Assembly (NCBI GenBank): GCA_000989515.1
Contig: LBOM01000002.1
Location: 5,453-69,452, forward strand
Source of the DNA: Candidatus Nomurabacteria bacterium GW2011_GWE1_32_28
Lineage (GTDB): Bacteria; Patescibacteriota; Minisyncoccia; Phycocordibacterales; UBA9973
Length of the DNA: 64,000 nucleotides
Direction of reading: 5' to 3'
Position 1 is the stretch's first letter, and the number at the start of each line of letters is the position of its first letter. The notes beneath the pieces were generated by a model that worked only from the letters and a program-made list of their open reading frames with translations, was not told the DNA's origin and ran no database searches. Below are positions 1 through 64,000 of this stretch, one piece after another. The position numbers and the translations under genes are program-made.

Positions 1-17
1 TTTGTCTTTTATTTTTT

Positions 18-1298
18 ATGTCAGGCAAATTTATAGGTCCTGTTTTGCCAGACATGTTGGGCATATCTAATACAGAAGTTAGACCTTCTTTTGGAGCTAC
101 CATATCAGTGACTAAAGGAGCTATTATAGAAAATCCAATTTTAGGAGTAGGTCCAAATAAATTTGGAGAAGTTTGGTCAATGTATAAATCAGAAGCTATT
201 AACTCTACTCAATTTTGGAATACTTCTTTTAATTCTGGTTCTGGTCTGTTGCCAACTTTTGCTTCTACTACTGGGTCATTGGGTATCTTGGCTTGGATTG
301 CATTTTTTGTTTTATTTTTGATTGCAGGTTTGAAATCTCTGTTTTCTAGTATAAAAGATAGTATGAGTTGGGAAGTAATGATATTCTTTGTAGCATCTTT
401 CTATCTATTCGTCTCATCTTTCTTTTATTCTACAGGTAGTGTGATGTTCTTATTGGCTTTTGCGTTTACTGGTATATTTATAGGTTTATCTTCTTCGAAT
501 AATCCAGATAAAGAAATCTCTATGTCATTTTTAGATGACCCTAGAAAAAGCTTTTTCTCTATACTTATCCTTGTTGTTCTTATGATTATTTCTGCAGCAA
601 CTGGATTTAAATACATAGAACGTTTGGCTTCTGTTTCTTATTATGGAAAAACACTTTCTGCTACAACTATTCCAGATGCAGAAGATTTTATAAGTAGAGC
701 TATTTCATTACATCAAAATGATTTATATTTACGTACTTATGCACAAGTTTATCTTACAAAAATTAATTCAATAGTATCAAAAGAAGCTTCTTCTCTTTCA
801 GAAACAGACAAAGCAGATTTACAATCAAGTTTTGATCAAGCAGTAAATAGTGCAAAATTAGCAGTTTCTTATGATAAGACAAATTATCTAAATTATGATT
901 TATTAGGATCTGTCTACCACACTGTTGGTTCACTTGGAGTAAAGGATGTTTATTCAAAAGCTATTGAAGCATATCAATCAGCTTCAGTTCTTAACCCATT
1001 AAATCCTAGAATAAAACTTTCGATAGGGCAAGTATTTTCTGCAGATGGAAAAACAAAAGAAGCTAGAGATTATATCAAAGAAGCTCTTTCTCTAAAACCT
1101 GATTATATTGATGCATTGATTACTATTTCTCAGATAGAAAAAAGTGCTGGAAATAATTCTCTTGCTATCTCTTATGCAGAAACTGCGTTATCTTTAATTC
1201 CTGATAATAAAGATTTAATTCAGTATGTTAGCTCTTTAAAGAACGGAACTTCTTCAGTGGCTCCTGTCATAAAAGATGACACTACTAAAAAAAACTAA
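18..1298 (+). CDS. Membrane protein with C-terminal TPR repeats and an N-terminal region resembling the C-terminal part of an O-antigen ligase-like (Wzy_C) domain
   Basis: GVGPNKFGEVW-type motif then 3-4 hydrophobic helices then TPR-like repeats (AIEAYQSASVLNP, ARDYIKEALSLKPDY). Frame is open to the window edge, so the N-terminus may be truncated. Confidence 0.5.
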   Translation: MSGKFIGPVLPDMLGISNTEVRPSFGATISVTKGAIIENPILGVGPNKFGEVWSMYKSEAINSTQFWNTSFNSGSGLLPTFASTTGSLGILAWIAFFVLFLIAGLKSLFSSIKDSMSWEVMIFFVASFYLFVSSFFYSTGSVMFLLAFAFTGIFIGLSSSNNPDKEISMSFLDDPRKSFFSILILVVLMIISAATGFKYIERLASVSYYGKTLSATTIPDAEDFISRAISLHQNDLYLRTYAQVYLTKINSIVSKEASSLSETDKADLQSSFDQAVNSAKLAVSYDKTNYLNYDLLGSVYHTVGSLGVKDVYSKAIEAYQSASVLNPLNPRIKLSIGQVFSADGKTKEARDYIKEALSLKPDYIDALITISQIEKSAGNNSLAISYAETALSLIPDNKDLIQYVSSLKNGTSSVAPVIKDDTTKKN

Positions 1299-1313
1299 TA
1301 ATAAATAAAAAAA

Positions 1314-2993
1314 ATGCAGAGGATCCTAAAAATTTTCAGTAAGGAATATGTAAACATAAACCAAGCTGCATTACTTTTAGGATCTTTTACATTTCTTTCT
1401 CAGATTCTAGCACTTTTTCGTGATAGATTTATTGCTCATTTTATTGGGCCATCTGCTAGTCTTGATGCTTATTATGCTGCTTTTCGTGTTCCAGATTTAA
1501 TTTTTATTTCTATTGCATCTCTTGCTTCAATAACTGTACTTATACCTTTTATTGTAGGGAAAATGAAAGATGAAAAAGTCACAGAAGAAGCACGCAAATT
1601 ATTAAGTGATGTTTTTACTGTTTTTTTTATAACAATGATAGTAATTTCCGTCATTGCTTTTTTTCTTATGCCTTATATTATATCTATTGTAACACCAGGT
1701 TTTAGCTTAGATATGCAGACAAAGGTTGTTTTGTTTTCACGAATTATGTTACTTTCTCCAATCTTAATGGGTCTTTCAAATCTTTTTGGTACAATAACTC
1801 AACTTTTTCGCAAATTCTTTATTTATTCTCTTAGTCCTATTTTTTATAATATAGGTATTATATTGGGTATTGTTTTTTTATATCCTATTTTTGGAATATA
1901 TGGTTTAGTCTTTGGTGTTGTTATTGGTGCATTTATGCATTTTTTAATTCAAGTTTTTGCTTCTTTCGGTTGTGGTTTTAAACCTAAATTTTCTTTTGAT
2001 ATTGATTTTAAGGAAATAAAAAAGATAGCGCTTACTTCTTTACCAAGAACCTTAGGACTTTCATTTAATAATATTGCGCTCATTTCCATAATTGCTTTTG
2101 CGTCTTATTTATCAAGTGGTTCTATTTCTATTTTTAATTTATCATTTAATCTTCAATCTGTCCCGCTTAATATTATTGGAATATCTTACGCTGTAGCTGC
2201 ATTTCCAACTTTAGTAAAATCTTTTGATCGTGGTATAAAAAGTGAATTTAGGGAACATTTAAAGTCTACTGCGCGACAGATTGTATTTTGGTCTCTTCCA
2301 GTAATATTTCTTTTTATAGTGCTTCGTGCTCAGATAGTACGTGTGATACTTGGTTCTGGTTATTTCTCTTGGGATAATACACGTCTTGTAGCTGCTTCAT
2401 TAGCAATTTTTTCTGTATCAGTTTTGTCTCAAGGTATGGTGGCTCTTTTGTCTCGTGTTTATTATGCTACAGGTGAGACAAAACGTCCTTTGTACGTAAA
2501 TTTATTTTCTTCTATCCTGATTATTGTTTTAGCCTATCTTTTTATTAAAATTTTCGAGAATATACCACTTTTCCATTATTTTATAGAATCTATTTTGAAA
2601 GTTGAAAATATTCCTGGTACTGAAGTTTTAATGCTTCCACTTGCATATTCTAGTGGTACTATTATTAATAGTATTTTGCATTGGTATTTTATTAGGAGAG
2701 ATTTTATGAATCATGAATCTTTTATTACTAAAACTTTTTTTCAAAGCCTAGGAGCTTCTTTTTTAATTGGTGTTATAACTTATTTAAGTTTAAATATTTT
2801 TTCTCCAATATTTGGAATGGATACTTTCTTGGGAGTATTTTTACAAGGATTTATATCAGGAATTTTAGGTATTTGTTCTGGTATTATAATATTGTATATT
2901 TTAAGAAATGAAGAATTTTTAAGTCTAATACAAACTCTTAAAACTAAGTTTTGGCGTTCTGATATATTAGTTTCTCCACAAGAGGAGCTTTAA
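1314..2993 (+). CDS. murJ: Lipid II flippase MurJ (MviN family)
   Basis: FRDRFIAHFIGPSASLDAYYAAFRVPD N-terminal signature and about 14 TM helices. Confidence 0.85.
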   Translation: MQRILKIFSKEYVNINQAALLLGSFTFLSQILALFRDRFIAHFIGPSASLDAYYAAFRVPDLIFISIASLASITVLIPFIVGKMKDEKVTEEARKLLSDVFTVFFITMIVISVIAFFLMPYIISIVTPGFSLDMQTKVVLFSRIMLLSPILMGLSNLFGTITQLFRKFFIYSLSPIFYNIGIILGIVFLYPIFGIYGLVFGVVIGAFMHFLIQVFASFGCGFKPKFSFDIDFKEIKKIALTSLPRTLGLSFNNIALISIIAFASYLSSGSISIFNLSFNLQSVPLNIIGISYAVAAFPTLVKSFDRGIKSEFREHLKSTARQIVFWSLPVIFLFIVLRAQIVRVILGSGYFSWDNTRLVAASLAIFSVSVLSQGMVALLSRVYYATGETKRPLYVNLFSSILIIVLAYLFIKIFENIPLFHYFIESILKVENIPGTEVLMLPLAYSSGTIINSILHWYFIRRDFMNHESFITKTFFQSLGASFLIGVITYLSLNIFSPIFGMDTFLGVFLQGFISGILGICSGIIILYILRNEEFLSLIQTLKTKFWRSDILVSPQEEL

Positions 2994-3032
2994 TTTTTTG
3001 GAATTGAAGTCTTTTTCTGTTAATATGAATTT

Positions 3033-4895
3033 ATGAATTTAAAATATATTAGGAATTTTAGCATAATAGCTCATATCGACCATGGTAAAAGTACTTTGGC
3101 TGATCGAATGCTTGAAACAACCCATACTATACCACAGCGTAAAATGCGTGATCAGGTTCTTGACTCTATGGAGCTTGAACGTGAACGTGGTATTACCATA
3201 AAAATGCAACCAGTAAGGATGGAGTATGTAATTACGGATGATAAATTAGGGATTATAAATGGAGGAAAAAAAGAAGAAACTAAATATATATTAAACCTGA
3301 TTGACACCCCTGGGCATATAGATTTCTCTTATGAAGTTTCGAGAGCATTGAAGGCAGTGGAAGGCTCTATTTTATTAGTAGATTCAACACAAGGTGTTCA
3401 GGCACAGACATTAACAACACTTAATATGGCACGAGAAGGAGGTATAAAAATAATTCCTGTGTTATCTAAGATAGATTCACCACTTGCGCGTGTAGATGAA
3501 GTAACAAAAGAAGTTGTAGAACTTTTAAATTGTGATCCGAATGAAATACTTTTTGTTTCTGGGCGTACTGGTGAAGGAGTAGAAAATCTTTTACAAGAAA
3601 TCATAAAACGTGTTCCACCACCAGTAGAAAATTATTTAGGAGAAAATGTCTTACGTGCACTTGTTTTTGATTTTAAATATTCTTCTCATAGGGGGGTTAT
3701 AGTTTTTATTAGATTACTTGATGGAAAGGTAAAAAAGGGAGAGAGTTTGATATTTTCAGTATCAGGTGAGAAGTTTATTTCTCTTGAAGTTGGTACTTTT
3801 TCTCCTGAAGAAACTCCACGAGAATATTTGGAGGCTGGAGATACTGGATATATTGTTACAGGGATAAAGAGACCTGGTATAGCTTCTGTTGGTGATACGA
3901 TAACTAAAGAAAAAAATCCATTACCAGCATTATCTGGATATATGCAACCATTACCTGTTGTTTGGGCTTCTGTTTTTCCAGAAGATGCCGATGATTTTTT
4001 AGAACTTAAAATGTCTTTAGGAAAGTTAAGGCTTTCTGATTCATCTTTTTCTTACGAAGAAGAATCTTCTGGATCATTGGGACGAGGTTTTAGGTGTGGT
4101 TTCCTTGGCATGTTGCATTTAGAGATAATTACAGAAAGATTAAAACGAGAATTTAATTTAATGTTGGTCATAACCACACCTTCTATTACGTATGAAGTTT
4201 TATTAAAAAATCCTTCATCTAATTTAGGGCAAGTTGGTAAAAAGGTAAAGATTTACTCGCCATATTTTTTCCCAGATGATGGAAATATAGATACAGTATT
4301 TGAACCCTGGGTAGATTTAAAAATAATTTCACCAATAAAATTTATAGGTAATATAATGCAACTCCTGTTTGACCATGAAGCAGAAATAGGTGAGACAGAT
4401 AATTTCGGAAACAATCGTTCTTCTATATCTGTCAAAATGCCACTTCGTGAACTTATGCGTAATTTCTTTGATGAGCTAAAGAGTGTCTCTTCTGGTTATG
4501 GATCTATCTCTTATGAGATAGATGATATGAGAAAAGCTAATGTTACGAGACTAGATATACTGGTTGCCGATGAGATAGTGCCAGCTTTTTCTAGAGTTGT
4601 TTCCAAAAGAAGAGCAGAAGAAGAAGCTGAAAATGTAGTTGAAAAATTACATAGTATATTGCCAAGACAGATGTTTACTACCAAGATCCAAGGTAAAGCA
4701 TTAGGACGAATAATATCATCTCGTACAATACAAGCATTTAGTAAAGATGTGACTCAACACATGTATGGGGGAGATGTTACTCGTAAAAATAAACTTAGAG
4801 ATAAGCAAAAGAAAGGTAAAAAGAAAATGAAAGAACGTGGAAGAGTAAACATTCCACAAGATGTATTTTTGAAAATGATGCGTTCTGGTGAGTAG
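3033..4895 (+). CDS. lepA: Elongation factor 4 (LepA)
   Basis: AHIDHGKSTLADR G1 motif, DTPGHIDFSYEVSRAL, and the LepA-specific C-terminal domain (GKALGRIISSRTIQAFSKDVT...GGDVTRK). Confidence 0.9.
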   Translation: MNLKYIRNFSIIAHIDHGKSTLADRMLETTHTIPQRKMRDQVLDSMELERERGITIKMQPVRMEYVITDDKLGIINGGKKEETKYILNLIDTPGHIDFSYEVSRALKAVEGSILLVDSTQGVQAQTLTTLNMAREGGIKIIPVLSKIDSPLARVDEVTKEVVELLNCDPNEILFVSGRTGEGVENLLQEIIKRVPPPVENYLGENVLRALVFDFKYSSHRGVIVFIRLLDGKVKKGESLIFSVSGEKFISLEVGTFSPEETPREYLEAGDTGYIVTGIKRPGIASVGDTITKEKNPLPALSGYMQPLPVVWASVFPEDADDFLELKMSLGKLRLSDSSFSYEEESSGSLGRGFRCGFLGMLHLEIITERLKREFNLMLVITTPSITYEVLLKNPSSNLGQVGKKVKIYSPYFFPDDGNIDTVFEPWVDLKIISPIKFIGNIMQLLFDHEAEIGETDNFGNNRSSISVKMPLRELMRNFFDELKSVSSGYGSISYEIDDMRKANVTRLDILVADEIVPAFSRVVSKRRAEEEAENVVEKLHSILPRQMFTTKIQGKALGRIISSRTIQAFSKDVTQHMYGGDVTRKNKLRDKQKKGKKKMKERGRVNIPQDVFLKMMRSGE

Positions 4896-5149
4896 CAAAA
4901 TTGTAGATTTTTATTTAGAAAGCCTTGGTAGGAGCGGCGGCGACGGACAGAGAAAATTTTTAGTAAAAAATTTTTGTGTTTTATAAATGATAATCTATAA
5001 TTTTGTCTAGATATTTACTTTAGTACTAAAATATAGGGGAATAAAGTAAAATCATACTTATTATTATCAATACAACAAGTACTGACCAAATTGCCTGAAT
5101 TTTTTTTTGGTGTTTTTTATTGAAAAACATACTATAATAATATCATATT

Positions 5150-5527
5150 ATGAGAAATTTTCAAAAAAGAGGGAAGTTGAAAAATATTATGCAGTCAACC
5201 CCTTTTTTGATATTTCTAGGTTTTTTTATTGTTATTTTCTTTTTCAGTATTTTTAATTTTATGAATAAAATGGAAGAAACAAGAAAAAATAGAGAAACAG
5301 TTGAACAAAAAATAAAAGAATTAGAAGAATCAAAAGAAAAACTTGATTTAAAAATTTTAAAATTAAACACAGAGAGGGGTGTAGAGGAAAACATAAGAGA
5401 GAAATTTGGATTAGCAAAAGAAGGAGAGAATATGATTTTGGTTGTAGAAGAGATAGAGCCTGAGATAGTAGAAAAAAAGATTGAGTCTAGCGGTTTTTGG
5501 AGTTTTTTGAGAAATTTGTTCAAGTAA
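5150..5527 (+). CDS. Septum formation initiator family protein (FtsB/DivIC-like)
   Basis: N-terminal TM helix, coiled coil, conserved C-terminal IREKFGLAKEGENMILV motif. The true start may be the internal Met at about 5189. Confidence 0.6.
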   Translation: MRNFQKRGKLKNIMQSTPFLIFLGFFIVIFFFSIFNFMNKMEETRKNRETVEQKIKELEESKEKLDLKILKLNTERGVEENIREKFGLAKEGENMILVVEEIEPEIVEKKIESSGFWSFLRNLFK

Positions 5528-5549
5528 CTCTTTATGATACAATATAGAT

Positions 5550-6518
5550 ATGAAAATAGCATTTTTTGAAGTTTCTAAAACAAGACAAGATTTTTTAAGA
5601 GAGTTTTTTAATGGGGAAGATGTTTCTTTTTTTGAAGAGAAATTAAATGAGAGCAATGTTGATCTTGTAAAAGATGTTGATGTTGTTTCAGTTTTTGTAG
5701 ATTCAGATTTAAATAAAAATGTTATTGAAAAAATTCCTAATTTGAAATTTATAGCTACACAATCCACAGGTTTTAATCATATTGATTGTGAATATGCTTT
5801 TTCTAAGGGTATTAAAGTTTCTAATGTTCCTGCTTATGGTTCTCATACGGTAGCCGAATTTGCTTTTGGATTGATCTTAAATCTTTCTAGAAATATTTAT
5901 AGTGCAAATGCTTATCTTAGAGAAACGCTTGATTATAATTATTTTCCATGGATGGAAGGTTTTAATCTTGAGGGTAAAACTATCGGAGTTATTGGCACTG
6001 GTAAGATTGGTAAAAATGTTGTCAAAATAGCTAAAGGTTTTGAGATGAATGTCTTAGCTTATGATTTATATCCAGACATTGATTTTGCTAAAGAAAATAA
6101 TTTTGAATATAAGGATTTTGATGAAGTACTTTCTAAGTCTGACATTATTACACTACATGCACCATATACAGAAGAGAATCATCATCTTATAAAAAAAGAA
6201 AATATTTTAAAAATGAAAAAAGGTGTTTATTTAATAAATACTGCAAGAGGAGAACTTGTCGAGACAGAAGCACTTGTTTGGGGACTTGAAGAAAAGATTA
6301 TTGCTGGTGCTGGACTCGATGTCTTAGAGGGTGTAAAACAATTAAAAGATGATAAAAATATGACTATTTTAAATCATAAGCTCATGAAAATGCCAAATGT
6401 AATAGTCTCTCCCCATATGGCCTTTTTTACACGTGAAGCTGTTCTTTCTATAATGCAGACGACAGTTGATAATATAAAAGGTTTCTTGTCTGATAATTTA
6501 CAGAATTTAGTTAAATAA
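5550..6518 (+). CDS. D-isomer-specific 2-hydroxyacid dehydrogenase (D-lactate dehydrogenase-like)
   Basis: NAD-binding GVIGTGKIGKNVVKIAKGF Rossmann motif and a catalytic R/E/H arrangement (NTARGELV, HMAFFT). Confidence 0.8.
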   Translation: MKIAFFEVSKTRQDFLREFFNGEDVSFFEEKLNESNVDLVKDVDVVSVFVDSDLNKNVIEKIPNLKFIATQSTGFNHIDCEYAFSKGIKVSNVPAYGSHTVAEFAFGLILNLSRNIYSANAYLRETLDYNYFPWMEGFNLEGKTIGVIGTGKIGKNVVKIAKGFEMNVLAYDLYPDIDFAKENNFEYKDFDEVLSKSDIITLHAPYTEENHHLIKKENILKMKKGVYLINTARGELVETEALVWGLEEKIIAGAGLDVLEGVKQLKDDKNMTILNHKLMKMPNVIVSPHMAFFTREAVLSIMQTTVDNIKGFLSDNLQNLVK

Positions 6519-6519
6519 T

Positions 6520-7794
6520 ATGGAAAAACGTTGTATTAAAAATTTTGATGAATTAGCAATAACTCCAAATCGTAAAATAGTATTAGAGATAATGGAAGCT
6601 GGATATGCTGCTGTTAGCACAGAAAAGGTTATAGACTCTTCTATTTTTATTGTTGGTAATGTTTTAACTATAAAAGGAAAAGAATTTAATTTATCTAAAT
6701 TCAAAAATATTAAAATTGTTGGTTTTGGTAAGTCTTCATGTGAGGCTGCACTCTCATTAGAAAAAATTTTAGGAGATAGAATTAATGAGGGAGTCGTAAT
6801 CGGACTTGAAAAAGTCGTATCTGAAAACATAGAGACTTTTGCTGGAACTCATCCAAGACCATCTGAAATGAACATAGAGGCTGGAAAGAAAATATATGAA
6901 CTTGTCGAACAAGCAAATGAAGATGATCTTATAATAGTACTTGTTTCTGGTGGTGGCTCTGCTCTTCTTTGTTATCCTGAAAATGAATATATACAAGGTG
7001 CAAAACTTTATGATTCATTTTTAGAGTCCGGTAAAACTATAAGTCAGATAAATACAGTTAGGAAACATATTTCTCTTTTAAAAGGTGGTGGTTTGGCTAA
7101 AGTGGCTTATCCAGCGACAGTTGTTGGGCTTATTTTTTCTGATGTTCCTGGTGATGCATTTGGAGACGTCGCTTCTGGTCCGACTTATAAAGATATGACT
7201 AGTATCAATGACGCTAAGCAAATAATTTTTAATAATAATCTAGGTGATTTTGATTTAGTTGAAACCACAAAAGAAGATAAATATTTTGAAAAAGTCTACA
7301 ATTTTGTTCTTGTTTCAAATAAAATTGCAGTAGAGGCTATGGCAAGAAAAGCACAAGAATTTGATTTGAAAATAAATATTGCTTCGACTGATTTGTATGA
7401 TGTAATAGATAGAGCTCTTGAAAAAATATTTATTTTAGAAAAAGATAATTCTATCGTTTTGGCTGCTGGCGAACCAAGCATACAAGTTAAAAATAAAGGA
7501 GGAAAAGGTGGCAGAAATCTCCACATGGGACTTTCTGTAATTAAGAAAAAACTCATAGATGAAAATTCTGTTTTTGTTTCGTTTGCATCTGACGGTATGG
7601 ATAATAGTAATGTAGCAGGAGCTATTATAGATAAGAATACAATAGAAAAAATAGAGAGATTAGGTTTAAATATTGATGATTATTTAGAAAGATTTGACTC
7701 TTATCCAGTATTCGAGAAATCTGGAGATGCTATAATGACAGGGCCTACTGGTGCAAATGTTTCAGACTTAATGATTCTTTTAACAAAGAAATAA
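6520..7794 (+). CDS. Glycerate 2-kinase (MOFRL family)
   Basis: VSGGGSALLCYPE motif and C-terminal MOFRL-like domain (MTGPTGANVSDLMILL). Confidence 0.7.
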   Translation: MEKRCIKNFDELAITPNRKIVLEIMEAGYAAVSTEKVIDSSIFIVGNVLTIKGKEFNLSKFKNIKIVGFGKSSCEAALSLEKILGDRINEGVVIGLEKVVSENIETFAGTHPRPSEMNIEAGKKIYELVEQANEDDLIIVLVSGGGSALLCYPENEYIQGAKLYDSFLESGKTISQINTVRKHISLLKGGGLAKVAYPATVVGLIFSDVPGDAFGDVASGPTYKDMTSINDAKQIIFNNNLGDFDLVETTKEDKYFEKVYNFVLVSNKIAVEAMARKAQEFDLKINIASTDLYDVIDRALEKIFILEKDNSIVLAAGEPSIQVKNKGGKGGRNLHMGLSVIKKKLIDENSVFVSFASDGMDNSNVAGAIIDKNTIEKIERLGLNIDDYLERFDSYPVFEKSGDAIMTGPTGANVSDLMILLTKK

Positions 7795-7853
7795 AAATAA
7801 TAGAAAATTCCTTAAGTTAACATATATGTTAGGTTAAGGAAGTTTAAAAAATT

Positions 7854-9074
7854 ATGGAAAATAAAATTACAAAAATTACAGCAGAAGAAATAAAAGATTC
7901 ACGAGGAAATCCAACATTTAAAGTCACTATCTTTTGTGGAGACAAATTTGATAGTTTTTCTGTGCCATCTGGTGCATCTACTGGGGTACATGAGGCGCAT
8001 GAATTAAGAGATCATGGTGGAAAAGGTATAACAAGTGCAATAGAAAAAATAAATAATATAATTTCTCCAGCATTAATCGGACAGGATGTTTTTAATCAAG
8101 AAGAAATTGATCGAATTATGATTAAATTAGATGGAACTTCTAATAAAGATAATCTAGGAGGTAATTCTATGATTGGTGTAAGTATCGCTTGTGCTAAAGT
8201 AGCTGCAAAAGTTTCTGGAATAGAGATATTTGAACATTTGCGTGCTTTGCGTGAAATAAAGCCATCTAAGAGAATTTCACATCTTTATATGAATTTGATA
8301 AATGGAGGAAAGCATGCTGAAAATAATTTAGCTTTTCAAGAATATCATGTTGTTTCAAATACTGATAATGCAACAGAGGCTCTTCAAAATGGAATTAAAA
8401 TACAGAATAGTTTAAAAGAAATTATTGAAAAAGAATTAGGAAAAGAATCTCTTGTGTTGGGTGACGAAGGTGGTTTTGCTCCCAAAATAAGTGATATTAA
8501 AAAACCACTTGAATATTTAACTAAAGCAATAAAAGAAAATAAACTAGAGTCCAAAGTTGGTCTTGCGCTCGATGTAGCTGCTTCTTCTTTTTATAAGAAT
8601 GGTTTGTACAATATTGGTAAAAAAAATATTTCAAAAGAAGAGTTAATGAATATATATGACTCTTTAATAGTTGAGTTTCCTATATTTTCTATTGAAGATC
8701 CATTTGAGGAAGAAGATTTTGAGAGTTTTAGAAAATTGAAAGAAAATAATAAAGATCTTTTTGTTGTTGGTGACGACCTAACTGTGACGAATAAAATTTT
8801 ATTAAAAAAAGCTTTAGAAAAAAATAGCATAAATGCAATGATTATAAAACCAAATCAAATAGGTACTTTAACGGAAACATTGGATACTATGCAACTAGCT
8901 AGGGAAAATGGGATAGAGCTTATCGTTAGTCATAGAAGTGGGGAAACTAATGATGATTTCATTGCTGATCTTGCGTTCGCATTTGGTTGTTTTGGTTTAA
9001 AATCTGGAGCCCCATTAAAACTTGAAAGAAAAGTTAAATATGATAGATTGATAAGAATTTCAGAAAGTTTTTAA
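7854..9074 (+). CDS. eno: Enolase
   Basis: SHRSGETNDDFIADLAFA enolase signature, IKPNQIGTLTET, full-length about 400 aa. Confidence 0.95.
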   Translation: MENKITKITAEEIKDSRGNPTFKVTIFCGDKFDSFSVPSGASTGVHEAHELRDHGGKGITSAIEKINNIISPALIGQDVFNQEEIDRIMIKLDGTSNKDNLGGNSMIGVSIACAKVAAKVSGIEIFEHLRALREIKPSKRISHLYMNLINGGKHAENNLAFQEYHVVSNTDNATEALQNGIKIQNSLKEIIEKELGKESLVLGDEGGFAPKISDIKKPLEYLTKAIKENKLESKVGLALDVAASSFYKNGLYNIGKKNISKEELMNIYDSLIVEFPIFSIEDPFEEEDFESFRKLKENNKDLFVVGDDLTVTNKILLKKALEKNSINAMIIKPNQIGTLTETLDTMQLARENGIELIVSHRSGETNDDFIADLAFAFGCFGLKSGAPLKLERKVKYDRLIRISESF

Positions 9075-9197
9075 AAGTTAAATTTAGAATAGTTGAGAGT
9101 ATTTATTTTTCATATAATTTGAATTATATTTGTATGCTATAATATCTTTCTATATGTTGAAAAGTATTAATTATTATTAATGTAAAAATAAAATCAT

Positions 9198-11618
9198 ATG
9201 GTAAAAGAAGAAAATAATGTTTTTATAAAGTGGTTTAGTGAAGTAGGTATTGAAGATGTTCAATTTGTTGGTGGTAAAAATGCGGCATTGGGAGAAATGT
9301 ATTCTAATCTTGTACCACTTGGTGTTAATATACCAGATGGTTTTGCTTTAACAGCAGATGCTTATCGTTATTTCTTTAAAAAAACTGGATTAGATGAAAA
9401 GATAAAAGAGATTCTTTCCGATTTAAATACTCGTGATCTTAAAAATCTTCAAATTCGTGCTAAAAAAGTTCGTGAGGCTATATTGAAAGCTAAATTACCT
9501 CAAGATCTTCAAGATGCAGTTACAAAAGCTTATACAGAGTTAGGAAAGAAATATGGAAAGAATAGTGATGTGGCAGTTCGTTCTTCTGCCACAGCCGAAG
9601 ACCTTCCAGGTGCTTCATTTGCAGGGCAACAGGAGACTTATTTGAATATACATGGAATAGAAAACATACTTGTAGCAACAAAGAAATGTATTGCTTCTTT
9701 GTTTACAGATAGAGCTGTTTCTTATAGAGCAGATAAAGGATTTTCTCATTTTGATGCAGCATTATCTGTGGGTATCCAACGCATGGTGCGTTCTGATCTT
9801 TCTTCTTCAGGTGTTGCATTTACAATAGATACAGAAACAGGTTTTGATAAAGTTATTTTAATAAATGGTATTTATGGACTTGGAGAATTTATAGTGCAAG
9901 GTAAGGTTATACCAGATGAATTTATTGTTTTTAAACCAACATTGGAAAATGGAAGCAAGAATCCAATAATTGGAAAAAATATTGGTAAGAAAAATATTAA
10001 ACTTGTTTATGCGAAAGATGGAACAAAAGAAGCAAAAGTCTTACCAGGAGATCAACAAAAGTTTTGTATCACAAATGAAGAAGCAGTGAAGCTTGCAAAA
10101 TGGTGTTTACAAATAGAAAAATATTTTTCTAAAAAACACAATCGTTATCAACCTATGGATATAGAATGGGCAAAAGATGGAAAGACTGGTGAGCTTTTTA
10201 TTGTGCAAGCACGTCCTGAGACTGTTGTATCTGGACAAGATAAAAATGTATTAAAAGAATATCAATTACAAAAAACATCTAAAATTTTAGTAGAAGGTAT
10301 AGCTGTCGGTTCTAAGATTGGAAGTGGAAAAGTTCGTGTCCTTTCTAGTGCAAAGAATATCTCATCATTTAAGAAAGGAGAAGTATTAGTCACAGAGATT
10401 ACTGATCCAGATTGGGAGCCAATAATGAAAATAGCGAGTGCTATTATTACAGATAAAGGTGGACGTACATCTCATGCTGCTATAGTTTCTCGTGAACTTG
10501 GCATTCCTTGTATCGTAGGATCAAATAATGCCACTAAGGTCTTAAAAAACGGTCAGGAGGTCACTGTGGACTCTTCAGGAGGGCAAGTAGGCAATGTGTA
10601 TACTGGTATTTTGCCATTTAAGATAGTAGAACATCGTTTGGATAAATTGCCTAAAATAGATACAAAAATAATGGTAAATATAGGTTCTCCAGATGAAGCA
10701 TTTAAAAGTTCTCACCTTCCAGCACAAGGAGTAGGTTTGGGAAGATTAGAATTTATTATTGCTTCTCATATTCGTATTCATCCAAATGTTTTGATTAATT
10801 ATAAGAAATTAAAAACAGAAAAGAAAACTCCAGCTATATTAAAACTCTTAAAAGAGATTGATAATTTGACACCTCTTTATAAAGATAAAACTCAGTTTTA
10901 TGTAGATGAGCTTGCTCTCGGAATAGCAAAGATTGGAGCTACATTTTATCCAGAAAAAGTTATTATTCGTCTCTCTGATTTCAAAACAAATGAATATCGC
11001 ACACTTATCGGTGGTGACATGTATGAGCCACATGAAGAAAATCCAATGCTTGGATGGCGTGGAGCTTCTCGTTACTATGATCCAAAATTTAAAGATGCTT
11101 TTGGTCTTGAATGTAAAGCTATGAAAATGGTACGTGACGATATGGGTCTTACGAATGTTATTCCGATGATTCCATTTTGTAGAACTCCTGAAGAAGGTAA
11201 AAAGGTTGTAGACGTAATGAAAGAATATGGTTTAGACCGTACAAAAGATAAGAATTTAAAAGTTTATGTTATGTGTGAGATACCTTCAAATATTCTTTTA
11301 GCAGACGAATTTCTTGAGATTTTTGATGGTATGTCTATCGGTTCAAATGATTTGACACAACTTACTTTGGGGCTTGATAGAGATTCTGGGATAGTTACTC
11401 ATATTTCAAATGAAAATAATCCTGCAGTCAAAAAACTTGTGGCAGATATTATTCATAAATGTAAAGAAAAAGGGAAGTATATTGGTATTTGTGGACAAGC
11501 ACCATCTGACTATCCAGAATTTGCTAAGTTTTTAGTAGAAGAAGGTATAGAGAGTATGTCTCTCAATCCTGATACTGTGATAAAGATTATTATGGCATTA
11601 GGTGAAAAAAAGGTATAA
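9198..11618 (+). CDS. ppsA: Phosphoenolpyruvate synthase (pyruvate, water dikinase)
   Basis: 806 aa. N-terminal ATP-grasp, central phospho-histidine mobile domain GGRTSHAAIVSRELGIPCIVG, C-terminal PEP-utilizing domain. Confidence 0.9.
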   Translation: MVKEENNVFIKWFSEVGIEDVQFVGGKNAALGEMYSNLVPLGVNIPDGFALTADAYRYFFKKTGLDEKIKEILSDLNTRDLKNLQIRAKKVREAILKAKLPQDLQDAVTKAYTELGKKYGKNSDVAVRSSATAEDLPGASFAGQQETYLNIHGIENILVATKKCIASLFTDRAVSYRADKGFSHFDAALSVGIQRMVRSDLSSSGVAFTIDTETGFDKVILINGIYGLGEFIVQGKVIPDEFIVFKPTLENGSKNPIIGKNIGKKNIKLVYAKDGTKEAKVLPGDQQKFCITNEEAVKLAKWCLQIEKYFSKKHNRYQPMDIEWAKDGKTGELFIVQARPETVVSGQDKNVLKEYQLQKTSKILVEGIAVGSKIGSGKVRVLSSAKNISSFKKGEVLVTEITDPDWEPIMKIASAIITDKGGRTSHAAIVSRELGIPCIVGSNNATKVLKNGQEVTVDSSGGQVGNVYTGILPFKIVEHRLDKLPKIDTKIMVNIGSPDEAFKSSHLPAQGVGLGRLEFIIASHIRIHPNVLINYKKLKTEKKTPAILKLLKEIDNLTPLYKDKTQFYVDELALGIAKIGATFYPEKVIIRLSDFKTNEYRTLIGGDMYEPHEENPMLGWRGASRYYDPKFKDAFGLECKAMKMVRDDMGLTNVIPMIPFCRTPEEGKKVVDVMKEYGLDRTKDKNLKVYVMCEIPSNILLADEFLEIFDGMSIGSNDLTQLTLGLDRDSGIVTHISNENNPAVKKLVADIIHKCKEKGKYIGICGQAPSDYPEFAKFLVEEGIESMSLNPDTVIKIIMALGEKKV

Positions 11619-11630
11619 TTAAAGATAAAT

Positions 11631-11846
11631 ATGGATGCACTTATAATATCACAAACAATATTTTATGCAGTATCATCAGTAGTCATAATTGTTATTGGTG
11701 TGCTACTTATGATAGTTGTATATTATATGATAGGTATTTTGAAAAATACTCGTAGTGTCTCTGATGATATTTTTCAGACCTATGCAAAGACAAAAATAAG
11801 TATTAAAAAAATTATTAATTCGTTTAATAAAAAAAACAAAAAATAA
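11631..11846 (+). CDS. DUF948-like small membrane protein
   Basis: Single N-terminal TM helix then a short polar tail. Immediately precedes a YtxH-like gene, a commonly observed pairing. Confidence 0.4.
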   Translation: MDALIISQTIFYAVSSVVIIVIGVLLMIVVYYMIGILKNTRSVSDDIFQTYAKTKISIKKIINSFNKKNKK

Positions 11847-11851
11847 AATTT

Positions 11852-12184
11852 ATGGCAACAAAAACAAAAAAAGAAGATAAAAGCAGTAAATTTTTAAGTG
11901 GTGCATTGATAGGAGCAGCACTTGGGGTAGCTGCAGGCATATTTGCAAATTCTAAAACTGGCAAAGAGATTAAAGAAGAAGTAAATAATAAAATGGTGGA
12001 ATTTTATAAAACTATTGCTCCAAAGTTAAAAAATGCAAAAGAAATGGGAGAAAAAGAATATAAAGAATTTATAAATAAAGCTATCGTAGATTATAATAAA
12101 AAAGGTAAATTTGATAAAGAAGATTTAAAAAAGTTAACCAAAGAAGCTCATAAATCTTGGAAACATCTCAAAAAGCATTTGTAA
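11852..12184 (+). CDS. YtxH domain protein
   Basis: KFLSGALIGAALGVAAGIFANSKTGKEIKEE N-terminal YtxH signature. Confidence 0.6.
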   Translation: MATKTKKEDKSSKFLSGALIGAALGVAAGIFANSKTGKEIKEEVNNKMVEFYKTIAPKLKNAKEMGEKEYKEFINKAIVDYNKKGKFDKEDLKKLTKEAHKSWKHLKKHL

Positions 12185-12190
12185 AAAAAT

Positions 12191-12235
12191 ACACAAAAAA
12201 ACGGAAATAATACTTCCGTTTTTTTGTGTATTTAG
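12191..12235. terminator. Bidirectional intrinsic terminator
   Basis: Perfect 16 bp stem acacaaaaaaacggaa/ttccgtttttttgtgt with 7 nt loop. Lies between the YtxH gene (+) and tRNA-Gly (-). Confidence 0.8.
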
Positions 12236-12261
12236 ATTGAATTTATTCTTTTATATAAATG

Positions 12262-12332
12262 TGCGGGATGGGGTAATCGAAACCCCGTCTAATCCTTGGG
12301 AAGGACTCATTCTACCACTAAACTAATCCCGC
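12262..12332 (-). tRNA. tRNA-Gly (anticodon CCC)
   Basis: Cloverleaf folded by hand: acceptor gcgggat/atcccgc, T arm ggggt-ttcgatt-acccc, anticodon loop ttCCCaa. Confidence 0.8.
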
Positions 12333-12509
12333 ATATATAAAATATATCTTTATTTTATCTTTGGAGCAAGTATGTTATGGTGGAGGAATTGAATATAATG
12401 ACAGTTTTGTTTGGAATATTGAGTAATTTATAATATGCTATAATATTGATATTAAAAGTAATCCCTGTTTAATGGGGACCCTGATTGTATTTTCGGGATC
12501 AAAAAATAT

Positions 12510-12746
12510 ATGAAAAATGTAGTTATTTATTCAACACCGTCTTGTCATTTTTGTAATTTAGCAAAAGATTTTTTTACTGCAAATAATATTGTTTATACAG
12601 AATATGATGTTGCTACTGATGTCGAAAAAAGAAAAGAAATGATAGAAAAAAGTGGACAAATGGGTGTACCGGTTATAATCATAGAAAATGAGATTACTGT
12701 TGGCTTTGATAAGCCAAAATTGGCAAAAATGTTAGGATTTATTTAG
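12510..12746 (+). CDS. Glutaredoxin-like protein (NrdH/YruB type)
   Basis: 78 aa, CHFC redox motif (STPSCHFCNLAK), thioredoxin-fold small protein. Confidence 0.75.
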   Translation: MKNVVIYSTPSCHFCNLAKDFFTANNIVYTEYDVATDVEKRKEMIEKSGQMGVPVIIIENEITVGFDKPKLAKMLGFI

Positions 12747-12758
12747 TTTTTCATTTTA

Positions 12759-13700
12759 ATGAAAAAAATATTTAAAATAATTTTTTCTTTAGCTGTGGTA
12801 TGTATTATATTTTTTTTCTTTCATTCTCAAATTGAACAAGTTTTTTTTAGTTTAGAAAACAAATATCTACCATGTAGTAGACCCATTACCTATTCAATAG
12901 GTTCTTTTGATGATAGATTCGGTATATCAAAAGATGAATTTATAAAGGTTGTAAATACTGGAGAAATGGTGTGGGAAAAAGCTATTAATAAGGATCTTTT
13001 TATTTACAAGTCTGATGGTAGTGGTGTTTTAAAAATAAATTTAATTTATGATATTCGTCAAGAAGCTACTGAAAAATTAAAAGAAATAGGTATTACAGTC
13101 AATGATACTAAGGCGTCTTATGATGAATTAAAATTAAAATATAATATAATGCAGACTGATTATTTTAATAGTAAAAAAAGTTTTGAATTACAAATTAATT
13201 TATTACAAAATCGTCAAAACGCTTATGAAAAAGAAGTTAGTTACTTGAATGAAAATGGTGGTGCATCGAAAAAAGAATTTGATCGTTTGAATACAGAAAA
13301 GAGGGCTCTCGAAGTAGAATTTATAGAAATAAATAAATTACAGACTCAACTTAATTTTGATGTAGATAATATTAATTCACTTGCTATTGTTTTAAATCGT
13401 CTTATTTTATCTCTAAATATAGAAGTAAATAAATTTAATACAATTGGAGATCAGCTTGGAGGAGAGTTTGAAGAGGGTACTTATAAAGAAGATGCTATTA
13501 GTAGGGAAATAGATATTTATCAATTTGATAATATTGGTAAATTAGCAAGAGTTTTAACCCATGAATTTGGGCACGCATTAGGGCTTGGTCATTTAGAAAG
13601 TCCAGAATCTGTAATGTATCGTCTTAATAATGGTGTTAATGAAAAGTTAACGATAGAAGATATTTTAGCTCTAAAAAAGCGTTGTGAATTGGCTTTATAA
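12759..13700 (+). CDS. Membrane-anchored or secreted zinc metalloprotease (metzincin/matrixin-like) with coiled-coil region
   Basis: N-terminal hydrophobic signal anchor, long coiled-coil middle, C-terminal HEFGHALGLGH zinc-binding motif followed by Met-turn SVMY. Confidence 0.7.
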   Translation: MKKIFKIIFSLAVVCIIFFFFHSQIEQVFFSLENKYLPCSRPITYSIGSFDDRFGISKDEFIKVVNTGEMVWEKAINKDLFIYKSDGSGVLKINLIYDIRQEATEKLKEIGITVNDTKASYDELKLKYNIMQTDYFNSKKSFELQINLLQNRQNAYEKEVSYLNENGGASKKEFDRLNTEKRALEVEFIEINKLQTQLNFDVDNINSLAIVLNRLILSLNIEVNKFNTIGDQLGGEFEEGTYKEDAISREIDIYQFDNIGKLARVLTHEFGHALGLGHLESPESVMYRLNNGVNEKLTIEDILALKKRCELAL

Positions 13701-13794
13701 TTTTAACAAAAAAAGAGTAAATATCAAAAATTTTCTGGCGTATAACATAGCCAAGATGTTCGCAGGCCAAAACTTTTATATCTACTCTTTTTTG

Positions 13795-13866
13795 TGCCCT
13801 CACTCCGAATCGAACGGGGATCTATTCCTTAGGACGGAACTGTTCTATCCATTGAACTATGAGGGC
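13795..13866 (-). tRNA. tRNA-Arg (anticodon CCT)
   Basis: Acceptor gccctca/tgagggc, D arm gttc-aatggata-gaac, anticodon loop gtCCTaa. T stem has one C-A mismatch. Confidence 0.7.
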
Positions 13867-13955
13867 ATTTAAAGATTTGAAACTCTTTTAATTTAACACA
13901 AAAAATCAAAATTTGGAAATTGGCTTTTTAAAATAGTTATGATAAAATACGACTT

Positions 13956-14240
13956 ATGGATCCTGAATCTAAACAATTACTTAAAAATACATTAGAGCTT
14001 GCTGAAGAAAATAATAAATTACTTCATAAGATTAGAGGTGTACAAAACAGAGAATTTGTTTGGAAAATATTAAAAATGGTTCTAATCGTAGGTATTACCC
14101 TTGGTTCATTTTATTTTTTAGAGCCATATTTAAACAAGATGATGGATTTATATAGTTCAGTTTCTGGCATACAACAAAATATAAAAGATGTTTCAGACAC
14201 CAATTCATCTTCTTTAAAAGATTTATTAAAAAAGTTTTAA
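13956..14240 (+). CDS. Hypothetical small membrane protein
   Basis: ORF with one central TM helix. No recognisable motif. Confidence 0.35.
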   Translation: MDPESKQLLKNTLELAEENNKLLHKIRGVQNREFVWKILKMVLIVGITLGSFYFLEPYLNKMMDLYSSVSGIQQNIKDVSDTNSSSLKDLLKKF

Positions 14241-14245
14241 AGTAT

Positions 14246-14318
14246 GCCGAGGTAGCTCAGTTGGTAGAGCGCTCCCCTGAAGAGGGAGATGTCACCAGTT
14301 CAACTCTGGTCCTCGGCA
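14246..14318 (+). tRNA. tRNA-Phe (anticodon GAA)
   Basis: gccgaggtagctcagttggtagagc...ctGAAga...ggttcaactc; canonical cloverleaf. Confidence 0.9.
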
Positions 14319-14332
14319 CAATAAAATTAAAA

Positions 14333-14362
14333 AACCTACAAAATTTTGTAGGTTTTTTAATT
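14333..14362. terminator. Bidirectional intrinsic terminator
   Basis: aacctacaaaattttgtaggtt hairpin flanked by A/T runs, between tRNA-Phe (+) and hsp20 (-). Confidence 0.75.
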
Positions 14363-14366
14363 TTAT

Positions 14367-14828
14367 TTAGATTGATTTAACTTTTATGCTATTTCTTTTT
14401 TCCTTATCTACTTTTTGTATTTTTATAGTCAATAATCCATGTTTTTCTGTGGCCTCTACTTCTTCTGGTTCTACTTCTTGAGGTAATAGTATTGTTCGAG
14501 AGAATTTTCCCCAATAAAGTTCTTTTATGAAGTAGTTTTCTTCATCTATATTTTCATTTTCTTCTCTCTTACCTTTTATTGTAATAGTATCTCTAGCAAT
14601 AGTTAGTTCTAGATCTTCAGGTTTAACACCAGCTACCATTGTTTTAACTAAAATATCTGTAGGTGTTTGATATACATCTACAGTCAGTTCCATTTCTTCA
14701 TTTTCTTCTTCTATCCAACCATTACTTTTTTTGTCTTCGTTGGTTATTATTTTTTTTTCTTCAAATTCTTCTGTAGAATTTGTACCACCTGTTAATCTAT
14801 CAAAAAAACTTCTTTTTTTATTTTCCAT
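14367..14828 (-). CDS. Small heat shock protein (Hsp20/alpha-crystallin family)
   Basis: Alpha-crystallin domain: VDVYQTPTDILVKTMVAGVKPEDLELTIARDTITIKGKRE ... GKFSRTILLPQEV ... HGLLTIKI. Confidence 0.85.
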   Translation of the reverse strand: MENKKRSFFDRLTGGTNSTEEFEEKKIITNEDKKSNGWIEEENEEMELTVDVYQTPTDILVKTMVAGVKPEDLELTIARDTITIKGKREENENIDEENYFIKELYWGKFSRTILLPQEVEPEEVEATEKHGLLTIKIQKVDKEKRNSIKVKSI

Positions 14829-14856
14829 ATATTTTTTATTTAATAAGTGTTGTTAA

Positions 14857-15543
14857 TTATTCACTCATTCTTCTTAATTTTTCAAAAAGTAACATAATAA
14901 TAATTGTAACGACCCAAAGAAAACCTAAAATCTTAAAAGAATTATTTCCATTACTATCTATTATAAAAAAATTAAAAGAACTATGCAAGGTTATAGCAAA
15001 AATTAAACCCCAAAAAAGATATACTTTTTTTATAAATTTGACTTTTGAAAATGAAAGTCCAAGCGATATACCAATAATTCCAGAAGATACAGCATGGAGT
15101 AGTGTAGAACCTAAAAATCTAAGTTGTCCCGTAAGTAATCCGACAGTAGCATCATTTAGGGAGATTGGTTTAATTAAAAACATTGTATTTTCTAAAGCCG
15201 CAAATCCTAATGCAACAGTAATTAAAAAAATTGGCCAATCTATTGGTTCGTCTATACGATTTGTTTTATAAAGTATAATTACAACAGATAAATATTTAAT
15301 TAATTCTTCTGCACTTGCCCAACTGATAATTTGCCATTGATAAGAATCTATACTAGATTGAAGGAATTTTTGTACTGGTATTATAAAGAGAACAGAGATC
15401 ATACCTATAAAAAACAAAGATGCAATAAGACCTTTTGGTTCAGGTTTTTGATTGTCTTCTTTGAGCCAGAACCATAACCAGAATAGAGCAGGAATAATAC
15501 CCCCTAAAAGTGCTAGACCTAAAATTTTTGGATCAGTTATCAT
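14857..15543 (-). CDS. PrsW-family intramembrane protease-like membrane protein
   Basis: Multi-TM protein with EE..K (SAEELIKY), FxxxE (FAALENTMF) and H-containing (LLHAVSSG) motifs arranged as in PrsW/YhfC proteases. Confidence 0.5.
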   Translation of the reverse strand: MITDPKILGLALLGGIIPALFWLWFWLKEDNQKPEPKGLIASLFFIGMISVLFIIPVQKFLQSSIDSYQWQIISWASAEELIKYLSVVIILYKTNRIDEPIDWPIFLITVALGFAALENTMFLIKPISLNDATVGLLTGQLRFLGSTLLHAVSSGIIGISLGLSFSKVKFIKKVYLFWGLIFAITLHSSFNFFIIDSNGNNSFKILGFLWVVTIIIMLLFEKLRRMSE

Positions 15544-15552
15544 TTTTTCTTT

Positions 15553-17751
15553 TTAAAAAGAAGGCCATTTTGCTATTATGATTAAATCATCTTTATTGCT
15601 ATTTTTAATAATAGACCAAATCTCTTCAGTAACAAAAGGAATGAATGGATGAAGTAATTTGAGTAGGTTAATGAGCTCTATATATAAAAGTGCTTTTGCT
15701 GAATCAGGACTTTTGTTTTCTAAGATCTTTTTCTTTGATCTTTCAATAATAATATCAGCGAAAGTATGCCAAAAATAATGATAAAGCTTTTCAGCTACGA
15801 TTGAATATCTAAATTCGTTCATTTCTTTTGTGACTTCCTTTATTAGTAAATCAAGCTCTATCTTGCTTTTTTTATCTTCTTCATCTAATTCTGCTAGATT
15901 AGATAAATTGATATCTTTTGTTTGTTCAATAACAAATCGTGATGCGTTCCAGATTTTGTTAGTAAATTTTTTATAACCACGAATATCATCTTCATTTAGT
16001 TTTAAATCATTACCAGGAGTATTTCCTACTATCATTGCCATGCGAAGTGCATCATTACCATATTTTTCAATAATATCTAAAGGGTCGATAGCCTTATCTC
16101 CAAGCGATTTTGACATTTTTTTACCATCAGCAGTACGTATCATTCCATGTAAATATACATTTTTGAATGGTATTTCATTGAGTAAATATTGTGACATTAA
16201 TATCATTCGTGCAATCCAAAAAAAAAGTATATCGTGTCCTGTTTCAAGTACACTTGTAGGGTGATAATCTTCTAAATCTTTTGTTTTTCCTGGCCATCCA
16301 AGAGTTGAAAAGGTCCAAAGACCAGAAGAAAACCAAGTATCTAGTGTGTCTTCATCTTGTTTCCATTCAGTACCTTCTGGTGCTTCAATTCCACAATATA
16401 TTTCTTCTGAATTTTCATTCGTAATTCCTAATTCGTAATTGTTAATTGATTTTTTATACCAAACAGGTATTCTGTGACCATACCATATTTGGCGAGAGAT
16501 ACACCAATCATGTAAATTTTCAATCCAATTATAATAAACTTTTTCAAAATGATTTGGTAATATTTTTATTTTTTCATTTTGTACGGGTTCGAGCATTAAT
16601 TCTTTTAATGATTTATTATTTCGGGAGGATATTTTTTTATTTACATCAATAAACCATTGCAACATTATTTGCGGTTCTATTATTCCATTAGTTCGTTCAG
16701 CTGTAGCCACTCTATTTACATAATTTTCATCAATAGATACTAATAACCCTTTTGATTTTAATTTTTCAACTATTTTTTCTCTAGCATCACTTATTTTCAT
16801 TCCAGAAAATTCTTGAGCTATTGGAAGCAGCTTTCCATATTTATCTATTATTTGTTCTTTATCTAATTTATATTTTTCTGCTAAAGCAAAATCTTCGTGT
16901 GAATGCCAAGGTGTGATAGTCATTACACCAGTACCAAATTTCATATCGATTATCTCATCTTTAATTATTGTTGCTTCTATTGGACCATTTATCCATTCTA
17001 GCGTTATTTTCTGCATATGTTTCCAATCTTTGTATCTTTCGTCGTCTGGGTGCATTACTACATATTTGTCACCAAATTTTGTTTCAGGTCGCGCGGTTCC
17101 AATTTCAAATGGTCCATATTTAAAAGTATAAAATTTACCCTTTTTTTCTTCATAAATTATTTCATCATCAGAAATAACTGTTTGTCCTTTTGTATCCCAA
17201 TTTACTATACGAGACCCTCGATAAATAAGACCATCATCATACATTTTTTTGAATGCAGTTTTAACTGCGAGATTTCTTTTTTCATCCAAAGTAAATGCCT
17301 CTCGTGACCAATCAAGAGATGCCCCCATTTTTTTTGCTTGGTTTATGATAGTATTATGAGAATTTTTTGCAAATTCTTCTACTTGTTTTAAAAATTCTTC
17401 ACGTCCTATATCATTTTTACGAACTCCTTTTTTTTCTAAAAGTTTTTCAACTTTTGATTGTGTTGCTATCGCAGCATGATCAGTTCCAGGAATCCATAAT
17501 GTTTTTAATCCTTTCATTCGAGCGTGACGAACCATTATATCTTCTATTACTAGCATTAGAGCATGGCCTGTATGTAAATTACCAGTCACATTGGGTGGTG
17601 GAAGAACTATTGAAAAAGTTTCTGCATCTGATTTTATTATTCCTTTTTCTATACAAATATCTGGATTAAAAAAACCACTCTCTTCCCAGAGTTTGTAGAT
17701 TTTGTCTTCTGTTTCTTTTGGATCGTAAGGTTTTAATAATCTTTCATCCAT
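15553..17751 (-). CDS. valS: Valine--tRNA ligase (class I; compact form lacking long C-terminal coiled coil)
   Basis: PPPNVTGNLHTGHAL HIGH region typical of ValRS, KMSKSLGD motif. 732 aa. Confidence 0.8.
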   Translation of the reverse strand: MDERLLKPYDPKETEDKIYKLWEESGFFNPDICIEKGIIKSDAETFSIVLPPPNVTGNLHTGHALMLVIEDIMVRHARMKGLKTLWIPGTDHAAIATQSKVEKLLEKKGVRKNDIGREEFLKQVEEFAKNSHNTIINQAKKMGASLDWSREAFTLDEKRNLAVKTAFKKMYDDGLIYRGSRIVNWDTKGQTVISDDEIIYEEKKGKFYTFKYGPFEIGTARPETKFGDKYVVMHPDDERYKDWKHMQKITLEWINGPIEATIIKDEIIDMKFGTGVMTITPWHSHEDFALAEKYKLDKEQIIDKYGKLLPIAQEFSGMKISDAREKIVEKLKSKGLLVSIDENYVNRVATAERTNGIIEPQIMLQWFIDVNKKISSRNNKSLKELMLEPVQNEKIKILPNHFEKVYYNWIENLHDWCISRQIWYGHRIPVWYKKSINNYELGITNENSEEIYCGIEAPEGTEWKQDEDTLDTWFSSGLWTFSTLGWPGKTKDLEDYHPTSVLETGHDILFFWIARMILMSQYLLNEIPFKNVYLHGMIRTADGKKMSKSLGDKAIDPLDIIEKYGNDALRMAMIVGNTPGNDLKLNEDDIRGYKKFTNKIWNASRFVIEQTKDINLSNLAELDEEDKKSKIELDLLIKEVTKEMNEFRYSIVAEKLYHYFWHTFADIIIERSKKKILENKSPDSAKALLYIELINLLKLLHPFIPFVTEEIWSIIKNSNKDDLIIIAKWPSF

Positions 17752-17784
17752 ATATTAGATAATATCATAAAATAAAAGGGTTTT

Positions 17785-19014
17785 CTACCTTAGTCTTAAA
17801 TTGCCTTTAGCTTTTATGCTTGAGATTTTTGGTACTTTCTTATTTTTTTTAATAAACTGTAGATACCCAGCTATTCCTATCATTATTGAGTTATCTCCAG
17901 TCAATTCTTTTTCTGGAAAAAGTACCTCAGTATCTTTACCCATAGCTTTTTTCATTTCTCTTTGTAAATGCTTATTTGAAGATACTCCGCCTGCGACTAT
18001 AATAGTTTTTATTTTATATTTCTCTTTAGCTTTTTTTGTTTTATAAATAAGAGTTTCTACAACAGCGTTTTCAAATTCTAAGGCTATGGCTTGTTTTATT
18101 TTTTCGTCTTTGAAAATATTTGGATTTTCTTTTTTAAGATCTCGTATTAAATAAAGTACAGCTGTTTTTAGTCCTGAAAAAGAAAAATCAAAATTTTTAC
18201 TGTAAATCATAGGGCGGGGGAGTTTGATTTTAGAAGCAAGAGAAAAAGAAAAACTAATCTTTTCGGGGTCGCTGTCTCCGCTTGCTAGCGGAGCGCTGCC
18301 TCTCGGACCGTCGTCCTGCGAGACACCCCGCAAAGATTGTTTTTCTTTTTTTCTTGCTTCTTCTGCCAACTTCGAAATTATTGGACCACCAGGATATGGA
18401 AGATCCATCATCCGCGCAACTTTGTCATAAGCTTCTCCTGCTGCATCATCCAATGTTTCTCCTATTATTTTATATTGCATCCATTTTTTTGAAAGTATGA
18501 GTTCTGTATGCCCACCAGAAACAAGAAGAGACAATATTGGAGTTTTTATATTCGGAATTATAAATTTCTCCTTACTTTTTCCAAAGGGAGATAATATATG
18601 TCCTTCCATATGATTTACGGGCATAATAGGAATAGACCATTTTTTTGCTAATTCTTTTGCAAAGACTATACCGGTCCAGAGAGACGGCTCTAATCCTGGA
18701 CCATATGTCACAGCTATTAAATCTACTGGTTTTTTTTTATTTATCTTTTTTCTTCTAATTTCTAATTTATAATTTGTAATTTTTTCTAAAACTTGTTCTA
18801 AGAGTAAAGGTAAATTTTTTATATGTTCTCTTTTTGCCATCATAGGAAATACACCACCAAATTCTCTGTGAATTTTTATTTGTGAATTTGTAGAATTAGC
18901 TAAAACTTCAAAAGAGGTTGGTATTGTTTTTTTACCTATGTAAGTATTTTTTTTTACTTCTAATATTGTTATAGCTGTATCATCACAAGATGTTTCTATA
19001 CTTAAAATTTTCAT
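17785..19014 (-). CDS. tsaD: tRNA N6-adenosine threonylcarbamoyltransferase TsaD, carrying a ~40 aa GC-rich in-frame insertion
   Basis: MKILSIETSCDDTAI start, HMEGH, SGGHTEL, YPGGP and FSFSGLKTAV motifs. 409 aa versus about 340 typical. Confidence 0.85.
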   Translation of the reverse strand: MKILSIETSCDDTAITILEVKKNTYIGKKTIPTSFEVLANSTNSQIKIHREFGGVFPMMAKREHIKNLPLLLEQVLEKITNYKLEIRRKKINKKKPVDLIAVTYGPGLEPSLWTGIVFAKELAKKWSIPIMPVNHMEGHILSPFGKSKEKFIIPNIKTPILSLLVSGGHTELILSKKWMQYKIIGETLDDAAGEAYDKVARMMDLPYPGGPIISKLAEEARKKEKQSLRGVSQDDGPRGSAPLASGDSDPEKISFSFSLASKIKLPRPMIYSKNFDFSFSGLKTAVLYLIRDLKKENPNIFKDEKIKQAIALEFENAVVETLIYKTKKAKEKYKIKTIIVAGGVSSNKHLQREMKKAMGKDTEVLFPEKELTGDNSIMIGIAGYLQFIKKNKKVPKISSIKAKGNLRLR

Positions 19015-19015
19015 G

Positions 19016-19088
19016 TGCGCGGTACAGGATTCGAACCTATGGCCTACTCAACGTCAATGAGTCGCTCTACCAACTGAGCTAACCGCGC
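19016..19088 (-). tRNA. tRNA-Val (anticodon GAC)
   Basis: gcgcggttagctcagttggtagagcg ... ttGACgt ... ggttcgaatcc; abuts the tsaD start. Confidence 0.85.
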
Positions 19089-19113
19089 TTTTAAACAGAA
19101 ACTTGTTTAATAA

Positions 19114-19860
19114 TTATATGACAAATTCTTCCAAAATTTCAAGTTCTTCTTTTGTATTTGCTCCAAGTGCTTCATGAGATTCTATTTGTATAGCTTCTAT
19201 TTTTTCTTTTTCTAAAGAAGCTATATGAAGGAGATCTGTTAGATAGTATTCATTTTGTATATTTTTGTTGTTTATTTTTTCTAGATTTTTCCAAAGCCAT
19301 TTTGCGTCAAAAGCATAACTTCCAGCATTTACTTCTTTTATTAGTTTTTCTTCTTCGCTAGCATCCCTATATTCACGGATTGCTGTAATTTCTCCATTTT
19401 TTCTTATGATTCTACCAAATGCGATAAATGATTTTCTCCAATTATCAAAATCGCATACCTCTGTTGTCGTGAAAGTTATTTTGGTTTTTACTTCTAGGTG
19501 TTTTTTTAATAAATTTTTAAGAGTTTCTGGTGATATTAGGGGTTGATCTCCTGATAATATAATTATATGTTCTGCGTCTTTACAATATTCTTTTGTACAA
19601 GACACAGCATGACCAGTACCTAGTTGCTCTTTTTGGATTGCATAAAAACAAGAATCTTTAAGTTCAGATTTTACGAGTTCAGCCTTATTTCCTATTACAG
19701 CTATAGGTTTTTTATTAAAAGCTTTTTTTACCGAATTTAATATATATTTTATTAGTGGTTTGCCATTTAGTTTTATTAGAACCTTTGGTAGATCGCTTTG
19801 CATTCTTTTTCCTTTTCCTCCAGCTAAAATTATTATCTTAATTTTGTCTAAATTTTCCAT
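19114..19860 (-). CDS. Sugar-1-phosphate nucleotidyltransferase corresponding to the GlmU N-terminal (uridyltransferase) domain only
   Basis: ILAGGKGKRMQSDLPKVL and EQLGTGHAV match the GlmU pyrophosphorylase domain. No left-handed beta-helix acetyltransferase domain is present (248 aa). Confidence 0.7.
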   Translation of the reverse strand: MENLDKIKIIILAGGKGKRMQSDLPKVLIKLNGKPLIKYILNSVKKAFNKKPIAVIGNKAELVKSELKDSCFYAIQKEQLGTGHAVSCTKEYCKDAEHIIILSGDQPLISPETLKNLLKKHLEVKTKITFTTTEVCDFDNWRKSFIAFGRIIRKNGEITAIREYRDASEEEKLIKEVNAGSYAFDAKWLWKNLEKINNKNIQNEYYLTDLLHIASLEKEKIEAIQIESHEALGANTKEELEILEEFVI

Positions 19861-20174
19861 AAAATATCAATATTGTATTAAATTCTTAATTTATAAATAT
19901 AAAAGCAAGCTTTTGTGTTGCTCGCTTTATCTTATTTAAAAGCTTATATATAACATTTATTATAATAGTATTTTGTTAGATTTTTTACAAGTATTGATCA
20001 TATTATTTTATTTTATTTAAAACAAAAAAATAATAACATACTAAAATTCTTTTGTCAAAAATAAAGTAAATATATTGCTTATGTTTATTGACTTTATTCT
20101 TTTATTATGTTAGTCTCTATTTAGATAAAAGTTATTTTAAATAATTATTTTTTCACTTAATTAATGGAGTAAGA

Positions 20175-20552
20175 ATGGATCAGATCCAAAATTTTACAGA
20201 TTTTAGAATTCAAGAGGGAATAGAGGTTTCCGTTACTTATAATAATTCTAATTATTCAGAAAAAAAGATTTCTTTTTTCTTAGAAAAGAGGGATTCTTTA
20301 ATGATAAGAAAGATTAAAGAATTTGGTGTACAAGTATCTTCCTTGGAAATGTTTTCCAACGGAAAAGTCGGTTTTTTAATCAATAATAATGGAATTATTG
20401 ATTTTTCTTATCAAATAATAATCAGTAATCTCTCTCTAGAGAGATTAAATTATATTATGGGACATATAAATTTCGATTTTCCTAAAGAATATTTTGAAGA
20501 GAAAAGAGAAATTAAAGCTCCGATTGAAGTCGGAGAAGAAATTGAAGTTTAA
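20175..20552 (+). CDS. Hypothetical protein
   Basis: 125 aa ORF after a 314 bp AT-rich intergenic region. No recognisable motif. Confidence 0.35.
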   Translation: MDQIQNFTDFRIQEGIEVSVTYNNSNYSEKKISFFLEKRDSLMIRKIKEFGVQVSSLEMFSNGKVGFLINNNGIIDFSYQIIISNLSLERLNYIMGHINFDFPKEYFEEKREIKAPIEVGEEIEV

Positions 20553-20562
20553 ATAAATTTTA

Positions 20563-20598
20563 GCGCGATATATTTTTATAATATCGCGCTTTTTATTA
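20563..20598. terminator. Bidirectional intrinsic terminator between convergent genes
   Basis: agcgcgatat...atatcgcgct 10 bp perfect stem followed by a T-run. Confidence 0.75.
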
Positions 20599-20606
20599 TG
20601 ATCTCT

Positions 20607-21407
20607 CTACAAATATCTTTTACTTAAAATAACTATTAAGAAAATACCAAGCATTAATAAGACAATTGTTCCACCTGTTGATAGGTTAAAATAAAAAGAG
20701 ACAAAAATACCAGCTATGACAGACAAAATAGAAAAACATTCTGCGTATATGATTGTTTTTAAGAATCCTTTTTTTAATTGAAGTGCTGTTACAACAGGTA
20801 TTACTATTAATGCTGTTATTAACAATATTCCTATTATTGGAATAGCTAAAGATACAGTGATAGCAACAAGCATTATAAAAATAGTATTAATAAAACGGAC
20901 AGGAAGCCCACTAACTTTTGCTGATTCTTCGTCGAAAGTTATATAAACAATTTCTTTATAAAAAATAATCAGAAGAATCAAAACAATTACTCCAAGTATG
21001 AGTATGGTATATATATCATTTTGAGTGACGGTTACAATACTTCCAAAAAGATAGTTGAGTAAATTTGAATTGAAACCCTTACCTAAACTTAAAAGTACTG
21101 TTGCGATGGCGAGTCCACCAGAGAGAAATAGAGCCAACGCAGATTCTCCATAAATATGTTTTGTATTTCTTAATCGTTCCATGCCAACTGAAGAAATTGT
21201 AGTTACGCCAAGTGTTGTTAAAATAGGATTCCACCCGAATAGAAAGGCCATAGCTACTCCTGCAAGCGAAATATGTGAAAGAGTATCAGCTATTAATGAA
21301 TAACGTCTTAATACAAGAAAAGTACCTATAAGTGGTGCAATAAAAGCTATTATTACTCCAGCTTCAAATCCTCTTAATATAAAGTTGTATTGAAAAATAT
21401 CTAACAT
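20607..21407 (-). CDS. znuB: Metal (Zn/Mn) ABC transporter permease (ABC-3 family)
   Basis: Eight-TM ABC-3 permease. Last gene of a three-gene operon. Confidence 0.7.
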   Translation of the reverse strand: MLDIFQYNFILRGFEAGVIIAFIAPLIGTFLVLRRYSLIADTLSHISLAGVAMAFLFGWNPILTTLGVTTISSVGMERLRNTKHIYGESALALFLSGGLAIATVLLSLGKGFNSNLLNYLFGSIVTVTQNDIYTILILGVIVLILLIIFYKEIVYITFDEESAKVSGLPVRFINTIFIMLVAITVSLAIPIIGILLITALIVIPVVTALQLKKGFLKTIIYAECFSILSVIAGIFVSFYFNLSTGGTIVLLMLGIFLIVILSKRYL

Positions 21408-21410
21408 ATA

Positions 21411-22148
21411 TTATAAACGTCTACTAATTATTCCATGCGACTCTTTAAATAAATCATCAATAGATTCATGAAAAATTAAAGTATGATCTTTAATACAAGC
21501 TACATGCATCGCTTCGTGAGACATACTTTCTATGTCGTGTGTTACTATAACGATAGTAAGTTTTAGCTTTTCATTTAGATCATGGAGTAATTTATAGAAT
21601 TTTTCTTTAATATCTTTTTCAACTCCGACAGTAGGTTCATCTAGAAAAATAATTTCAGGGTTTCCAGTTAGAGCTCTGGCAATAAAAACACGTTGTTGTT
21701 GTCCACCTGAGAGATCTCCAATTGGACGATTGCGATAGGGGAGCATTTCAACCTGTTCTAACGCTTTATATACTTCTTGTTTATCTTTATCATTTATTCT
21801 TTTAAACAATCCAAGTTTTCCATATCTGCCCATCATTACAACTTCTTCAACTGTCACAGGAAAATTATTATCAAAATTAATTACTTTTTGAGGGACATAA
21901 CCAATCTTTGACCAATCTTTAAAAACAGATATATCTTGGCCAAATAATTTAATTGTCCCTCTCTTGAAAGAGAGAAGTCCTAAAATTGTCCTAAGTAATG
22001 TTGTTTTTCCAGAACCGTTACTTCCAACTATTCCTAAATAGTCACCTTTATGAATTGATAAATTAATATCATTAAGAATTGTTTCATCACCATAGGAGGA
22101 GGAGATGTTTTTGATTTCAATAATATTTTTTGTATGATCTATATGCAT
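21411..22148 (-). CDS. znuC: Metal ABC transporter ATP-binding protein
   Basis: Walker A GSNGSGKTTL, signature LSGGQQQRV, Walker B IIFLDEPT. Confidence 0.8.
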   Translation of the reverse strand: MHIDHTKNIIEIKNISSSYGDETILNDINLSIHKGDYLGIVGSNGSGKTTLLRTILGLLSFKRGTIKLFGQDISVFKDWSKIGYVPQKVINFDNNFPVTVEEVVMMGRYGKLGLFKRINDKDKQEVYKALEQVEMLPYRNRPIGDLSGGQQQRVFIARALTGNPEIIFLDEPTVGVEKDIKEKFYKLLHDLNEKLKLTIVIVTHDIESMSHEAMHVACIKDHTLIFHESIDDLFKESHGIISRRL

Positions 22149-23077
22149 TCTAATGCTATTTTTAAGTTTACTAAATTATTTCTCATTTCACTAAAATAAT
22201 CTTTGCCCTCTGATATTTCATTATCTGTTAATCCTCCAATAGGATCTAAGACCAATGTTTTTGCTCCTATTTCTCTTGCTATTGCTTCAGAGAGCTTAGG
22301 GGAAACTAAATTTTCAAAGAAAATATATTTTACATTATTTTCTTTAGCAAATTTTGATATTTCTGTCATTTCTTTTTGTGAAGGTTCTTCTTCGTGTGAG
22401 AGGCCTGCTATGGAAATTTGATTTAAATTATATTCTTGTGCTAAATAAGCAAAAGCAGAATGAGAGACTATAATGTTTTTACTTCCACAAGTAGTCAGAC
22501 TTTGTTTAAATTCTTCATCCAAAATATTTAGTTTCTTTTTAAGAATTTCAGTATTAGATTTATAATAATAAGAATTTTTAGGATCTACAATTGAAAGTCC
22601 AGATTCTATTTTATCCGCCATCTGGATAGCCAACACGGGAGAAAGCCAGATGTGAGGGTCAATTCCATTATTATTGTTTTCTTCGTGTTCCTCTTCTCCT
22701 TTTTTTTCTATTGTTGCTAGACCTTCTCCAGCAATTACAATATAAGTATCTTTATCTTCAAGATTTGTTTTAATATTATCTCCCCAGCCTTCTAAACCTA
22801 TTCCATTTAAGATGAGTAGATCACTATCTTCTATCGTAGCCATATCACGAGCAGTTGGTTCATATCCATGAGGACCAGCTCCACTTGGAATTATATTTAA
22901 AACAGTAGCTCTGTCTCCTGCGATTTCAGATGTGAAAAAATATAAAGGATAAAAACTAGTGACAACTTTTATTTTATCATCTGAGACTACTTTTTCTTTT
23001 TTATTACTAAACAAAACAAAAAAACTTACTATTAATATAATCAATATTGATAAAGCTATAATATACTTTTTATTCAT
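22139..23077 (-). CDS. znuA: Metal ABC transporter substrate-binding protein (ZnuA/TroA family) with acidic His-containing loop
   Basis: TroA-like fold with EKKGEEEHEENNNNGIDPHIW loop typical of ZnuA. Lipoprotein-like N-terminus. Confidence 0.7.
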   Translation of the reverse strand: MNKKYIIALSILIILIVSFFVLFSNKKEKVVSDDKIKVVTSFYPLYFFTSEIAGDRATVLNIIPSGAGPHGYEPTARDMATIEDSDLLILNGIGLEGWGDNIKTNLEDKDTYIVIAGEGLATIEKKGEEEHEENNNNGIDPHIWLSPVLAIQMADKIESGLSIVDPKNSYYYKSNTEILKKKLNILDEEFKQSLTTCGSKNIIVSHSAFAYLAQEYNLNQISIAGLSHEEEPSQKEMTEISKFAKENNVKYIFFENLVSPKLSEAIAREIGAKTLVLDPIGGLTDNEISEGKDYFSEMRNNLVNLKIALECI

Positions 23078-23201
23078 AAAATCTTATTTAAACTTTTAAT
23101 AAAATAGACCTTTGTAATTGTTAGTCATTTACATTTAAGATTATATACTACTTAAATGGTAATTGCAAATACTTAACATTTAGTTTAATATATAAAATAT
23201 T

Positions 23202-23627
23202 ATGATAAAGGATTTTAGCTATCTTATTAAAGATAAAGGTTTTAAAGTAACTCAAATTCGTAAAGATATACTTGGTATTTTTTCAAATGATTGTAAACCG
23301 ATAAATGCAGAGTATATATATAAAGTACTTAAGAATAAAAAAACAAACCTAGTTACAATATATAGGACTCTTGTATCTTTTGAGAAAGAAGGGATATTGA
23401 AACGTGTCGATTTACATAAAGAATCTGTTTATTATGAACTTGTGGATGATCACCATCATCATCATATTATTTGTTTATATTGTAAAAAAGTTTATAATTT
23501 TAATGGGTGTAAAGAAGATTCAGATTTGCTTATATCTAAGGCGCTAAAACAAAATAAAGATTTTAATTCCATATCGCATCATTCATTTGATTTATTTGGA
23601 ATTTGTAAAAAATGTTCAAAAAAATGA
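23202..23627 (+). CDS. zur: Fur-family transcriptional regulator (probable Zur)
   Basis: Winged-helix N-terminus and C-terminal metal site HHHHHIICLYCKKV ... CKKC. Divergent from the znu operon. Confidence 0.65.
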   Translation: MIKDFSYLIKDKGFKVTQIRKDILGIFSNDCKPINAEYIYKVLKNKKTNLVTIYRTLVSFEKEGILKRVDLHKESVYYELVDDHHHHHIICLYCKKVYNFNGCKEDSDLLISKALKQNKDFNSISHHSFDLFGICKKCSKK

Positions 23628-24073
23628 AATATAAAAATATATACAATATTATAGGTAGTATCATTATAGCCATAGGATTAATAACCTTTGCTGTTTATTC
23701 AACAAAGTGTATTGGATCAGAATGTAAGGTTGAAAATATTCCCGTAAAAGCAGAACAAGTAACTTCTAAGATGAATCCAGAAGTTATTAATAAACAAGTA
23801 GAGAATAATGAGATTGTTCTTCTTGATGTTAGAGAAGATTCTGAATGGAATGAAGGTCACATTAAGGGAGCACAGCACATTGCACTAGGTAATTTAAATA
23901 CTGAAACTATAAAAGATTTACCAAAAAACATACCAATTTATATATATTGTAGGTCAGGCAGAAGAGCAGGGGAGGCAGAAATTAAATTAAAAGAATTAAA
24001 TTTTAATAATGTAGAAAAACTTGGAGGAATAATAGAATGGCAAGAAAAAGGAGGAGCTCTTATCACTAAATAG
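23612..24073 (+). CDS. Rhodanese-domain sulfurtransferase, membrane-anchored
   Basis: N-terminal TM helix, rhodanese active-site loop IYCRSGRRAG. Confidence 0.75.
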   Translation: MFKKMKYKNIYNIIGSIIIAIGLITFAVYSTKCIGSECKVENIPVKAEQVTSKMNPEVINKQVENNEIVLLDVREDSEWNEGHIKGAQHIALGNLNTETIKDLPKNIPIYIYCRSGRRAGEAEIKLKELNFNNVEKLGGIIEWQEKGGALITK

Positions 24074-24098
24074 TTTTAATAAGATAATACTTGACTAA

Positions 24099-24127
24099 AT
24101 ATCGTAGTGGGTATATACTCATTATAG
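24099..24127 (+). promoter_or_regulatory. Sigma-70-like promoter (TTGACT-17-TATACT)
   Basis: ttgact aaatatcgtagtgggta tatact about 55 bp upstream of the 24184 ATG. Confidence 0.5.
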
Positions 24128-24183
24128 ATAGTAGATGTTAGGTCGAGCTATCTATTAAAAACTAATTAAATTATATAAATATT

Positions 24184-24408
24184 ATGCCTAATTTAGATGG
24201 TAGAGGACCAATGGGTCAAGGACCAAGAACTGGTCGAGGTATGGGGTGGGGTTGTTGTGGCGGATGTAGATGTGGTAGAGGTTTTGGATTTCGAAGATTT
24301 TTTTCTTCTAAAAATGATTTAGATACCTTAGAAGAACAAGAAAAAATGCTTGAGCAAGAATTAGAAGCAGTGCGTAAAGAAAAATCTGCTTTAGTAAATT
24401 TAAAGTAA
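24184..24408 (+). CDS. DUF5320-family small Gly/Cys-rich protein
   Basis: MPNLDGRGPMGQGPRTGRGMGWGCCGGCRCGRG N-terminus matches the MPxxDGTGPxGxGPxTGRGxG signature of DUF5320. C-terminal coiled coil. Confidence 0.6.
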   Translation: MPNLDGRGPMGQGPRTGRGMGWGCCGGCRCGRGFGFRRFFSSKNDLDTLEEQEKMLEQELEAVRKEKSALVNLK

Positions 24409-24414
24409 ATAATA

Positions 24415-24448
24415 CAAACTGACTTATTTGTACAGATAAGTCAGTTTG
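24415..24448 (+). terminator. Hairpin terminator
   Basis: caaactgacttat ttgtacag ataagtcagtttg, 13 bp stem. Confidence 0.6.
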
Positions 24449-24481
24449 TGTCATTTAATTTTATTAATTATTTAATTATAT

Positions 24482-25015
24482 ATGGTAAAAATAATTCAAA
24501 ATGGAAATAAAACTCTTCGTAAAATAGCTAAAGAAGTATCTATTTCTGAAATAATAAAACCAAAAATACAAAAAATTTTGAAAGATATGAGTGAAGCTCT
24601 CGATGGCCAAAATGATGGTGTCGCTATCGCCGCTCCGCAGATAAATGTATCCTTGCGAATTTTTATAGTTTCTGGAAAAATATTTGATGAGAACTTCATT
24701 AATGATAAAAATATAGATAAAGATAACTTTTCCAATAAAAAAATATCACCAAATTTAATTTTTATTAATCCAATTTTAAAAAAAATATCTAGAGAAAAAA
24801 AATTATTAGAAGAAGGGTGTTTATCTGTTCGTCCAATTTTTGGGAAAGTACGTCGCTCTGTTAAAGCAGTTGTTGAAGCATATGATGAAAATGGTAAGAA
24901 ATTTACTAGAGGAGGAAGTGGTCTGCTTGCACATATTTTCCAGCATGAGATTGATCACTTAGAAGGAGTACTTTTTATAGATAAAGCTGAGGAAATGAGA
25001 GAGATTTTAGAATAA
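24482..25015 (+). CDS. def: Peptide deformylase
   Basis: GVAIAAPQI, EGCLSV and QHEIDHLEG motifs. Confidence 0.9.
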   Translation: MVKIIQNGNKTLRKIAKEVSISEIIKPKIQKILKDMSEALDGQNDGVAIAAPQINVSLRIFIVSGKIFDENFINDKNIDKDNFSNKKISPNLIFINPILKKISREKKLLEEGCLSVRPIFGKVRRSVKAVVEAYDENGKKFTRGGSGLLAHIFQHEIDHLEGVLFIDKAEEMREILE

Positions 25016-25033
25016 AAGATATATAATAAAATT

Positions 25034-25321
25034 ATGCCAAGAACACAAAACTGTTTATGTAAGAATATAAAGTTTGAGCCAAATATAGTTTATTTTAAAC
25101 CACAGGGTGTTTCTATGAGAGATCTAGAGATAGTAGAAGTTTCTATGGAAGAAGTTGAAGCTTATAGGTTGCGACATGTTGAAAAATTAGAACAAACACA
25201 AGCAGGAGAAAAAATGAATACTTCTACGAGTACTTATCAAAGAATTCTTTACTCTGTTTATGAAAAATTAGGAGACGCTTTAATAAATGGTAAGGCTATT
25301 AAAATTATTAAACATAAATAA
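25034..25321 (+). CDS. DUF134 (UPF0251) predicted DNA-binding protein
   Basis: MPRTQNCLCKNIKFEPNIVYFKPQG ... GKAIKI matches the DUF134 pattern MPRPxKCRxV..P....FKP ... NGKAI. Confidence 0.65.
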   Translation: MPRTQNCLCKNIKFEPNIVYFKPQGVSMRDLEIVEVSMEEVEAYRLRHVEKLEQTQAGEKMNTSTSTYQRILYSVYEKLGDALINGKAIKIIKHK

Positions 25322-25324
25322 TAC

Positions 25325-26500
25325 ATGAGTAAAAAATTAACCATAGTTTCAAAATTGTTTGTTTTGTTTGGAGTGTTAGCTTTAGTCACATCTGTAATAT
25401 CTGTTTTTAATCCAAAAGTATCATATGCAGACGAGAAAGTAAAAGTAGATTTCTTTTATGGTGACGGTTGTCCTCATTGCGCAAGAGTTGAACCAATAAT
25501 TGATCTTCTTAAAAATAAGTTTCCAGAAGTTTTATTTAATGGTTATGAAATATATCATAATCAGGATAACGCCTTGTTGCTTTATTCATTGTATGATGAA
25601 TATAAAGTTATAGAAGAAAATCGTGGGGGAGTACCTATTGTTTTTATAGGTGACGAATATTTGATTGGAGATCAACCAATAATAAATAATTTAGAAAATA
25701 AAATTGTTACAAATTTGTCACTTTTATCAAGTAAAATTAAAACAGAAGTATCTATAATTTCACCTGTTTTACCACTAAACATAGAAGTAGATAGTACTGA
25801 TGAATTAAATATACCTACAAAGAAGTCATATTCGATTTGGGCTATCATAGGAGCTGCATTTGTTGATTCAATAAACCCTTGTGCTATTGCTGTCCTTTTA
25901 ATACTCTTGACGGCCTTAATGGTTGCCTCAGGTAATAAAAAGAGAGCTTTATATGGTGGATTAGCTTTTACTCTTTCTATTTATATTACATATTTTCTTT
26001 TTGGATTAGGATTGTTACAACTAATAGCAGTTACAAATATTGCTGGTATTATATCTAAAATTGTTGGAATAATAGCTTTAATTATTGGGTTAGCTAATAT
26101 TAAAGATTTTTTCTTTTATGGAGGAGGAGGTTTTGTAATGGAAATACCACGAAACTGGAGACCAATATTAAAAAAGATTTTAAATAGCGTTACTTCTCCT
26201 TTTGGTGCATTTCTTTCTGGATTCGTAGTTACTTTATTTGAGTTACCTTGTACTGGTGGACCATATTTCTTTGTAATAGGCTTATTGTCACAAGCAGAAA
26301 GTATTGTAAGTATTATTCCGATACTTTTATTTTACAATATAGTATTTATTCTCCCTTTATTGTTTATTGTATTCGCTGTTTATTTTGGAGTTTCATCAAT
26401 AGAAAAAGCTGAAGCATGGAAAGAAAAAAACTTAAGGAAACTTCATCTAGTAGCAGGTATAATAATGATTGCTTTAGGATCTTGGATATTTTTAATTTAA
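25325..26500 (+). CDS. Thioredoxin-like domain fused to CcdA/DsbD-type thiol-disulfide transporter membrane domain
   Basis: N-terminal CPHC thioredoxin motif (GDGCPHCARVEP) then multi-TM domain with conserved Cys pair (NPCAIAVLL ... LPCTGGPYFF). Confidence 0.7.
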   Translation: MSKKLTIVSKLFVLFGVLALVTSVISVFNPKVSYADEKVKVDFFYGDGCPHCARVEPIIDLLKNKFPEVLFNGYEIYHNQDNALLLYSLYDEYKVIEENRGGVPIVFIGDEYLIGDQPIINNLENKIVTNLSLLSSKIKTEVSIISPVLPLNIEVDSTDELNIPTKKSYSIWAIIGAAFVDSINPCAIAVLLILLTALMVASGNKKRALYGGLAFTLSIYITYFLFGLGLLQLIAVTNIAGIISKIVGIIALIIGLANIKDFFFYGGGGFVMEIPRNWRPILKKILNSVTSPFGAFLSGFVVTLFELPCTGGPYFFVIGLLSQAESIVSIIPILLFYNIVFILPLLFIVFAVYFGVSSIEKAEAWKEKNLRKLHLVAGIIMIALGSWIFLI

Positions 26501-26511
26501 GAATATTAATA

Positions 26512-27792
26512 TTATATCCAGTTTTTATTTATTATTTTTTCTACTAGAACCCTTGGAGACCCATAATATAATTTATTAAATGTTTCTATTGCTTCTTTTG
26601 TGGCAATGGGGAATTTTGATGTTTCTGGTAAGATACCAATACCAGAAAATGCGTTACTTGTTTTGCCATCTATCATCAACTTTATATAAAAACTAAATTT
26701 GGGTAAATTAATGAAATCTTCAATTGCTATTGGCATAAATTCCTTAGATAATATTTCAGCATCTTCTGTTCCAATCTCAAAGGAAAGAATTGTACCAACA
26801 TTTCCTAAAACTGAATCTTTTATATTCTTTGGCAATTGAGCTAAGTATTGGTTGGTTATATGCACACCTAATCCATATTTTCGTGATTCACTTAACATGC
26901 TAATGAATGTGTCTGTTGTAAAATTTTGAAACTCATCTACATATAGATAAAATGGCTTGCGATCGCTTGATTCTTTGTTGGCTCTTTTTAATATTCCAGC
27001 TTGAAGCTTTGATAGTATTATTAACCCAAGCATATGAGCGTTTATGTCACCAATTTTACCTTTTGAAAGGTTAACTAGTAATATTTTCTTATTGTCCATT
27101 AAATTTTCAAAGTCAAAACTACTTCTATGTTGTCCTATTATATTACGCATTAAAGTATTATTCATAAATTGTCCAAATTTTGACATAAAATAGTTGAGCA
27201 TTTCGCTTTTATGAAAATCTGATGTTTTAGACATTTGTTTTGTCCAGAATTCTATTACGAGGGGGTCTGTAAGATATTTTCTCTTCTCCATTTCAAATTT
27301 GTGATCAATAAAAAGTTTTGGAATTTCTATAAGACTTCCACCATCTGGTCCTGCCATGATAGTGAGTGCAGCATTTCTAAGCCAATGTTCAAATTGGGGA
27401 CCAATAATACCTGTTTTTTGTGGATCAAACAGTTTATAAAATATTTGTATACATTCATTAACTAGAAAATCTTTTTCTATTTCGGAATGTGCTTCGAGTA
27501 TATTGAGTCCAAAAGGAAAATCAATATCACTTGGATCAAACAAGACGACATCTTTTAGTCTATCTTTTGGAATATTTTTAAGTAACCAATCTATAGATTC
27601 TCCATGTGGATCAATAAAACAAACTCCTTCTTGATTTTCAATGTCTTGTAAACACATATTCTGATATATGGTTGATTTACCTACTCCTGTTTTACCGACC
27701 ATATACATATGACGCAACCTATCTTTCTCAGCATATTTGATAATAGTTGTCTTTCCGTGATATTTGTTTATTCCGATAATTATATTATTCAT
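26512..27792 (-). CDS. P-loop ATPase of the VirD4/TraD/TrwB type IV coupling-protein-like family
   Basis: Walker A MVGKTGVGKST, Walker B FYLYVDEFQNF, C-terminal TraD/TraG-like region. No TM segment at the N-terminus. Confidence 0.55.
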   Translation of the reverse strand: MNNIIIGINKYHGKTTIIKYAEKDRLRHMYMVGKTGVGKSTIYQNMCLQDIENQEGVCFIDPHGESIDWLLKNIPKDRLKDVVLFDPSDIDFPFGLNILEAHSEIEKDFLVNECIQIFYKLFDPQKTGIIGPQFEHWLRNAALTIMAGPDGGSLIEIPKLFIDHKFEMEKRKYLTDPLVIEFWTKQMSKTSDFHKSEMLNYFMSKFGQFMNNTLMRNIIGQHRSSFDFENLMDNKKILLVNLSKGKIGDINAHMLGLIILSKLQAGILKRANKESSDRKPFYLYVDEFQNFTTDTFISMLSESRKYGLGVHITNQYLAQLPKNIKDSVLGNVGTILSFEIGTEDAEILSKEFMPIAIEDFINLPKFSFYIKLMIDGKTSNAFSGIGILPETSKFPIATKEAIETFNKLYYGSPRVLVEKIINKNWI

Positions 27793-27796
27793 GAAT

Positions 27797-28117
27797 TTAT
27801 ATGTTATTGATACTTAAAGGCTTTTTGTTAAAGTAATTAATGTCTATTACGTTTTTAGTTTCATTTTCAATTCTTTTTTTATTACATATTTCTTTGTTTG
27901 TGATTTCAAGAAGAATTTTATTTTCTTTACTTATTTTATAAATAATAATATTTTTTGTTTCTTTATCTAGATAACTATCTATAGATAGAAGCATCTCATT
28001 TTCTAGTAAAAATATATTATTTACATATTCAAATGAAAGAAAATTATCCATATTGCTTTGTTCTTCTTCATTTCTAAAAGAAGTTTCTATATTTTTTAAT
28101 TTTTCGTCATTGTACAT
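27797..28117 (-). CDS. Hypothetical small acidic protein
   Basis: 106 aa ORF between two ATPase genes, same strand, short gaps. Confidence 0.4.
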   Translation of the reverse strand: MYNDEKLKNIETSFRNEEEQSNMDNFLSFEYVNNIFLLENEMLLSIDSYLDKETKNIIIYKISKENKILLEITNKEICNKKRIENETKNVIDINYFNKKPLSINNI

Positions 28118-28127
28118 AAGATTTTTA

Positions 28128-29789
28128 TTATTTATTTAATAATGTATTTACTAATAAAGATTCGCATGTTTCTTCAATGAATCTTTTTACAGGACGTGCT
28201 CCAAATCTTTCATCAAGTAATGGTTTTATGTTTTCTTCAAGCTCTTTTATATTTATATCAAAATAAACATTGTGTTTAGTTAGTCTTTTTTCTACTTTCT
28301 TTATTTCAAGTTTTGCTATATCTATAAGATTTGGTAAGGTGAGTGGATTAAAAACTAAGATGCTATCAAAACGATTAATAAATTCTAATCTGAATATTTT
28401 TGCTAATTCTGGGATAATTTTTTCTTGTATAAACTTTATGTCCATAATATCTTTTCCTTTATTAAATGCTTCTAAGATTACATTCACTCCTATATTAGAA
28501 GTTGCCATTATTATAGAATTACAAGCATCTACTGTTTCGTTTTGTCCTGATGTTAACCTTCCGTCGTCTAGTACTTGTAAAAATATATCAAAAATCTTTG
28601 GATGAGCTTTCTCTATTTCATCTAATAATATTAAACAGTGAGGTTCCTTTTGTAGAGCATTTGTGAGAGCTCCACCAGCCTCATAACCACTATATCCTGC
28701 TGGTGCTCCTATTAATCTCTGTACTGTATGATCTTGACTAAATTCTGACATATCAAATCTGATAAAGCTTTCTTGTCTACCAAACATAATTTCAGATATT
28801 AGCTTAGCTGTTTCAGTTTTTCCAACACCAGATGGTCCTAATATTAGAAATGATCCTAGCGGTTTGTTTGGATTCCTTACTCCTAATTTTGCTCTTTGTA
28901 ATGTTTGAATTATTTTATTAACTGGTTTAGTCTGGTTAATAATTTTAGAATTTAGTGTTTGATTGAGATTTTTTAATATCTCTATTTCATTTCCACTTAA
29001 TTGCATTTTAGGTATACCTATCTTGCTTGAAATAATATCGGAAATCATTTCATCTGTTAAATTCTTTTTATTTATTGATTTAGCAAGTACAATTCCTTCA
29101 TCCATTATACTTATAGCTGCTTGAGGCAGTTGTCCTAAACTGGGGAATTTTTCTACATATGTGATAATATCTTGCATTACTATTGAAGAAACAATAATTT
29201 TATGATCTTTATTAAGTTGTGCTAATTTACTTTCTAATATTTGAATTTGTTCAAGATTACTTTGCTTTTTAAATCTGACTGTTTCAAATACTTTTATGAA
29301 TGATGGGTATTCACGTTCTATAAAGTTGTATTCTTTTGGTTCCATCGTAAGAATAACTTTAACTTCAGGATTTTTAAGAACATCAGAATATAATCTAGCT
29401 ATGTTGTGTAACAGACTTGGATTTCCATATATGCTTCTACCAAAATTATCAATAAACAAAACACAGGAAGGTAATTCGTTCATTACGTTTTTAAAATAAA
29501 TTCCTTCTTCGCTACCACTATCAAATCTAAATAAATGCTCATTATCTAATTGAACAAAACTCAAGTGTTTGTATATATCTTGCTTAATCATTTTTTCAAT
29601 CCACCCATAAACTAGACTTGTTTTACCTGTACCACTTAAGCCAACTAAAATAACATTGTTATTGATACTTCGATTCGCAATTCTAGTTAATCGATTGATC
29701 TCATCGGTCCTTCCTATAAATTTTGGTAATTTACCTAAAGCAATTTCTTCTCTTAAGTCGTTATATTCTGTTTTTTTAAAAGTCTTCAT
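28128..29789 (-). CDS. Clp/Hsp100-type AAA+ ATPase lacking N-domain; D1 module degenerate, D2 module intact
   Basis: D1-like: VILVGLSGTGKTSLV Walker A, but Walker B reads VLFIDNFGR (DN not DE). D2: ILGPSGVGKTETAK, LILLDEIEKAHPKIFDIFLQVLDDGRLT, sensor region ATSNIG. Confidence 0.65.
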   Translation of the reverse strand: MKTFKKTEYNDLREEIALGKLPKFIGRTDEINRLTRIANRSINNNVILVGLSGTGKTSLVYGWIEKMIKQDIYKHLSFVQLDNEHLFRFDSGSEEGIYFKNVMNELPSCVLFIDNFGRSIYGNPSLLHNIARLYSDVLKNPEVKVILTMEPKEYNFIEREYPSFIKVFETVRFKKQSNLEQIQILESKLAQLNKDHKIIVSSIVMQDIITYVEKFPSLGQLPQAAISIMDEGIVLAKSINKKNLTDEMISDIISSKIGIPKMQLSGNEIEILKNLNQTLNSKIINQTKPVNKIIQTLQRAKLGVRNPNKPLGSFLILGPSGVGKTETAKLISEIMFGRQESFIRFDMSEFSQDHTVQRLIGAPAGYSGYEAGGALTNALQKEPHCLILLDEIEKAHPKIFDIFLQVLDDGRLTSGQNETVDACNSIIMATSNIGVNVILEAFNKGKDIMDIKFIQEKIIPELAKIFRLEFINRFDSILVFNPLTLPNLIDIAKLEIKKVEKRLTKHNVYFDINIKELEENIKPLLDERFGARPVKRFIEETCESLLVNTLLNK

Positions 29790-29794
29790 TTATT

Positions 29795-31855
29795 TTAGGC
29801 TATTATTTTTAGTGTTATCCCGTTTAAATTTCTTTGTTGATATATACTTGGAATCGATTTTACTGATTTAGTTTCTTGTTCTTCTTGATTTACACTTGGA
29901 ACCGATCTGGAATTTGTTGATTCAGTATTTTTTGATTCAGTTATATTTTGAGATATTCCGAGAATCTGTAACAAAATCTCATGACCACTGAGTGGTTTTG
30001 CTTTTAAACCTTCTTCTCTGGTTAGATTTTTTTCTTTTAGTTTTTCTAAAGATTTTGGAGCTTCATTTCTTGTAGTGTTATAAGCTATATTGCTATTAAA
30101 TTTCAATATAATAGCCTCTTTTTTGGTTTTTTCTTTTTTGAGATTTATTTCTCTTTCTCTTGTTTTTGTTTTGATTTTTTCTTCATCTTTAATTACAAAA
30201 AAGTTTTCTCTATTTTGATTAGTTTTTTTATTTTTATTATTTTCTATGTTTATATTTAAAATATTTTGAGTTTCAATTTTTATACTATCAGTTTTATAAG
30301 GAACAGTTTCTATCTTTTTTATTTCTTGTGGCTTATTAACTATTTCTTCTAGAATATTAAAACTTTGTACTTTTTGAACTAGTTCTTTTTCTGCTTTTAT
30401 ATTATTAATATTTATTTCAGTATTATTAAATGCGGTTGTATCAACATTTTCTAATAGTTCTTCTGATTTGATTATAAGATTTTCCTTTTTTTCAGTATTT
30501 AAAATCTGTTCCACTGATTCTGTATTTCGTTCTTGAATATTTTTTGTGTTAGATATTTCTATTATTTCATTTGTTTCTGTCTTGTTTTCTATCTCTGTTT
30601 TGTTAAATACAACTTCTATTGTTTCTTCTTTTAAAAATGCTGATTTTTCTGCTGTGGTTGTAGTGTAAGTAAATGGTAAATTCTCCTCTATCTCTGTAAT
30701 AGTTTCAGTTGGTGTGTTTATTTCTATTATTTTATTATTATGAATAAAAATTTGTTCTTTTTGAGTATTTTCAATATCAGGTGTTTGTACTTGCTCAAAG
30801 GATATTTCTGTTTGCTCATTTTTTTCTCTAAATAATTCTATAATCCTACTTTCAAGTGTTTTCACTTTTTCTTCTTTGTCTTCAACTGTTACAGTTAAAG
30901 GTTCGGTGTATTCTTGAATGTCTTTAAAAGTTTGTTTAGTTTCAGTTTCATCAATAATAATGTTCATTTCTTCGATAGAATCTGGTTGTGTTTCTTCTTT
31001 AAATAAGTCAATGATTTTTTCAGTTATAACTTTTTCTACATCTATTTTTGTATCTATTGTTAATTGTTCTATATGGTGAGTATTATCTATGCTGACATTT
31101 TCTTTAGAAGAAATAAGCTCTGATTGAATATTTTCCACCAACATTACTTGTTCAACATTGGCATAATGGACTTCAAAAGTACTAAAATTCTGTTCTTCAA
31201 CTTGAATAATTTCTTCAACTTGTTCAACCTCTATTTCATTAACTGTTTCATTTTCTGTTAGCAAAGATTGCTCTAGGGATGTTTCTCTTTTTGCTTCTTC
31301 TTGTTTGTTTACATCTATATTAAGTTTAAGATTTAAAGTTACTTCTTTCGCTATTGGTTCATTTGTTTTCTCTTCTTGTTTTTCTTTTATTTCTTCGACA
31401 AATACAATCAGACTTCTAATATTGCCTTCTCTGTCTGCTGTCATTGCTGCAATTGAAGTTATTTTTATTTCTTCAGTTTCTTTTATTATATAATCTGGAA
31501 ACATGTAAACTTCTTCTGGATTGGCAATAATATTATCAAGTCTATATAATTCTTCTTTTTGTTGCTCTAAGTTCATATTAGAATTTAGAATATTTTCCCT
31601 CATTTGGCCTGCGTCAAGAGTCTTGTCAATTTCAACTTTTGAATTTTCAGCAGTAGCTCCACGCTTATCCGTTATGGATTGAATTAAAGGGTCAATTTTT
31701 TCTTCATTTTCTACACATATCACAGCTTCCTCTTCTTTATTATTTTCGTGTTCTTTGTCGTTGATATGATGTTCAAAATTCTCACCAAAATCTATTTCGG
31801 TGTCTTGAATATCTATTTCATCTATTATTTCTTCACTTGTATAAAATGTATCCAT
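29795..31855 (-). CDS. Large extremely acidic low-complexity protein (E/K/T/I/N-rich, about 690-704 aa)
   Basis: Long ORF with strongly biased composition and imperfect repeats. The ORF track extends it to a TTG at 31909, but ATG at 31855 downstream of a terminator hairpin is the more likely start. Confidence 0.5.
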   Translation of the reverse strand: MDTFYTSEEIIDEIDIQDTEIDFGENFEHHINDKEHENNKEEEAVICVENEEKIDPLIQSITDKRGATAENSKVEIDKTLDAGQMRENILNSNMNLEQQKEELYRLDNIIANPEEVYMFPDYIIKETEEIKITSIAAMTADREGNIRSLIVFVEEIKEKQEEKTNEPIAKEVTLNLKLNIDVNKQEEAKRETSLEQSLLTENETVNEIEVEQVEEIIQVEEQNFSTFEVHYANVEQVMLVENIQSELISSKENVSIDNTHHIEQLTIDTKIDVEKVITEKIIDLFKEETQPDSIEEMNIIIDETETKQTFKDIQEYTEPLTVTVEDKEEKVKTLESRIIELFREKNEQTEISFEQVQTPDIENTQKEQIFIHNNKIIEINTPTETITEIEENLPFTYTTTTAEKSAFLKEETIEVVFNKTEIENKTETNEIIEISNTKNIQERNTESVEQILNTEKKENLIIKSEELLENVDTTAFNNTEININNIKAEKELVQKVQSFNILEEIVNKPQEIKKIETVPYKTDSIKIETQNILNINIENNKNKKTNQNRENFFVIKDEEKIKTKTREREINLKKEKTKKEAIILKFNSNIAYNTTRNEAPKSLEKLKEKNLTREEGLKAKPLSGHEILLQILGISQNITESKNTESTNSRSVPSVNQEEQETKSVKSIPSIYQQRNLNGITLKIIA

Positions 31856-31875
31856 AAAAACAATTAAAAACAAAA

Positions 31876-31897
31876 AAATTCTGCTTGGGCAGAATTT
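31876..31897 (-). terminator. Intrinsic terminator/attenuator hairpin between structured RNA element and acidic-protein ATG
   Basis: aaattctgc ttgg gcagaattt perfect 9 bp stem; on the minus strand it is followed by a U-run (ttttttgttttt). Confidence 0.6.
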
Positions 31898-31917
31898 GTG
31901 GTCCTTCAAAATAAATT

Positions 31918-32044
31918 AAGAAGTAATTCCTGCTCGGGAAAACAAAAATGATTGGCAGTCGGACTTGTCCTAAGACTTTTAAAGTCATAGGCTTACCGTA
32001 GCGGCACTGTGCTGGAATCTAACCAGCTTCCCCAATCACTTCTT
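31918..32044 (-). ncRNA. Unclassified structured RNA element (candidate riboswitch or cis-regulatory leader, or small RNA)
   Basis: About 47% GC island in a 30% GC background. 11 bp closing helix (gaagugauu.../...aauuacuuc), perfect with one G-U only if transcribed from the minus strand. Internal hairpins gcugg-uuagauu-ccagc and ccuaugacu-uuaaa-agucuuagg. Confidence 0.45.
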
Positions 32045-32231
32045 TATAATTATTAAATGAACTTATTTATTTTATTCTTTTATCTAAGCCTGTCAATTTT
32101 AAGTGTGGATAAAGTTTCTTGCAGATTATTTATCTTTATTTTTTTGTTTAATTATTTAAAGAATTATTCTATAAATACCCAAGAGATTTCACTAATAGGG
32201 GATTAAAACTAGTTTTTCAATCAGATAGGTT

Positions 32232-32675
32232 TTATATTTTTGCATTTCTTTTAAATCCTAATAGTTCTAAATACAACAAAGTGAGGTCTGAGATGTAGGG
32301 TAATTTTTTTATATCCTCAATAGACATAAAGAGTTGTTGTTTGTGTTTTTGAGGTTCCATATTTTTCATTTCTCCTGAAAATTTTAAAATTTCGAATAAA
32401 TGACTTATGACTTTAACATTATTATTATTTCTTTCGTAATAATAATTTTTTACTATAAGTTCTTTATAATCTTCAATTTGTAAATTAGATTCTTCAAAAA
32501 CTTCTTCTTTTAAACCAACTATAATATCTTGTCCATTCTTTACTTTTCCAATTGGAATAGTCCAAAAACCATATTTAACATGTTCTTGGACTAAAATTTC
32601 AGATGCATTATTTTTAATAACGGCAGCGACTCCATGGTGGCTTACTGTATCTTCGCTGTTGTATTTTATATTCAT
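32232..32675 (-). CDS. NUDIX-hydrolase-like protein (degenerate Nudix box)
   Basis: GKVKNGQDIIVGLKEEVFEESNL approximates the Nudix box Gx5Ex7REUxEExGU. Confidence 0.45.
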   Translation of the reverse strand: MNIKYNSEDTVSHHGVAAVIKNNASEILVQEHVKYGFWTIPIGKVKNGQDIIVGLKEEVFEESNLQIEDYKELIVKNYYYERNNNNVKVISHLFEILKFSGEMKNMEPQKHKQQLFMSIEDIKKLPYISDLTLLYLELLGFKRNAKI

Positions 32676-32686
32676 ATTAAAGTTTG

Positions 32687-32758
32687 TGACCCTACAGGGA
32701 ATCGAACCCTGATTACCGGATTGAAAACCCGATGTCCTAACCGTTAGACGATAGGGCC
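32687..32758 (-). tRNA. tRNA-Glu (anticodon TTC)
   Basis: ggccctatcgtctaacggttaggac...ttTTCaa...gggttcgattccc. Confidence 0.8.
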
Positions 32759-32847
32759 AAATAAATCAATTATAAATTATAAATTGAAATATAAAAAAGT
32801 ATAACATTTTTTGAAAAAAGTGCAAAAAATGTTAGATTTACATACAA

Positions 32848-32935
32848 GGAGACGTGGGTGAGTGGTTGAAACCACCGCTCTCGAAAAGCGGCATACTGCA
32901 AGGTATCGGAGGTTCAAATCCTCCCGTCTCCGCCA
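32848..32935 (+). tRNA. tRNA-Ser (anticodon CGA), CCA encoded
   Basis: ggagacgtgggtgagtggttgaaaccac ... ctCGAaa ... long variable arm ... ggttcaaatcc ... cgtctcc g cca. Confidence 0.85.
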
Positions 32936-32972
32936 AAATAAATTAAATTAAAAATAAATAAAATGCTATCAT

Positions 32973-34559
32973 GTGTTCATGACTCAAAAAGAAGCACTTG
33001 ATATTTTAAAAACTGGAGTAAATGTATTTCTGACAGGGGAGCCTGGGGCTGGAAAAACTTACACTTTAAATGAATATATAAAATACTTGAGAAATAATGG
33101 AGTTGAAGTCGCTATAACTGCTTCTACTGGTATTGCTGCGACTCATATCGGAGGTATGACGATACATTCTTGGAGTGGGATTGGTATAAAAAATAAATTA
33201 GATAAATATGATTTAGATAAAATATCTAGTAGTGAATATATTTCAAAAAGAATTAATCGTGCGAAAGTTCTTGTTATAGACGAAGTTTCTATGCTTTCTT
33301 CTCAAACTCTTTCTATGGTTGAAGCAGTTTGTAGAGAAGTAAAACAGACAGATGAAGTGTTTGGTGGACTTCAGATAATATTTGTTGGAGACTTCTTCCA
33401 ATTGCCTCCTGTTGTAAAAAGGTTTGAGGAACAAGATCGACAGGCTACACTTATTCCAGATGAGAGAGAATCTATTTTTGCTTATGATTGTCTTGCTTGG
33501 GAGAATACAAAACCTATTATTTGTTATATTACAGAACAATATCGTCAAGATGATAGAGAATTTCTTTCTATACTTTCTGCTATTCGTCAAAATACTTTTA
33601 ACAAAGACCACTTGAATCAAATTGAAAAAAGAAAAATTGATAGATCAAATCTTCCAGAAAATATTCCTAAACTTTTTTCGCACAATATTAACGTAGATTC
33701 TGTAAATATTGATACTCTTTCTAAGATAGAAAGAGAAGTTCAAGTTTTTCCTATGTCTTCAGAAGGTCCGGATGGGCTCGTGGCTATCTTGCAAAAAGGA
33801 TGTTTGTCTCCGGAGAGCTTGTCTCTCAAGATAGGTGCTGAAGTAATGTTTACAAAAAATAATCCCAAGGAAAGATTTGTCAATGGAACTCTTGGGACGG
33901 TGGTTGATTTTCATAAAATTTCAAAATATCCAATTATAAAAACAAGAAATGGCTATATAATAACAGTCGAACCTATGGAATGGAGTGTCGAAGAAAATGG
34001 TAAAATTCGAGCTAAAATAACTCAGATTCCTCTTCGTTTGGCATGGGCTATAACTGTCCATAAAAGCCAAGGAATGAGCATGGATGGGGCTATAATGGAC
34101 CTATCTGAAGTATTTGAATATGGACAAGGATATGTAGCTCTTTCTCGTGTACGACGGCTTTCAGGGCTTTATATCATTGGATTAAATAAAAAAGCATTTC
34201 AGGTACACCCAGAAGTTCTCTCTAGAGACAAGATATTTCGCGAGCAATCTTTAGAAGCAGAAAAAGTATTTTCTGAGATTCCTTCTGACAAACTTAAAAA
34301 AATGCATGATAATTTTATTGTTGCTTCTCTAGGAAAAGTAGTTTCAAAATCCAAAAAGAAAGAAAATAAAATAAAGGTACCATTTGAAGAAATTAGAAAG
34401 AAATTTCCTAATGCATACAAACCATGGACAAAAAGTGAAGATGAAAAATTACGTAAATTCTTCGCAAAAAAGATTCCAGTAAAAGAAATTGTAAAAGAAT
34501 TTGGTAGAAAAAGGGGATCTATAACTTCACGTTTAGAAAAATTAGGACTTATGAAATAA
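32973..34559 (+). CDS. PIF1/RecD-like superfamily 1 DNA helicase with C-terminal extension
   Basis: Walker A LTGEPGAGKT, motif VLVIDEVSML, C-terminal 2B/SH3-like region and basic tail. Confidence 0.7.
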   Translation: MFMTQKEALDILKTGVNVFLTGEPGAGKTYTLNEYIKYLRNNGVEVAITASTGIAATHIGGMTIHSWSGIGIKNKLDKYDLDKISSSEYISKRINRAKVLVIDEVSMLSSQTLSMVEAVCREVKQTDEVFGGLQIIFVGDFFQLPPVVKRFEEQDRQATLIPDERESIFAYDCLAWENTKPIICYITEQYRQDDREFLSILSAIRQNTFNKDHLNQIEKRKIDRSNLPENIPKLFSHNINVDSVNIDTLSKIEREVQVFPMSSEGPDGLVAILQKGCLSPESLSLKIGAEVMFTKNNPKERFVNGTLGTVVDFHKISKYPIIKTRNGYIITVEPMEWSVEENGKIRAKITQIPLRLAWAITVHKSQGMSMDGAIMDLSEVFEYGQGYVALSRVRRLSGLYIIGLNKKAFQVHPEVLSRDKIFREQSLEAEKVFSEIPSDKLKKMHDNFIVASLGKVVSKSKKKENKIKVPFEEIRKKFPNAYKPWTKSEDEKLRKFFAKKIPVKEIVKEFGRKRGSITSRLEKLGLMK

Positions 34560-34601
34560 AGCATAGAAAGAAGAATGCAAAAGAAAAACCCAATAATACT
34601 T

Positions 34602-35009
34602 TTATGCATATCGGGTTTTCGGTTTTTTAAATACCATTTTAACTATTTCAAGATTTATCTTAAAAAGAAGTAAACTAACAATAATTTGAGAAAGAACAAC
34701 ATCAAAATTAGTTATTTTTATAAAAAGAAAAAGTACTACTGTGTTGATTGTAGTGACTATTAATACAGAGATTGTGTAATATACTGCTTCTTTTTTTACA
34801 TCTTTTCTTGATTTAAACGTCCATAATTTATGGACAGTGAAGCTTGTTGCTTCTCTTAAAATAAAAGCAATTATAGATATAATAATCATTTTTATTCCTT
34901 CTTTTTCAAAAAAAAGAGAAGAAATATAAAGAATTATTAGATTTAATAAGAGTCCTGGAGCTCCACCTAGAATGAATCTAATGGGTTCAGGTATTATTAA
35001 TTTTTTCAA
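34602..35009 (-). CDS. GtrA-family membrane protein
   Basis: 135 aa, four TM helices, GtrA-like N-terminal (FILGGAPGLLLNLIILY). Confidence 0.55.
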   Translation of the reverse strand: MKKLIIPEPIRFILGGAPGLLLNLIILYISSLFFEKEGIKMIIISIIAFILREATSFTVHKLWTFKSRKDVKKEAVYYTISVLIVTTINTVVLFLFIKITNFDVVLSQIIVSLLLFKINLEIVKMVFKKPKTRYA

Positions 35010-35099
35010 AGAACCTCCTTTTATTAAATCAACTTATTTAAATAAACATATAGAGCAATAAAAAAAATTATTCCTATTGCAATAAATGGTTTTGAACCA

Positions 35100-35327
35100 T
35101 CATAGACCCCACTTGAGGTCAAAGAGTAAATCAAAATCCCTATTGTAAAAATGAAAGGGATTAATGTTTTTTCCATTTTTTTTCTTCCTTAATGGTAGAA
35201 AAATAAAGATAAAAGAAATCATATTTTTTAAAATCATTTTCTTTTCTGATATATAAACAGAAAGGATTTTTTTAATACTGCTACCCTCAGAACTAACTTT
35301 TCCATGAATAACAATAGGGGATTTCAT
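35100..35327 (-). CDS. Hypothetical small protein
   Basis: ATG preceded by GGAGG at correct spacing (ggaggttaaaATG). No similarity recognised. Confidence 0.3.
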   Translation of the reverse strand: MKSPIVIHGKVSSEGSSIKKILSVYISEKKMILKNMISFIFIFLPLRKKKNGKNINPFHFYNRDFDLLFDLKWGL

Positions 35328-35422
35328 TTTAACCTCCTTTTTAATTATTAATTTACTTTTTCCATATAAAATTTAACAATTTGTAAGTAAATTGTCAAGT
35401 TTTTGTTATGTAAAAAAGTTAT

Positions 35423-36382
35423 TTATTTTGTGTGTATATGAAGGTATATATCTTCAAGAGCACGTACAGCATCACCAGCAGCGATGTTGTTTTGATGGTA
35501 TAAAATATCTGTACAATCTCCAGCAGCCCAAATACCAGGAGTTTCTGTTTTCTGATTTAATGGATTTATTTTTACACGTCCTCCTTCATCTAATGGAACG
35601 ATATCCTTAATGAAATTAGTGTTTGGAATTTGACCTATTTCTATAAAAATACCAGAGACTTTTAATTTGGTTTCTATATTAGAAATTTTATCTTTATAGA
35701 TTATTCCTTCTACAAAATTTTCACCCTTTATTTCTAAAATATCTATATCTTTGTATGCTTTAATTTTAGGATTTTTAAGAACTTTTTCAACTGTTATTTC
35801 GTCTGCTCTAAATTTTTCACTTCTATGAAGTATTGTTACTGAATTACAGTAAGCAGAAAGTTGTGCAGCACTTTCAAAAGCAGCATTACCTCCACCAACA
35901 ACAACGACATCCATATCTGAAAAAAGGGGACCATCACAAGTTGCACAATATGTAAGGCCTTTATGTTCAAGCTTATCTGCATTTTTTACTTCTAATTTTT
36001 TACGTCCACTTCCTGTAGCTATCAATATTGTTTTAGTTAAAAATTCTTCTCCAGACTCTGTTTTAATAGAAAAAGTTTCAGGTGTTGGACGCCCAGATTC
36101 CAGGTGTCCAACACCCGAAACTATACTTGAAACTTTTTCTCCTTCTTTTACTTCTAATGTTTGACCGTCTCCAGTATTAGCAAGTACGTGTTTTTTTAGA
36201 TTTAGAGCTAAATTAGCACCAGATATAGAAACAGAACCAATCCAGTTATAGATTTGTTCCGACACGATGGATTGACCACCCCATTCCTTGGTTATAAATA
36301 AAGTTTTAAGTTTTTTACGAGAAGCATATACAGCGGCAGCTGCACCTGCTGGCCCTCCTCCAATGATTATTAAATCGTACAT
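35423..36382 (-). CDS. trxB: Thioredoxin reductase
   Basis: FAD motif IIGGGPAGAAAA, redox-active CATCDG, NADPH site. Confidence 0.9.
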   Translation of the reverse strand: MYDLIIIGGGPAGAAAAVYASRKKLKTLFITKEWGGQSIVSEQIYNWIGSVSISGANLALNLKKHVLANTGDGQTLEVKEGEKVSSIVSGVGHLESGRPTPETFSIKTESGEEFLTKTILIATGSGRKKLEVKNADKLEHKGLTYCATCDGPLFSDMDVVVVGGGNAAFESAAQLSAYCNSVTILHRSEKFRADEITVEKVLKNPKIKAYKDIDILEIKGENFVEGIIYKDKISNIETKLKVSGIFIEIGQIPNTNFIKDIVPLDEGGRVKINPLNQKTETPGIWAAGDCTDILYHQNNIAAGDAVRALEDIYLHIHTK

Positions 36383-36406
36383 AAAAAATTAGATTTTAGT
36401 TTATTT

Positions 36407-37603
36407 TTAATCTTTTTTTCTTCTTAGAAATGCTGGAACAGCGCTCCAGTCTTCTGTTTCATCATCTATTATTATCTCTTCTACAACATCTGTCTTTTTT
36501 TCTATTCTTTTTAAGAAATCATTATTATTTTTATTTGAGCTTTGAATGGTATTGTGTATTTCTTTAATTGCTTTTTCTACATTTTCTTCTTTTACTACTG
36601 TTTGGTTTAAAACAGTAGTACCACTAAAAAGATTCTTACGAGGGATATCGTTTGTAAAACTTGTTGCTATAACTGTTACTTTTAATTCACCCTTTTTTAA
36701 TTTTTCATCTCTTATTGTACCGAAGATTACTTTTGCATCTTTGTCTATAGATTCTGTAATTATTTTAGCTGCTTCTTGTATTTCATGGATAGTTACATCA
36801 TCTCCACCTGAGATAGCAAAGAGTACCCCTTTTGCACCATTGATTGAGATTTCTAATAGGGGAGAATTGATAGCTTGCAATGCTGCTTTTGGAGCACGTC
36901 CTTCACCAGATGCGAGACCTATGCCCATAAGTGCACTTCCTGCATCTGACATTATTGCTCTGATATCTGCAAAGTCAACATTTATAATACCGGGTGTTGT
37001 AATCAAATCTGATATACCTTCTACTGCTTGGCGTAATACATTATCACAATTTGCGAAAGCATCTTTGAAGTTTGTAGTCTTGTCGGAAAGTTGTATTAAT
37101 TTATCATTTGGAATAATAATAATTGCATCTACTTCTTTTGCTAATTCCTCAATTCCTTTTTCTGCAATTTTCATCCTATGGTTACCTTCAAAAAAGAAAG
37201 GCTTTGTAACTACAGCGACAGTAAGTATTCCTTGTTCTTTTGCAGCACGAGCTATGATAGGAGCAGCACCTGTTCCAGTACCTCCACCCATTCCACAAGC
37301 AACAAAAATCATATCAGCACCCTTGATAGTATCTTGAATTTCTGACTTTGTCTCTTCAGCAGCCTTTCTCCCAACTTCTGGATTCATTCCAGCGCCTAGA
37401 CCCTTTGTGAGATTTTTACCAATATGAATTTTTTTCTCAGCTAAAGAATGATGAAGATCTTGTGTATCAGTATTCATACATATAAATGACACACCTTTGA
37501 CTTTTGAATTTATCATATGATTTATGGCATTTTTACCGGAACCTCCTATTCCGATGACCATAATACGAGCAAAGCTTTCTATTTCAGGGTTTAATTTAGG
37601 CAT
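36407..37603 (-). CDS. ftsZ: Cell division GTPase FtsZ
   Basis: GIGGSGKNA, GGGTGTGAAPIIA tubulin signature. Confidence 0.95.
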   Translation of the reverse strand: MPKLNPEIESFARIMVIGIGGSGKNAINHMINSKVKGVSFICMNTDTQDLHHSLAEKKIHIGKNLTKGLGAGMNPEVGRKAAEETKSEIQDTIKGADMIFVACGMGGGTGTGAAPIIARAAKEQGILTVAVVTKPFFFEGNHRMKIAEKGIEELAKEVDAIIIIPNDKLIQLSDKTTNFKDAFANCDNVLRQAVEGISDLITTPGIINVDFADIRAIMSDAGSALMGIGLASGEGRAPKAALQAINSPLLEISINGAKGVLFAISGGDDVTIHEIQEAAKIITESIDKDAKVIFGTIRDEKLKKGELKVTVIATSFTNDIPRKNLFSGTTVLNQTVVKEENVEKAIKEIHNTIQSSNKNNNDFLKRIEKKTDVVEEIIIDDETEDWSAVPAFLRRKKD

Positions 37604-37711
37604 ATATTTTTATATTATTTATTAATAAAACTATTTAATTTATATATGTCTTATAATAGCAGAAAATAAAAAAAAGCAAAGCCTTGAGTTTTGCTTAATA
37701 GGGCACATCTT

Positions 37712-38875
37712 TTAAGGCATCAATTGCTTAATATTTGATTTTAATATGCTTTTAATATTTTTTAATATATTTTGGAAAGAACCTTTTTCATAAGAATCAT
37801 TTTCATTATCTGGTATTAGTAAACCAAGAGCTGTAAACCAAGAAGGGTCACGAAGTTTAGTTTTTATATTACCAAAAATTTCTGTTGAACCTATTTTTGA
37901 AGGAAGCTTGAGTGTAGATTTTGAAAATTCTTCAAGCGAAGTTGTGTTAGCACCCCCACCTATAAAAACTATTCCTGCTGGTAATAATTCATTTCTTTTT
38001 ATCTTTTTTAAATGATTTTCTATTAATTCAAAAATATCAGAAAGACGTGCTTCAATTATTTCTTCTAATTTTTTCTTTGAAAAATCTTCTGTAATATTAC
38101 CAAGCTTAAAACGTTCAGCATTTTCTAAAGATACTTTCATTCCAAGTGCTATATCATTTGTAATATCTGCACCACCAATAGAAAAAGTATGAAGTGATAC
38201 AAGTGTCTCATTTTCAAACACAGAAAGAGATACTGTTTCAGATCCTATATTTACTAATCCACAGCCTACTATCTTTTGTTTTTCAGATAATGAGATACGA
38301 CTTGCTGCTTCATTAGAAGCGATTATATCTATTGGGTCTATGCCAGCTAAAGTTATAACCTCTAATAGGTCTTCAAAATGTGAATTGGAACAAGTTACAA
38401 AAAGAGCTTTTACTTCTAATTTAGTACCTATCATTCCTTCTGGTCTACCTAATATTTCTTTTCCGTCAAGCTTGAAAGAAGTAGGATAAACTTTTATTAT
38501 TTTTTTGTTGTTTAAATTTAGATTTTCTTCACAATCTTCTAATGCTTTATTTATATCTAAATTGGTTACTTCACCATCAGCCTTGGAAACTATGCCTATG
38601 CCATTACTTGTTTCTCCTCGTAAGGTTACACCGCCTATTGATACAAAAGCACGTCTGATTTTTATACCTGAATTTTTTTCAGCCATTGAAATTGCATCTT
38701 CCAAAGAAGTTACTACGAGGGGAATATTTACAACATATCCATGCCGAAGACCTTTTGTTTCACTTTCTCCAACACCAATAATTCTAGGATTTTTTTCTCC
38801 TTTAAAAAATTCTCCTACAACAACTCTTATTGTAGTAGATCCAATATCTATTCCTGTTGAAATATTCCTTATCAT
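37712..38875 (-). CDS. ftsA: Cell division protein FtsA
   Basis: Actin-like ATPase fold, GIDIGSTTIRVVV N-terminus, immediately upstream of ftsZ. Confidence 0.9.
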   Translation of the reverse strand: MIRNISTGIDIGSTTIRVVVGEFFKGEKNPRIIGVGESETKGLRHGYVVNIPLVVTSLEDAISMAEKNSGIKIRRAFVSIGGVTLRGETSNGIGIVSKADGEVTNLDINKALEDCEENLNLNNKKIIKVYPTSFKLDGKEILGRPEGMIGTKLEVKALFVTCSNSHFEDLLEVITLAGIDPIDIIASNEAASRISLSEKQKIVGCGLVNIGSETVSLSVFENETLVSLHTFSIGGADITNDIALGMKVSLENAERFKLGNITEDFSKKKLEEIIEARLSDIFELIENHLKKIKRNELLPAGIVFIGGGANTTSLEEFSKSTLKLPSKIGSTEIFGNIKTKLRDPSWFTALGLLIPDNENDSYEKGSFQNILKNIKSILKSNIKQLMP

Positions 38876-38930
38876 TTCTGTACTAAAATTTTAAATTTTA
38901 ATTTTAATACTTTTTATTATATCACCAAAT

Positions 38931-39314
38931 TTAAAATTTAGTACATGATAAGTATTTTTCTTCTGCTTTTTCCATTTTTCTACCATGGTCAAAACCTTTT
39001 AGATGCAACATTCCATGGATAATTAAAAATACTAATAATTCTTTAAAATTTTTATCAAATTTTTTTGTTTCTTTTTTTACCAAGGTTGGACATATTAATA
39101 TTTCTCCAGAAGTTTTTGAAAGAGAGAATGATAATATATTTGTTGCATTATTTTTATTTCTATAATTTTTATTTATTTCTTTGATTTTTCCTTTTGATAT
39201 ATATGCAAGAGATAAAGAATAATTCTTTCCTAAAATATTATTTTTAAGATCAAAAACAGGCAAGTTTGGTAACTTACTTTTAGTTTTGTTTATTACAGAG
39301 AATTTTTCTTCCAT
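38931..39314 (-). CDS. ybeY: rRNA maturation endoribonuclease YbeY
   Basis: HGMLHLKGFDH zinc-binding H3 motif. Confidence 0.85.
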   Translation of the reverse strand: MEEKFSVINKTKSKLPNLPVFDLKNNILGKNYSLSLAYISKGKIKEINKNYRNKNNATNILSFSLSKTSGEILICPTLVKKETKKFDKNFKELLVFLIIHGMLHLKGFDHGRKMEKAEEKYLSCTKF

Positions 39315-39353
39315 ATTTAATTAACTCGAATAAGATATAGACATTATCTTAGT

Positions 39354-39581
39354 TTATTTCATTTTTCCAAGTTTACGAAGTTTCTCTACTTCTTTTCTTC
39401 TTATTAGTCGTTTTAGAGTACCTTTTTTAACTGTAAGTTTGGATTCCTTTCTTTTATTATAGCGAGAACCTTTTACTTTTTGAATTATATTTGATTCTTG
39501 AATTTTACGAGAAAAACGACGCAATATGCTTGAGTTGTTTTCATTTCCATTTTTATTTACTTCTATTACTGTTTTTGCCAT
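39354..39581 (-). CDS. rpsU: 30S ribosomal protein S21
   Basis: Basic 75 aa protein, RRFSRK ... KRL consensus. Confidence 0.8.
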   Translation of the reverse strand: MAKTVIEVNKNGNENNSSILRRFSRKIQESNIIQKVKGSRYNKRKESKLTVKKGTLKRLIRRKEVEKLRKLGKMK

Positions 39582-39794
39582 ATATTGTAGATTATCATAT
39601 AGCTAAGATATAGGCAAGCCACTAGCTTTAATTCTTTCTTAGTAATATAAAAAATATAGATTAGCTTCCTTTTTTTAATTAGTATTTCAATCTAAAAATA
39701 ATAAACCTTATTTTAAAAGTACACAATAAGAGAAAGCATTAATTTGTGTTTTTTCCTAGACTTTTTTATAAAAAAAAGCTAAGATAGTAAGTCT

Positions 39795-40262
39795 ATGGAA
39801 CAATCAGAAAATTATATAACAGAAGAGAAATTTAAAGCTCTTAAATTAGAATTAATAGATTTAAAAGGACCAAAAAGAAAAGAAATTTTGGATACTTTGG
39901 CTTATGCAAAATCATTAGGTGATTTATCAGAAAATGCAGAATATCATCAAGCTCGTGAAGACCAAGGTAAATTAGAGGAACGTATACAAAAAGTGGAAGA
40001 GATATTAAGATCTTCCAAGGTAGTATCTGCAAGCGGAGGTGATATAATTGAAATTGGATCAAAGGTTCTTGTATTAAAAGAAGGAGAGAGCAAAGAAATA
40101 ACTTTTCAGATTGTTGGATCAGAAGAAGCTGACATGGCACAAGGAAAGATTTCTAATAAATCTCCATTTGGTAAAGCACTTTTTGGAAAGAAAAAAGGAG
40201 ATAACGTATCATTTAAAACTCCCAATGGACAAGTTGATTATAGAATCATAAATGTATCTTAG
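39795..40262 (+). CDS. greA: Transcription elongation factor GreA
   Basis: N-terminal coiled coil with DLSENAEY motif, C-terminal FKBP-like domain. Confidence 0.85.
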   Translation: MEQSENYITEEKFKALKLELIDLKGPKRKEILDTLAYAKSLGDLSENAEYHQAREDQGKLEERIQKVEEILRSSKVVSASGGDIIEIGSKVLVLKEGESKEITFQIVGSEEADMAQGKISNKSPFGKALFGKKKGDNVSFKTPNGQVDYRIINVS

Positions 40263-40303
40263 TTTTCCATTAAAAACGGATTAGTCTTAAATTAAAAATA
40301 AAT

Positions 40304-41800
40304 ATGTCTTCAATTGATGAAATAAGGGATATAAGAATAAAAAAAATAAAACTTTTACGTGATAAAGGCATCGATCCATATCCCGCAGAATCAAAAAGAG
40401 AGATTTCTCTTAGAGATGCTGTTGATGGTTTTGTGGATCTTGAAAAAAATAAAGACAGTAAATGGATCTCTGGAAGAATAATGTCCATACGTGGGCAGGG
40501 TGCTATTATTTTTTTGACTTTAAATGATGGTACTGCTCTTTTTCAAGGTTTATTAAAAAAAGATATTATCGGAGATGAAAAATTTGATTTTTTTAATGAA
40601 GTAATTGATATTGGAGATTTTATAGAAATTTTTGGTACATTTTTTGCTACTAAAAGAGGAGAGAAAACAGTAGAAATAAAAGATTGGGTTATACTTTCTA
40701 AAAGTTTGCTTCCTTTGCCAGAAAAATGGCACGGCTTACAAGATGTGGAAGAGAGATTTAGAAAAAGATATTTAGATATTTTGATGGATCCTGAGGTGAA
40801 AGAAATTTTTATAAAAAAGGCAAAATTTTGGAATGTTATTCGTGAGTATTTGATTTCTAAAGGTTTTCTTGAAGTTGAAACCCCAGTAATAGAAAACACT
40901 ACAGGAGGTGCTGATGCTCGTCCTTTTGTAACGCATCACAATGCTTTAGATATAGATGTTTATTTAAGAATTTCTGCAGGAGAATTATGGCAGAAGAAAC
41001 TTCTAGTTGCTGGATTTCCAAAAACTTTTGAAATAGGACGTATTTTTAGAAATGAAGGAATTTCTAATGAACATTTGCAAGACTATACACAGCTTGAATA
41101 TTATATGGCTTATTCAAATTATCAAGAGGGAATGAAGATGACAAAAGAGTTATATAGGTTGATTGCAGAAAAAGTTTTTGGCACTACTAAGTTTTCCATA
41201 AGAGGATTTGAAATTGATTTAAATGCTGAATGGAAGATTTATGATTTTAGTAAAATAATTGAAGATAGGTTTGGTTTTAATCCCTCTACTGATATTTATT
41301 TGAAGACGGGTAAAAAAATAGAAGAAAAAGAATTAAAAAAAATATGTGAAAACTCTGGTGTTGAGTATGATCGTAATGAATATAATATTTCAAGTACAGC
41401 AGATTTACTTTGGAAGAGTATTAGAAAAGAATTTATGGGTCCAGGTTTTCTTATAGGTGTACCTGTGTCTATGGAGCCTTTAGCAAAAAAGAATTTAAAT
41501 AATCCAAACATTGTAGAAAGATTCCAAGTTATTTTGGCTGGTAGTGAAATGGGGAAAGGTTTTAGTGAATTAAATGATCCGATAGACCAGCGTGAAAGAT
41601 TTAAGAATCAGCAAGCTCTCCGTGACGCAGGAGATGATGAAGCACAAATGGCAGATATGGAATTTGTTGAAGCATTAGAATATGCAATGCCACCTGCTTT
41701 TGGTTTTGGTCTTTCTGAAAGGTTGTTTAGTTTTCTTGTAGATAAACCAATTCGTGAAACTCAACTTTTTCCTTTAATGAAACCTAAAAATTTAAAATAA
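40304..41800 (+). CDS. lysS: Lysine--tRNA ligase (class II)
   Basis: OB-fold anticodon-binding N-terminus, class II motifs (FRNEGIS..H..Y, GFGLSERL). Confidence 0.9.
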   Translation: MSSIDEIRDIRIKKIKLLRDKGIDPYPAESKREISLRDAVDGFVDLEKNKDSKWISGRIMSIRGQGAIIFLTLNDGTALFQGLLKKDIIGDEKFDFFNEVIDIGDFIEIFGTFFATKRGEKTVEIKDWVILSKSLLPLPEKWHGLQDVEERFRKRYLDILMDPEVKEIFIKKAKFWNVIREYLISKGFLEVETPVIENTTGGADARPFVTHHNALDIDVYLRISAGELWQKKLLVAGFPKTFEIGRIFRNEGISNEHLQDYTQLEYYMAYSNYQEGMKMTKELYRLIAEKVFGTTKFSIRGFEIDLNAEWKIYDFSKIIEDRFGFNPSTDIYLKTGKKIEEKELKKICENSGVEYDRNEYNISSTADLLWKSIRKEFMGPGFLIGVPVSMEPLAKKNLNNPNIVERFQVILAGSEMGKGFSELNDPIDQRERFKNQQALRDAGDDEAQMADMEFVEALEYAMPPAFGFGLSERLFSFLVDKPIRETQLFPLMKPKNLK

Positions 41801-41813
41801 AAAACATAAAAAA

Positions 41814-41845
41814 ACACCTCACATTGTCATTCGACAAGGAGGTGT
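41814..41845 (+). terminator. Intrinsic terminator after lysS
   Basis: acacctc...gaggtgt stem with inner ttgtc/gacaa pairing, followed by T-rich tract. Confidence 0.65.
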
Positions 41846-42077
41846 AAATTGCTTTTTAAATTTTCTAAATATTAAATATAAGAAGATGCATATTAATGCC
41901 TTTAAAAATAACGTCTTTTTTTGGGGGGTTATCTATATACCTACAGCCTTGTACGGCCTGATATTTATTATTTTTAAATTTTTCTTCTTTGAAGAGCAAT
42001 TCATATCAATCTACATGATTTAAAGAATAAGTCAAAGTTATACAACCTGTAGTTATCCACAGGTTGTATTTTGTTTT

Positions 42078-42123
42078 GTGGGGAATAGTGGTTTATAATG
42101 TATAGTAAGTGGGAAAAGGTGGG
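42078..42123 (+). promoter_or_regulatory. mraZ promoter region with GTGGG direct repeats at 10 bp spacing (MraZ-box-like)
   Basis: GTGGG at 42078, GTGGT at 42088, GTGGG at 42109 and 42119. TATAAT at 42094-42099. About 25 bp upstream of the mraZ ATG. Confidence 0.5.
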
Positions 42124-42144
42124 AAATCAAATAAATAGAAAATT

Positions 42145-42588
42145 ATGCTTATAGGTGAATACATACATACAATAGATGAGAAGAATAGAATTTCTTTACC
42201 AGTAAAATTTCGAAAAGAACTTGGTAAGAAAATTATTATTACACCCGGGCTTGATCAATGTTTATTTGTCTTTACAGCTAGTGAATGGAAAAAGGTTTCT
42301 AAAAGACTTTCTGACTCAGATTCTGATCTTTCTTTTCTAAAAGCTGACAAAAGAAGTTTTAATAGATTTATGTTTGGACGAGCAGTGGAAGTAGATATAG
42401 ATACAATTGGAAGAATTTTGATTCCTGATTTTCTTAAAGAAAGAATTAAGCTTACAGACAAAGCAGCGATAATCGGAGTAGAAGATAGACTTGAAATTTG
42501 GAATGATAAAACATGGTTGCAATATAGAGATGTAGTAGAGAAACAAGCAGATCAATTAGCAGAGAAATTAGGTAGTGGAGAATTTTAA
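42145..42588 (+). CDS. mraZ: Transcriptional regulator MraZ
   Basis: Two SpoVT/AbrB-like repeats, DEKNRISLP and analogous second motif. Confidence 0.9.
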   Translation: MLIGEYIHTIDEKNRISLPVKFRKELGKKIIITPGLDQCLFVFTASEWKKVSKRLSDSDSDLSFLKADKRSFNRFMFGRAVEVDIDTIGRILIPDFLKERIKLTDKAAIIGVEDRLEIWNDKTWLQYRDVVEKQADQLAEKLGSGEF

Positions 42589-43576
42589 GATGAGAAGTGT
42601 ACACAAGACAGTTCTTTTAAATGAAACAATAGATGGTCTAAATTTATCATCACTTGATAAAAAAGATAATGTTTTGATTTTAGATGCAACATTTGGTGGT
42701 GGCGGACATAGTATTGAAATCTTAAAAAGATATCCAAATGTAAAAATAATTGCATTAGATCAAGATAAAGGTGCTTGGGAGAAAGCGAAAGATAAATTTA
42801 AAGGTTTAGAAAAGAGGATTTCTTTTATAAACAAAAATTTTAGAGATATAGATCAAATTTTTCAAAAAGAAAATTTAAAAGATTCCTATGCCTTCACCCA
42901 GGGCGGCATAAGGACAGGGAACCAACACGACGCTTTAAATCTTTCAAATTATCTTTTTGATGGAATTATATTTGACCTAGGCTTGAGTTCAGACCAATTA
43001 GAGAATTCCGGACGAGGATTTTCCTTCATGAAAAATGAGCCATTACTTATGACAATGAAAGAAAATCCTCTTCCAGAAGATCTTACAGCTATGGATATAA
43101 TAAATGGCTGGAGTGAGAAAAGTTTAGCAGATATTATCTATGGCTATGGTGAGGAAAGATTTTCTAGAAGAATAGCAAAAGCAATAATAGAAGCCAGAAA
43201 ATTAAATAGTATAGAGAATACAGAAGATTTAGTAAAAGTTATTAGCGACAGTGTTCCAGCATCATACAGAAGACAGAGACTGCATTTTGCAACAAGAACA
43301 TTTCAAGCATTAAGAATAGCAGTAAATGATGAATTAGGGGTGTTAGAGAAGGGTTTAGAAGCTGGACTAAGAGTTCTTAAAAAAGGAGGCAGAATATCAG
43401 TAATTTCATTTCATAGTTTAGAAGATAGGATTGTGAAGAGATTCTTTAAAGATAAAAAAGATAAAGAAGAAGTAATTTTAATAAATAAAAAACCAATAAT
43501 AGCAAACGAAGAAGAAATAATAAATAATCCAAGATCAAGAAGTAGTAAATTACGAATTTTAGAAAAAATTATATGA
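42575..43576 (+). CDS. rsmH: 16S rRNA (cytosine1402-N4)-methyltransferase RsmH, with 17-codon insertion derived from a dispersed repeat
   Basis: DATFGGGGHS SAM motif, DLGLSSDQLE, GFSFMKNEPL, ISFHSLEDRIVK. Confidence 0.9.
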   Translation: MENFKMRSVHKTVLLNETIDGLNLSSLDKKDNVLILDATFGGGGHSIEILKRYPNVKIIALDQDKGAWEKAKDKFKGLEKRISFINKNFRDIDQIFQKENLKDSYAFTQGGIRTGNQHDALNLSNYLFDGIIFDLGLSSDQLENSGRGFSFMKNEPLLMTMKENPLPEDLTAMDIINGWSEKSLADIIYGYGEERFSRRIAKAIIEARKLNSIENTEDLVKVISDSVPASYRRQRLHFATRTFQALRIAVNDELGVLEKGLEAGLRVLKKGGRISVISFHSLEDRIVKRFFKDKKDKEEVILINKKPIIANEEEIINNPRSRSSKLRILEKII

Positions 43577-43929
43577 AAACAGCAAGTTTAAAACTAAAGA
43601 GTTATGCTAATAATGTAAATATTATAGATAATGGTAATTTAAACAGGAAGATTTTAAATATAATGCTTTGGATTATTGCTTTTCTTACATTTTCTTATGT
43701 TTTCTTTTTAGGTAATGTAGTTTTTGATATTGTAGAACGTAAATCTCTTGAAACATATGCACGTACTTTGTCTAATGATGTGGGTGATCTAGAATTGGAA
43801 TATCTTTCAATGTCTCAAAAAGTTGATCTTAATCTAGCATATTCTCTTGGCTTTAAAGAAATAAAAAATAAAGAGTATGCAACTCGAAAAGCACTTGGCA
43901 GTATAAGTATTGCTAAAAATGAAATATAG
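43573..43929 (+). CDS. ftsL: Cell division protein FtsL-like
   Basis: Small bitopic protein (TM then coiled coil) at the conserved position between rsmH and ftsI. Confidence 0.55.
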   Translation: MKTASLKLKSYANNVNIIDNGNLNRKILNIMLWIIAFLTFSYVFFLGNVVFDIVERKSLETYARTLSNDVGDLELEYLSMSQKVDLNLAYSLGFKEIKNKEYATRKALGSISIAKNEI

Positions 43930-45631
43930 TTTTCTAATTAGAACTAGAGTTATATTTTTTTGTATTTCACTTTTTGCTCTGATTTTAATTGGTAAGCTTT
44001 TTTTAGTGCAAATAGTGCATAGTCGTGAATATTCTGATAGAGCAGACAGACAATATTCTACACCTTCATCTAATATTTTTGAGCGTGGAAGTATTTATTT
44101 TTCACAAAAAGATGGTCAGGTTGTTTCTGCTGCAATGCAGACTACTGGATTTAAAGTGGCTATTGATCCTACAAAAATAATAGACAAAGAATCATCTTAT
44201 TCTGAATTATCAAAAATAATAGATATTGATCATGATGTTTTTTTAGCGAAAGCGAATAAAAAAAATGATCCATATGAAGAAATTGCTAATTATCTCTCTA
44301 AAGAAGAAGCAGATGCTATAAGTTTTTTGAAGATTCCAGGTATTTCTATTTATAAAGAAAAATGGCGTTTTTATCCAGGGATTAATTTAGCAGCCCAATC
44401 TTTGGGTTTTGTAGCATACAAAGGAGATGAACTAGCAGGACGTTATGGCCTTGAAAGACAATATAATAATGAACTTTCAAGAGATAAAAATAATCCTTAT
44501 GTTAATTTCTTTGCAGAAGTTTTTTCTAACATTAATGATACTTTATTTAGTAGTGAGTCTAGAGCAGGAGATATAGTCACAACGATAGAACCATCTGTGC
44601 AGAATTTTTTAGAAAAAACAATACAAGGTGTCAAAGATAAATATCAGGTAGATTCTATTGCTGGGATAATAATGAATCCTGTTGATGGCTCTATATATGC
44701 ACTTAGTAGTAAACCTGATTTTGATCTTAATAATTTTTCTAAAGTTAAAACTGTTTCTACTTTTTCAAATCCTTTAGTTGAAAATGTTTTTGAATTTGGC
44801 TCAGTAGTAAAGCCATTGGTTATGGCTGGAGCATTAGATGCAGGTGTCGTCACAGCTAATACAACATACAATGATAGTGGATCTGTTATAGTTGAAGATA
44901 AAGAAATATTTAATTTTGATAAAAAGGGTCGTGGTGTTGTAAATATGCAAGAAGTTTTAAACCAATCACTTAATACTGGTATGGTTTTTGTTTATAAAAA
45001 ATTAGGAAAAGAAAAATTCCGTGATTATATGCTTTCTTATGGTATAAAAGAAAAAACTGGAATAGATTTACCAAATGAGACAAGTGGCCTTGTTTCTAAT
45101 CTAATAAACAGTCCACGTGATATTGAATATGCAAATGCTTCTTTTGGTCAAGGTATAGCTTTGACGCCAATAGAGATAGTAAGAGCACTGGCCTCACTTT
45201 CAAATGGTGGTAATCTAGTTGTTCCACATTTAGTACAAAAAATAAAATATAATGATGGTACAGAAAAAGAAATGAAATATGATACAAAACCTGTAAAGAT
45301 ATCAGCAGCATCGGCAGAAGAGATTACTCGTATGCTTGTAAATGTTATGGATAATTCTATTCAAAACGGAAAAGCTAAATTTGAACACTATAGTATTGCA
45401 GTAAAAACAGGAACTGCACAAGTTGCGAATAATGAGGGAGGAGGATACTATAAAGATAGACACAATCATTCTTTCTTTGGATATTTTCCAGCTTATGATC
45501 CAAAATTTATAGTTTTTCTTTATGCAATTAATCCTAAGGGTGTAGAATATTCATCTCAAACCTGGGTAGATCCATTTTTAAGTATTACGAAATTTTTGAT
45601 TAATTATTATGAAATTCCTCCTGATAGATAA
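43910..45631 (+). CDS. ftsI: Peptidoglycan D,D-transpeptidase (class B PBP, FtsI-like)
   Basis: N-terminal TM anchor, dimerisation domain, transpeptidase SxxK (GSVVKP), SxN and KTG(T) motifs. Confidence 0.85.
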   Translation: MLKMKYSFLIRTRVIFFCISLFALILIGKLFLVQIVHSREYSDRADRQYSTPSSNIFERGSIYFSQKDGQVVSAAMQTTGFKVAIDPTKIIDKESSYSELSKIIDIDHDVFLAKANKKNDPYEEIANYLSKEEADAISFLKIPGISIYKEKWRFYPGINLAAQSLGFVAYKGDELAGRYGLERQYNNELSRDKNNPYVNFFAEVFSNINDTLFSSESRAGDIVTTIEPSVQNFLEKTIQGVKDKYQVDSIAGIIMNPVDGSIYALSSKPDFDLNNFSKVKTVSTFSNPLVENVFEFGSVVKPLVMAGALDAGVVTANTTYNDSGSVIVEDKEIFNFDKKGRGVVNMQEVLNQSLNTGMVFVYKKLGKEKFRDYMLSYGIKEKTGIDLPNETSGLVSNLINSPRDIEYANASFGQGIALTPIEIVRALASLSNGGNLVVPHLVQKIKYNDGTEKEMKYDTKPVKISAASAEEITRMLVNVMDNSIQNGKAKFEHYSIAVKTGTAQVANNEGGGYYKDRHNHSFFGYFPAYDPKFIVFLYAINPKGVEYSSQTWVDPFLSITKFLINYYEIPPDR

Positions 45632-45672
45632 AATAATAAATTACAAATTAACAATTATAAAATTTAAAAAAG

Positions 45673-46968
45673 ATGAAAACGATTTTTAAAAAAATATTAA
45701 CATATATATTACAAATAGAGTCACGACTAGTACTTTGGAAATATAAACCAAAAGTTATTACTATTACTGGATCTGTAGGAAAGACTTCCACAAAAGATGC
45801 AGTGTATGCTGTAATTTCTGGGATTTCTCATGTACGCAAAAGTGAAAAAAGTTATAATAGCCAAATAGGATTGCCTCTTACTATTTTAGGATGTTCAAAT
45901 GGATGGAATAATCCTCTTGCTTGGATTTTGAATGTTTTAAAAGGATTTTGGCTTTTTGTTTGGCCTCATAAGTATCCTAAATGGCTTGTGCTTGAAGTTG
46001 GAATAGGTAAACCAGGAGACATGCACGAGACAGCTTCATGGCTTCAGAGTGATGTCGTCATAATCACAGCCATAGGAGAGACACCTTCTCATATAGAATT
46101 TTTTGAATCACGTAAACATCTTATAGAAGAAAAAAGTAAACTTATAAAAACTCTTAAAAAAGATGGAATTTTAATATTAAATAATGATGATGAAGCTGTT
46201 TCAGGATTTAAAGAAAAAACAAAAAACTTAATTTTTACTTTTGGTTTTAAAGATAGTTCTGATGTAAAAGCTTCTGGGGATAGTATTCTTTATAATGATA
46301 AAGAAATTCCAGAAGGTTTAATTTTTAGGATAGATCAAGATCAGAATAGTTTTCCTGTTATTATTGAGGGATTATTTGGAAGAAATCATGTATATGCTTC
46401 TCTTGGAGCTCTTGCTCTTGCTGTAGGCTTGAAATTAAACATAATAGAAGCCATAAATAAACTTAAAAATTATAACGTTCCACCAGGACGTATGCGTTTT
46501 TTAAAAGGAATAAATGATTCTTTTATCATAGACGATACATACAATTCTTCTCCTTTTGCTTGCGAATTTGCCCTTAGGACCCTAAAGGAGGTTAGATTGA
46601 TTGGTAGGAAGATTGCTGTCTTGGGTGATATGTTAGAGCTTGGAAAACACACCGAAGAAGCTCATAAAAATATTGGTAAAATTGCGAAAGTAAATTCTGA
46701 AATACTTATAGTAGTGGGACCTAGAGCAAAAAAAATAAAAGAAGGTGCCATAGAAGAAGGAATGAAAGATCAAGATATTTTTGAATTTTCTGATTCATTT
46801 GAAGCTGGAAAATTCCTCGAAACATTTGTACAAAAAAATGATTTTATACTCATTAAAGGTTCTCAAGGAATGCGCATGGAAAGGGCAGTAGAGTCTATAC
46901 TTTTAGATAAAGAAAATAAAGTTAAACTTCTTGTCCGCCAGGATCCTGAGTGGTTGGATAAGAAATAA
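45673..46968 (+). CDS. murF: Mur ligase, most likely UDP-MurNAc-tripeptide--D-Ala-D-Ala ligase MurF
   Basis: ITGSVGKTSTKD P-loop, IDDTYNSSP motif, about 430 aa, follows ftsI. Confidence 0.65.
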   Translation: MKTIFKKILTYILQIESRLVLWKYKPKVITITGSVGKTSTKDAVYAVISGISHVRKSEKSYNSQIGLPLTILGCSNGWNNPLAWILNVLKGFWLFVWPHKYPKWLVLEVGIGKPGDMHETASWLQSDVVIITAIGETPSHIEFFESRKHLIEEKSKLIKTLKKDGILILNNDDEAVSGFKEKTKNLIFTFGFKDSSDVKASGDSILYNDKEIPEGLIFRIDQDQNSFPVIIEGLFGRNHVYASLGALALAVGLKLNIIEAINKLKNYNVPPGRMRFLKGINDSFIIDDTYNSSPFACEFALRTLKEVRLIGRKIAVLGDMLELGKHTEEAHKNIGKIAKVNSEILIVVGPRAKKIKEGAIEEGMKDQDIFEFSDSFEAGKFLETFVQKNDFILIKGSQGMRMERAVESILLDKENKVKLLVRQDPEWLDKK

Positions 46969-47011
46969 AAACAGAGTAAACGTATAACGCCTACTCTGTG
47001 TTAAGAAGCTT

Positions 47012-47125
47012 TTAGGGCTTCTTCAATGTTTTTTTAGAAGGAATTATTAACAAAATGAATGCAGAAACTAAAAGAAAAATTCCTAATATAGTTTCTGGTT
47101 CTGCTTGATTAAGGTATTCAAACAT
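47012..47125 (-). CDS. Unannotated 37 aa small membrane protein
   Basis: GGAGG 7 nt upstream of ATG (cattggaggttaaaATG). MFEYLNQAEPETILGIFLLVSAFILLIIPSKKTLKKP with one TM helix. Not in the supplied track (below length cutoff). Confidence 0.4.
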   Translation of the reverse strand: MFEYLNQAEPETILGIFLLVSAFILLIIPSKKTLKKP

Positions 47126-47231
47126 TTTAACCTCCAATGAATAATTTTAATTTTTACTTTATTACTTTTTTAAGTATAGCATACCTTGGTTTATTTGTCA
47201 AGGTATAAAGTAAAAAACAAATAGAAAAGTG

Positions 47232-47393
47232 TTACTCAATATAATTTTCTCCTTTTTTACGTGGAAGGATATCATGTATCCTTAACCAAGATATTATACC
47301 TTTTCTACCTATAAAAACATAGATTAAAAATATAATAAAAAAAAGTTGTAATATTCCTAAAAGAACAAAACTTATTATTTCTAATATTTCCAT
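47232..47393 (-). CDS. Unannotated 53 aa small membrane protein
   Basis: AAGGAG 6 nt upstream of ATG. MEILEIISFVLLGILQLFFIIFLIYVFIGRKGIISWLRIHDILPRKKGENYIE. Confidence 0.4.
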   Translation of the reverse strand: MEILEIISFVLLGILQLFFIIFLIYVFIGRKGIISWLRIHDILPRKKGENYIE

Positions 47394-47638
47394 AAAATCT
47401 CCTTTTTAAAATTCATTTAAAATATATCTTTAATAAATGAATTTGTCAATTTTTAGTTGGTGACTCTACAGCTTTAATTGAAGGGCTTTTTCATAATTTG
47501 ATAATGAATTTATTTTTTTGACAAAAGTACAAATTAGTATTAATATAAAATAAATGCCCAATAAATGGGTTATTTCTTTGAAAAATAAATTAAAATCAAT
47601 TTAATAAATTCATTAAATAAACAAAAAAGGAGTCTTTC

Positions 47639-50017
47639 ATGAAAGTACTATTGTTGTTATTGTTTTCTAGTGTTAACTTACTAGGACAAGAAATTGATCT
47701 AAAAATTCCTGATATGAGCACAGCTTATTTTGGGTTTGCTAATGGTTGGCAGATTTTAATGGCAGGAACATTAGTGATTATTGTAACTTTATCTTTCAGC
47801 TTATTTATGAGCTGGAAAATAAAAACAAAATCTGCACATTATTCCATGTTGCAGGTTTCAGAAATAATATACCAAACTTGCAAAACTTATCTTGTAAGTC
47901 AAGCAAAATTTTTAATGACTTTGTTTGCATTTACAATGATTATTATTGTTATTTATTTATCACAGATGCCAAGTGGGAGATTTTCTTTCTTTGCTTCTGT
48001 TGGATATGTTTTTGTTTTTTCTTTACTAGGAATGATAGGTTCGTATCTTGTAGCATGGTATGGAATAAGACTAAATACTTGGGCAAATTCTAGGACTGCT
48101 TTTTTATCTTTAAAAGGCAAACCATGGGAAATAGTCAACCTTCCACTTCAATCAGGTATGGCGATAGGACTTTTTCTTATATCATTAGAATTGATAATGA
48201 TGGTGATTATTCTTCTGGCTGTTCCTCGTGAATTGGCGACGTATTCCTTTTTAGGTTTTGCTATAGGTGAATCATTGTGTGCATCGGTTTTAAGATTAGC
48301 AGGTGGAATCTTTACAAAAATTGCTGATATAGGTGCGGATTTAATGAAAATTATCTTTAAGGTAAAAGAAGATGATCCTCGTAATCCGGCAACTATCGCA
48401 GACTGTACCGGTGATAATGCGGGAGATAGTATTGGACCGACAGCTGATTTTTTTGAAAGTTATGGTGTTACAGGTGTAGCTCTTATAACATTCTTTTTAC
48501 TTGCGGTTCCTGATTCTATGCTTCAAGCTAAGCTTATAGTATGGATTTTTTCTATGAGATTTATTATGGATGTGTCTTCAGGTATATCGTATTTCATTAA
48601 TCAAAAAATTTCTGAAAAGAAATATGCTAATCTAACTGAGTTTGATTTTGAAGAACCTCTAACAAGATTGATTAGAATTGCAGCTTTTGGCTGTATTATG
48701 ATTAGTTTTATCGTAAGTTATATACTATTATCCCATCTAGGAAATGGATATTGGTATCAACTTGCAAGTATAATAAGTCTTGGTACTCTTAGTGCGCTTT
48801 TGATACCCGAACTTACTAAAGTTTTTACTTCTCCTAAGTCTGTATATGTTGGAGAAATAGTGAAATCAGGCAGGGAGGGAGGTTCTGCACTTGTAGTACT
48901 TTCAGGAATAGTTACTGGTAATTTCTCTGCTTTTTGGCAGGGAATGACGATGCTTTTAATTATGTTTCTTGGTTTTGTTATAGGAAAATTTTCTGGATTA
49001 GAAAATTTAATACCTCATATCGACGTAGGATCTTTAGGATTAATTGCATTTGGAATGTTGTGTATGGGCCCGGTAAATATAGCTACCGATAGCTATGGTC
49101 CAGTTTCAGATAACTCTCAATCTATTTATGAATTATCTCAAATTGAGAAATTACCTAACATAAGAGAAGAAATAAAACGTAATTTTGGATTTACTCCAAA
49201 TTTTGAAAAGGCAAAAGAATTATTAGAAAGAAACGATGCTTGTGGTAATACTTTTAAAGCTACAGTAAAACCTGTGCTTATAGGTACAGCAGTCTCTGGT
49301 GCTACAATTATGGTTTTTTCTATTATGTTACTTCTTGAAAAAGTTGGTATGCTTAATTTAAGTTTAAGTGAGCCGCCGGTTCTTTTTGGATTAATAGCTG
49401 GAAGTGCTTTTGTTTTTTGGTTTGCTGGAGCTTCCACACAAGCAGTTACAGCTGGAGCATATAAAGCTACAGCATTTGTAAAAAAGAATTTTTCTTTTAA
49501 TGTAGAAAAAGCTAGTGTTGAAGATTCTAAAAAAGTAGTAGAAATATGTACTACATATGCTCAAAAAGGAGCATTAAATATTTTTTGGGTGCTTATCTCT
49601 ATCACTATTGGTTTCTCTTTAATAGACCCAAATTTCTTTATTTCTTATTTGATTGCTGTCTCTGTTGTTGGGCTTTTTATGGCTATTTATATGGCCAATG
49701 CTGGTGGAGCATGGGACAATGCAAAGAAAGTAGTGGAAGTAGATCTTAAGCTTTCCAATACTCCACTACATGAAGCGACTATTGTTGGAGATACGGTAGG
49801 TGATCCTTTTAAGGATACCTCCTCTGTTGCTCTAAACCCAATAATCAAATTTTCTAGTCTATTTGGTTTGCTTGGGATTGAGTTAGCTGTTAAGTTTGCT
49901 GTAACAAAAGATGGAATAACTTCTTATACGTATTTCCACTTTATTGCAGCAGCAGTTCTTTTGACAGTTGCTCTTGTTTTTGTGTGGCGTAGTTTTTACA
50001 CCATGCGTATGGACTAA
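47639..50017 (+). CDS. hppA: K+-stimulated membrane H+(Na+)-translocating pyrophosphatase
   Basis: DCTGDNAGDSIGPTADFFESY, GDTVGDPFKDTSS and NAGGAWDNAKK motifs. 16 TM helices. First ~25 aa may be an N-terminal extension. Confidence 0.9.
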   Translation: MKVLLLLLFSSVNLLGQEIDLKIPDMSTAYFGFANGWQILMAGTLVIIVTLSFSLFMSWKIKTKSAHYSMLQVSEIIYQTCKTYLVSQAKFLMTLFAFTMIIIVIYLSQMPSGRFSFFASVGYVFVFSLLGMIGSYLVAWYGIRLNTWANSRTAFLSLKGKPWEIVNLPLQSGMAIGLFLISLELIMMVIILLAVPRELATYSFLGFAIGESLCASVLRLAGGIFTKIADIGADLMKIIFKVKEDDPRNPATIADCTGDNAGDSIGPTADFFESYGVTGVALITFFLLAVPDSMLQAKLIVWIFSMRFIMDVSSGISYFINQKISEKKYANLTEFDFEEPLTRLIRIAAFGCIMISFIVSYILLSHLGNGYWYQLASIISLGTLSALLIPELTKVFTSPKSVYVGEIVKSGREGGSALVVLSGIVTGNFSAFWQGMTMLLIMFLGFVIGKFSGLENLIPHIDVGSLGLIAFGMLCMGPVNIATDSYGPVSDNSQSIYELSQIEKLPNIREEIKRNFGFTPNFEKAKELLERNDACGNTFKATVKPVLIGTAVSGATIMVFSIMLLLEKVGMLNLSLSEPPVLFGLIAGSAFVFWFAGASTQAVTAGAYKATAFVKKNFSFNVEKASVEDSKKVVEICTTYAQKGALNIFWVLISITIGFSLIDPNFFISYLIAVSVVGLFMAIYMANAGGAWDNAKKVVEVDLKLSNTPLHEATIVGDTVGDPFKDTSSVALNPIIKFSSLFGLLGIELAVKFAVTKDGITSYTYFHFIAAAVLLTVALVFVWRSFYTMRMD

Positions 50018-50038
50018 TTTTAAATTAATTAATTAAAG

Positions 50039-50066
50039 GCGAGAATATAATTCTCGCCTTTTTATA
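50039..50066 (+). terminator. Intrinsic terminator after hppA
   Basis: aggcgagaatataattctcgcc + ttttt. Confidence 0.8.
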
Positions 50067-50161
50067 ATTATTAAAGAGCTTTTCTTACATAATACTTCCA
50101 TAATGATTTGTTAATACTGATTACTTTTAATAATAACATATTCTTATAGTTTTGTCAATTG

Positions 50162-50233
50162 TGACCCTACAGAGAATCGAACTCTGATTTTATCCTTGAG
50201 AAGGATACGTCCTGACCGTTAGACGATAGGGCC
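50162..50233 (-). tRNA. tRNA-Glu (anticodon CTC)
   Basis: ggccctatcgtctaacggtcaggac ... ttCTCaa ... gagttcgattctc. Near-identical acceptor, D and T arms to the tRNA-Glu(TTC) at 32687. Confidence 0.8.
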
Positions 50234-50338
50234 TCATATAGAATATAGCATTTTAAAATAAAAATAAAAATAAAAAAGAGCGCACCTTTTGAGAACGCTC
50301 TGAATTTTAAAAATTATTTTTTCCCTGTAATTGCAATC

Positions 50339-50449
50339 TTATTCTTTTTTACAAGATATTTTTCTGATTTTTTTTTCTTTCCTTTTTCCTTTTCTGAGTT
50401 TTGCTTTTTCTCTCTTTTCCGCACGGTTTTGAAAATGTTTCTCTGACAT
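50339..50449 (-). CDS. Small highly basic protein (36 aa)
   Basis: ATG with GGAG 7 nt upstream. MSEKHFQNRAEKREKAKLRKGKRKEKKIRKISCKKE. The longer 71 aa version in the track has no upstream signal. Confidence 0.3.
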   Translation of the reverse strand: MSEKHFQNRAEKREKAKLRKGKRKEKKIRKISCKKE

Positions 50450-50573
50450 GAGTAACTCCATTAGTTTATAAAAAAAATAGGTAAAACTAAAACAGAATAC
50501 TTTATATAAAGAGCATTCTAAATAAACTATGAACCTAAAATAGTGTTTTGTCAAATAGACTGTGGAAAACTTT

Positions 50574-51632
50574 TTAGTCTTCTTCTGACTTTGGTTTTTC
50601 TAGTGAAAGTGTAGAAAGCTCTGGAGAAGTGCCTGATATTTTTAATACATCTTTGTCTATTTTTTTGAGCTCTTTATTTGAAGCATTGTAGTGGTTTACA
50701 ACAGTGCCTAATGCATTACCAAGCTTGTCGTGGTATTCGTCAAAAGATTTTAAATGTTTTCCTAGATCTTCCACTTTTTTTATTATTTCTTTTGCAGACT
50801 CTTCTATTTTGAGGGCCTTGAGTCCTTGTAGCACTGTTTGTAGATATGCCAAGAAAGAAGTGGGGGATGTGATAATTACTTTATATTTTCCTGCTGCTCT
50901 TTGAATAAGGTTTTCATTCTCGCTATCATTTATATTCGTTGCACCTACTTTATTTGTAAGAAGATCATAATAAATAGCTTCGTGTGGTATAAACATGAAT
51001 GCAAAGTCTGTAGTACCCTTACTTGGTTGAATATATTTTGCAGTTTCTGTTATTCTATTTTTTAAATCATTCACGAAGATTGTCTCTAGCTTTTTCTTTT
51101 CGGCCATATTTTGCTCCTCAGCCATTTTATTGTAATTCTCCAAAGAAAATTTAGAATCGACAGGAATTATTTTATCTTTCACAAAAACAACAGCATCTAC
51201 AATAGTGCCATCAGGAAATGGATATTGCATTTGATAGGATCCAGGTGGTAAAACATTTTTTAGAACTGTTTCTAAATAATATTCGCCGAGTATTCCACGT
51301 TGCTTTGGATTTTTTAATACATCTTGCAGGCTTTGTAATTGGTCAGCAAAAGATATGACTTGTTTGTTTGTCTCGTCTAATCTAGTAAGTCTTTCTGTAA
51401 CATCACGGATTATTTCATTTGATTGAGAGGAATGGAATTTTAAACTTTCTTGTACTTGTTTGTGTGATTCGCCTAGTTTGTTGTCTACTGTACGTGATAG
51501 TTCGTTTAATTGAGTGAGAATAAGATTCAAACCAGTATCGTTATTATTATTTTCTACTTTTTTATTAAATAAAAAATAAGCAATAATGCCTCCGATCAAA
51601 ACTATTATAATGATTGTTAAAATATTTTCCAT
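50574..51632 (-). CDS. rmuC: DNA recombination protein RmuC
   Basis: N-terminal TM helix, long coiled coil, C-terminal RmuC nuclease-like domain (FAFMFIPHEAIYYDLL). Confidence 0.75.
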   Translation of the reverse strand: MENILTIIIIVLIGGIIAYFLFNKKVENNNNDTGLNLILTQLNELSRTVDNKLGESHKQVQESLKFHSSQSNEIIRDVTERLTRLDETNKQVISFADQLQSLQDVLKNPKQRGILGEYYLETVLKNVLPPGSYQMQYPFPDGTIVDAVVFVKDKIIPVDSKFSLENYNKMAEEQNMAEKKKLETIFVNDLKNRITETAKYIQPSKGTTDFAFMFIPHEAIYYDLLTNKVGATNINDSENENLIQRAAGKYKVIITSPTSFLAYLQTVLQGLKALKIEESAKEIIKKVEDLGKHLKSFDEYHDKLGNALGTVVNHYNASNKELKKIDKDVLKISGTSPELSTLSLEKPKSEED

Positions 51633-51654
51633 AGTTTTTCAAATAAATTATATA

Positions 51655-52380
51655 CTATTTATTTAAATAATGTTTTAACGTATAAATCCAATCTTCATCT
51701 TCAGAATTTTCATTTTCTTTTGTTTTTAGAAACCATTCTAGATATCCACGGTCAGTCTTTGCTACATCTTCTACTGTTTTACCTATATGTTTTCCAAATG
51801 AGAACGAATGCATGAGTGAAGGCTTGGAGGATATCTCTATCATATTTTTATATACTTCTTCATCAGAAAAATTATTTTCTTTTTTTATTTTATCAAAAAG
51901 TCTTTCAAATAATTTTTCTAGTACCAATACATCTCCAAGAGCATCATGAGCTGTAGCATCTATATCTATATCTAAGAAATAACGTAAGAATTGTAATTTA
52001 TGTTGAGGAATTTTATTTTCTTTGTCTAATGCACGAGCAACACGTAATGTGCAGATAACATTCTTAGGGTTTATATCTTCTTTTTTTATTATGGCTAGAT
52101 CAAACTTGGCATTGTGAGCTACCATTATAGAATTTTCATCTTCAAAAAGATTTTTTATTTTTTTAAAATCACTACTTTCTTTGAAAGAAGTCTTATTTTC
52201 TACCATTTTGTTTGTTATGTGATGTACGGCAGAAGCTTCTGGTGGTATTTTGATTTCTGGTTTGTATAATTCACAGAATGTTTCATCTTTTATTTTATAT
52301 GCTAGTTGGCATAGGAAATCTTTACTATCTACTCCTGTTGTTTCTGTATCAAAAAATATAATATTTTGTTCTTTATTCAT
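51655..52380 (-). CDS. DEDDh 3'-5' exonuclease (DnaQ/epsilon-like)
   Basis: Exo I FFDTETTG, Exo II MVAHNAKFDL, Exo III HDALGD. Confidence 0.8.
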   Translation of the reverse strand: MNKEQNIIFFDTETTGVDSKDFLCQLAYKIKDETFCELYKPEIKIPPEASAVHHITNKMVENKTSFKESSDFKKIKNLFEDENSIMVAHNAKFDLAIIKKEDINPKNVICTLRVARALDKENKIPQHKLQFLRYFLDIDIDATAHDALGDVLVLEKLFERLFDKIKKENNFSDEEVYKNMIEISSKPSLMHSFSFGKHIGKTVEDVAKTDRGYLEWFLKTKENENSEDEDWIYTLKHYLNK

Positions 52381-52382
52381 AC

Positions 52383-52868
52383 TTGGTTATTTTAACATAT
52401 TTTTGGTATAATATTATAATGCTACATGAACAAATAAAAAATAGTATAAAAGATGCAATGTTAAAGAAGAATTTTGTTTTGCTTGAAACACTCCGTTCTA
52501 TGGTTTCTGCATTCACAAACGAACTTGTTTCTAAAAATAAAAAACCTAGTCAATTTTTATCTGATGAAGAAGTTTTGATTGTGATAACACGTCTTGCAAA
52601 ACAAAGAAAAGATTCGATAGAACAATACAAAAAAGGTAATCGTCAGGATCTAGTAGATGAAGAAAGTGCTCAATTGTCTATATTAGAGACTTATTTACCT
52701 AAATTAATGGAAAGAAATGATATTGAGGTGATTGTTAAAGATAAAAAAGTAGAATTAAATATTACAGATGTAACCAAAAAAGGGATTTTAATGCAAGCAA
52801 TAATGAAAGATTTAAAAGGTAAAGCAGATGGTGGAGTTGTTAAAGAGATAGTTGATAGTCTTTTTTAA
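52383..52868 (+). CDS. GatB/YqeY domain protein
   Basis: About 150 aa helical protein with the YqeY-like pattern (SILETYLPK...). Confidence 0.6.
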   Translation: MVILTYFWYNIIMLHEQIKNSIKDAMLKKNFVLLETLRSMVSAFTNELVSKNKKPSQFLSDEEVLIVITRLAKQRKDSIEQYKKGNRQDLVDEESAQLSILETYLPKLMERNDIEVIVKDKKVELNITDVTKKGILMQAIMKDLKGKADGGVVKEIVDSLF

Positions 52869-53502
52869 TTTTAATATGCATACAGTACAAGTTCTAAATC
52901 AATTAGTAGAAAATCATCAAATAATAGCATATTTAATAATTTTTGTAGGTCTTATTATTGAAGGTGAAGTTGTTGTTATTACTGCTGGTGTTTTGTCATA
53001 TTTGGGAGCTTTAGATTTTTGGATATCACTTTCTTTTATTTTAGCTGGTGGAATGGTTAAAACATTTGGTGGCTATTATTTAGGAGGTTTCCTTCATAAA
53101 AAATATAATCATCATAGATTTTTTAAATATCTTGAGAAAAGAGTTTTTTATTTTATACCCAGGTTTGAACAAAAACCATTTTGGTCTATTTTTATTTCAA
53201 AATTTATAATTGGTGTAAATTATTTAGTTATTATTTTTTCTGGATATAGTAAAATTTCATTAAGAACATTTTTAAAAGCTGAAATATTTTCTACAATAAT
53301 TTGGGCGCCAATACTTTTGTCACTAGGATTCTTTTTTAGTCAGACTGCATTATCTTTAAGTAAAGAAATAGGTAGGTTTTCTTTACTTATATTTATATTT
53401 CTTTTTATATTCCTATTTTTTGATAAATTAATTGCCTCATTCTATCGAATCTTTGAATTTTTAAAGAATACTAATATTATTAATGAAAAAGAAAATGAAT
53501 AA
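52852..53502 (+). CDS. DedA/SNARE-associated family membrane protein
   Basis: About 200 aa, 4-5 TM helices, LIIFVGLIIEGEVVVITAGVL DedA-like N-terminus. Confidence 0.5.
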   Translation: MIVFFNFNMHTVQVLNQLVENHQIIAYLIIFVGLIIEGEVVVITAGVLSYLGALDFWISLSFILAGGMVKTFGGYYLGGFLHKKYNHHRFFKYLEKRVFYFIPRFEQKPFWSIFISKFIIGVNYLVIIFSGYSKISLRTFLKAEIFSTIIWAPILLSLGFFFSQTALSLSKEIGRFSLLIFIFLFIFLFFDKLIASFYRIFEFLKNTNIINEKENE

Positions 53503-54388
53503 AAAAAAATTAATTACACATAATGGATCTTTTCATTCAGATGATATTTTTGCTGCTGCCACACTTTCTCTATTATTAGAAAAAAGTGGTGAAAGTTTTG
53601 AAATAATACGTACTCGTGATCCAGAAATAATTAAAACAGGGGATTACGTTTTTGATGTTGGTGGAGTTTATGATGAAAATATAAATAGATTTGACCATCA
53701 CCAAAAAGGATTTGAAGAAAAAAGGTCTAATGGGATTATTTATTCTTCTTTTGGTTTAGTTTGGAAGAAATTTGGTGTTGATTTAGTAGGATCACAAGAT
53801 ATAGCAGATATTTTAGATAAGAAACTTACAGCTCCTATAGATGCTTCTGACAATGGTATTGATTTAGTTGAAAATAAATATGATGTATCGCCTTACTTTT
53901 TACAGTATTTTTTCTTTTCAATGAATCCAACATGGAATGAAAAAAAACTAGAGAAAGATGAAATGTTTTTAAAATGTATAGATATTGCAAAGATGATCCT
54001 CTCTAGAGAAATTATTCAAGCTGAGCATTTTATTTTAGCAGAAGAAAAAATAAAAGAGGATTATGAAAATTCAAAAGATAAAAGAATAATTATTTTAAAT
54101 AAAGATTATTCATATGAAAATATTTTAAATAAATTTACTGAACCTATTTTTGTTGTTTATCCAAGGACAGACAATATTAGTTGGGGTGTAAAGGCCATAA
54201 GAGAAGATCCAAAGAATTTTAAGAATAAAAAAAATTTACCAAAAGATTGGGGTGGTTTAATGAATGAAGAATTGCAAAATATCACAGGTGTTGAGGATGC
54301 TATATTTTGCCATAAGGCACTTTTTATGGCAGTAGCAAAATCTAAGGAAGGAGCTATAAAATTAGCTAATTTAGCACTTTCAGTGTAA
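53483..54388 (+). CDS. MYG1/UPF0160 family metal-dependent hydrolase
   Basis: THNGSFHSDD N-terminal signature and DHHQ motif (RFDHHQKG). Confidence 0.7.
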   Translation: MKKKMNKKKLITHNGSFHSDDIFAAATLSLLLEKSGESFEIIRTRDPEIIKTGDYVFDVGGVYDENINRFDHHQKGFEEKRSNGIIYSSFGLVWKKFGVDLVGSQDIADILDKKLTAPIDASDNGIDLVENKYDVSPYFLQYFFFSMNPTWNEKKLEKDEMFLKCIDIAKMILSREIIQAEHFILAEEKIKEDYENSKDKRIIILNKDYSYENILNKFTEPIFVVYPRTDNISWGVKAIREDPKNFKNKKNLPKDWGGLMNEELQNITGVEDAIFCHKALFMAVAKSKEGAIKLANLALSV

Positions 54389-54482
54389 AATTAAGAAAAT
54401 CAAAAATTTTTGAGCCTTCGCCCTCGGAGTCATAAGGACAGGGGACCCACGACTCTTAAAATTTTTATTTTCTTAATTTTAT

Positions 54483-55517
54483 ATGGCATTTATAGATGAA
54501 ATAAAAATATATGGAGAAGCAGGCACTGGTGGCAACGGTGTTGTTCGTTGGCGTCAGGAGAAATTTATACCCAAAGGTGGGCCTGCAGGAGGTGATGGTG
54601 GACGTGGTGGTGATTTTTATGTTCAAGCTGTTCGCGATATACACATACTTTCAAAATATAAGGCAAAGAAAAGTTTTTATGCCGATAAGGGTGAGGATGG
54701 TGGAAATAAAAGTTTACATGGAAAAAGTGGTGATGATTTTATTTTAGAATTACCTATTGGATCTATCATTACAAATTTAGATACAGAAGAAAAATATCAA
54801 CTTTTTAAGGAAGGAGAAAAAATATTACTTTTAAAAGGTGGCTATGGTGGATTTGGGAATGAACATTTTAAAAGTTCTACAAATACAACTCCACAAGATT
54901 GGCGCCCCGGAGAAGAAGGAGAACATGGTGATTTTCACATAGAATTAGAACTTTTTGCTGACATAGGCCTAGTGGGGCTTCCCAACGCTGGTAAATCATC
55001 ACTGCTTAACTCTATAACCAATGCAGATGCAAAAGTAGGTGATTATGCTTTTACTACGTTAGATCCTAATTTGGGTGATTTTTATGGATATACGATAGCT
55101 GATATCCCAGGACTTATAGAAGGAGCAAATATGGGAAAAGGATTGGGGGTCAAATTTCTACGACATATAAAACGCACTAAGATGATTGCGCATCTTGTTT
55201 CTTTTGAAAATTTATCTAAAGGTTCTACTGGTATGATAAAAGTTTATAAAGAGATTCGTAAGGAACTTGAAAAATATGATAAGAATTTAAATTTAGAAGA
55301 TGAAGGTCTTTCTCTTAAAGATGAGATAATTATTTTGACTAAATCTGACACAGTAGAGAATGATAAAACAATAGAAAGAGAAAAAAGTAAATTTAAAAAA
55401 ATACTTGCCCGTTCCTCTGGCGGGAGTAAGAAAGTTTTTGTGTTGTCTTTATTTGATGATGATAGTGTAAAGAATCTGAGAGACGAATTAGTGAAAATTT
55501 TAAAGAAAAAGGTATAA
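54483..55517 (+). CDS. obg: GTPase Obg
   Basis: Glycine-rich Obg fold (GGNGVVRWRQEKFIPKGGPAGGDGGRGGD), G1 GLPNAGKSSLL, G3 DIPG. Confidence 0.9.
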   Translation: MAFIDEIKIYGEAGTGGNGVVRWRQEKFIPKGGPAGGDGGRGGDFYVQAVRDIHILSKYKAKKSFYADKGEDGGNKSLHGKSGDDFILELPIGSIITNLDTEEKYQLFKEGEKILLLKGGYGGFGNEHFKSSTNTTPQDWRPGEEGEHGDFHIELELFADIGLVGLPNAGKSSLLNSITNADAKVGDYAFTTLDPNLGDFYGYTIADIPGLIEGANMGKGLGVKFLRHIKRTKMIAHLVSFENLSKGSTGMIKVYKEIRKELEKYDKNLNLEDEGLSLKDEIIILTKSDTVENDKTIEREKSKFKKILARSSGGSKKVFVLSLFDDDSVKNLRDELVKILKKKV

Positions 55518-55524
55518 TAATAAG

Positions 55525-57039
55525 ATGGTAAAGAAATATTATCCTACGATTGGATTAGAAATACATGCAGAACTAAAAACAAATACAAAGATGTTTTGTA
55601 GTTGTAAAAATAATCCAGATCAAGAAAAACCAAATATAAACATTTGTCCTGTATGTATGGCACATCCAGGAACTTTGCCTGTTATTAATAAAAAAGCAGT
55701 AGAAAATGTTATAAAAGTTGGTTTAGCCATAGATGGTAAAATTGCAAACTTTACAGAATTTGATCGTAAGAATTATTTTTATCCAGATATTCCAAAAGGT
55801 TATCAGATTTCTCAATATAAATATCCTATAGTCTCTGGTGGTCATCTTGCAGATTTTGATGTTACTCGAGTACATCTAGAAGAGGATACTGCTAATAATA
55901 AACACATAAAAGAAACTTTCCCACAAGTTCAACTTGTGGGAAATGGATATTCTCTTATTGACTATAATCGTGCTGGTGTGCCTTTAATGGAGCTTGTCAC
56001 AGAACCTCATACTTTTAAGACTGACGAAGAAGCAGCCAAAGCAACTTCTACTTTTGCTAAAGAACTCCAACTTATACTTTGGTATTTAGGAGTTTCAGAA
56101 GCAAATATGGAAAAAGGTGAGATGCGAGTAGAGGCAAATATTTCTGTCTCTGATGATATAAAAGCTTTTGAGCTCAATAGACCTGTTGGATTGTCTGGAC
56201 GTATGGAAGCTATAGCTTCTCTGGGAACAAAGGTAGAAGTAAAGAATTTGAATTCTTTTAAGAGTGTAGAAAAAGCAATAAAATATGAAGTAGATAGAAT
56301 GATAGAACTTTTAGAAAATGGGAAAGGTTCTGAAATAGTGCAAGAGACTAGGGGTTGGGATGAAGCAAAACAAAAAACATTTTCACAAAGAAAAAAAGAA
56401 TCAAGTCAAGATTATAGATATTTTCCAGATCCTGATTTACCAAAATTAAAATTATATGAAGTTTTCAACTTAGAGGAAATTAGAAAAGATTTATTAGAAC
56501 TTCCTGAACAGAAACGATTGAGATATAAAAAAGATTTTGGAATAAAAGATGAAGATATAGAGAGCTATATTAATGATCCTTTTTTATTAGGTCCTTGGTT
56601 TGAAGATATCGCAAGAATACTTAAAGATAAAGAAAAAATAAAAATTGCTTCAAATTATATCACTTCTGACTTTATTGGTCTTGAAAAAAATGATTCAGAG
56701 GTTAAAAAACCTAGTCCAAAAAACATGGCTGAACTTTCATCTATGATTATGGATTCTTTGATAAGCTCACGTACAGCAAAAAATATTTTAATAAAAATTG
56801 TAAAAAAAGACGAATCACCATTAAAAATTGCAACAGAAAAAGGTTTACTTCAGAAAAATGATGAAGGCTCTATCAAATCTATTGTTGAGAAAATAATAGG
56901 AGAGAATCCTGAAGTTGTGGCTATTTATAAGGGAGGAAAAGAAAATGCAATCATGTCTCTTGTTGGAAAAATTATAAAGGAAAGTAATGGTAGTGCAAAT
57001 CCACAAATAGTTATCAAAATGTTGAAGGATTTGTTATAA
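55525..57039 (+). CDS. gatB: Asp/Glu-tRNA amidotransferase subunit B
   Basis: IGLEIHAEL ... FCSC ... CPVCMAHPG N-terminal signature. C-terminal YqeY-like domain. Confidence 0.9.
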   Translation: MVKKYYPTIGLEIHAELKTNTKMFCSCKNNPDQEKPNINICPVCMAHPGTLPVINKKAVENVIKVGLAIDGKIANFTEFDRKNYFYPDIPKGYQISQYKYPIVSGGHLADFDVTRVHLEEDTANNKHIKETFPQVQLVGNGYSLIDYNRAGVPLMELVTEPHTFKTDEEAAKATSTFAKELQLILWYLGVSEANMEKGEMRVEANISVSDDIKAFELNRPVGLSGRMEAIASLGTKVEVKNLNSFKSVEKAIKYEVDRMIELLENGKGSEIVQETRGWDEAKQKTFSQRKKESSQDYRYFPDPDLPKLKLYEVFNLEEIRKDLLELPEQKRLRYKKDFGIKDEDIESYINDPFLLGPWFEDIARILKDKEKIKIASNYITSDFIGLEKNDSEVKKPSPKNMAELSSMIMDSLISSRTAKNILIKIVKKDESPLKIATEKGLLQKNDEGSIKSIVEKIIGENPEVVAIYKGGKENAIMSLVGKIIKESNGSANPQIVIKMLKDLL

Positions 57040-57046
57040 TAAATAG

Positions 57047-57919
57047 ATGAAGTCACTTGGTGAATATATAAAAGAGGCAGAAGAAAAAGGTGTGGCTATA
57101 GGCCATTTTAATATTTCAAATTTAGAAGGTTTGCATGGTATTTATAATGCAGCAAAGAAGTTAAATGTTCCTGTTATTATTGGTTTATCTGAAGGTGAAG
57201 AAGCTTTTGTTGGGAAAGAAGAAGCTTTTTCTTTAATAAATGCTATTCGTGAAAGGGATGATTACCCAATTTTTTTAAATGCAGATCATCACTATAATTT
57301 TGATTCTGTAAAAGGTGCTATAGATGCTGGATATGATGCAGCTATTATTGATGCTGTAAAATTACCCTTAGAAGAAAATATAGAACTTACAAAAAAATGT
57401 GTTGATTATGCTAAAGAATTTTCAGAGAAAAATAATAAAGATATTTTAATAGAAGCAGAGCTTGGTTTTATTGGAACTTCTTCTAAACTTTTAGATAAAT
57501 TGCCAGATGGAGTCGGAGAAGATACAATGACAAAAGCTGAAGATGCAAAATATTTTGTAGAAAAAACAGGTATTAATTTACTTGCTCCATCTGTCGGCAA
57601 TGTTCATGGTATGGTGAAGGGTGGTAATCCCAAGCTTAATATAACTAGAATAAAAGAAATTCGTGAATCTTCTGGTGTGCCTCTTGTTTTACATGGTGGT
57701 TCTGGAATTTCAGACGAAGATTTTAAAAATGCTATAAAAGCAGGAATATCTATTATTCACATAAATACAGAAATTCGTGTTGCTTACAAGGAAGCATTAG
57801 AAGAATATTTAAAAGAAAATCCAAATGATGTTGCACCTTATAAAATATTACATGGAGCAGTAGATGCTATAGAAAAAGTCGTAGAAGCAAGATTAAGACT
57901 TTTTAATAATTTAGAATAA
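57047..57919 (+). CDS. fba: Class II fructose-bisphosphate aldolase
   Basis: HFNISNLEG, DH..Y, LHGGSG motifs. 290 aa. Confidence 0.85.
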   Translation: MKSLGEYIKEAEEKGVAIGHFNISNLEGLHGIYNAAKKLNVPVIIGLSEGEEAFVGKEEAFSLINAIRERDDYPIFLNADHHYNFDSVKGAIDAGYDAAIIDAVKLPLEENIELTKKCVDYAKEFSEKNNKDILIEAELGFIGTSSKLLDKLPDGVGEDTMTKAEDAKYFVEKTGINLLAPSVGNVHGMVKGGNPKLNITRIKEIRESSGVPLVLHGGSGISDEDFKNAIKAGISIIHINTEIRVAYKEALEEYLKENPNDVAPYKILHGAVDAIEKVVEARLRLFNNLE

Positions 57920-58055
57920 AAAATGTTTTCACAAATATTCAATCAAATCAAAAACTTTTTACACCTGTTCCAGATATTTTTTGATTAAAAAAGTTTATTG
58001 TATATTTTACTTTTATTTGAACTTAGATATTCATATTAAAATGATAATATAAAAT

Positions 58056-58083
58056 TTGCATTTTAAAAAAATTCGGGTATACT
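58056..58083 (+). promoter_or_regulatory. Sigma-70-like promoter (TTGCAT-16-TATACT) for rplY
   Basis: Hexamers at 58056-58061 and 58078-58083. ATG at 58091. Confidence 0.5.
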
Positions 58084-58090
58084 TTGATTT

Positions 58091-58738
58091 ATGTTTACAA
58101 TTAAGGCTACAAAAAGAGAAGAGGGTATAAAGACAGATACTTTAAAGAGCAATGGACAGATTCCAGCTGTTTTTTATGGAGCAGGAAGTAAGACTACTTC
58201 TATTTCTATCTCAATTATTGATTTCAAAAAAATCTGGCGTGAAGCAGGAGAATCTTCTACTGTTAAGGTGACTGTAGATGGTAAGAGTGTTGATGCACTT
58301 ATACATGAAGTTCAGGTACATCCTATTACAGAAGAACCTTTACATGTAGATTTTCTAGTTGTAGATATGAATAAGAAGATAGAAGTTGGTGTACCTCTTG
58401 AATTTATAGGTATATCTAATGCAGTTAAAAATGGATCAGGTAATCTTGTTAAAGTACTACATGAAGTAGAAATTGAGGCATTACCAAAAGATCTTCCACA
58501 TAAACTAGAAGTGGATTTATCAAAACTTGAAACAACAGAAAGTCAGATTTTTGTTTCTGATATTAAATTACCATCTGGTGTTGTTATGATTACTGACCTA
58601 GAAGAGGTTGTAGCTTCTATTATTCTTCAAGTAGAAGAAAAAGAGGAAGTCTCTTCAATTGATTTATCTACAATAGAAGTTGAAAAGAAAGGTAAGAAAG
58701 AAGAAGAAGCTGTTGATACTACCGTAGAAACTAAATAA
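58091..58738 (+). CDS. rplY: 50S ribosomal protein L25/general stress protein Ctc
   Basis: N-terminal L25 beta-barrel (KREEGIKTDTLKSNGQIPAVFYGAG) plus acidic C-terminal Ctc-type extension. Confidence 0.85.
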   Translation: MFTIKATKREEGIKTDTLKSNGQIPAVFYGAGSKTTSISISIIDFKKIWREAGESSTVKVTVDGKSVDALIHEVQVHPITEEPLHVDFLVVDMNKKIEVGVPLEFIGISNAVKNGSGNLVKVLHEVEIEALPKDLPHKLEVDLSKLETTESQIFVSDIKLPSGVVMITDLEEVVASIILQVEEKEEVSSIDLSTIEVEKKGKKEEEAVDTTVETK

Positions 58739-58770
58739 ACTATTTTTTTAATTATGTTATAATAAAAGCT

Positions 58771-60150
58771 ATGGCCAGAAAGACAGTTATAGCTTTTTTT
58801 ATTACAGTTTTTATCATAGTATCTTTAATATTTAAGACGTCTAATAGTGTAGATGCTTCTTTTGATTGTCTTACTTTAAACAACTTTTCTTCTGAAATAG
58901 ATAAAAATTTTTGTAGGAATGAACTTGTTCAGATAGAAGCCCAACTCGCTGATTTATTAAATAAACAAAAAGAACAACAAAAACAGACAGGTACATTGAA
59001 GGGTGATGTAACTTATTTAGCTAGTCAAATAAATGCACTAAAAACAAAAGTTAAAGCTAGAGCTTTGAAAATTGCTCAGCTTAAAGTAGATATAAAAGAC
59101 AAGGTTGTTAAGATAGATACCCTATCAGAAAAGATAAATCGTGAACATGAATCTCTAGCTCAATTATTACGAAATACAAATGATTTTGATAATCAAGATT
59201 TTATATATTTAATTTTTTCTGATGAAAGCCTTTCTAGTTTTTATAATGATCTTGAATCTTATGATTCTATCAAACAAGCAATAAAAACATCTGTTGATCA
59301 AATTAGAGGAATAAAAAGTGAGACAGAAGTACAAAAAAAAGACCTAGAAACAAAACAAGATGCAGAAACTAACGCAAAAGTGGAACTTGAAATTGCTCAG
59401 AAGAAGATTGCTCAAAGTGAATTAGAAAAGAAAAAACTTTTAGATATAAGTAAACAAAAAGAAAGTGAATATGAAAAACTCGCAGCTGAAAAAAAAGCAA
59501 GAGCAGAGAAGATTCGTTCTGCCTTGTTTCCACTTCGTGATGCAAAAGCTATACCGTTTGGCACAGCCTTAGAATATGCACGAGAAGCTGAAAAAATAAC
59601 AGGAGTTCGCCCAGCATTTGTTTTAGCTATTTTAAAACAAGAAACTAATCTAGGAGCCAATGTAGGTTCGTGTGTTATAACCAATCTTTCTACTGGCGAA
59701 ACAAAAAGTCAAAATTCAGATAAAGTTTTTGCTAAAGGTATTCATCCTACTCGTGATTTGCCTCTTTTACAAGAAATAGTTAAAGAACTTGGAAGAAATC
59801 CTCTTAGCACCGTGGTCTCTTGTCCACAATCAGTGGGTTATGGTGGAGCAATGGGTCCTGCACAATTTATTCCATCAACATGGGACTTGATTAAATCACA
59901 GATAGCAAAAGCTGTAGGTAAAACGGTCCCTGATCCTTGGAATCCTCTTGATGCAATTATGGCATCTTCTATTTTACTTAAAGGAAATGGTGCAGGATCT
60001 CAAACCTATACAGCAGAAAGAGATGCTGCCTGTAGATATTATTCTGGAAGAAAATGTTCTGATCCATCTGTAAAAAATGCTTTTTATGGAAATTCTGTTA
60101 TGGCCATTGCTGCAAAAATCCAAACAGATATAGATTTGCTTTCAATCTAA
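58771..60150 (+). CDS. Membrane-anchored coiled-coil protein with C-terminal MltB-type lytic transglycosylase domain
   Basis: N-terminal TM, about 250 aa coiled coil, then AFVLAILKQETNLG and GGAMGPAQFIPSTW matching the MltB/Slt35 catalytic-domain motifs. Confidence 0.65.
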   Translation: MARKTVIAFFITVFIIVSLIFKTSNSVDASFDCLTLNNFSSEIDKNFCRNELVQIEAQLADLLNKQKEQQKQTGTLKGDVTYLASQINALKTKVKARALKIAQLKVDIKDKVVKIDTLSEKINREHESLAQLLRNTNDFDNQDFIYLIFSDESLSSFYNDLESYDSIKQAIKTSVDQIRGIKSETEVQKKDLETKQDAETNAKVELEIAQKKIAQSELEKKKLLDISKQKESEYEKLAAEKKARAEKIRSALFPLRDAKAIPFGTALEYAREAEKITGVRPAFVLAILKQETNLGANVGSCVITNLSTGETKSQNSDKVFAKGIHPTRDLPLLQEIVKELGRNPLSTVVSCPQSVGYGGAMGPAQFIPSTWDLIKSQIAKAVGKTVPDPWNPLDAIMASSILLKGNGAGSQTYTAERDAACRYYSGRKCSDPSVKNAFYGNSVMAIAAKIQTDIDLLSI

Positions 60151-60267
60151 TATTATGATAATATGATAAAAGAAAATTCAAAAGATTTCTGAGTCTTAGT
60201 CCTTGGAGTCCGTGAGAACAGGGGACTAACACGACTCTTAAAATCTTTTAATTTTCTTTTTAAATTT

Positions 60268-60486
60268 ATGAAAAAAGATATACACCCAAAATTTGACGTT
60301 AAAGCTAAAGCTACTTGTGTATGTGGATCTGTTTTTGAAGTAGGTTCAACAATATCTGAAATAAAAATGGAAATTTGTAGTCATTGCCATCCTTTTTATA
60401 CTGGTAATGAAAAAGTTATGGATACCGCTGGACGCGTAGAACGTTTCAATAAGCGTCGTGCTTTAGTTGCAAAAGCTAAAAAGTAA
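60268..60486 (+). CDS. rpmE: 50S ribosomal protein L31
   Basis: MKKDIHPKF N-terminus, CxxC ... CSHCHPFYTG zinc ribbon. Confidence 0.9.
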   Translation: MKKDIHPKFDVKAKATCVCGSVFEVGSTISEIKMEICSHCHPFYTGNEKVMDTAGRVERFNKRRALVAKAKK

Positions 60487-60628
60487 CTTAATAATTACCA
60501 AGCTCTTTCTTGGCATACTTTTTATAAAGCACAAAAATTTTCTACTAAAAATTTTCTCTGTCCGTCGCCGTCGCTCCTACCAAGGCTTTCTAAAAAATAC
60601 GCCTGCAACGAGCTTATAATATATCTAT

Positions 60629-61597
60629 ATGAGCTTTGATCTAGAAGAACTTAAAAAGAATCACAACACCAATTATTTTGCTGGTGTTTTAGAACGTCTT
60701 TTACTTGAAGAAGAACAAGCACGAGAGATGATGGGTGGAGATGATGATTTGCATGAAATGGCCTCTTTAGAACTTAAATCTATACAAGAGCAAAGAGAAA
60801 TTATAGAAAAACAAATTCAAGATATTTTAGATAAAGACATTGAAGAAGAAGAAATGGCAAATGAGGTTGTATTAGAAGTACGTGCTGGAGCTGGAGGAGA
60901 CGAAGCTTCTCTTTTTGCTTGGGAGCTTGCACATATGTATGAATTATTTTCTGTAATGAAAGGTTGGCAATGGAAAACTAATTATGAATCAAAAAGTGAA
61001 TTAGGTGGATATAAAGAAGCGAGTTTTGAAATAAAAGGTAGAGATGTTTATAAAATGATGCGCTATGAGACAGGAGTACATAGAGTACAAAGAACACCTG
61101 CAACAGAAAAGAATGGAAGAGTTCACACTTCTACATCATCGGTAGCAGTACTTCCTATTAGGAAAAAAGTTTTATTTGAAATTAATCCAGCTGATTTGGA
61201 TATGGAATATTCTCGATCAGGAGGAAAAGGTGGACAGAATGTAAACAAGGTTGAAACAGCTGTGCGACTTATTCATAAACCAACTGGTCTAGATGTCCGT
61301 TCTACTAATGAAAGAAGTCAGCTCGCAAACCGTGAAAAAGCATTAATGATTTTAACAGCAAAACTTCAGCAACTTAAAGAAGAAGAAGAAGCTAAAAAAT
61401 ATGCAGGTGTTCGCAAAGATCAAATAGGTACAGGAGATAGATCAGAGAAAATTCGTACATATAATTTCTCACAAGATCGTGTTACAGATCATCGTATCAA
61501 AAAATCTTGGCATAATTTACCAAAAATAATGGGAGGATATATGCAAGAAATTGTAGACGCTATTCAATCTGGCGAAACAGGGGATGAAGAGGAATAA
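60629..61597 (+). CDS. prfA: Peptide chain release factor 1 (short N-terminus)
   Basis: GGQ motif (SGGKGGQNVNK) and PAT tripeptide (RTPATEKNGRVHTS) diagnostic of RF1. Confidence 0.8.
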   Translation: MSFDLEELKKNHNTNYFAGVLERLLLEEEQAREMMGGDDDLHEMASLELKSIQEQREIIEKQIQDILDKDIEEEEMANEVVLEVRAGAGGDEASLFAWELAHMYELFSVMKGWQWKTNYESKSELGGYKEASFEIKGRDVYKMMRYETGVHRVQRTPATEKNGRVHTSTSSVAVLPIRKKVLFEINPADLDMEYSRSGGKGGQNVNKVETAVRLIHKPTGLDVRSTNERSQLANREKALMILTAKLQQLKEEEEAKKYAGVRKDQIGTGDRSEKIRTYNFSQDRVTDHRIKKSWHNLPKIMGGYMQEIVDAIQSGETGDEEE

Positions 61598-61796
61598 AAT
61601 TTTGCTTTTTGTTTATCTATATGTAATACTTATTGTGTAGTTTCTTCAAGAGCTTTTTTGTTTTAATTGTGAGGTTTGATTTAGTTTAAGCATCAAAAAG
61701 ATCATTGAGCGACGAGGGTATCTACGTTCTAATCTAGAGTTAGAACATTATAATTAGTTTTTGCTTGTTTTTTAAAAAACAAGAGAAGTAAATAGT

Positions 61797-62120
61797 ATGG
61801 CTACAAAGCTATATGTAGGGGGACTCCCTTACAGTGTACAAGAAGATGCTCTTAAAGAGCTTTTCGCACAAGCAGGTTCAGTTACATCTGCTGTGATTAT
61901 AATGGATAAGATGTCAGGTCGTTCAAAAGGTTTTGGATTCGTAGAGATGGCAACAGAAGATGAAGCACAAGGTGCTATTTCTATGTTCAATGAACAAGAA
62001 TTCGAAGGACGTAAACTTACAGTAAATGAGGCTCGCCCAATGGAAGCTCGTCCACCAAGACAAAGTGGTGGTGGATATGGTGGTGGAAATAGTCATGGTG
62101 GTGGACGCCGAGAATACTAA
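61797..62120 (+). CDS. RRM-type glycine-rich RNA-binding protein
   Basis: RNP-2 LYVGGL, RNP-1 KGFGFVEM, Gly-rich tail GGGYGGGNSHGGGRR. Confidence 0.85.
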   Translation: MATKLYVGGLPYSVQEDALKELFAQAGSVTSAVIIMDKMSGRSKGFGFVEMATEDEAQGAISMFNEQEFEGRKLTVNEARPMEARPPRQSGGGYGGGNSHGGGRREY

Positions 62121-62142
62121 TATTTAATTAGTTTTTTAAAAA

Positions 62143-62175
62143 AGAGCCTTAGTTGAAAAATTAAGGCTCTTTTTC
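62143..62175 (+). terminator. Intrinsic terminator after RRM protein gene
   Basis: agagcctta gttgaaaaat taaggctct + ttttctttt. Confidence 0.8.
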
Positions 62176-62238
62176 TTTTTTACTAATTTGCATAAAATAG
62201 ATACTTTTGTTATATTTTATTGGGTTGATAAGAATTTA

Positions 62239-62310
62239 GGGCGTGTAGTTCAGTGGTAGAACGCTGTCCTGATAAGACAGAGGTCGTAGGTCCGATTCCT
62301 ACCACGCCCA
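62239..62310 (+). tRNA. tRNA-Ile (anticodon GAT)
   Basis: gggcgtgtagttcagtggtagaacg ... ctGATaa ... ggtccgattcc ... cacgccc a. Confidence 0.85.
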
Positions 62311-62386
62311 CATGGAGATAAATAAAAACGAAAATAATAATTTATCCCAGACAAAACCAAATGGAGGGATTTGGTGGAAACCAGCA

Positions 62387-62626
62387 ATGGAGATATTTAG
62401 CGAGATATCAACATGGATTGCATTTCCTATAATAATGGCTGTTATGGGAGGTAAAATTTTAGATGAACATTATGGTACAAAGCCTTTTTTTCTTCTAGCA
62501 CTTACTGGTTTAGCTTTTTTAATATCATCTTATGGTATAGTAAAAGCTGTAAAAAAATATTCAGCTAAAACTCGCCTGAATGATGAAGTCGGGCAGGTAA
62601 AAAAAGAAGAAGAAAATAATTTATGA
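62387..62626 (+). CDS. atpZ: AtpZ/AtpI-family small membrane protein preceding ATP synthase genes
   Basis: Two TM helices immediately upstream of atpB. The longest ORF begins at 62312, 2 nt after tRNA-Ile, so the internal Met at 62387 is the more plausible start. Confidence 0.5.
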   Translation: MEIFSEISTWIAFPIIMAVMGGKILDEHYGTKPFFLLALTGLAFLISSYGIVKAVKKYSAKTRLNDEVGQVKKEEENNL

Positions 62627-63573
62627 CACAAGAAGAAAATATAATAATAAAATTAGAAGAATCAGCTGATAATATACATAGCCAAGAAGGAGAAGAACAG
62701 ATATCTCACGAATCTACTCTTTTTGCTGAACCCATTTATCACTATGGAAATTTTACAATTACAAATGCTTTATTTACTAGTTGGATGGCTGTAATTGTTA
62801 TTATTGTTTTATCTTTTATAATTAGAAAAAAACTTAAAGAAATTCCTACAGGAATTCAAAATTTTATTGAAGTTATAGTAGAAGGTGCTTTATCTTTGTG
62901 TGATCAAGTTACAAATGATAGAGCATTATCTTTAAAGATTTTTCCGATTGCAATTTCTGTTTTCTTTTTTATTCTTGTAAATAATTGGTTTGGGATTCTT
63001 CCATTGGGATGGATGGGGATTATAGAAAAAGGAAAAGAAGGACTTGTGTTTGTACCTTATTTTAGAGGTGGAACAGCAGATATAAATACTACTATAGCTC
63101 TATCTATAATGGCTGTAGTCGGGGCGAATATTTTTGGAGTTTTTTCTATAGGATTATGGAAAACTTTTAACAAGTATGTTAATCTAAATGTACTTGGACA
63201 AATAGGCAAGAAGATTCGTAAAGATCCTACAATTATATTAGTTGCTCCAATTACGTTCTTTGTTGGTTTAATTGAAATTGTTGGTGAATTAGCGAAAGTG
63301 GCTTCATTGTCTTTTCGTCTTTTTGGTAATGTTTTTGCAGGAGAAGTATTGTTGGTCTCTATGGCAACACTTGTAGCATATGTAGTTCCAATACCATTTC
63401 TTTTTTTAGAAATACTTGTAGGAGTAATTCAAGCACTTATTTTTTCAATTTTATTAGTTGTTTATTTTACTATAAGTGCGTCTGATCATGACGAAGAGCA
63501 TGGTGAAAATAAACATAGTGAAGATATAAAAGAAGTTAAAGTTATAAATGAACAAAAAGTTTTGTCAGTATAA
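62623..63573 (+). CDS. atpB: F0F1 ATP synthase subunit a
   Basis: SLSFRLFGNVFAGE conserved Arg-containing helix. Five to six TM helices. Confidence 0.9.
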   Translation: MTQEENIIIKLEESADNIHSQEGEEQISHESTLFAEPIYHYGNFTITNALFTSWMAVIVIIVLSFIIRKKLKEIPTGIQNFIEVIVEGALSLCDQVTNDRALSLKIFPIAISVFFFILVNNWFGILPLGWMGIIEKGKEGLVFVPYFRGGTADINTTIALSIMAVVGANIFGVFSIGLWKTFNKYVNLNVLGQIGKKIRKDPTIILVAPITFFVGLIEIVGELAKVASLSFRLFGNVFAGEVLLVSMATLVAYVVPIPFLFLEILVGVIQALIFSILLVVYFTISASDHDEEHGENKHSEDIKEVKVINEQKVLSV

Positions 63574-63663
63574 AAAGTGGGCGTATATACTTTGGATATA
63601 TAAAAATGTATCTAAAGTATATCTGCTCTCTTAATCGAAAGAGAGAAGATCATTATTAATTAA

Positions 63664-63888
<225 letters not shown>

Positions 63889-64000
63889 TTGGTAGTTAGA
63901 AGATTTAAAATTTAAAAATTTTTAATTTTTAAATCTTTTATACTGCTCGTTATATACGAGTATTGTATTATTAATTTAAAAAATTTTAATTTTCTATGGA

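Follow-up and report, generated by a model that had tools for sequence, protein, structure and literature searches.

What could a Clp-type AAA+ protein and a coupling-protein-like ATPase be doing in one transcription unit with two acidic proteins, one small and one large? The question is raised by four genes in a 64,000-nt stretch of DNA from Candidatus Nomurabacteria bacterium GW2011_GWE1_32_28 (the window). An earlier note had described them as an arrangement not found in textbooks, with a structured RNA leader, a small 106-aa acidic protein and a large, probably disordered acidic one, and this description held in each respect.

Operon layout and genomic context

The four co-directional minus-strand ORFs of the earlier note were all present, at 29795..31909, 28128..29789, 27797..28117 and 26512..27792. 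The tight spacing was confirmed, with intergenic gaps of 5, 10 and 4 nt where 2-10 nt had been claimed. An operon of close-packed translation units with a structured RNA at its head is supported. Its genes and their recognisable parts are:

29795..31855, minus strand: gene 1, 686-aa acidic, mostly disordered protein, putative client; start ATG at 31855
31361..31699, minus strand: gene 1, conserved alpha+beta domain near the N-terminus, residues approx. 53-165 (iterated HMM)
29798..29998, minus strand: gene 1, C-terminal module, conserved and net-basic, with EILLQILGI and the tail ...NLNGITLKIIA-COOH
28128..29789, minus strand: gene 2, 553-aa two-ring Clp/Hsp100 AAA+ protein (Pfam, NCBIfam and PDB matches)
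27797..28117, minus strand: gene 3, 106-aa small acidic protein (alignment of 20 lineages)
26512..27792, minus strand: gene 4, 426-aa soluble type-IV-coupling-protein-like P-loop ATPase (Pfam, AF2, Foldseek)

Among 80 fetched loci the Clp-like gene lay directly upstream of the ATPase gene in 44, with the small ORF in a gap of 250-400 nt between them. These 44 are all the loci with an ATPase identity of at least 57%, and they belong to Paceibacteria-, Kaiserbacteria-, Doudnabacteria- and Magasanikbacteria-type genomes. An acidic ORF of 237-910 aa directly preceded the Clp-like gene in the 44 loci, so that the window's four-gene order, from acidic protein to ATPase, was conserved. The co-occurrence in related genomes that the earlier note wanted checked was thereby found. 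Its presence in 44 independent genomes whose flanking genes differ puts the arrangement far beyond chance. A few gene 1 orthologues are barely acidic or apparently disrupted: one (L037) has a net charge of -5, and in L042 the gene 1 ORF has a pI of 9.1 and the Clp gene is split.

The surroundings are those of a housekeeping chromosome (FtsZ, FtsA, IleRS, TsaD, Def) with uniform GC content. No relaxase, integrase or T4SS was detected in the operon context. Across the operon, the 64-kb window and the 8-kb flanks there was neither a membrane component nor a T4SS channel gene or relaxase, and IMG/VR viral contigs gave no match. This bears on the idea that the operon is an anti-phage defence system, or what is left of a conjugative or mobile element, and lies near a riboswitch by chance. 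Annotation pipelines indeed label the gene 4 ATPase VirD4/TraG/TraD, relatives of it occur on plasmids, and PADLOC reported weak similarity to mad8/HerA and DolB/PDC-M37B. The PADLOC matches are, however, generic ATPase-domain matches without partner genes, and the ATPase is 57-93% identical over the 44 loci, a vertical-looking conservation over phylum-level diversity. Together with the chromosomal context and the riboswitch described below, found in 37/37 loci, this effectively refutes a remnant or defence origin, to which we attach a very low probability.

A cobalamin riboswitch ahead of the operon

No feature of the operon says more about its function than the RNA leader, which the earlier note had not recognised as a cobalamin riboswitch. 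The leader comprises:

32069..32096, minus strand: putative sigma-70-like promoter, TTGACA-16 nt-TAAAAT, directly upstream of the aptamer
31924..32065, minus strand: cobalamin (B12) riboswitch aptamer (Rfam, own CM and covariation)
31928..31939, minus strand: near-invariant TCCCGAGCAGGA hairpin (the CCCGAGCAGGA hairpin), P13/L13-like (alignment of 29 leaders)
31866..31897, minus strand: intrinsic terminator with 9-bp stem AAATTCTGC/GCAGAATTT and T-run, the expression platform

The aptamer in the window matched Rfam Cobalamin RF00174 marginally, with 31.8 bits (GA 31.5), and AdoCbl RF01482 over the full-length model with 47.5 bits (threshold 50, E 1e-7); our own CM, R1, scored it at 115.5 bits. 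Several orthologous leaders exceeded the Rfam gathering score (L011 66.7 bits, L033 48.9, L034 42, L025 41.2, L024 36.6). Across the alignment pairing was 96.3%, 11/13 pairs were compensatory, and the covariation score was 0.588 vs 0.148 in shuffles, with 0/500 shuffles as high. A CM search of 1.19 Mb gave 31 strong matches, each immediately 5' of the acidic gene and none elsewhere. With its covariation and terminator, the leader is identified as a cobalamin riboswitch. The operon is conserved across many ultra-small Patescibacteria with a cobalamin-clan leader ahead of it in every one of the 37 loci with upstream sequence, and two aptamer subclasses precede the same operon in different lineages.

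Judged by its position, the TTGACA-16 nt-TAAAAT site probably acts as the promoter; with 11/12 consensus matches it was the best promoter-like site within 26300-32300. The TCCCGAGCAGGA hairpin has six invariant positions (C, CGAG, A) across 29 leaders, its stem covaries (UA<->CG and CG<->UA), and its GAGCAGGA is complementary to the terminator 5' arm. The antiterminator pairing was seen when the L017 platform was folded (MFE); the platform of the window gave the hairpin and the terminator, with no obvious strong antiterminator. An equivalent hairpin and T-run precede the start codon in 27/35 orthologous leaders under strict criteria. By eye, a hairpin with T4-5 was present in most of the remaining ones, being not evident for L026 and doubtful for L024.

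In order, the transcription unit has the putative promoter, the riboswitch with its intrinsic terminator and the four close-packed genes. With plentiful B12 (a cobamide), the aptamer would capture the CCCGAGCAGGA hairpin, the terminator would form and the operon would be switched off. When B12 is scarce, the hairpin segment would instead pair with the terminator 5' arm and the operon would be transcribed.

Cobalamin riboswitches usually follow such an OFF logic, and in other bacteria they control metE or nrdAB/nrdDG, as in Rodionov-type regulon reconstructions. A deoxynucleotide bypass would match it as well: many Patescibacteria are thought to depend on a B12-dependent class II ribonucleotide reductase, and without B12 a module with a DNA-translocating ATPase of the FtsK/VirD4 type might import or process foreign DNA as a source of dNMP. 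The gene 4 ATPase belongs to the DNA-translocase-related FtsK/HerA/VirD4 group and weakly matches CedD, an archaeal DNA-import ATPase, and in Patescibacteria genes for taking up DNA feature prominently (PMC10936435). We nevertheless regard the bypass as distinctly improbable, as genes for a nuclease, a ComEC-like channel or a DNA-binding protein are absent from the operon, neither the unfoldase nor the acidic client-like protein with its tail is explained, and no support was found in the literature.

The four proteins

For gene 1 the earlier note had given 700 aa; the listed ORF, 29795..31909, has 704 aa from TTG. This start was rejected because the TTG lies inside the riboswitch terminator, and the hydrophobic 'FLFLIVF' N-terminus is an artefact of the translated terminator and T-run (31897-31866). 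Public gene callers likewise begin at ATG 31855, which gives 686 aa. The product contains 21.6% D+E and has a pI of 4.6 and a net charge of -64; the positional orthologue was acidic in 39/39 sequences (median net charge -64). Low complexity was confirmed, but the repeats claimed earlier are weak: because only micro-repeats of 2-4 copies (TRF scores 31-60) are present, the protein is low-complexity rather than built of repeat arrays. We found no match in Pfam, NCBIfam or PADLOC, and neither a TM segment nor a signal peptide.

The N-proximal domain was recovered by iterated HMM in 25/39 orthologues. Close relatives share it almost unchanged, whereas the middle of the protein is hypervariable. 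In the AF2 model its core reached a pLDDT of 70-86 with disordered flanks, and no relative appeared in Pfam, PDB sequences or Foldseek. At the other end, EILLQILGI sits 61 residues from the C-terminus in the window's protein, and the motif was found 57-67 residues from the C-terminus (one outlier, 84) in 16/39 orthologues. The family tail consensus is ...NGITLK.AA. C-termini end in AA in 25/38 and in A in 32/38 (background 4.5% and 10%), 29/39 carry a net positive charge over their last 20 residues, and all 27 matches of the tail regex among 5,466 ORFs are gene 1. The possibility, raised in the earlier note, of a fast-evolving filler is therefore not borne out: the N-domain of the protein is conserved, the acidic linker after it is hypervariable and the C-terminal module is basic, with purifying selection on both ends and not on the middle.

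Gene 2 was correctly read as a two-module Clp/Hsp100-like protein with a degenerate D1. Pfam gave AAA_2 (3e-53) and ClpB_D2-small with a weak D1 match; the ClpB, ClpA and TssH models matched at 1e-93 to 1e-109, with scores 3-4 times below every NCBIfam equivalog cut-off. Against the PDB it matched ClpB D2 (2e-90) and was colinear with ClpA 176-721, without N-domain, M-domain or the ClpP-binding IGF/IGL loop. In 42 orthologues the D1 Walker B Glu column held D or N in 37 and Glu was never one of the two commonest residues, whereas the D2 motifs were invariant. The D1 KYR pore loop is absent; D2 has a canonical pore loop, Arg finger and sensor 2. Judged by these motifs, D1 is catalytically degenerate and D2 canonical.

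Gene 3 had no Pfam or PDB profile match. Its alignment of 20 lineages (F96 invariant; Y95, K61, E65 and L91 at >=90%) places it in a new conserved, helical-looking family with a C-terminal L...YF.QK.L motif.

The VirD4/TraD-like character of gene 4 was substantiated by Pfam (TrwB_AAD_bind 25.8 bits, cut-off 20.5; TraG-D_C 23, cut-off 22; also DUF87) and by Walker A GKTGVGKST, Walker B YLYVDEF and a DPHGE motif. The AF2 model (pLDDT 75, pTM 0.78) has a nucleotide-binding domain and an all-alpha domain, and in Foldseek it matched Cag-beta (E 4.5e-7, TMq 0.59-0.62), TrwB, HerA and VirB4. The N-terminal TM anchor typical of T4CPs is missing, and the 64-kb window and flanks hold no T4SS neighbours. 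A Patescibacteria survey counted 5,713 T4CP homologues, only 148 of them near virB4, and left their function open (PMC12102498); in agreement with it, the window places the ATPase outside a canonical T4SS or conjugative context, a point that the earlier note had singled out. According to work cited in that survey, Saccharibacteria could lose a T4CP homologue and still grow as epibionts, while their T4SS genes were essential.

Possible function and comparison with known systems

Our preferred explanation, held tentatively and at somewhat less than even confidence, is an ATP-driven module that threads and delivers a client, the acidic protein, and is expressed during B12 starvation. The client would have a super-acidic N-terminus, a small folded N-domain and an acidic disordered linker of 100-700 residues, and may be recognised via its C-terminal module (E-I-L-L-x-x-L-G-I, approx. 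50 aa, N-G-I-T-L-K-x-A-A-COOH). ClpA and ClpX engage C-terminal ...LAA-COOH (ssrA) tails, and T4CPs bind C-terminal signals that are often positively charged. The C-terminal AA enrichment, tail specificity, fixed spacing of the two motifs, charge polarity and conserved ends argue for a client. The Clp-like hexamer would be a non-proteolytic threading motor without a ClpP-docking loop, its D1 binding ATP but hydrolysis-dead and its D2 fully active with a GY.G pore loop; the invariant D2, the lost D1 Walker B Glu, the missing IGF/IGL loop and the ClpA-colinear alignment are consistent with this. The TM-less coupling-protein-like hexamer, suggested by the Cag-beta/TrwB fold match and DPHGE motif, would receive or present the client, with the gene 3 protein as a possible adaptor. 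The recipient would probably be the monoderm-type T4SS that these genomes encode at another chromosomal site. The purpose is most likely tied to getting cobamide or managing without it, the organisms being assumed unable to make B12 and host-dwelling. Points against it are the lack of a TM anchor and of nearby channel genes, the dispensable T4CP homologue of Saccharibacteria, the marginal Rfam scores of the window's aptamer, the platform without an obvious strong antiterminator, and the few gene 1 orthologues that are barely acidic or look disrupted; nor did any of the four proteins resemble a corrinoid-binding domain in sequence and Foldseek searches. On balance we favour a client that is unfolded and delivered when B12 is limiting, with export a presumed step. 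Export, a DNA mimic and a DNA-uptake accessory, the roles put forward in the earlier note, stay conjectural.

The same parts might work wholly in the cytoplasm. During B12 limitation the acidic protein would then have a regulatory, storage or polyanionic-mimic role and might, for example, sequester cationic or nucleic-acid-binding proteins, while the Clp-like AAA+ and a T4CP-like ATPase exapted from secretion remodel, load or remove it. None of the four proteins has a TM segment, no channel genes lie nearby, and the ATPase conservation (approx. 70% identity across classes) fits housekeeping machines more than effector-delivery parts. Orphan T4CP-like genes outside T4SS contexts occur in other bacteria too, and exaptation of Patescibacteria T4CPs has been raised explicitly (PMC12102498). 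However, a hypervariable middle between conserved ends, combined with a free tail signal at the C-terminus and a T4CP fold, is what translocated substrates classically show, no DNA-binding or regulatory domain was detected, and the need for a coupling-protein-type hexamer beside an unfoldase is not explained. We consider such a cytoplasmic role rather unlikely.

Methanogens are corrinoid-rich, and B12 might report host contact or cytoplasm access instead of being a nutrient to acquire. The operon would then be a host-seeking or attack-mode module of pre-loaded effector and delivery ATPases, turned off once host-derived cobamide arrives. The structural evidence is the same as for client delivery under B12 starvation, Paceibacteria parasitise methanogens (PMC10936435), and a B12 switch over B12-unrelated genes has been reported for rpfB (preprint 10.1101/2024.07.19.603033). 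Yet this proposal is purely inferential, requires export, and cannot be separated from the preferred explanation by sequence data; we judge it unlikely.

No published description of a B12 riboswitch linked to a Clp–coupling-ATPase operon was found; the link ties an orphan ATPase family to B12 scarcity. The T4CP homologues of PMC12102498, VirD4-type and mostly far from virB4, probably belong to the same protein family as gene 4; as far as its text shows, no Clp-like partner, acidic protein, small protein or cobalamin riboswitch was described.

Compared with T4CP complexes with adaptors, namely Cag-beta/CagZ (H. pylori), TrwB (R388) and DotL-DotM-DotN-IcmS/IcmW (Legionella), gene 4 shares the nucleotide-binding domain with inserted all-alpha domain (best PDB matches 8dol and 1e9s) and a small partner protein encoded beside it, and the candidate client has a C-terminal net-positive signal like T4SS substrates. 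In contrast to T4CPs, gene 4 is approx. 12% identical to the solved structures without a sequence-profile match, lacks the N-terminal TM anchor, is unlinked to virB4, relaxase or any T4SS gene, is paired with a Clp-type unfoldase under riboswitch control, and evolves extremely slowly.

Gene 2 resembles the class I Clp/Hsp100 proteins (ClpA, ClpB, ClpC, ClpV/TssH) in its two AAA+ rings, a D2 similar to ClpB D2 at the 1e-90 level and colinearity with the ClpA core, and the ...AA-COOH tail of gene 1 recalls ssrA-tag recognition by ClpA and ClpX. It differs in lacking N-domain, M-domain and IGF/IGL loop, and in the loss of the D1 Walker B Glu and KYR loop.

With type VII secretion (EccA AAA+ chaperone, EccC/EssC FtsK-like ATPase, WXG100 substrates of approx. 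100 aa) there is an analogy only: an AAA+ protein, an FtsK/VirD4-superfamily ATPase, a helical protein of approx. 100 aa whose C-terminal part carries an aromatic motif, and large substrates of low complexity. The operon has no WXG motif and no EccB/D/E or EssA/B genes, EccA is CbxX-type and not Clp type, and EccC has three ATPase domains and TM helices; the operon is not homologous beyond superfamily level.

The leader shares with cobalamin riboswitches (CL00101: RF00174, RF01482 AdoCbl, RF01689 AdoCbl-II) the core sequence, covarying helices, P13-like hairpin and terminator-type expression platform, while the genes behind it are not for B12 transport, biosynthesis or B12-independent isozymes. 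A precedent is M. tuberculosis ppe2, a secretion-system substrate of uncertain function governed by a B12 riboswitch (PMC11260477). The proteins are unrelated, the secretion machinery is different, and ppe2 is followed by cobQ and cobU whereas the four-gene operon has no B12-metabolic gene. The likeness lies in a cobalamin OFF switch placed before a gene of an ESX/T7SS substrate family, in a bacterium that depends on external B12 (PMC11260477).

Operon structure and chromosomal setting

The four minus-strand open reading frames proposed in the earlier note were borne out (29795..31909, 28128..29789, 27797..28117 and 26512..27792); they are separated by 5, 10 and 4 nt. The TTG at 31909 as the start of gene 1, together with the hydrophobic, signal-peptide-like N-terminus FLFLIVF, was rejected, as this stretch is the translated riboswitch terminator and its T-run. 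Because the listed TTG falls inside the terminator, the ATG at 31855 was taken as the true start (686 aa), and gene callers likewise place it there.

Genes of the operon (window positions)
29795..31855, minus strand: gene 1, acidic protein, 686 aa from ATG 31855
28128..29789, minus strand: gene 2, Clp-like AAA+ protein, 553 aa
27797..28117, minus strand: gene 3, small protein, 106 aa
26512..27792, minus strand: gene 4, coupling-protein-like ATPase, 426 aa

The GC content was approx. 29% across the whole window. The neighbours of the operon are those of a housekeeping chromosome: FtsZ, FtsA, a TrxB-like protein, a PIF1-type helicase, a NUDIX protein, Def, ZnuABC, TsaD, IleRS, enolase, PPDK, an H+-PPase and the Mur/Mra cluster. 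Genes for tRNA-Glu(UUC) (32686-32758, minus strand) and tRNA-Ser(CGA) (32848-32935, plus strand) flank the NUDIX gene, which lies a short way upstream of the operon promoter, and no sign of an integration site was detected. Convergent with the operon and just downstream of it lie three plus-strand genes (24184-24408, 25034-25321 and 25325-26500), encoding a 74-aa Gly/Cys-rich DUF5320 protein, a DUF134 protein and a 391-aa membrane protein of thioredoxin-fold plus DsbD_2 type. Beside FUR and ZnuABC they look like a small redox or metal-related cluster.

A scan with one genome per species yielded 80 loci. In all 44 loci whose ATPase was at least 57% identical to that of the window, a Clp-like gene (33-93% identity) was found directly upstream of the ATPase gene. 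The 250-400 nt between the two contained an ORF of 64-141 aa, and an acidic ORF of 237-910 aa stood immediately before the Clp-like gene, while the flanks of the operon varied between lineages. Genes for VirB4, VirB6 or a relaxase were detected neither in the 64-kb window nor in the 8-kb flanks of the 44 loci. A mobile element or conjugation remnant is effectively excluded by the housekeeping context, the lack of relaxase and T4SS genes, the lack of viral contigs and the vertical conservation. A known defence system is effectively excluded as well: PADLOC reported generic ATPase-domain similarity only (mad8, 6.6e-14; DolB, 2e-30 via D2), the full set of Dodola (DolB), MADS (mad8) or HerA system proteins was not found, the small and acidic proteins had no PADLOC match, and partner genes were missing.

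Two copies of the operon were atypical. At L042:3280-7671 a basic ORF (pI 9.1) replaces the acidic gene and the Clp-like gene is split into two ORFs; this copy may be a pseudogene or result from misassembly. At L037:749-3409 the "acidic" protein is near neutral (net charge -5) and the leader carries an insertion of approx. 100 nt. In Kaiserbacteria-type loci (L015:5564-6256, also L016 and L032) an F420-0:gamma-glutamyl ligase-like gene (CofE/F420_ligase, 8.5e-43) was found just after the ATPase gene, convergent to it. This gene was unexpected, as Kaiserbacteria-type organisms are not known to use F420.

The cobalamin riboswitch leader

Upstream of gene 1 the window contains the following elements.

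Leader elements (window positions)
32096-32069, minus strand: sigma-70-like promoter TTGACA-16-TAAAAT, the best of the region, directly upstream of the aptamer
31933-32080, minus strand: match to Cobalamin RF00174, 31.8 bits against a gathering score of 31.5, marginal (Rfam)
31918-32058, minus strand: full-length match to AdoCbl RF01482, 47.5 bits, E 1e-7, below the threshold of 50 (Rfam)
31897-31866, minus strand: intrinsic terminator, 9-bp hairpin plus T-run, directly downstream of the aptamer

By the Rfam thresholds the window aptamer alone is marginal, and its probable identity as a cobalamin riboswitch comes largely from the orthologous leaders. The leader of the relative L011 matched AdoCbl with 66.7 bits (threshold 50), and AdoCbl-II (gathering score 36.5) was matched by the leaders of L033 (48.9 bits), L034 (42), L025 (41.2) and L024 (36.6), with matches below threshold for L029 and L015. 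Two aptamer subclasses thus head one operon, an AdoCbl-like one (RF01482/RF00174; window 31918-32058, L011:661-807) and AdoCbl-II.

AdoCbl-II RF01689 aptamers
L033:5245-5345
L034:1637-1736
L025:3318-3382
L024:1302-1371

The aptamer type is replaced between lineages while the regulation is kept, and the ligand preference (AdoCbl versus MeCbl/OHCbl) may differ between the subclasses.

The leaders were searched for by iterated nhmmer and then with a covariance model built from 29 of them. This model gave 31 strong matches (50-117 bits), each just 5' of an acidic gene, and no strong match elsewhere in 1.19 Mb. The seven operon loci without a strong match have a variant leader in the same place, assigned to AdoCbl-II by Rfam. 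From the 31 matches and the variant leaders of the remaining loci we concluded that a leader of the cobalamin clan is present at every one of the 37 loci for which upstream sequence was available. A second match to the riboswitch core, at position 13414 of L036, was taken as chance, since the region around it looks coding and no further part of the aptamer is present there. In an alignment of 39 sequences that was fitted to the model, 96.3% of the helix cells were paired and double changes occurred in 11 of 13 pairs. The covariation score was 0.588 versus 0.148 in shuffles (0/500), and the signal collapsed to at most 0.164 when the pairing partners were slid.

Located 3' of the aptamer is a near-invariant CCCGAGCAGGA hairpin, whose GAGCAGGA has its complement in the terminator's 5' arm (…TCTGCYC). 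For the L017 platform the minimum-energy fold is exactly this antiterminator pairing, which was not obvious in the minimum-energy fold of the window's own platform. A hairpin and T-run before the start codon was detected under strict criteria in 27 of 35 leaders; most of the GC-rich rest showed, by eye, a hairpin followed by 4-5 T. From this layout we infer a classical transcriptional switch with ligand-OFF logic.

In Doudnabacteria-type loci the gene directly 5' of the riboswitch, and on its strand, invariably encodes a protein of 159-175 aa with a PaaX central (Cas2-like) domain; three of these proteins were scanned and gave E-values of 1e-18 to 1e-20. It may be an additional regulator.

PaaX-domain proteins, all plus strand and 5' of the riboswitch
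L033:4713-5192
L034:1113-1592
L040:3004-3531
L041:3471-3971
L042:2734-3225
L044:2907-3425

The encoded proteins

Neither the acidic nor the 106-aa protein had a match in Pfam or NCBIfam; a deposited Candidatus Nomurabacteria genome includes an identical copy of the acidic protein, annotated as hypothetical. The acidic ORF was net negative in 39 of 39 sequences (median net charge -64), and its first approx. 50 residues are super-acidic (median -14). A conserved alpha+beta N-domain of approx. 100 aa was matched by an HMM in 25 of the 39. Its AF2 core reached a pLDDT of 70-86 and Foldseek returned no structural relative, both from an MSA of 5 sequences. A corrinoid-binding domain in this position was unsupported by Pfam, by PDB profile search and by AF2 with Foldseek (the same 5-sequence MSA). 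Searching 5.8 billion proteins with the N-domain profile, which is too short for this, gave a nearly empty result, and the full-length protein gave 5 matches, as low-complexity words saturate the index.

The acidic protein has a hypervariable middle, which is acidic and disordered, and a conserved, net-basic C-terminal module. In 16 lineages the motif E[IT][IL]L[RQ]ALGI lies 57-67 residues away from the C-terminus, with a single outlier at 84; the tail reads …NGIT[LM][KR].AA-COOH. The terminal AA was present in 25 of 38 orthologues versus a background of 4.5%; a regular expression for the tail matched 27 of 5,466 ORFs in 1.3 Mb, all of them the acidic gene.

The small protein is a real family, with F96 invariant, Y95, K61, E65 and L91 at least 90% conserved and a C-terminal motif L…YF.QK.L. 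It had no Pfam or PDB relative, and a known adaptor or WXG100 protein was rejected for this reason and for the lack of a WXG motif.

Gene 2 indeed encodes a two-module AAA+ protein of Clp/Hsp100 type, as had been claimed (AAA_2, 3e-53; ClpB_D2-small, 4e-8; AAA_lid_9; Pfam and NCBIfam). The ClpB, ClpA and TssH models of NCBIfam matched at 1e-93 to 1e-109, far under their equivalog cut-offs, and ClpB was matched in the PDB at 2e-90, for a ClpB-like D2. Residues 12-551 align to ClpA 176-721, colinear with the ClpA core, and the ClpB alignment is limited to D2 and a short piece of D1. Among 42 orthologues the Walker A, Walker B, GY.G pore loop, Arg finger and sensor 2 of D2 were invariant. The degeneracy of D1 was likewise verified: Walker A is kept, and the catalytic Glu of Walker B (hhhhD[D/N]) is replaced in 37 of the 42, by D in 20 and by N in 17, Glu never being among the two commonest residues. 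The KYR pore loop of D1 is absent and its region is not conserved in these orthologues. The D1 linker motif stands at the very N-terminus of the protein, with no Clp_N match (Pfam) and no M-domain. By inspection there is no ClpP-docking IGF/IGL loop, as no [IVL]G[FL] tripeptide is conserved and the region after the TSN motif is short and ClpB-like. These sequence features would describe a non-proteolytic threading motor driven by D2.

For gene 4 the predicted P-loop ATPase with signatures of a type IV coupling protein (T4CP) was recovered by TrwB_AAD_bind (25.8 bits, cut-off 20.5), TraG-D_C (23, cut-off 22) and DUF87 (Pfam, NCBIfam), the first two matching over short stretches only. It carries Walker A GKTGVGKST, Walker B YLYVDEF and a DPHGE motif. 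The protein stayed below the curated equivalog models TraD, CD1115 VirD4-like and CedD (best SXT_TraD, 51.7 bits, cut-off 366), and sequence profiles found no PDB relative. The AF2 model, of moderate quality (pLDDT 75, pTM 0.78), was closest in Foldseek to Cag-beta (E 4.5e-7, TMq 0.59-0.62) and TrwB (E 6e-6, TM approx. 0.5) at approx. 12% identity, followed by HerA and VirB4. The modelled fold appears TrwB-like, with a nucleotide-binding and an all-alpha domain. No TM-like segment was detected (maximum 19-residue Kyte-Doolittle mean 1.41).

More than 7,900 close homologues of the ATPase were found, and the protein is approx. 70% identical across Paceibacteria, Kaiserbacteria, Wolfebacteria and Colwellbacteria. 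An exhaustive search gave 4,811 clusters at 50% identity (E at most 1e-30). Most relatives are proteins of 800-2,000 aa, in which the domain either follows an extension of approx. 380 aa that contains one TM helix or forms the C-terminus; full-length representatives of similar size numbered two or three among the best 150. This is consistent with the stand-alone 426-aa orthologues having been absorbed into the query's own 50% cluster, and the operon form therefore seems to evolve unusually slowly. Berkelbacteria-type lineages, in which the ATPase is more distant (53-57% identity), have neither Clp gene nor riboswitch; instead they encode membrane-anchored long paralogues of approx. 850 and 1,040-1,150 aa (L062:6765-9323 and 11794-15237; L045:6777-9323 and 11108-14221). 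A single N-terminal TM helix was found in the three checked (both of L062 and the 848-aa one of L045), the approx. 850-aa forms bear the approx. 380-aa extension, and the L062 pair carries T4CP-type domains (Pfam). Between the two long paralogues of L062 lies a gene for a sigma-70 region-4 plus HARE-HTH protein.

Outside Patescibacteria the closest relatives of the ATPase (31-34% identity) come from orphan genes of "T4SS DNA-binding domain" type, which no T4SS accompanies. They were found on plasmids of Sulfitobacter (L085, NZ_CP081110) and Bradyrhizobium (L086, NZ_CP064708), where they adjoin transposases and recombinases or sit between CHAT-domain/TPR proteins. As they have no Clp or acidic partners, they are uninformative on function. 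Among 5,713 T4CP homologues reported in Patescibacteria only 148 lie near virB4, and exaptation was left open (PMC12102498).

A proposed mechanism and its relation to known systems

We regard it as firmly shown that the operon is conserved, is headed by a B12 riboswitch and encodes a modular acidic protein, an unfoldase of Clp type, a small partner protein and a soluble ATPase resembling coupling proteins. In the most economical mechanism the acidic protein would be a client recognised via its C-terminal module; ClpA and ClpX engage free …AA-COOH tails, and T4CPs recognise positively charged C-terminal signals. This client would be threaded by the AAA+ protein, driven by D2 and without degradation, and passed on by the coupling-type hexamer, plausibly to a T4SS encoded elsewhere. 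The T4SS known elsewhere in Patescibacteria genomes are chromosomal and of monoderm type (PMC12102498). Alternatively, the module could have a cytoplasmic, non-secretory role.

Expression under B12 scarcity only, as the switch would impose, suggests cobamide acquisition, survival without cobamide, or B12 as a signal of host access. The last corresponds to a host-sensing variant of the client-delivery model; another alternative is the scavenging of DNA or dNMP as a bypass for B12-dependent ribonucleotide reductase. B12 switches have precedents in M. tuberculosis, over ppe2 (PMC11260477) and, as reported, over rpfB (10.1101/2024.07.19.603033).

An extension of client delivery, which we consider rather unlikely, is a previously unrecognised "reel-and-line" machine induced by B12 starvation, either T4SS-independent or docked to a T4SS; put conservatively, it would be a new B12-governed protein-translocation pathway of Patescibacteria. 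The small N-domain of the acidic protein would be sent out as a hook to the host cell or the medium, the polyanionic linker of 100-700 residues would span the envelope or channel, and the basic C-terminal handle would be retained by the Clp-like motor together with the coupling-type ATPase. Both ATPases might then pay the protein out and reel it in again, bringing back cobamide or other cargo from the host.

A large part of bacterial diversity belongs to the Patescibacteria (CPR), and to our knowledge almost none of their host-interaction or regulatory circuits are experimentally understood. With this operon an orphan ATPase family, counted in thousands of genomes by a 2025 survey and left unexplained, gains partners, a probable client and a regulatory signal. 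It is rare for the genes under a cobalamin riboswitch to encode ATPases that handle proteins, and not B12 transport, synthesis or bypass enzymes. B12 availability is implied to be a master cue for how these minimal cells live, and the operon may show how ultra-small symbionts get cofactors from their hosts. If the client is exported, …GITL[KR].AA would be a C-terminal signal usable to find further substrates.

The searchable literature on cobalamin riboswitches, VirD4 and B12 with RNR in Patescibacteria/CPR yielded no paper that describes such an operon under B12 control. The parts of the operon are of known kinds. What appears unreported in that literature is how they are combined and placed under the control of B12, and there is a substantial chance that the operon is a new type of translocation system. 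T4CPs are linked to a T4SS (VirB4, VirB6) or a relaxase, whereas the 426-aa ATPase stands without such linkage in the window and in the 8-kb flanks of the 44 loci. It also lacks the N-terminal transmembrane anchor of T4CPs, which the longer paralogues in other lineages do have. The AAA+ protein differs from class I Clp/Hsp100 proteins in being without N-domain, the coiled-coil M-domain of ClpB/ClpC, a competent D1 and the ClpP loop of the ClpA/ClpC/ClpX type, but shares with them the two-module architecture and a ClpB-type D2.

What the first reader, a model, noticed from the sequence alone, without database searches (positions are those of the whole stretch)
31855..32044. GC-rich structured RNA element plus terminator hairpin directly upstream of a giant acidic protein gene: riboswitch-like architecture of unknown class
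Positions 31918-32044 form a roughly 47% GC island in a roughly 30% GC genome and no ORF accounts for it.
- Closing helix: an 11 bp helix (gaagtaatt/aatcacttc on the + strand) closes the element. On the minus strand it is fully paired with a single G-U wobble; on the + strand that position would be an A-C mismatch. The RNA is therefore most likely transcribed from the minus strand, co-directional with the gene below it.
- Internal hairpins: gcugg-uuagauu-ccagc (T-loop-like 7 nt loop) and ccuaugacu-uuaaa-agucuuagg.
- Expression platform: 20 nt further on the same strand is a perfect 9 bp hairpin (31876-31897) followed by a U-run, then the ATG at 31855 of the 700 aa acidic protein.
- This is the canonical aptamer, terminator, gene layout of a transcriptional riboswitch or attenuator.
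- I could not match it from memory to a known riboswitch or housekeeping RNA.
Basis: seen in the sequence. Interest (0 to 1): 0.75.

Follow-up and report, generated by a model that had tools for sequence, protein, structure and literature searches.

The report
Cobalamin riboswitch before unknown CPR operon
The structured RNA is not a new class but a vitamin B12 (cobalamin) riboswitch with a terminator, and its unusual feature is that in many ultra-small Candidate Phyla Radiation (CPR) bacteria it always precedes the same uncharacterised operon of an acidic protein and two ATPases.

Summary
On the minus strand there is a promoter-like site (32096-32069), a GC-enriched structured RNA (32058-31918), a 9-bp terminator (31897-31876 plus U-run) and the ATG at 31855. 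The "unknown class" reading is wrong. The RNA is a cobalamin riboswitch (Rfam clan CL00101): RF00174 scores 31.8 bits (gathering score, GA, 31.5) and RF01482 scores 47.5 bits (GA 50, E=1e-7). Syntenic homologues pass the thresholds for RF01482 (60-67 bits) or RF01689.

Across 35 homologous leaders, 95% of base-pair cells are paired and 24 of 29 pairs covary. The defining L5-L13 kissing loop is complementary in 27 of 27 sequences, with one compensatory switch.

The inferred mechanism is a B12-bound OFF switch. The kissing loop holds hairpin P13, so the terminator forms. Without B12, the P13 3' strand pairs with the terminator 5' arm.

The interesting part is the regulon. All 37 testable loci across Paceibacteria place a cobalamin aptamer before the same operon: a hypervariable acidic protein ending in -AA, a ClpA/B-like unfoldase, a small ORF and a HerA/VirD4-like ATPase. 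None has a known B12 role.

The parts
32069..32096 (-). Sigma-70-like promoter: -35 TTGACA (32096-32091), 16-nt spacer, -10 TAAAAT (32074-32069). Predicted transcription start near 32062.
   Evidence: 11 of 12 matches. The -35 TTGACA is conserved in L001, L003 and L004. This is a consensus match only; transcription was not shown.
31918..32058 (-). Cobalamin riboswitch aptamer plus P13, as delimited by Rfam RF01482 (full model, positions 1-149).
   Evidence: RF01482 47.5 bits, E=1.2e-7. RF00174 31.8 bits (gathering score 31.5) at 31933-32080; own model R1, 139 bits.
32032..32042 (-). P1 5' strand, GAAGUGAUUGG.
   Evidence: all 11 P1 pairs show changes on both sides across 35 leaders. Duplex -11.5 kcal/mol.
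31945..31955 (-). P1 3' strand, CCAAUCAUUUU.
32011..32027 (-).
   Evidence: RNAalifold on an unguided MAFFT alignment finds it, with CG/AU/GC and UA/CG/GC/AU variants. 97.7% of cells paired.
32000..32008 (-). P5 stem (A-U, G-C) with 5-nt loop L5, UGCCG (32006-32002). L5 is the kissing-loop partner.
   Evidence: the P5 pair switches U-A/A-U (16 and 11 sequences). L5 is complementary to L13 in 27 of 27. The reported L5 consensus is UCCCG (PMC10327014).
31960..31998 (-). P6: outer stem CGG/CCG, with the variable hairpin CCUAUGACU-UUAAA-AGUCUUAGG.
   Evidence: outer middle pair is GC in 24, UA in 9 and CG in 2 sequences. All inner pairs covary. Length is very variable (long in L003 and L041).
31954..31966 (-). 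B12-box-like J6/3 segment, AAGUCCGACUGCC.
   Evidence: AGUC(C/A)G is almost invariant in 35 leaders. It aligns to the conserved AAGUCAGG of RF01482.
31927..31940 (-). P13 regulatory hairpin, UUCC-CGAGCA-GGAA. The L13 loop CGAGCA is at 31936-31931.
   Evidence: CC(C/U)GAG(C/U)A..GG is near-invariant. P13 pairs covary. Kissing loop UGCCG with CG(A)GCA is complementary in 27 of 27, with G-C switching to A-U in L014, L016 and L017. The hairpin alone is -2.3 kcal/mol.
31904..31923 (-). Spacer hairpin, CUUC-(12 nt)-GAAG, between P13 and the terminator.
   Evidence: Present in MFE folds. Structurally replaced by other hairpins in L007, L008, L011 and L032. Role inferred only.
31866..31897 (-). Intrinsic terminator: 9-bp stem AAAUUCUGC-CCAA-GCAGAAUUU (31897-31876) plus U-run UUUUGUUUUU (31875-31866). 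The 5' arm AAUUCUGC can pair with the P13 3' strand GCAG(G)AAUU as an antiterminator.
   Evidence: A terminator follows P13 in almost all homologous leaders. P13 paired with the terminator 5' arm gives -7.8 kcal/mol here (z=-1.83) and a median of -9.7 across 30 leaders; 19 of 30 beat 95% of shuffles. The co-transcriptional MFE is the antiterminator.
29795..31855 (-). Regulated gene 1: a 686-aa strongly acidic protein (D+E 21%) with no known domain, ending in ...NGITLKIIA.
   Evidence: No Pfam, NCBIfam, PADLOC or PHROG hit. Only 4 detectable homologues. Positional equivalents in 33 loci share only termini.
28128..29789 (-). Regulated gene 2: a 553-aa ClpA/ClpB-like double AAA+ unfoldase lacking the N-domain, M-domain and ClpP loop.
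   Evidence: D1 Walker B is DN here and is non-DE in 34 of 43 loci scored. D2 is DE in 37 of 37. No xGF loop in 20 of 20.
27797..28117 (-). Regulated gene 3: a 106-aa protein with no family match.
   Evidence: A positionally conserved small ORF.
26512..27792 (-). Regulated gene 4: a 426-aa soluble HerA/FtsK/VirD4-type ATPase, very highly conserved in Paceibacteria.
   Evidence: about 70% identity, 7989 hits.. Fold matches DndH-C, Cagbeta, HerA, TrwB and VirB4 at TM about 0.5 on a pLDDT-66 model. No TM-like segment.

Best explanation
The element is a cobalamin (vitamin B12/corrinoid) riboswitch of the short AdoCbl / AdoCbl-II type. It is transcribed from the minus strand, probably from a promoter at 32096-32069. 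Its aptamer (P1, P4, P5/L5, P6, B12 box; 32042-31945) is followed by regulatory hairpin P13 (31940-31927), a spacer hairpin and an intrinsic terminator (31897-31866). These lie just upstream of a four-gene operon: acidic protein, ClpA/B-like unfoldase, 106-aa protein, HerA/VirD4-like ATPase.

Inferred mechanism: when a corrinoid is bound, loop L5 (UGCCG) kisses loop L13 (CG(A)GCA). This holds the intrinsically weak P13 closed, leaves the terminator 5' arm free, and the terminator forms, so the operon is OFF. Without corrinoid, P13 opens and its 3' strand GCAG(G)AAUU pairs with AAUUCUGC of the terminator 5' arm. That antiterminator delays terminator folding, so the operon is read through (ON).

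Shown here: family identity, conserved and covarying structure, kissing-loop complementarity, terminator presence, and P13-terminator complementarity.

Inferred only: ligand binding, direction of regulation, and the kinetic competition.
For: Family identity:
- RF00174 31.8 bits (gathering score 31.5) on the window.
- RF01482 47.5 bits, E=1.2e-7, full-length model.
- All five loci encoding detectable homologues of the acidic protein carry a clan CL00101 hit.
- Syntenic leaders in other genomes exceed curated thresholds: RF01482 60.5-66.7 bits (L014, L015, L017) and RF01689 36.6-42 bits (L020, L028, L029, L030, L038).

Structure:
- Unguided RNAalifold recovers P4, P6 and P13, with 9 of 13 pairs compensatory.
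- On 35 leaders, 95.0% of cells are paired against 71.0% in shuffles. 24 of 29 pairs change on both sides. Covariation score is 0.564, against 0.159 in shuffles (0 of 500 reach it) and at most 0.116 for slid partners.

Kissing loop (not part of the model used to align):
- 27 of 27 complementary over 5 bp.
- The central G-C switches to A-U in three sequences.
- AdoCbl-II-type leaders have a re-made CGCG/CGCG complement, and L084 has AUGC/GCAU.

Specificity:
- The 35 cmsearch hits in 1.2 Mb all lie on the operon strand in the leader. There are none in the 36 loci lacking the ClpB-like gene.

Expression platform:
- A terminator follows P13 in almost all leaders.
- P13 alone is -1.4 to -4.5 kcal/mol. 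P13 against the terminator 5' arm has a median of -9.7 kcal/mol, and 19 of 30 beat 95% of shuffles.
- In the window, the fold with only the terminator 5' arm transcribed is the antiterminator.
- The same logic was proven by mutagenesis for the P. megaterium metE corrinoid riboswitch (PMC10327014).

Same aptamer core in canonical B12 contexts:
- The same core pattern, often with the same CCCGAGCAGG P13, precedes DUF4430, PduO and DUF6580 genes in 31 of 101 metagenome loci.
- Rfam scores there are 41-58 bits.
Against: - The window copy is only marginally above one curated threshold (RF00174) and below another (RF01482, 47.5 against 50).
- None of the four regulated proteins belongs to a known B12 family, so the gene context gives no independent support in the window itself.
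- Kissing-loop covariation rests on one pair in three related sequences, possibly a single evolutionary event.
- In the window, the antiterminator is weak (-4.9 kcal/mol as an explicit structure, against -14.2 for the P13 + spacer + terminator state). Its complementarity is not individually significant (z=-1.83; 7% of shuffles are as good). Regulation must therefore be kinetic, and that is untested.
- The structure-aware alignment was fitted to my model, which inflates pair counts. This is partly offset by the unguided result.
- No expression or ligand-binding data exist.
Confidence: 0.88

Rival explanations
1. A cobalamin-derived aptamer that has changed ligand. It keeps the fold but now senses something other than a corrinoid, which would explain why it controls genes with no known B12 role.
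For: - No B12-related family among the four operon proteins.
- L5 is UGCCG rather than the consensus UCCCG.
- The window scores at or below curated thresholds.
Against: - Two different cobalamin aptamer subtypes (RF01482-like and RF01689-like) occupy the same position before the same operon in different lineages. This is expected if the shared property is the ligand.
- The identical core pattern, usually with the identical P13, precedes DUF4430, PduO and DUF6580 genes elsewhere.
- DUF4430 genes abut the operon in L031 and L023.
- The B12 box and junction nucleotides are conserved.
Confidence: 0.05
2. A riboswitch of a new, undescribed class.
For: The window hit is close to the Rfam thresholds.
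Against: - Full-length matches to three curated models of one clan.
- All canonical helices, the B12 box and the L5-L13 kissing loop are present.
Confidence: 0.01
3. A cobalamin riboswitch that activates rather than represses: B12 binding prevents termination and turns the operon ON.
For: - One activating corrinoid riboswitch is known (A. halodurans cobT; PMC10327014).
- The function of the operon is unknown, so the sign cannot be guessed from physiology.
Against: - In the activating type, P13 and the terminator share bases and are mutually exclusive.
- Here P13 (31940-31927) and the terminator (31897-31876) are separate and form together in the MFE fold.
- It is the open P13 strand that competes with the terminator, which is the repressing architecture.
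Confidence: 0.04
4. A decaying, non-functional relic of a riboswitch, or a chance GC-rich structure next to an ordinary terminator.
For: Borderline scores in the window.
Against: - The core is invariant between loci whose downstream proteins are only 36% identical (L003).
- 37 of 37 testable loci keep an aptamer.
- Strong compensatory variation indicates selection on the structure.
Confidence: 0.02

Closest known systems
Rfam RF01482 (AdoCbl riboswitch) and RF01689 (AdoCbl-II), the short cobalamin aptamers of clan CL00101
   Same: - P1, P4, P5/L5, a short P6, the AAGUC(C/A)G box and a 3' P13 hairpin.
- Full-length alignment to RF01482.
- Syntenic homologues score above the gathering thresholds of RF01482 or RF01689.
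   Different: - The window copy scores 47.5 bits, just under RF01482's threshold of 50.
- L5 is UGCCG, not UCCCG.
- L13 is an almost invariant CGAGCA.
- The downstream genes are not known B12 genes.
Priestia megaterium metE transcriptional corrinoid riboswitch (PMC10327014)
   Same: Repressing architecture. The L5-L13 kissing loop stabilises a weak P13. A separate downstream terminator follows. [quoted passage not shown]
   Different: - That mechanism was proven there by mutagenesis; here it is only computed.
- The kissing loop there is 5 contiguous pairs (UCCCG/CGGGA). Here it is 5 pairs with a bulged A.
- The regulated gene there is a classical B12-independent isozyme.
env8 hydroxocobalamin riboswitch (class IIa), as described in PMC10327014
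   Same: [quoted passage not shown]
   Different: - env8 is translational (RBS sequestration); this one has an intrinsic terminator.
- The ligand preference of the window's RNA is unknown.
Rfam RF00174 (classical cobalamin riboswitch, e.g. E. coli btuB)
   Same: The same core junction and B12 box. The window passes its gathering score (31.8 against 31.5). L001, L002 and L003 score 37.8-38.5.
   Different: It lacks the long P6 peripheral extension of the classical type. The alignment to the 189-position model has large deletions.

Membership tests
Cobalamin riboswitch (Rfam clan CL00101) | Match to a curated covariance model at or above its gathering score | tested here: met
   RF00174 scores 31.8 bits against a gathering score of 31.5 on the window, which is marginal. 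RF01482 scores 47.5 against 50, so that model's threshold is not met in the window. Homologous leaders at the same position do meet thresholds: RF00174 37.8-38.5, RF01482 60.5-66.7 and RF01689 36.6-42.
Cobalamin riboswitch (Rfam clan CL00101) | Conserved helices P1, P4, P5 and P6 around a multi-helix junction, supported by covariation | tested here: met
   95.0% of cells paired. 24 of 29 pairs change on both sides. Score 0.564 against 0.159 in shuffles (0 of 500 reach it) and at most 0.116 for slid partners. An unguided RNAalifold run agrees for P4, P6 and P13.
Cobalamin riboswitch (Rfam clan CL00101) | B12 box / J6-3 conserved sequence (AGYCMG...GCC) | tested here: met
   AAGUCCGACUGCC at 31966-31954. 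AGUC(C/A)G is near-invariant in 35 leaders.
Cobalamin riboswitch (Rfam clan CL00101) | L5-L13 kissing loop linking the aptamer to the expression platform | tested here: met
   UGCCG (32006-32002) pairs with CG(A)GCA (31936-31931). 27 of 27 sequences are complementary. One pair switches G-C to A-U in three sequences. Slid registers reach only 14-66% paired. Covariation is limited to one pair.
Cobalamin riboswitch (Rfam clan CL00101) | Binds a corrinoid (AdoCbl, MeCbl, HyCbl and similar) | not testable with these tools
   Needs in-line probing, ITC or a reporter assay.
Cobalamin riboswitch (Rfam clan CL00101) | Controls genes of B12 transport, synthesis, salvage or B12-independent isozymes | tested here: inconclusive
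   The window's four genes have no B12-related family. Indirect links exist. DUF4430 genes follow the operon directly in L031 and precede the aptamer in L023. A long form of the ATPase is co-operonic with DUF4430, DUF6580 and PduO in L197 and follows PduO in L109. However, 36 genomic loci with the long ATPase have no B12 genes or aptamer.
Repressing transcriptional corrinoid riboswitch (P. megaterium metE type) | [quoted passage not shown] | tested here: met
   P13 is at 31940-31927 and the terminator at 31897-31876. GCAG(G)AAUU can pair with AAUUCUGC. The co-transcriptional MFE is the antiterminator. Across 30 leaders the median duplex is -9.7 kcal/mol and 19 of 30 beat 95% of shuffles. For the window alone z=-1.83, which is not individually significant.
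Repressing transcriptional corrinoid riboswitch (P. megaterium metE type) | Corrinoid-dependent increase in termination | not testable with these tools
   Needs in vitro transcription or a reporter assay.
Classical long cobalamin riboswitch (class I, btuB-like) | Large peripheral extension of P6 (additional helices) | tested here: not met
   P6 carries a single 27-nt hairpin. The whole aptamer including P13 is 141 nt. The alignment to RF00174 deletes 44 model positions (same architecture).

The most novel reading that the evidence does not exclude
The B12-repressed operon is a previously unrecognised part of corrinoid acquisition, or of the response to B12 starvation, in CPR/Paceibacteria. These organisms cannot make B12 and depend on hosts. 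The operon encodes a fast-evolving acidic, probably disordered protein with an ssrA-like -AA C-terminus, a ClpP-independent ClpA/B-like unfoldase, a small protein, and a near-universally conserved soluble HerA/VirD4-like ATPase. On this reading it would be a new kind of ATP-driven machine tied to vitamin B12, and the riboswitch would be the handle for finding its function.
Probability: 0.3. Interest if true: 0.8.

Novelty: new member of a known kind. Interest (0 to 1): 0.5.

Why it matters
The RNA itself is an ordinary member of one of the most widespread riboswitch classes, so the 'new class' claim should be dropped.

What matters is what it regulates. Riboswitch-guided gene discovery has repeatedly revealed new B12 transporters and binders. 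Here a cobalamin aptamer is found at every testable copy (37 of 37) of one uncharacterised operon, across Nomura-, Kaiser-, Doudnabacteria and relatives, and two different aptamer subtypes are used.

The operon's ATPase is among the most conserved proteins of these reduced genomes (about 70% identity across lineages), yet its function is unknown. If expression is B12-repressed, this gives a concrete, testable hypothesis linking a core CPR machine to cofactor scavenging or to host dependence. It also offers a natural ligand-controlled expression element for organisms where genetic tools are being sought (PMC11665869).

Tried and rejected
- tRNA or tmRNA: ARAGORN finds none in the element.
- Other Rfam families: permissive hits in 31700-32300 (STnc370, FtrA, snoZ221 and others) have E=5-9 and merely match the terminator or AT-rich sequence.
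An apparent co-variation in L008 is explained by the spacer hairpin instead.
- Leader-peptide attenuation through the TTG-initiated 704-aa ORF (31909): the conserved start is the ATG at 31855.
- Mobile element, phage or defence-island origin: the window's neighbours are core genes (FtsA/Z, GreA, AspRS, TrxB, Def, Fur, ZnuABC). PADLOC gives only generic AAA+/HerA similarity. Viral contig scans gave one distant ATPase relative and no aptamer.
- Sequence search of the ATPase profile against PDB: nothing found. The fold search gave only superfamily-level matches on a mediocre model.
- Pfam on 33 acidic proteins: no family in any.
- B12-dependent enzymes or transporters in the 64-kb window: none seen.
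- Literature: nothing on cobalamin riboswitches in CPR, Patescibacteria or Parcubacteria, and nothing linking them to ClpB-like genes, in the held library.
- A universal link between the ATPase family and B12: rejected. The 36 loci with the long, membrane-anchored form have neither an aptamer nor B12 genes.
Full report
**1. Observation**

The region was read on both strands. On the minus strand, in order:
- A sigma-70-like promoter, TTGACA-16-TAAAAT, at 32096-32069.
- A structured segment.
- The only terminator-like site in 31500-32800: a perfect 9-bp stem at 31897-31876 followed by UUUUGUUUUU.
- The ATG at 31855.

The leader folds to -55.8 kcal/mol (z=-3.07; 0 of 200 shuffles are as stable). 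GC of 31918-32044 is 44.1% against 29.9% for the window, which puts it in the top 1% of 127-nt windows.

**2. Identity**

*Rfam on the window.* At curated thresholds, Rfam reports Cobalamin RF00174 on the minus strand at 31933-32080, with 31.8 bits against a gathering score of 31.5. A focused scan gives a full-length match to AdoCbl RF01482 at 31918-32058, with 47.5 bits and E=1.2e-7, just below its gathering score of 50. ARAGORN finds no tRNA or tmRNA there.

*Homologous loci.* Because the scores are borderline, I looked for homologues. The downstream 686-aa acidic protein is 100% identical to a hypothetical protein of a Candidatus Nomurabacteria genome and has only four detectable relatives. 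All of their contigs carry a clan CL00101 aptamer directly upstream, including L003, whose protein is 36% identical. The leaders align from the -35 box to the start codon.

*Wider sampling.* The fourth gene of the operon, a 426-aa ATPase, is about 70% identical across Paceibacteria and has 7989 hits. Using it, I fetched 80 loci from species-representative genomes. They fall into two architectures:
- Type A (44 loci): one acidic ORF, a ClpB-like gene of about 553 aa, a small ORF, and the ATPase of about 426 aa.
- Type B (36 loci): a membrane-anchored ATPase of about 850 aa with no ClpB-like gene.

*Aptamers in type-A loci.*
- nhmmer and a covariance model built from seven close leaders find an aptamer in the leader of the acidic gene.
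- There are 35 cmsearch hits in 1.2 Mb. All are on the operon strand, and none is in a type-B locus.
- Rfam's own models pass threshold at the same position: RF01482 at 60.5-66.7 bits in L014, L015 and L017, and RF01689 at 36.6-42 bits in L020, L028, L029, L030 and L038.
- The three apparent exceptions (L019, L031, L033) carry RF01689-type cores on inspection.

So every type-A locus with enough upstream sequence (37 of 37) has a cobalamin-clan aptamer, and two different subtypes are used.

**3. Structure**

*Nested helices.* RNAalifold on an unguided MAFFT alignment of 25 leaders recovers P4, both parts of P6 and P13. Nine of its 13 pairs are compensatory. On the model-guided alignment of 35 leaders:
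- 95.0% of cells are paired, against 71.0% in shuffles.
- 24 of 29 pairs change on both sides.
- The covariation score is 0.564, against 0.159 in shuffles (0 of 500 reach it) and at most 0.116 with slid partners.
- All 11 P1 pairs covary.

That alignment was fitted to my structure, so the numbers lean towards it. The unguided result shows the signal is not an artefact.

*Kissing loop.* The L5-L13 kissing loop is not part of the model, so it is an independent test. L5 UGCCG (32006-32002) pairs with L13 CG(A)GCA (31936-31931). It is complementary in 27 of 27 sequences. The central pair is G-C in 24 and A-U in 3 (L014, L016, L017). No slid register comes close. RF01689-type leaders carry a different complementary pair (UCGCG with CGCG), and L084 has AUGC with GCAU. 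The covariation is limited to one pair in related sequences, possibly a single event.

It occurs only in the window, L001, L004 and L005. It is absent from other close relatives that keep the same or nearly the same 5' strand, whereas P1 is kept everywhere.

**4. Mechanism**

- P13 alone is weak, at -1.4 to -4.5 kcal/mol.
- In 30 leaders, its sequence can pair with the 5' arm and loop of its own terminator at a median of -9.7 kcal/mol. In 19 of 30 this is stronger than at least 95% of shuffled P13 sequences.
- A terminator follows P13 in nearly all leaders.
- In the window, when only the terminator's 5' arm and loop exist, the MFE fold is the antiterminator (GCAG(G)AAUU with AAUUCUGC).
- Once the 3' arm is present, the P13 + spacer + terminator state is much more stable (-14.2 against -4.9 kcal/mol). 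Any read-through must therefore be kinetic.

This is the architecture proven by mutagenesis for the repressing P. megaterium metE corrinoid riboswitch. [quoted passage not shown] The activating type described in the same paper needs P13 and the terminator to overlap. They do not overlap here. I therefore infer a corrinoid-dependent OFF switch. Ligand binding and the sign of regulation are not shown.

**5. What it regulates**

- *Gene 1:* a 686-aa acidic protein with no match in Pfam, NCBIfam, PADLOC or PHROGs.
  - Its positional equivalents in 33 loci are 237-910 aa with D+E of 13-28%. Mean column identity is 15%, and none has a Pfam domain.
  - They share only a short N-terminal acidic/aromatic pattern and a C-terminal tail...NGI(T/I)(L/M)(K/R)xAA.
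- *Gene 2:* a ClpA/ClpB-like double AAA+ protein without N- or M-domain.
  - The D1 Walker B glutamate is replaced in most loci.
  - D2 is intact.
  - There is no ClpP-docking tripeptide.
- *Gene 3:* a 106-aa protein with no family match.
- *Gene 4:* a soluble ATPase of the HerA/FtsK/VirD4 superfamily.

None of the four has a TM-like segment. The window's neighbours are core chromosomal genes, and no B12 enzyme or transporter lies within 64 kb.

**6. Is the aptamer type a genuine B12 sensor?**

I scanned metagenomes with a pattern taken from the aptamer core only. Findings:
- The same core, frequently with the same CCCGAGCAGG P13, precedes many other gene sets.
- 31 of the 101 loci with enough downstream sequence encode DUF4430, PduO adenosyltransferase or DUF6580 proteins within 3.5 kb. 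DUF4430 is the C-terminal domain of transcobalamin-type binders (PMC4350170).
- Rfam scores these aptamers at 41-58 bits.

So P13's near-invariance is a subclass trait, and the subclass has a canonical corrinoid regulon.

**7. Links between the operon and B12**

- In L031, two DUF4430 genes start 22 nt after the ATPase stop, on the same strand.
- In L023, a DUF4430 gene lies just upstream of the aptamer.
- In L197, the long-form ATPase is the last gene of a tightly packed series: aptamer, DUF4430, DUF6580, PduO, small ORF, ATPase.
- In L109, the long-form ATPase follows PduO.

Against a general link: the 36 genomic type-B loci have neither an aptamer nor B12 genes.

The operon's function therefore remains unknown. 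A role in corrinoid acquisition or in the response to B12 scarcity is a hypothesis, to which I give about 0.3.

**8. Literature**

In the held library I found no paper describing cobalamin riboswitches in CPR, Patescibacteria or Parcubacteria, nor one linking them to Clp-like genes. This is absence from a partial library, not proof of novelty.

**9. Verdict**

The finding is a real riboswitch, correctly oriented and with the correct layout, but of a known class. Its novelty is 'new member of a known kind'. The interest lies in the strictly conserved, non-canonical regulon in CPR bacteria.

Noticed in passing
window 29795-29830 (C-terminus of the acidic protein); equivalents in L001-L048: The hypervariable acidic proteins share an ssrA-like C-terminal tail...NGI(T/I)(L/M)(K/R)xAA, and an upstream P..G.E.L..LG motif. 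Encoded beside a Clp-type unfoldase gene, this suggests a recognition tag, so the acidic protein may be that unfoldase's substrate or adaptor.
   Followed up: partly
window 28128-29789 (-): The ClpA/B-like protein lacks the N-domain, M-domain and ClpP-docking xGF loop. Its D1 Walker B glutamate is replaced (DN here; DN, DD, DS or DG in 34 of 43 loci scored), while D2 is DE in 37 of 37. D1 probably binds ATP without hydrolysing it.
   Followed up: partly
L049-L086 (e.g. L068 6789-9320 and 11359-14475): Type-B loci (Berkelbacteria and others) encode a form of the ATPase of about 850 aa with 1-2 N-terminal TM helices. They also encode a second paralogue of about 1000-1100 aa roughly 2 kb downstream. 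This may be a type IV secretion-like or competence-like cluster. No aptamer is present.
   Followed up: no
L109 1052-2458, L091 86-1198, L107, L112, L198 (coordinates relative to the aptamer match): Proteins of about 300-550 aa with no Pfam match and a C-terminal CxxC...CxxC zinc-ribbon-like end are the first gene after this aptamer type in 13 metagenome loci. They are an uncharacterised member of the corrinoid regulon.
   Followed up: no
L118 689-2479 and 18 related loci; L031 9813-11432: A protein of about 530-820 aa combining DUF4430 with a squalene-hopene-cyclase-like (prenyltransferase / alpha-alpha toroid) region often follows a small DUF4430 gene behind the aptamer. It is possibly a surface corrinoid binder of CPR bacteria.
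   Followed up: partly
L011 ~95-135; L035, L036, L040 (L4 region); L003 and L041 (P6): Some aptamers carry an extra hairpin inserted into loop L4 (for example L011, GGUGACCUGCCUCGCGUUGACGAGUCAAGGCGGGGAUUCCGG). Others have a very long P6 extension. The core is otherwise unchanged.
   Followed up: no
L001 917-5632: In one relative, the operon lies just downstream of an N6/N4 methyltransferase, a serine recombinase and a Shedu-like SduA_C gene, and a Peptidase_S24 (LexA-like) gene follows it. In the window the neighbours are core genes instead.
   Followed up: no
L001 13544-13588 and L002 8124-8168 (-): A sub-threshold Rfam 'MIR8008' hit (32.9 bits; gathering score 66) is a long perfect hairpin followed by a U-run. 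It is most likely an intrinsic terminator, not a microRNA.
   Followed up: no
window 32232-32935: Upstream of the riboswitch promoter lie a NUDIX hydrolase gene (32232-32675, -), tRNA-Glu(UUC) (32686-32758, -) and a divergent tRNA-Ser(CGA) (32848-32935, +), then a Pif1/RecD2-like helicase gene. There is no sign that they belong to the regulated unit.
   Followed up: no

What the first reader, a model, noticed from the sequence alone, without database searches (positions are those of the whole stretch)
42893..42943. Dispersed ~40 nt GC-rich motif: one copy is a 51 nt in-frame insertion inside rsmH
The motif cataaggacaggg[a/g]acc[a/c]acacgac[g/t]ctttaaa occurs at 42907-42941 inside the rsmH coding sequence. 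Related copies lie at 54426-54462 and 60205-60245.

In RsmH the segment encodes FTQGGIRTGNQHDAL, about 17 extra residues relative to the canonical spacing between the ...L(K/I)G(K/I)... region and the DLGVSS motif seen in the E. coli RsmH I know. The insertion is a multiple of 3 and lies in a predicted surface loop. This is the behaviour expected of a short mobile or recombinogenic element tolerated in-frame.
Basis: seen in the sequence. Interest (0 to 1): 0.6.

Follow-up and report, generated by a model that had tools for sequence, protein, structure and literature searches.

The report
Hairpin repeat element translated inside rsmH
The GC-rich stretch inside rsmH is the core of a roughly 100-base hairpin-shaped repeat that is scattered through the tiny genomes of Nomurabacteria, usually between genes but sometimes in-frame inside essential genes, much like the palindromic elements of Rickettsia.

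Summary
The 51-nt GC-rich segment is the core of a 100-115 nt hairpin. This has a long AT-rich stem that differs from locus to locus and co-varies, and a nearly invariant asymmetric core of about 45 nt.

The window (Ca. Nomurabacteria, about 30% GC) holds exactly three copies. One is in rsmH and two fill whole intergenic spacers.

A core pattern found more than 110 copies in at least 34 species-level Nomurabacteria/Paceibacterota genomes. No Rfam family matches.

About 90% of copies are intergenic. In spacers between genes on the same strand, 64 are sense and 7 antisense.

The rest lie in-frame in rsmH, leuS, ligA, uvrC and an FAD-oxidase gene. They are read in all three sense frames and in antisense.

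In rsmH the insert is about 27 aa, in a low-confidence loop. At least 30 of the 120 closest homologues carry it. It has been lost by deletion in at least one lineage, probably more. Other palindromes occupy the same site.

At the obg spacer, arms and core are 94-96% identical while neighbouring synonymous sites are saturated. That argues for selection, not mere tolerance.

Verdict: an undescribed element resembling Rickettsia palindromic elements (RPEs) in the Candidate Phyla Radiation (CPR). Its RNA-level role is unknown.

The parts
42862..42960 (+). Whole hairpin element inside rsmH. Arms lie at 42862-42884 and 42938-42960. The block absent from the insert-free homologue is 42872-42955 (84 nt).
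   Evidence: The inverted repeat I12 is 91% complementary. The covariance-model hit at 42852-42968 scores 79.6 bits. The comparison with the empty site is to L117.
42888..42933 (+). GC-rich core of the rsmH copy. Its closing helix P1 is degraded to AUG/CGC. It encodes YAFTQGGIRTGNQHDA.
   Evidence: This is the lowest-scoring of the three window copies. It has mismatches in P1 and in the CUUC/GGAG hairpin.
42575..43576 (+). Host gene rsmH (mraW). The database protein P0001 starts at the ATG at 42590.
   Evidence: ORF. P0001 is a 100% identical match with Pfam PF01795. PDB homologues are 1m6y and 3tka.
54386..54481 (+). Intergenic copy that fills the whole spacer between ORF 53483..54388 and obg 54483..55517. 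The core is 54412-54455. The upstream stop codon lies in the 5' arm, and the obg ATG follows the 3' arm by 2 nt.
   Evidence: I2; 118 bits. Orthologous copies are 92-99% identical where the flanking genes are 59-87% identical.
60167..60262 (+). Intergenic copy between ORF 58771..60150 and ORF 60268..60486. The core is 60191-60237. It has the GUCC-GUGA-G(G/A)AC loop variant.
   Evidence: I5, I18; 87 bits.

Best explanation
The segment is the core of a member of an undescribed family of hairpin-shaped interspersed repeats in Ca. Nomurabacteria/Paceibacterota.

Anatomy (shown). Each copy has three parts:
- an AT-rich stem of 19-29 bp whose distal sequence is specific to the locus;
- a 3-bp closing helix that co-varies as GAG/CUC or GCG/CGC;
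- a nearly invariant GC-rich core of about 45 nt, CCUUCGCCCUCGGAGUCAUAAGGACAGGGRACC(AA)CACGA.

The core can form a CUUC/GGAG hairpin whose loop (CCCU) pairs with AGGG downstream.

How it behaves (shown). The family is dispersed between genes. It is also found in-frame inside unrelated housekeeping genes, in either orientation. The rsmH copy is translated as a loop of about 27 aa and is eroding.

How it spreads (inferred). I infer a DNA-level process that places the core at A-tract/T-tract junctions. These are the AAAA|TTTT centres of AT-rich palindromes, or AAA-TTT codon pairs inside genes.

Why it is tolerated (inferred). The insert folds back on itself. In an operon spacer the hairpin would bring the upstream stop codon and the downstream start codon back together. 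In a protein it adds only a surface loop.

Intergenic copies are additionally kept by the host. Arms and core are under purifying selection, and the sense orientation is strongly preferred. This points to a cis role of the transcribed hairpin in polycistronic mRNA, such as processing, stability or coupling. That role is inferred, not shown.
For: Copy number and spread:
- 3 copies in the window against 0 expected.
- More than 110 copies in at least 34 Nomurabacteria/Paceibacterota genomes, several per genome.

Hairpin:
- The distal arms of one copy fold together at -13.0 kcal/mol, against -3.7 for arms taken from different copies. The arms are only 39% identical between copies.
- 20 of 25 outer-stem pairs show changes on both sides, and 0 of 500 shuffles reach the observed score.
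- GAG/CTC occurs 84 times and GCG/CGC 20 times, with no GAG/CGC or GCG/CTC combinations.

In-frame coding copies:
- Hosts are RsmH, LeuRS, LigA (two sites), UvrC and an FAD-linked oxidase (two sites), confirmed by Pfam.
- Antisense in-frame copies occupy the same rsmH site (L019) and the same oxidase site (L047).
- The core is read in three sense frames.

Presence or absence in rsmH:
- At least 30 element-bearing, 10 with another palindrome, 74 with only a short linker (4 of them residual arms), scattered over the tree.
- L120 and L121 (92% nucleotide identity) differ by a 63-nt block between AATTT repeats. L121 keeps the 3' arm, so this is a deletion.

Exchangeable cores in one hairpin (obg spacer of 74 orthologues):
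- Most of the rest (about 30) have spacers under 20 nt and no hairpin; 13 sense and 3 antisense.
- 9 carry a different core family, once inside the same outer arms (L166).
- There are bare perfect palindromes with the same arms (L133, L164).

Selection:
- At the obg locus, arms are 94-95% and core 96% identical. Third codon positions of obg are 52-67% identical, and the drop occurs at the element boundary.
- One path of compensatory change is visible: AAG/CTT, then AAG/CAT, then ATG/CAT.
- Among intergenic copies between genes on the same strand, 64 are sense and 7 antisense.
- Almost no decayed copies exist. Model scores run from 79 to 124 bits, and then there are only two hits, at 66 and 36 bits, in 0.74 Mb.

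Loop location: pLDDT is 44-55 in the insert. The insert is about 24 aa extra relative to 1m6y.
Against: - No target-site duplication, no conserved long terminal repeats and no partner transposase were found, so the means of spread is unknown.
- The only recent presence/absence difference I could resolve is a deletion, not an insertion.
- Stem co-variation could come from template-switch 'palindrome correction' rather than from selection.
- In the outer stem, A.C mismatches (166) outnumber G.U pairs (86) on the sense strand. That is the opposite of what simple selection on a sense-strand RNA predicts.
- Strong conservation at orthologous loci and the lack of decayed copies are unusual for a purely selfish repeat.
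- No transcript data are available.
Confidence: 0.65

Rival explanations
1. This is primarily a host-functional structured RNA, not a selfish repeat. It would be a new class of cis-acting element: a self-cleaving or RNase-recognised processing module, an mRNA 3'-end stabiliser, or a device for stop-start coupling. It would be placed in operon spacers. The copies inside genes would be accidents of the same duplication process.
For: - The core is nearly invariant across at least 34 species-level genomes.
- Arms and core at the obg locus are far better conserved than synonymous sites.
- The sense bias is 64:7.
- Model scores are bimodal, without relics.
- The core has a plausible compact H-type pseudoknot in which every observed change keeps a pair or a wobble.
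- The hairpin base coincides with the upstream stop codon and the downstream start codon.
- Copies inside genes score about 20 bits lower than intergenic ones.
Against: - The flanking genes are functionally unrelated.
- About 30 of 74 obg orthologues manage with spacers under 20 nt and no hairpin.
- Other core families and bare palindromes substitute in the same hairpin.
- Antisense copies exist.
- No core pair shows a change on both sides.
- No Rfam ribozyme or other family matches.
- The excess of A.C over G.U does not favour a sense-strand RNA.
Confidence: 0.25
2. The element carries an outward-facing promoter, as Correia elements do. AGGACA, then 16-18 nt, then TAAAAT in the 3' half of the core would drive the downstream gene. 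This would explain the sense bias and the position just upstream of start codons.
For: - A sigma-70-like match, AGGACA-16-TAAAAT, lies at 54435-54462 on the + strand.
- The AA insertion/deletion would keep the spacer at 16 or 18 nt.
- Copies end 25-40 nt before the next start codon.
Against: - The match scores 9 of 12 and is no more frequent than in shuffles.
- Copy 3 gives no such match.
- A promoter does not explain an invariant spacer sequence, the hairpin, or the conserved 5' half.
- 14 copies sit between convergent genes, where a promoter would be useless.
Confidence: 0.07
3. The segment is a lineage-specific RsmH protein insertion kept for a protein-level function. Its resemblance to the intergenic copies would be incidental.
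For: The insert keeps an open reading frame in all homologues that carry it.
Against: - The same nucleotide core is read in different frames, giving AFALGDIRTGNQHDAL, AYALGDIGQGTHDAL and ETAPSETKGQGTHTFL. It is also read in antisense, giving SVVGSLSSGLRGRRRKNF.
- At least 74 of 120 close homologues lack it.
- The modelled loop has low confidence.
- The identical core occurs in more than 100 non-coding places.
Confidence: 0.02

Closest known systems
Rickettsia palindromic elements (RPEs)
   Same: Both are short (about 100-150 bp) palindromic repeats in a reduced, AT-rich genome. Both are found between genes and, strikingly, in-frame inside unrelated housekeeping genes, where they are translated as extra peptide segments compatible with the fold. 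Both occur as several families in one genome (review PMC10969869, read). In this window, three different hairpin inserts lie in rsmH, tsaD and a Pyr_redox_2 gene.
   Different: The phylum is different (Patescibacteria/CPR), and sequence relatedness to RPEs was not tested. Here the stem varies between loci while a 45-nt asymmetric core is almost invariant across species. There is a 9:1 sense bias and strong conservation at orthologous loci. Cores appear exchangeable within one hairpin. I did not find any of these features described for RPEs.
[quoted passage not shown]
   Same: These are multi-copy, non-coding and hairpin-forming. They are mostly intergenic and co-transcribed with neighbouring genes. 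Known effects on mRNA include RNase III cleavage at Correia inverted repeats and RNase E unmasking by ERIC (PMC10969869).
   Different: No target-site duplication, no conserved long terminal repeats and no partner insertion sequence were found. REPs are 20-40 nt and extragenic. This element is about 100 nt and also occurs inside genes.
GC-rich palindromic clusters of AT-rich organelle genomes (yeast mitochondrial GC clusters; coding palindromes of Nematomorpha mitochondria, PMC6649704)
   Same: GC-rich hairpin modules are dispersed in a very AT-rich genome, and some lie inside coding sequences without breaking the frame. The yeast case is from my own knowledge. The Nematomorpha title and abstract were seen.
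   Different: Those are organelle genomes, and the repeats are simple palindromes. Here the core is asymmetric and not itself a palindrome.
Insertion sequences that target hairpin loops (IS1397/ISKpn1 into REP loops; IS110 family)
   Same: The inferred preference for the apex of a pre-existing palindrome resembles these (own knowledge, a lead only).
   Different: Those are full insertion sequences with transposase genes. Nothing of the kind was seen here.

Membership tests
MITE | Short, non-coding, many copies per genome | tested here: met
   The element is 100-115 nt with no ORF of its own. There are 3 copies in 64 kb, and several per genome in at least 34 genomes.
MITE | Terminal inverted repeats with a sequence conserved across the family | tested here: inconclusive
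   Only the inner 9-10 bp (AAAAATTT / AAAATTTTT) are conserved. The distal arms are 39% identical between copies but complementary within each copy.
MITE | Target-site duplication flanking each copy | tested here: inconclusive
   The filled/empty comparisons show no duplication (window against L117). The AATTT repeats around the 63-nt difference mark a deletion. The inner stem is self-complementary, so it mimics a direct repeat, and the G/C stem variant rules out a true duplication.
MITE | Cognate autonomous insertion sequence with matching ends | not tested
   The one attempt, a search for core halves standing alone, failed because my 5'-half pattern was faulty, so it says nothing. No whole-genome search was possible.
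Rickettsia palindromic elements (as a kind) | Palindromic repeat inserted in-frame in unrelated protein-coding genes and kept translatable | tested here: met
   Hosts are RsmH, LeuRS, LigA (two sites), UvrC, an FAD-linked oxidase (two sites), and also TsaD and Pyr_redox_2 for sister families.
Rickettsia palindromic elements (as a kind) | Sequence homology to RPE-1 to RPE-10 | not tested
   No RPE sequences were available to compare. The phylum is different, so I claim only that it works like an RPE.
REP/BIME | 20-40 nt imperfect palindrome, strictly extragenic, with a REP-associated tyrosine transposase (RAYT) | tested here: not met
   The element is about 100 nt and about 10% of copies are inside genes. 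RAYT genes were not searched.
Known structured RNA families (Rfam 15, including hammerhead, twister, pistol, hatchet, HDV-like) | Match to a curated covariance model | tested here: not met
   Nothing reached the gathering score. At E up to 10, only generic long-hairpin matches appeared, such as microRNA precursors and plastid 3' UTR families.
Intrinsic terminator | GC-rich stem with a short loop followed by a U tract | tested here: not met
   The scan found 0 terminator-like sites around copies 2 and 3. Most copies lie inside operons, and there is no enrichment at convergent gene ends.

The most novel reading that the evidence does not exclude
The hairpins of Nomurabacteria act as docking sites whose apex carries exchangeable, highly conserved structured-RNA modules. 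These include this core and the second core family ('F4') seen in the obg spacer of other genomes. On this reading the present core is a new class of functional RNA, for example a small self-cleaving or RNase- or protein-recognised pseudoknot that punctuates polycistronic mRNAs. It would be so robustly self-folding that it can also ride inside coding sequences.
Probability: 0.25. Interest if true: 0.8.

Novelty: new variant of a known kind. Interest (0 to 1): 0.62.

Why it matters
CPR/Patescibacteria genomes are regarded as extremely streamlined and poor in mobile DNA. Yet these genomes carry several families of hairpin repeats, some written into essential genes (rsmH, leuS, ligA, uvrC, tsaD). 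This phenomenon is otherwise known mainly from Rickettsia and from organelles.

It matters in three practical ways.

1. Annotation and protein-family alignments of CPR genomes. Unexplained loop insertions in conserved enzymes may be repeat DNA.

2. How new peptide segments arise in proteins.

3. RNA biology. The core is as conserved as a functional RNA, is absent from Rfam, and sits exactly between stop and start codons in operons. It is therefore a concrete candidate for an mRNA-processing or coupling signal in organisms that cannot yet be cultured.

The apparent swapping of cores at the apex of one conserved hairpin, if confirmed, would be an unusual mode of mobility.

Tried and rejected
- **Rfam, gathering and permissive.** No family matched, only generic hairpins.
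- **RNAalifold on the MAFFT alignment.** It missed the outer stem because the low-complexity arms were out of register. I replaced it with a hand-derived structure, tested.
- **Exact look-up of the GTG-start RsmH.** Not on record. The database protein starts at the ATG at 42590.
- **Mid-core GAGUC pairing with 3' GACUC.** Rejected, because the 3' CUC co-varies with the 5' GAG and not with the mid-core.
- **CCUU/AAGG pairing.** Weak: 10 copies have G-to-A without compensation.
- **Mimicry of the 16S rRNA 3' end (h44/h45), recalled from memory.** No SSU model hit even at E up to 10, so I dropped it.
- **Target-site duplication.** None found.
- **Search for core halves standing alone around an ORF.** My 5'-half pattern was faulty and the output uninformative. 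I did not repeat it.
- **BLAST for 'excised' palindromes among the first loci.** None, as expected from how those loci were chosen. They were found later through Obg orthologues.
- **G.U versus A.C counts to decide which strand folds.** A.C exceeded G.U on the sense strand. This is unexplained and was not used as support.
- **Promoter and terminator scans.** One promoter-like match at chance level, and no terminators.
- **Literature.** Nothing on such repeats in Nomurabacteria or CPR in the held library.

Full report
**1. What is in the sequence**

The window is about 30% GC. Its best protein matches are to Ca. Nomurabacteria. RsmH is 100% identical to P0001, which comes from a 264-kb Nomurabacteria contig.

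The motif occurs three times, always on the + strand:
- inside the rsmH ORF 42575..43576;
- in the 94-nt spacer between ORF 53483..54388 and obg 54483..55517;
- in the 117-nt spacer between ORFs 58771..60150 and 60268..60486.

A pattern for the conserved 3' half hits these three places against none in 100 shuffles.

Each GC-rich block is the centre of a much longer inverted repeat, with arms of 23-29 nt that are 79-91% complementary. Each of the three regions folds into one long hairpin, with z-scores of -3 to -5. The unit is therefore about 100 nt, not 40-51 nt.

**2. A large family with a characteristic anatomy**

About 110 of them are in Nomurabacteria/Paceibacterota MAGs, at least 34 assemblies, with several copies per genome. 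Six hits in high-GC genomes are chance.

In an alignment of 112 copies (A2), the core is almost invariant: GAG-CCUUCGCCCUCGGAGUCAUAAGGACAGGGRACC(AA)CACGA-CUC. The flanking arms differ from locus to locus.

The arms are complementary within a copy but not between copies:
- Distal arms from the same copy fold at -13.0 kcal/mol, against -3.7 for mismatched partners, at only 39% arm identity.
- On a hand-derived structure, 87% of cells pair and 20 of 25 outer-stem pairs show double changes. None of 500 shuffles reaches the observed score, and sliding the partner columns degrades it.
- The 3-bp helix that closes the core switches between GAG/CUC (84 copies) and GCG/CGC (20 copies), with no GAG/CGC or GCG/CUC combinations.

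Inside the core, two helices fit all the variation, but only through wobble-compatible single changes:
- a CUUC/GGAG hairpin;
- pairing of its loop (CCCU) with AGGG downstream.

These two helices would make an H-type pseudoknot. A small apical hairpin appears as GUCC-GUGA-GGAC in one variant. The core structure is plausible but not proven.

No Rfam family matches.

A covariance model (R1) finds exactly three copies in the window, at 118, 87 and 80 bits. The rsmH copy is the weakest. In 0.74 Mb of related loci, scores run from 79 to 124 bits. Below that there are only two hits, at 66 and 36 bits, so decayed relics are nearly absent.

**3. Where copies sit**

Of 117 copies, 105 are intergenic.
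- They typically fill the whole spacer. The upstream stop codon lies 10-30 nt before the core, which is inside or at the base of the 5' arm. The next start codon lies 25-40 nt after the core, just past the 3' arm.
- In spacers between genes on the same strand, 64 copies are sense and 7 antisense.
- Convergent spacers (14) and divergent spacers (9) are not enriched.

About a tenth of copies lie inside long ORFs. Pfam confirms the hosts:
- LeuRS (L007, L024, L099);
- NAD-dependent DNA ligase at two different sites (L050, L063);
- UvrC (L090);
- an FAD-linked oxidase at two sites (L078, L111);
- RsmH.

All are in-frame. The core is read in all three sense frames: ACA-GGG in RsmH, CAG-GGA in LigA, UvrC and the oxidase (and in some RsmH homologues), and AGG-GGA in LeuRS.

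Two copies are in-frame in antisense at sites that carry sense copies in other genomes. These are rsmH in L019 and the oxidase in L047.

**4. The rsmH copy**

Among the 120 closest RsmH homologues (63-78% identity):
- at least 30 carry the element at exactly this site, between NxNFRDLD and xDGIIFDLGLSS;
- 10 carry a different palindrome;
- 74 have only a short linker of 3-15 aa; in at least 4 of these it is a leftover of the arms.

Carriers are scattered over a neighbour-joining tree. That tree is poorly resolved.

The peptide differs with the frame (AFALGDIRTGNQHDAL, AFALGDKRTGDPRRL, AYALGDIGQGTHDAL, ETAPSETKGQGTHTFL), while the DNA core is retained. What is conserved is therefore nucleotide sequence, not protein.

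Comparisons at the DNA level:
- Against an empty homologue (L117), the window has 84 nt (42872-42955) in place of one codon.
- A pair of genomes with 92% identical rsmH differs by a 63-nt block bounded by AATTT repeats. The shorter allele keeps the 3' arm (NFSNYL), so it is a deletion derivative. P0037 and P0041 compared with P0026 and P0033 look the same at the protein level.
- Arms co-vary even within the gene. One lineage has AAAGAT with ATCTTT and another has GAAAAT with ATTTTC, and both flanking peptide stretches change as a result.
- The element region is somewhat better conserved than the rest of rsmH (0.84-0.91 against 0.76-0.82 for three pairs). That is far less than for the intergenic obg copy, and a second subtype (GAAAC...GUUUC) occupies the site in L122.

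The window copy has mismatches in the closing helix and in the CUUC/GGAG hairpin, so it appears to be eroding.

At the protein level:
- Compared with T. maritima MraW, the insert adds about 24 residues between two conserved blocks.
- In an AlphaFold model, the insert has pLDDT 44-55 between elements at about 90. This is consistent with a loop.

Perfect GC-rich palindromes of other kinds sit in-frame at the same site in L123 (19-bp stem) and L124 (17-bp stem).

**5. Evidence for selection and for exchange**

The obg-upstream copy is orthologous in at least eight distinct genomes.
- Its locus-specific arms are 94-95% identical and its core 96%.
- Third codon positions of obg next door are 52-67% identical. 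The drop occurs at the element boundary, so a recombination tract does not explain it.
- One arm position shows the path A-U, then A.A, then U-A.

Yet among 74 Obg orthologues from metagenomes the spacer takes many states:
- about 30 have spacers under 20 nt and no hairpin;
- 13 have the element in sense;
- 3 have it in antisense, and L126 has homologous arms;
- 9 carry a different core family of about 70 nt, in either orientation, once inside the same outer arms (L166);
- two are bare perfect palindromes with the same arms and no core. L133 corresponds to the copies that carry this element, and L164 to the copy with the other core in L128.

The inner stem AAAATTTT is self-complementary. The core is therefore flanked by sequences that are both inverted and direct repeats. 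That makes precise loss, and perhaps gain, at palindrome centres easy.

Insert-free rsmH alleles have AAATTT or GAATTT exactly at the insertion point.

**6. Interpretation**

Shown:
- a dispersed family of hairpin repeats with a conserved asymmetric core;
- in-frame, translated copies in several essential genes, in both orientations;
- repeated loss in rsmH;
- strong conservation and a sense bias of intergenic copies.

Inferred:
- spread by a DNA-level process aimed at A/T-tract junctions or palindrome centres;
- tolerance because the insert folds back on itself, so that stop and start codons, or the two ends of a protein loop, stay adjacent;
- a cis role for the transcribed hairpin.

The closest known behaviour is that of Rickettsia palindromic elements (review PMC10969869), with elements of Correia, ERIC and REP biology. 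Membership in any named family is not claimed. I found no target-site duplication and did not search for a partner transposase. The distal arms, unlike true terminal repeats, are not conserved.

Rivals:
- a purely host-functional RNA module (about 0.25);
- an element-borne promoter (weak; the AGGACA-16-TAAAAT match is at chance level);
- a protein-level insertion (refuted by the frame data).

Unexplained: A.C mismatches outnumber G.U pairs in the sense-strand stem.

**7. Novelty**

I found no description of such repeats in CPR bacteria in the held literature and no Rfam model. I rate it a new variant of a known kind: RPE-like, but with variable arms, an ultra-conserved core, an orientation bias and apparently exchangeable cores.

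Noticed in passing
window 18232-18361 (in ORF 17788-19047, - strand): A 130-nt hairpin (-71 kcal/mol) with an AT-rich outer stem and a two-hairpin core of about 70% GC lies in-frame inside tsaD. The Pfam TsaD match is split around it. It has the same architecture as the rsmH element but a different core family.
   Followed up: partly
window 36074-36122 (in ORF 35426-36388, - strand): A GC-rich palindrome with 20-nt arms lies in-frame in a Pyr_redox_2 (thioredoxin-reductase-like) gene and encodes SGVGHLESGRPTPE. The same palindrome type sits in the rsmH hot spot of another genome (L124, P0058).
   Followed up: partly
window 4911-4962 and 60551-60596: Two reverse-complement copies of another GC-rich motif of about 45 nt (AAGCCTTGGTAGGAGCGGCGGCGACGGACAGAG). 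The second lies about 300 nt downstream of element copy 3.
   Followed up: no
window 13709-13793: A long hairpin shares the inner stem (ATCAAAAATTTT...) with the element but has an unrelated 35-nt centre. It lies next to a tRNA gene and scored 26 bits with the model, from the stem alone.
   Followed up: partly
window 14320-14367, 63897-63940, 12187-12233, 24402-24461: Perfect or near-perfect AT-rich palindromes with no loop. Two of them (14320-14367, 63897-63940) are centred on AAAATTTT. These look like the 'empty' hairpins that elsewhere carry a core.
   Followed up: partly
L128, L130, L131, L142, L166, L172, L176, L183, L203 (obg-upstream spacers): A second core family of about 70 nt (..GGTACRGATTTTTTGAAGCTTAAAAAATCCTGAA..CCCCTT..) is embedded in AT-rich hairpins in either orientation. 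In L166 it lies inside the same outer arms that carry the studied core in other genomes.
   Followed up: partly
L125, L147, L173, L179 (obg-upstream spacers); flanks of L111 and L115: Short tandem-like GCCTAGTGCCTAAAGCC repeats fill some spacers. AACTTTATGAACTTTAT repeats fill others (L152, L155, L157, L192, L200).
   Followed up: no
L083:6022-6150 (- strand): This copy of the element has a further small GC hairpin (CCTGCCTACCGACAGGCAGG) nested inside its core.
   Followed up: no
A2 outer-stem columns (all copies): On the sense strand, A.C mismatches (166) outnumber G.U pairs (86). This is the opposite of what selection on a sense-strand RNA hairpin would predict.
   Followed up: partly
window 31933-32080 (- strand): A cobalamin riboswitch match just above the Rfam gathering score (31.8 against 31.5 bits).
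   Followed up: no
window 43006-43078: A 24-nt inverted repeat (88% complementary) lies within the conserved GRGFSFM...MKENPLPE part of rsmH. This part aligns with canonical RsmH, so it is probably not an insertion.
   Followed up: partly
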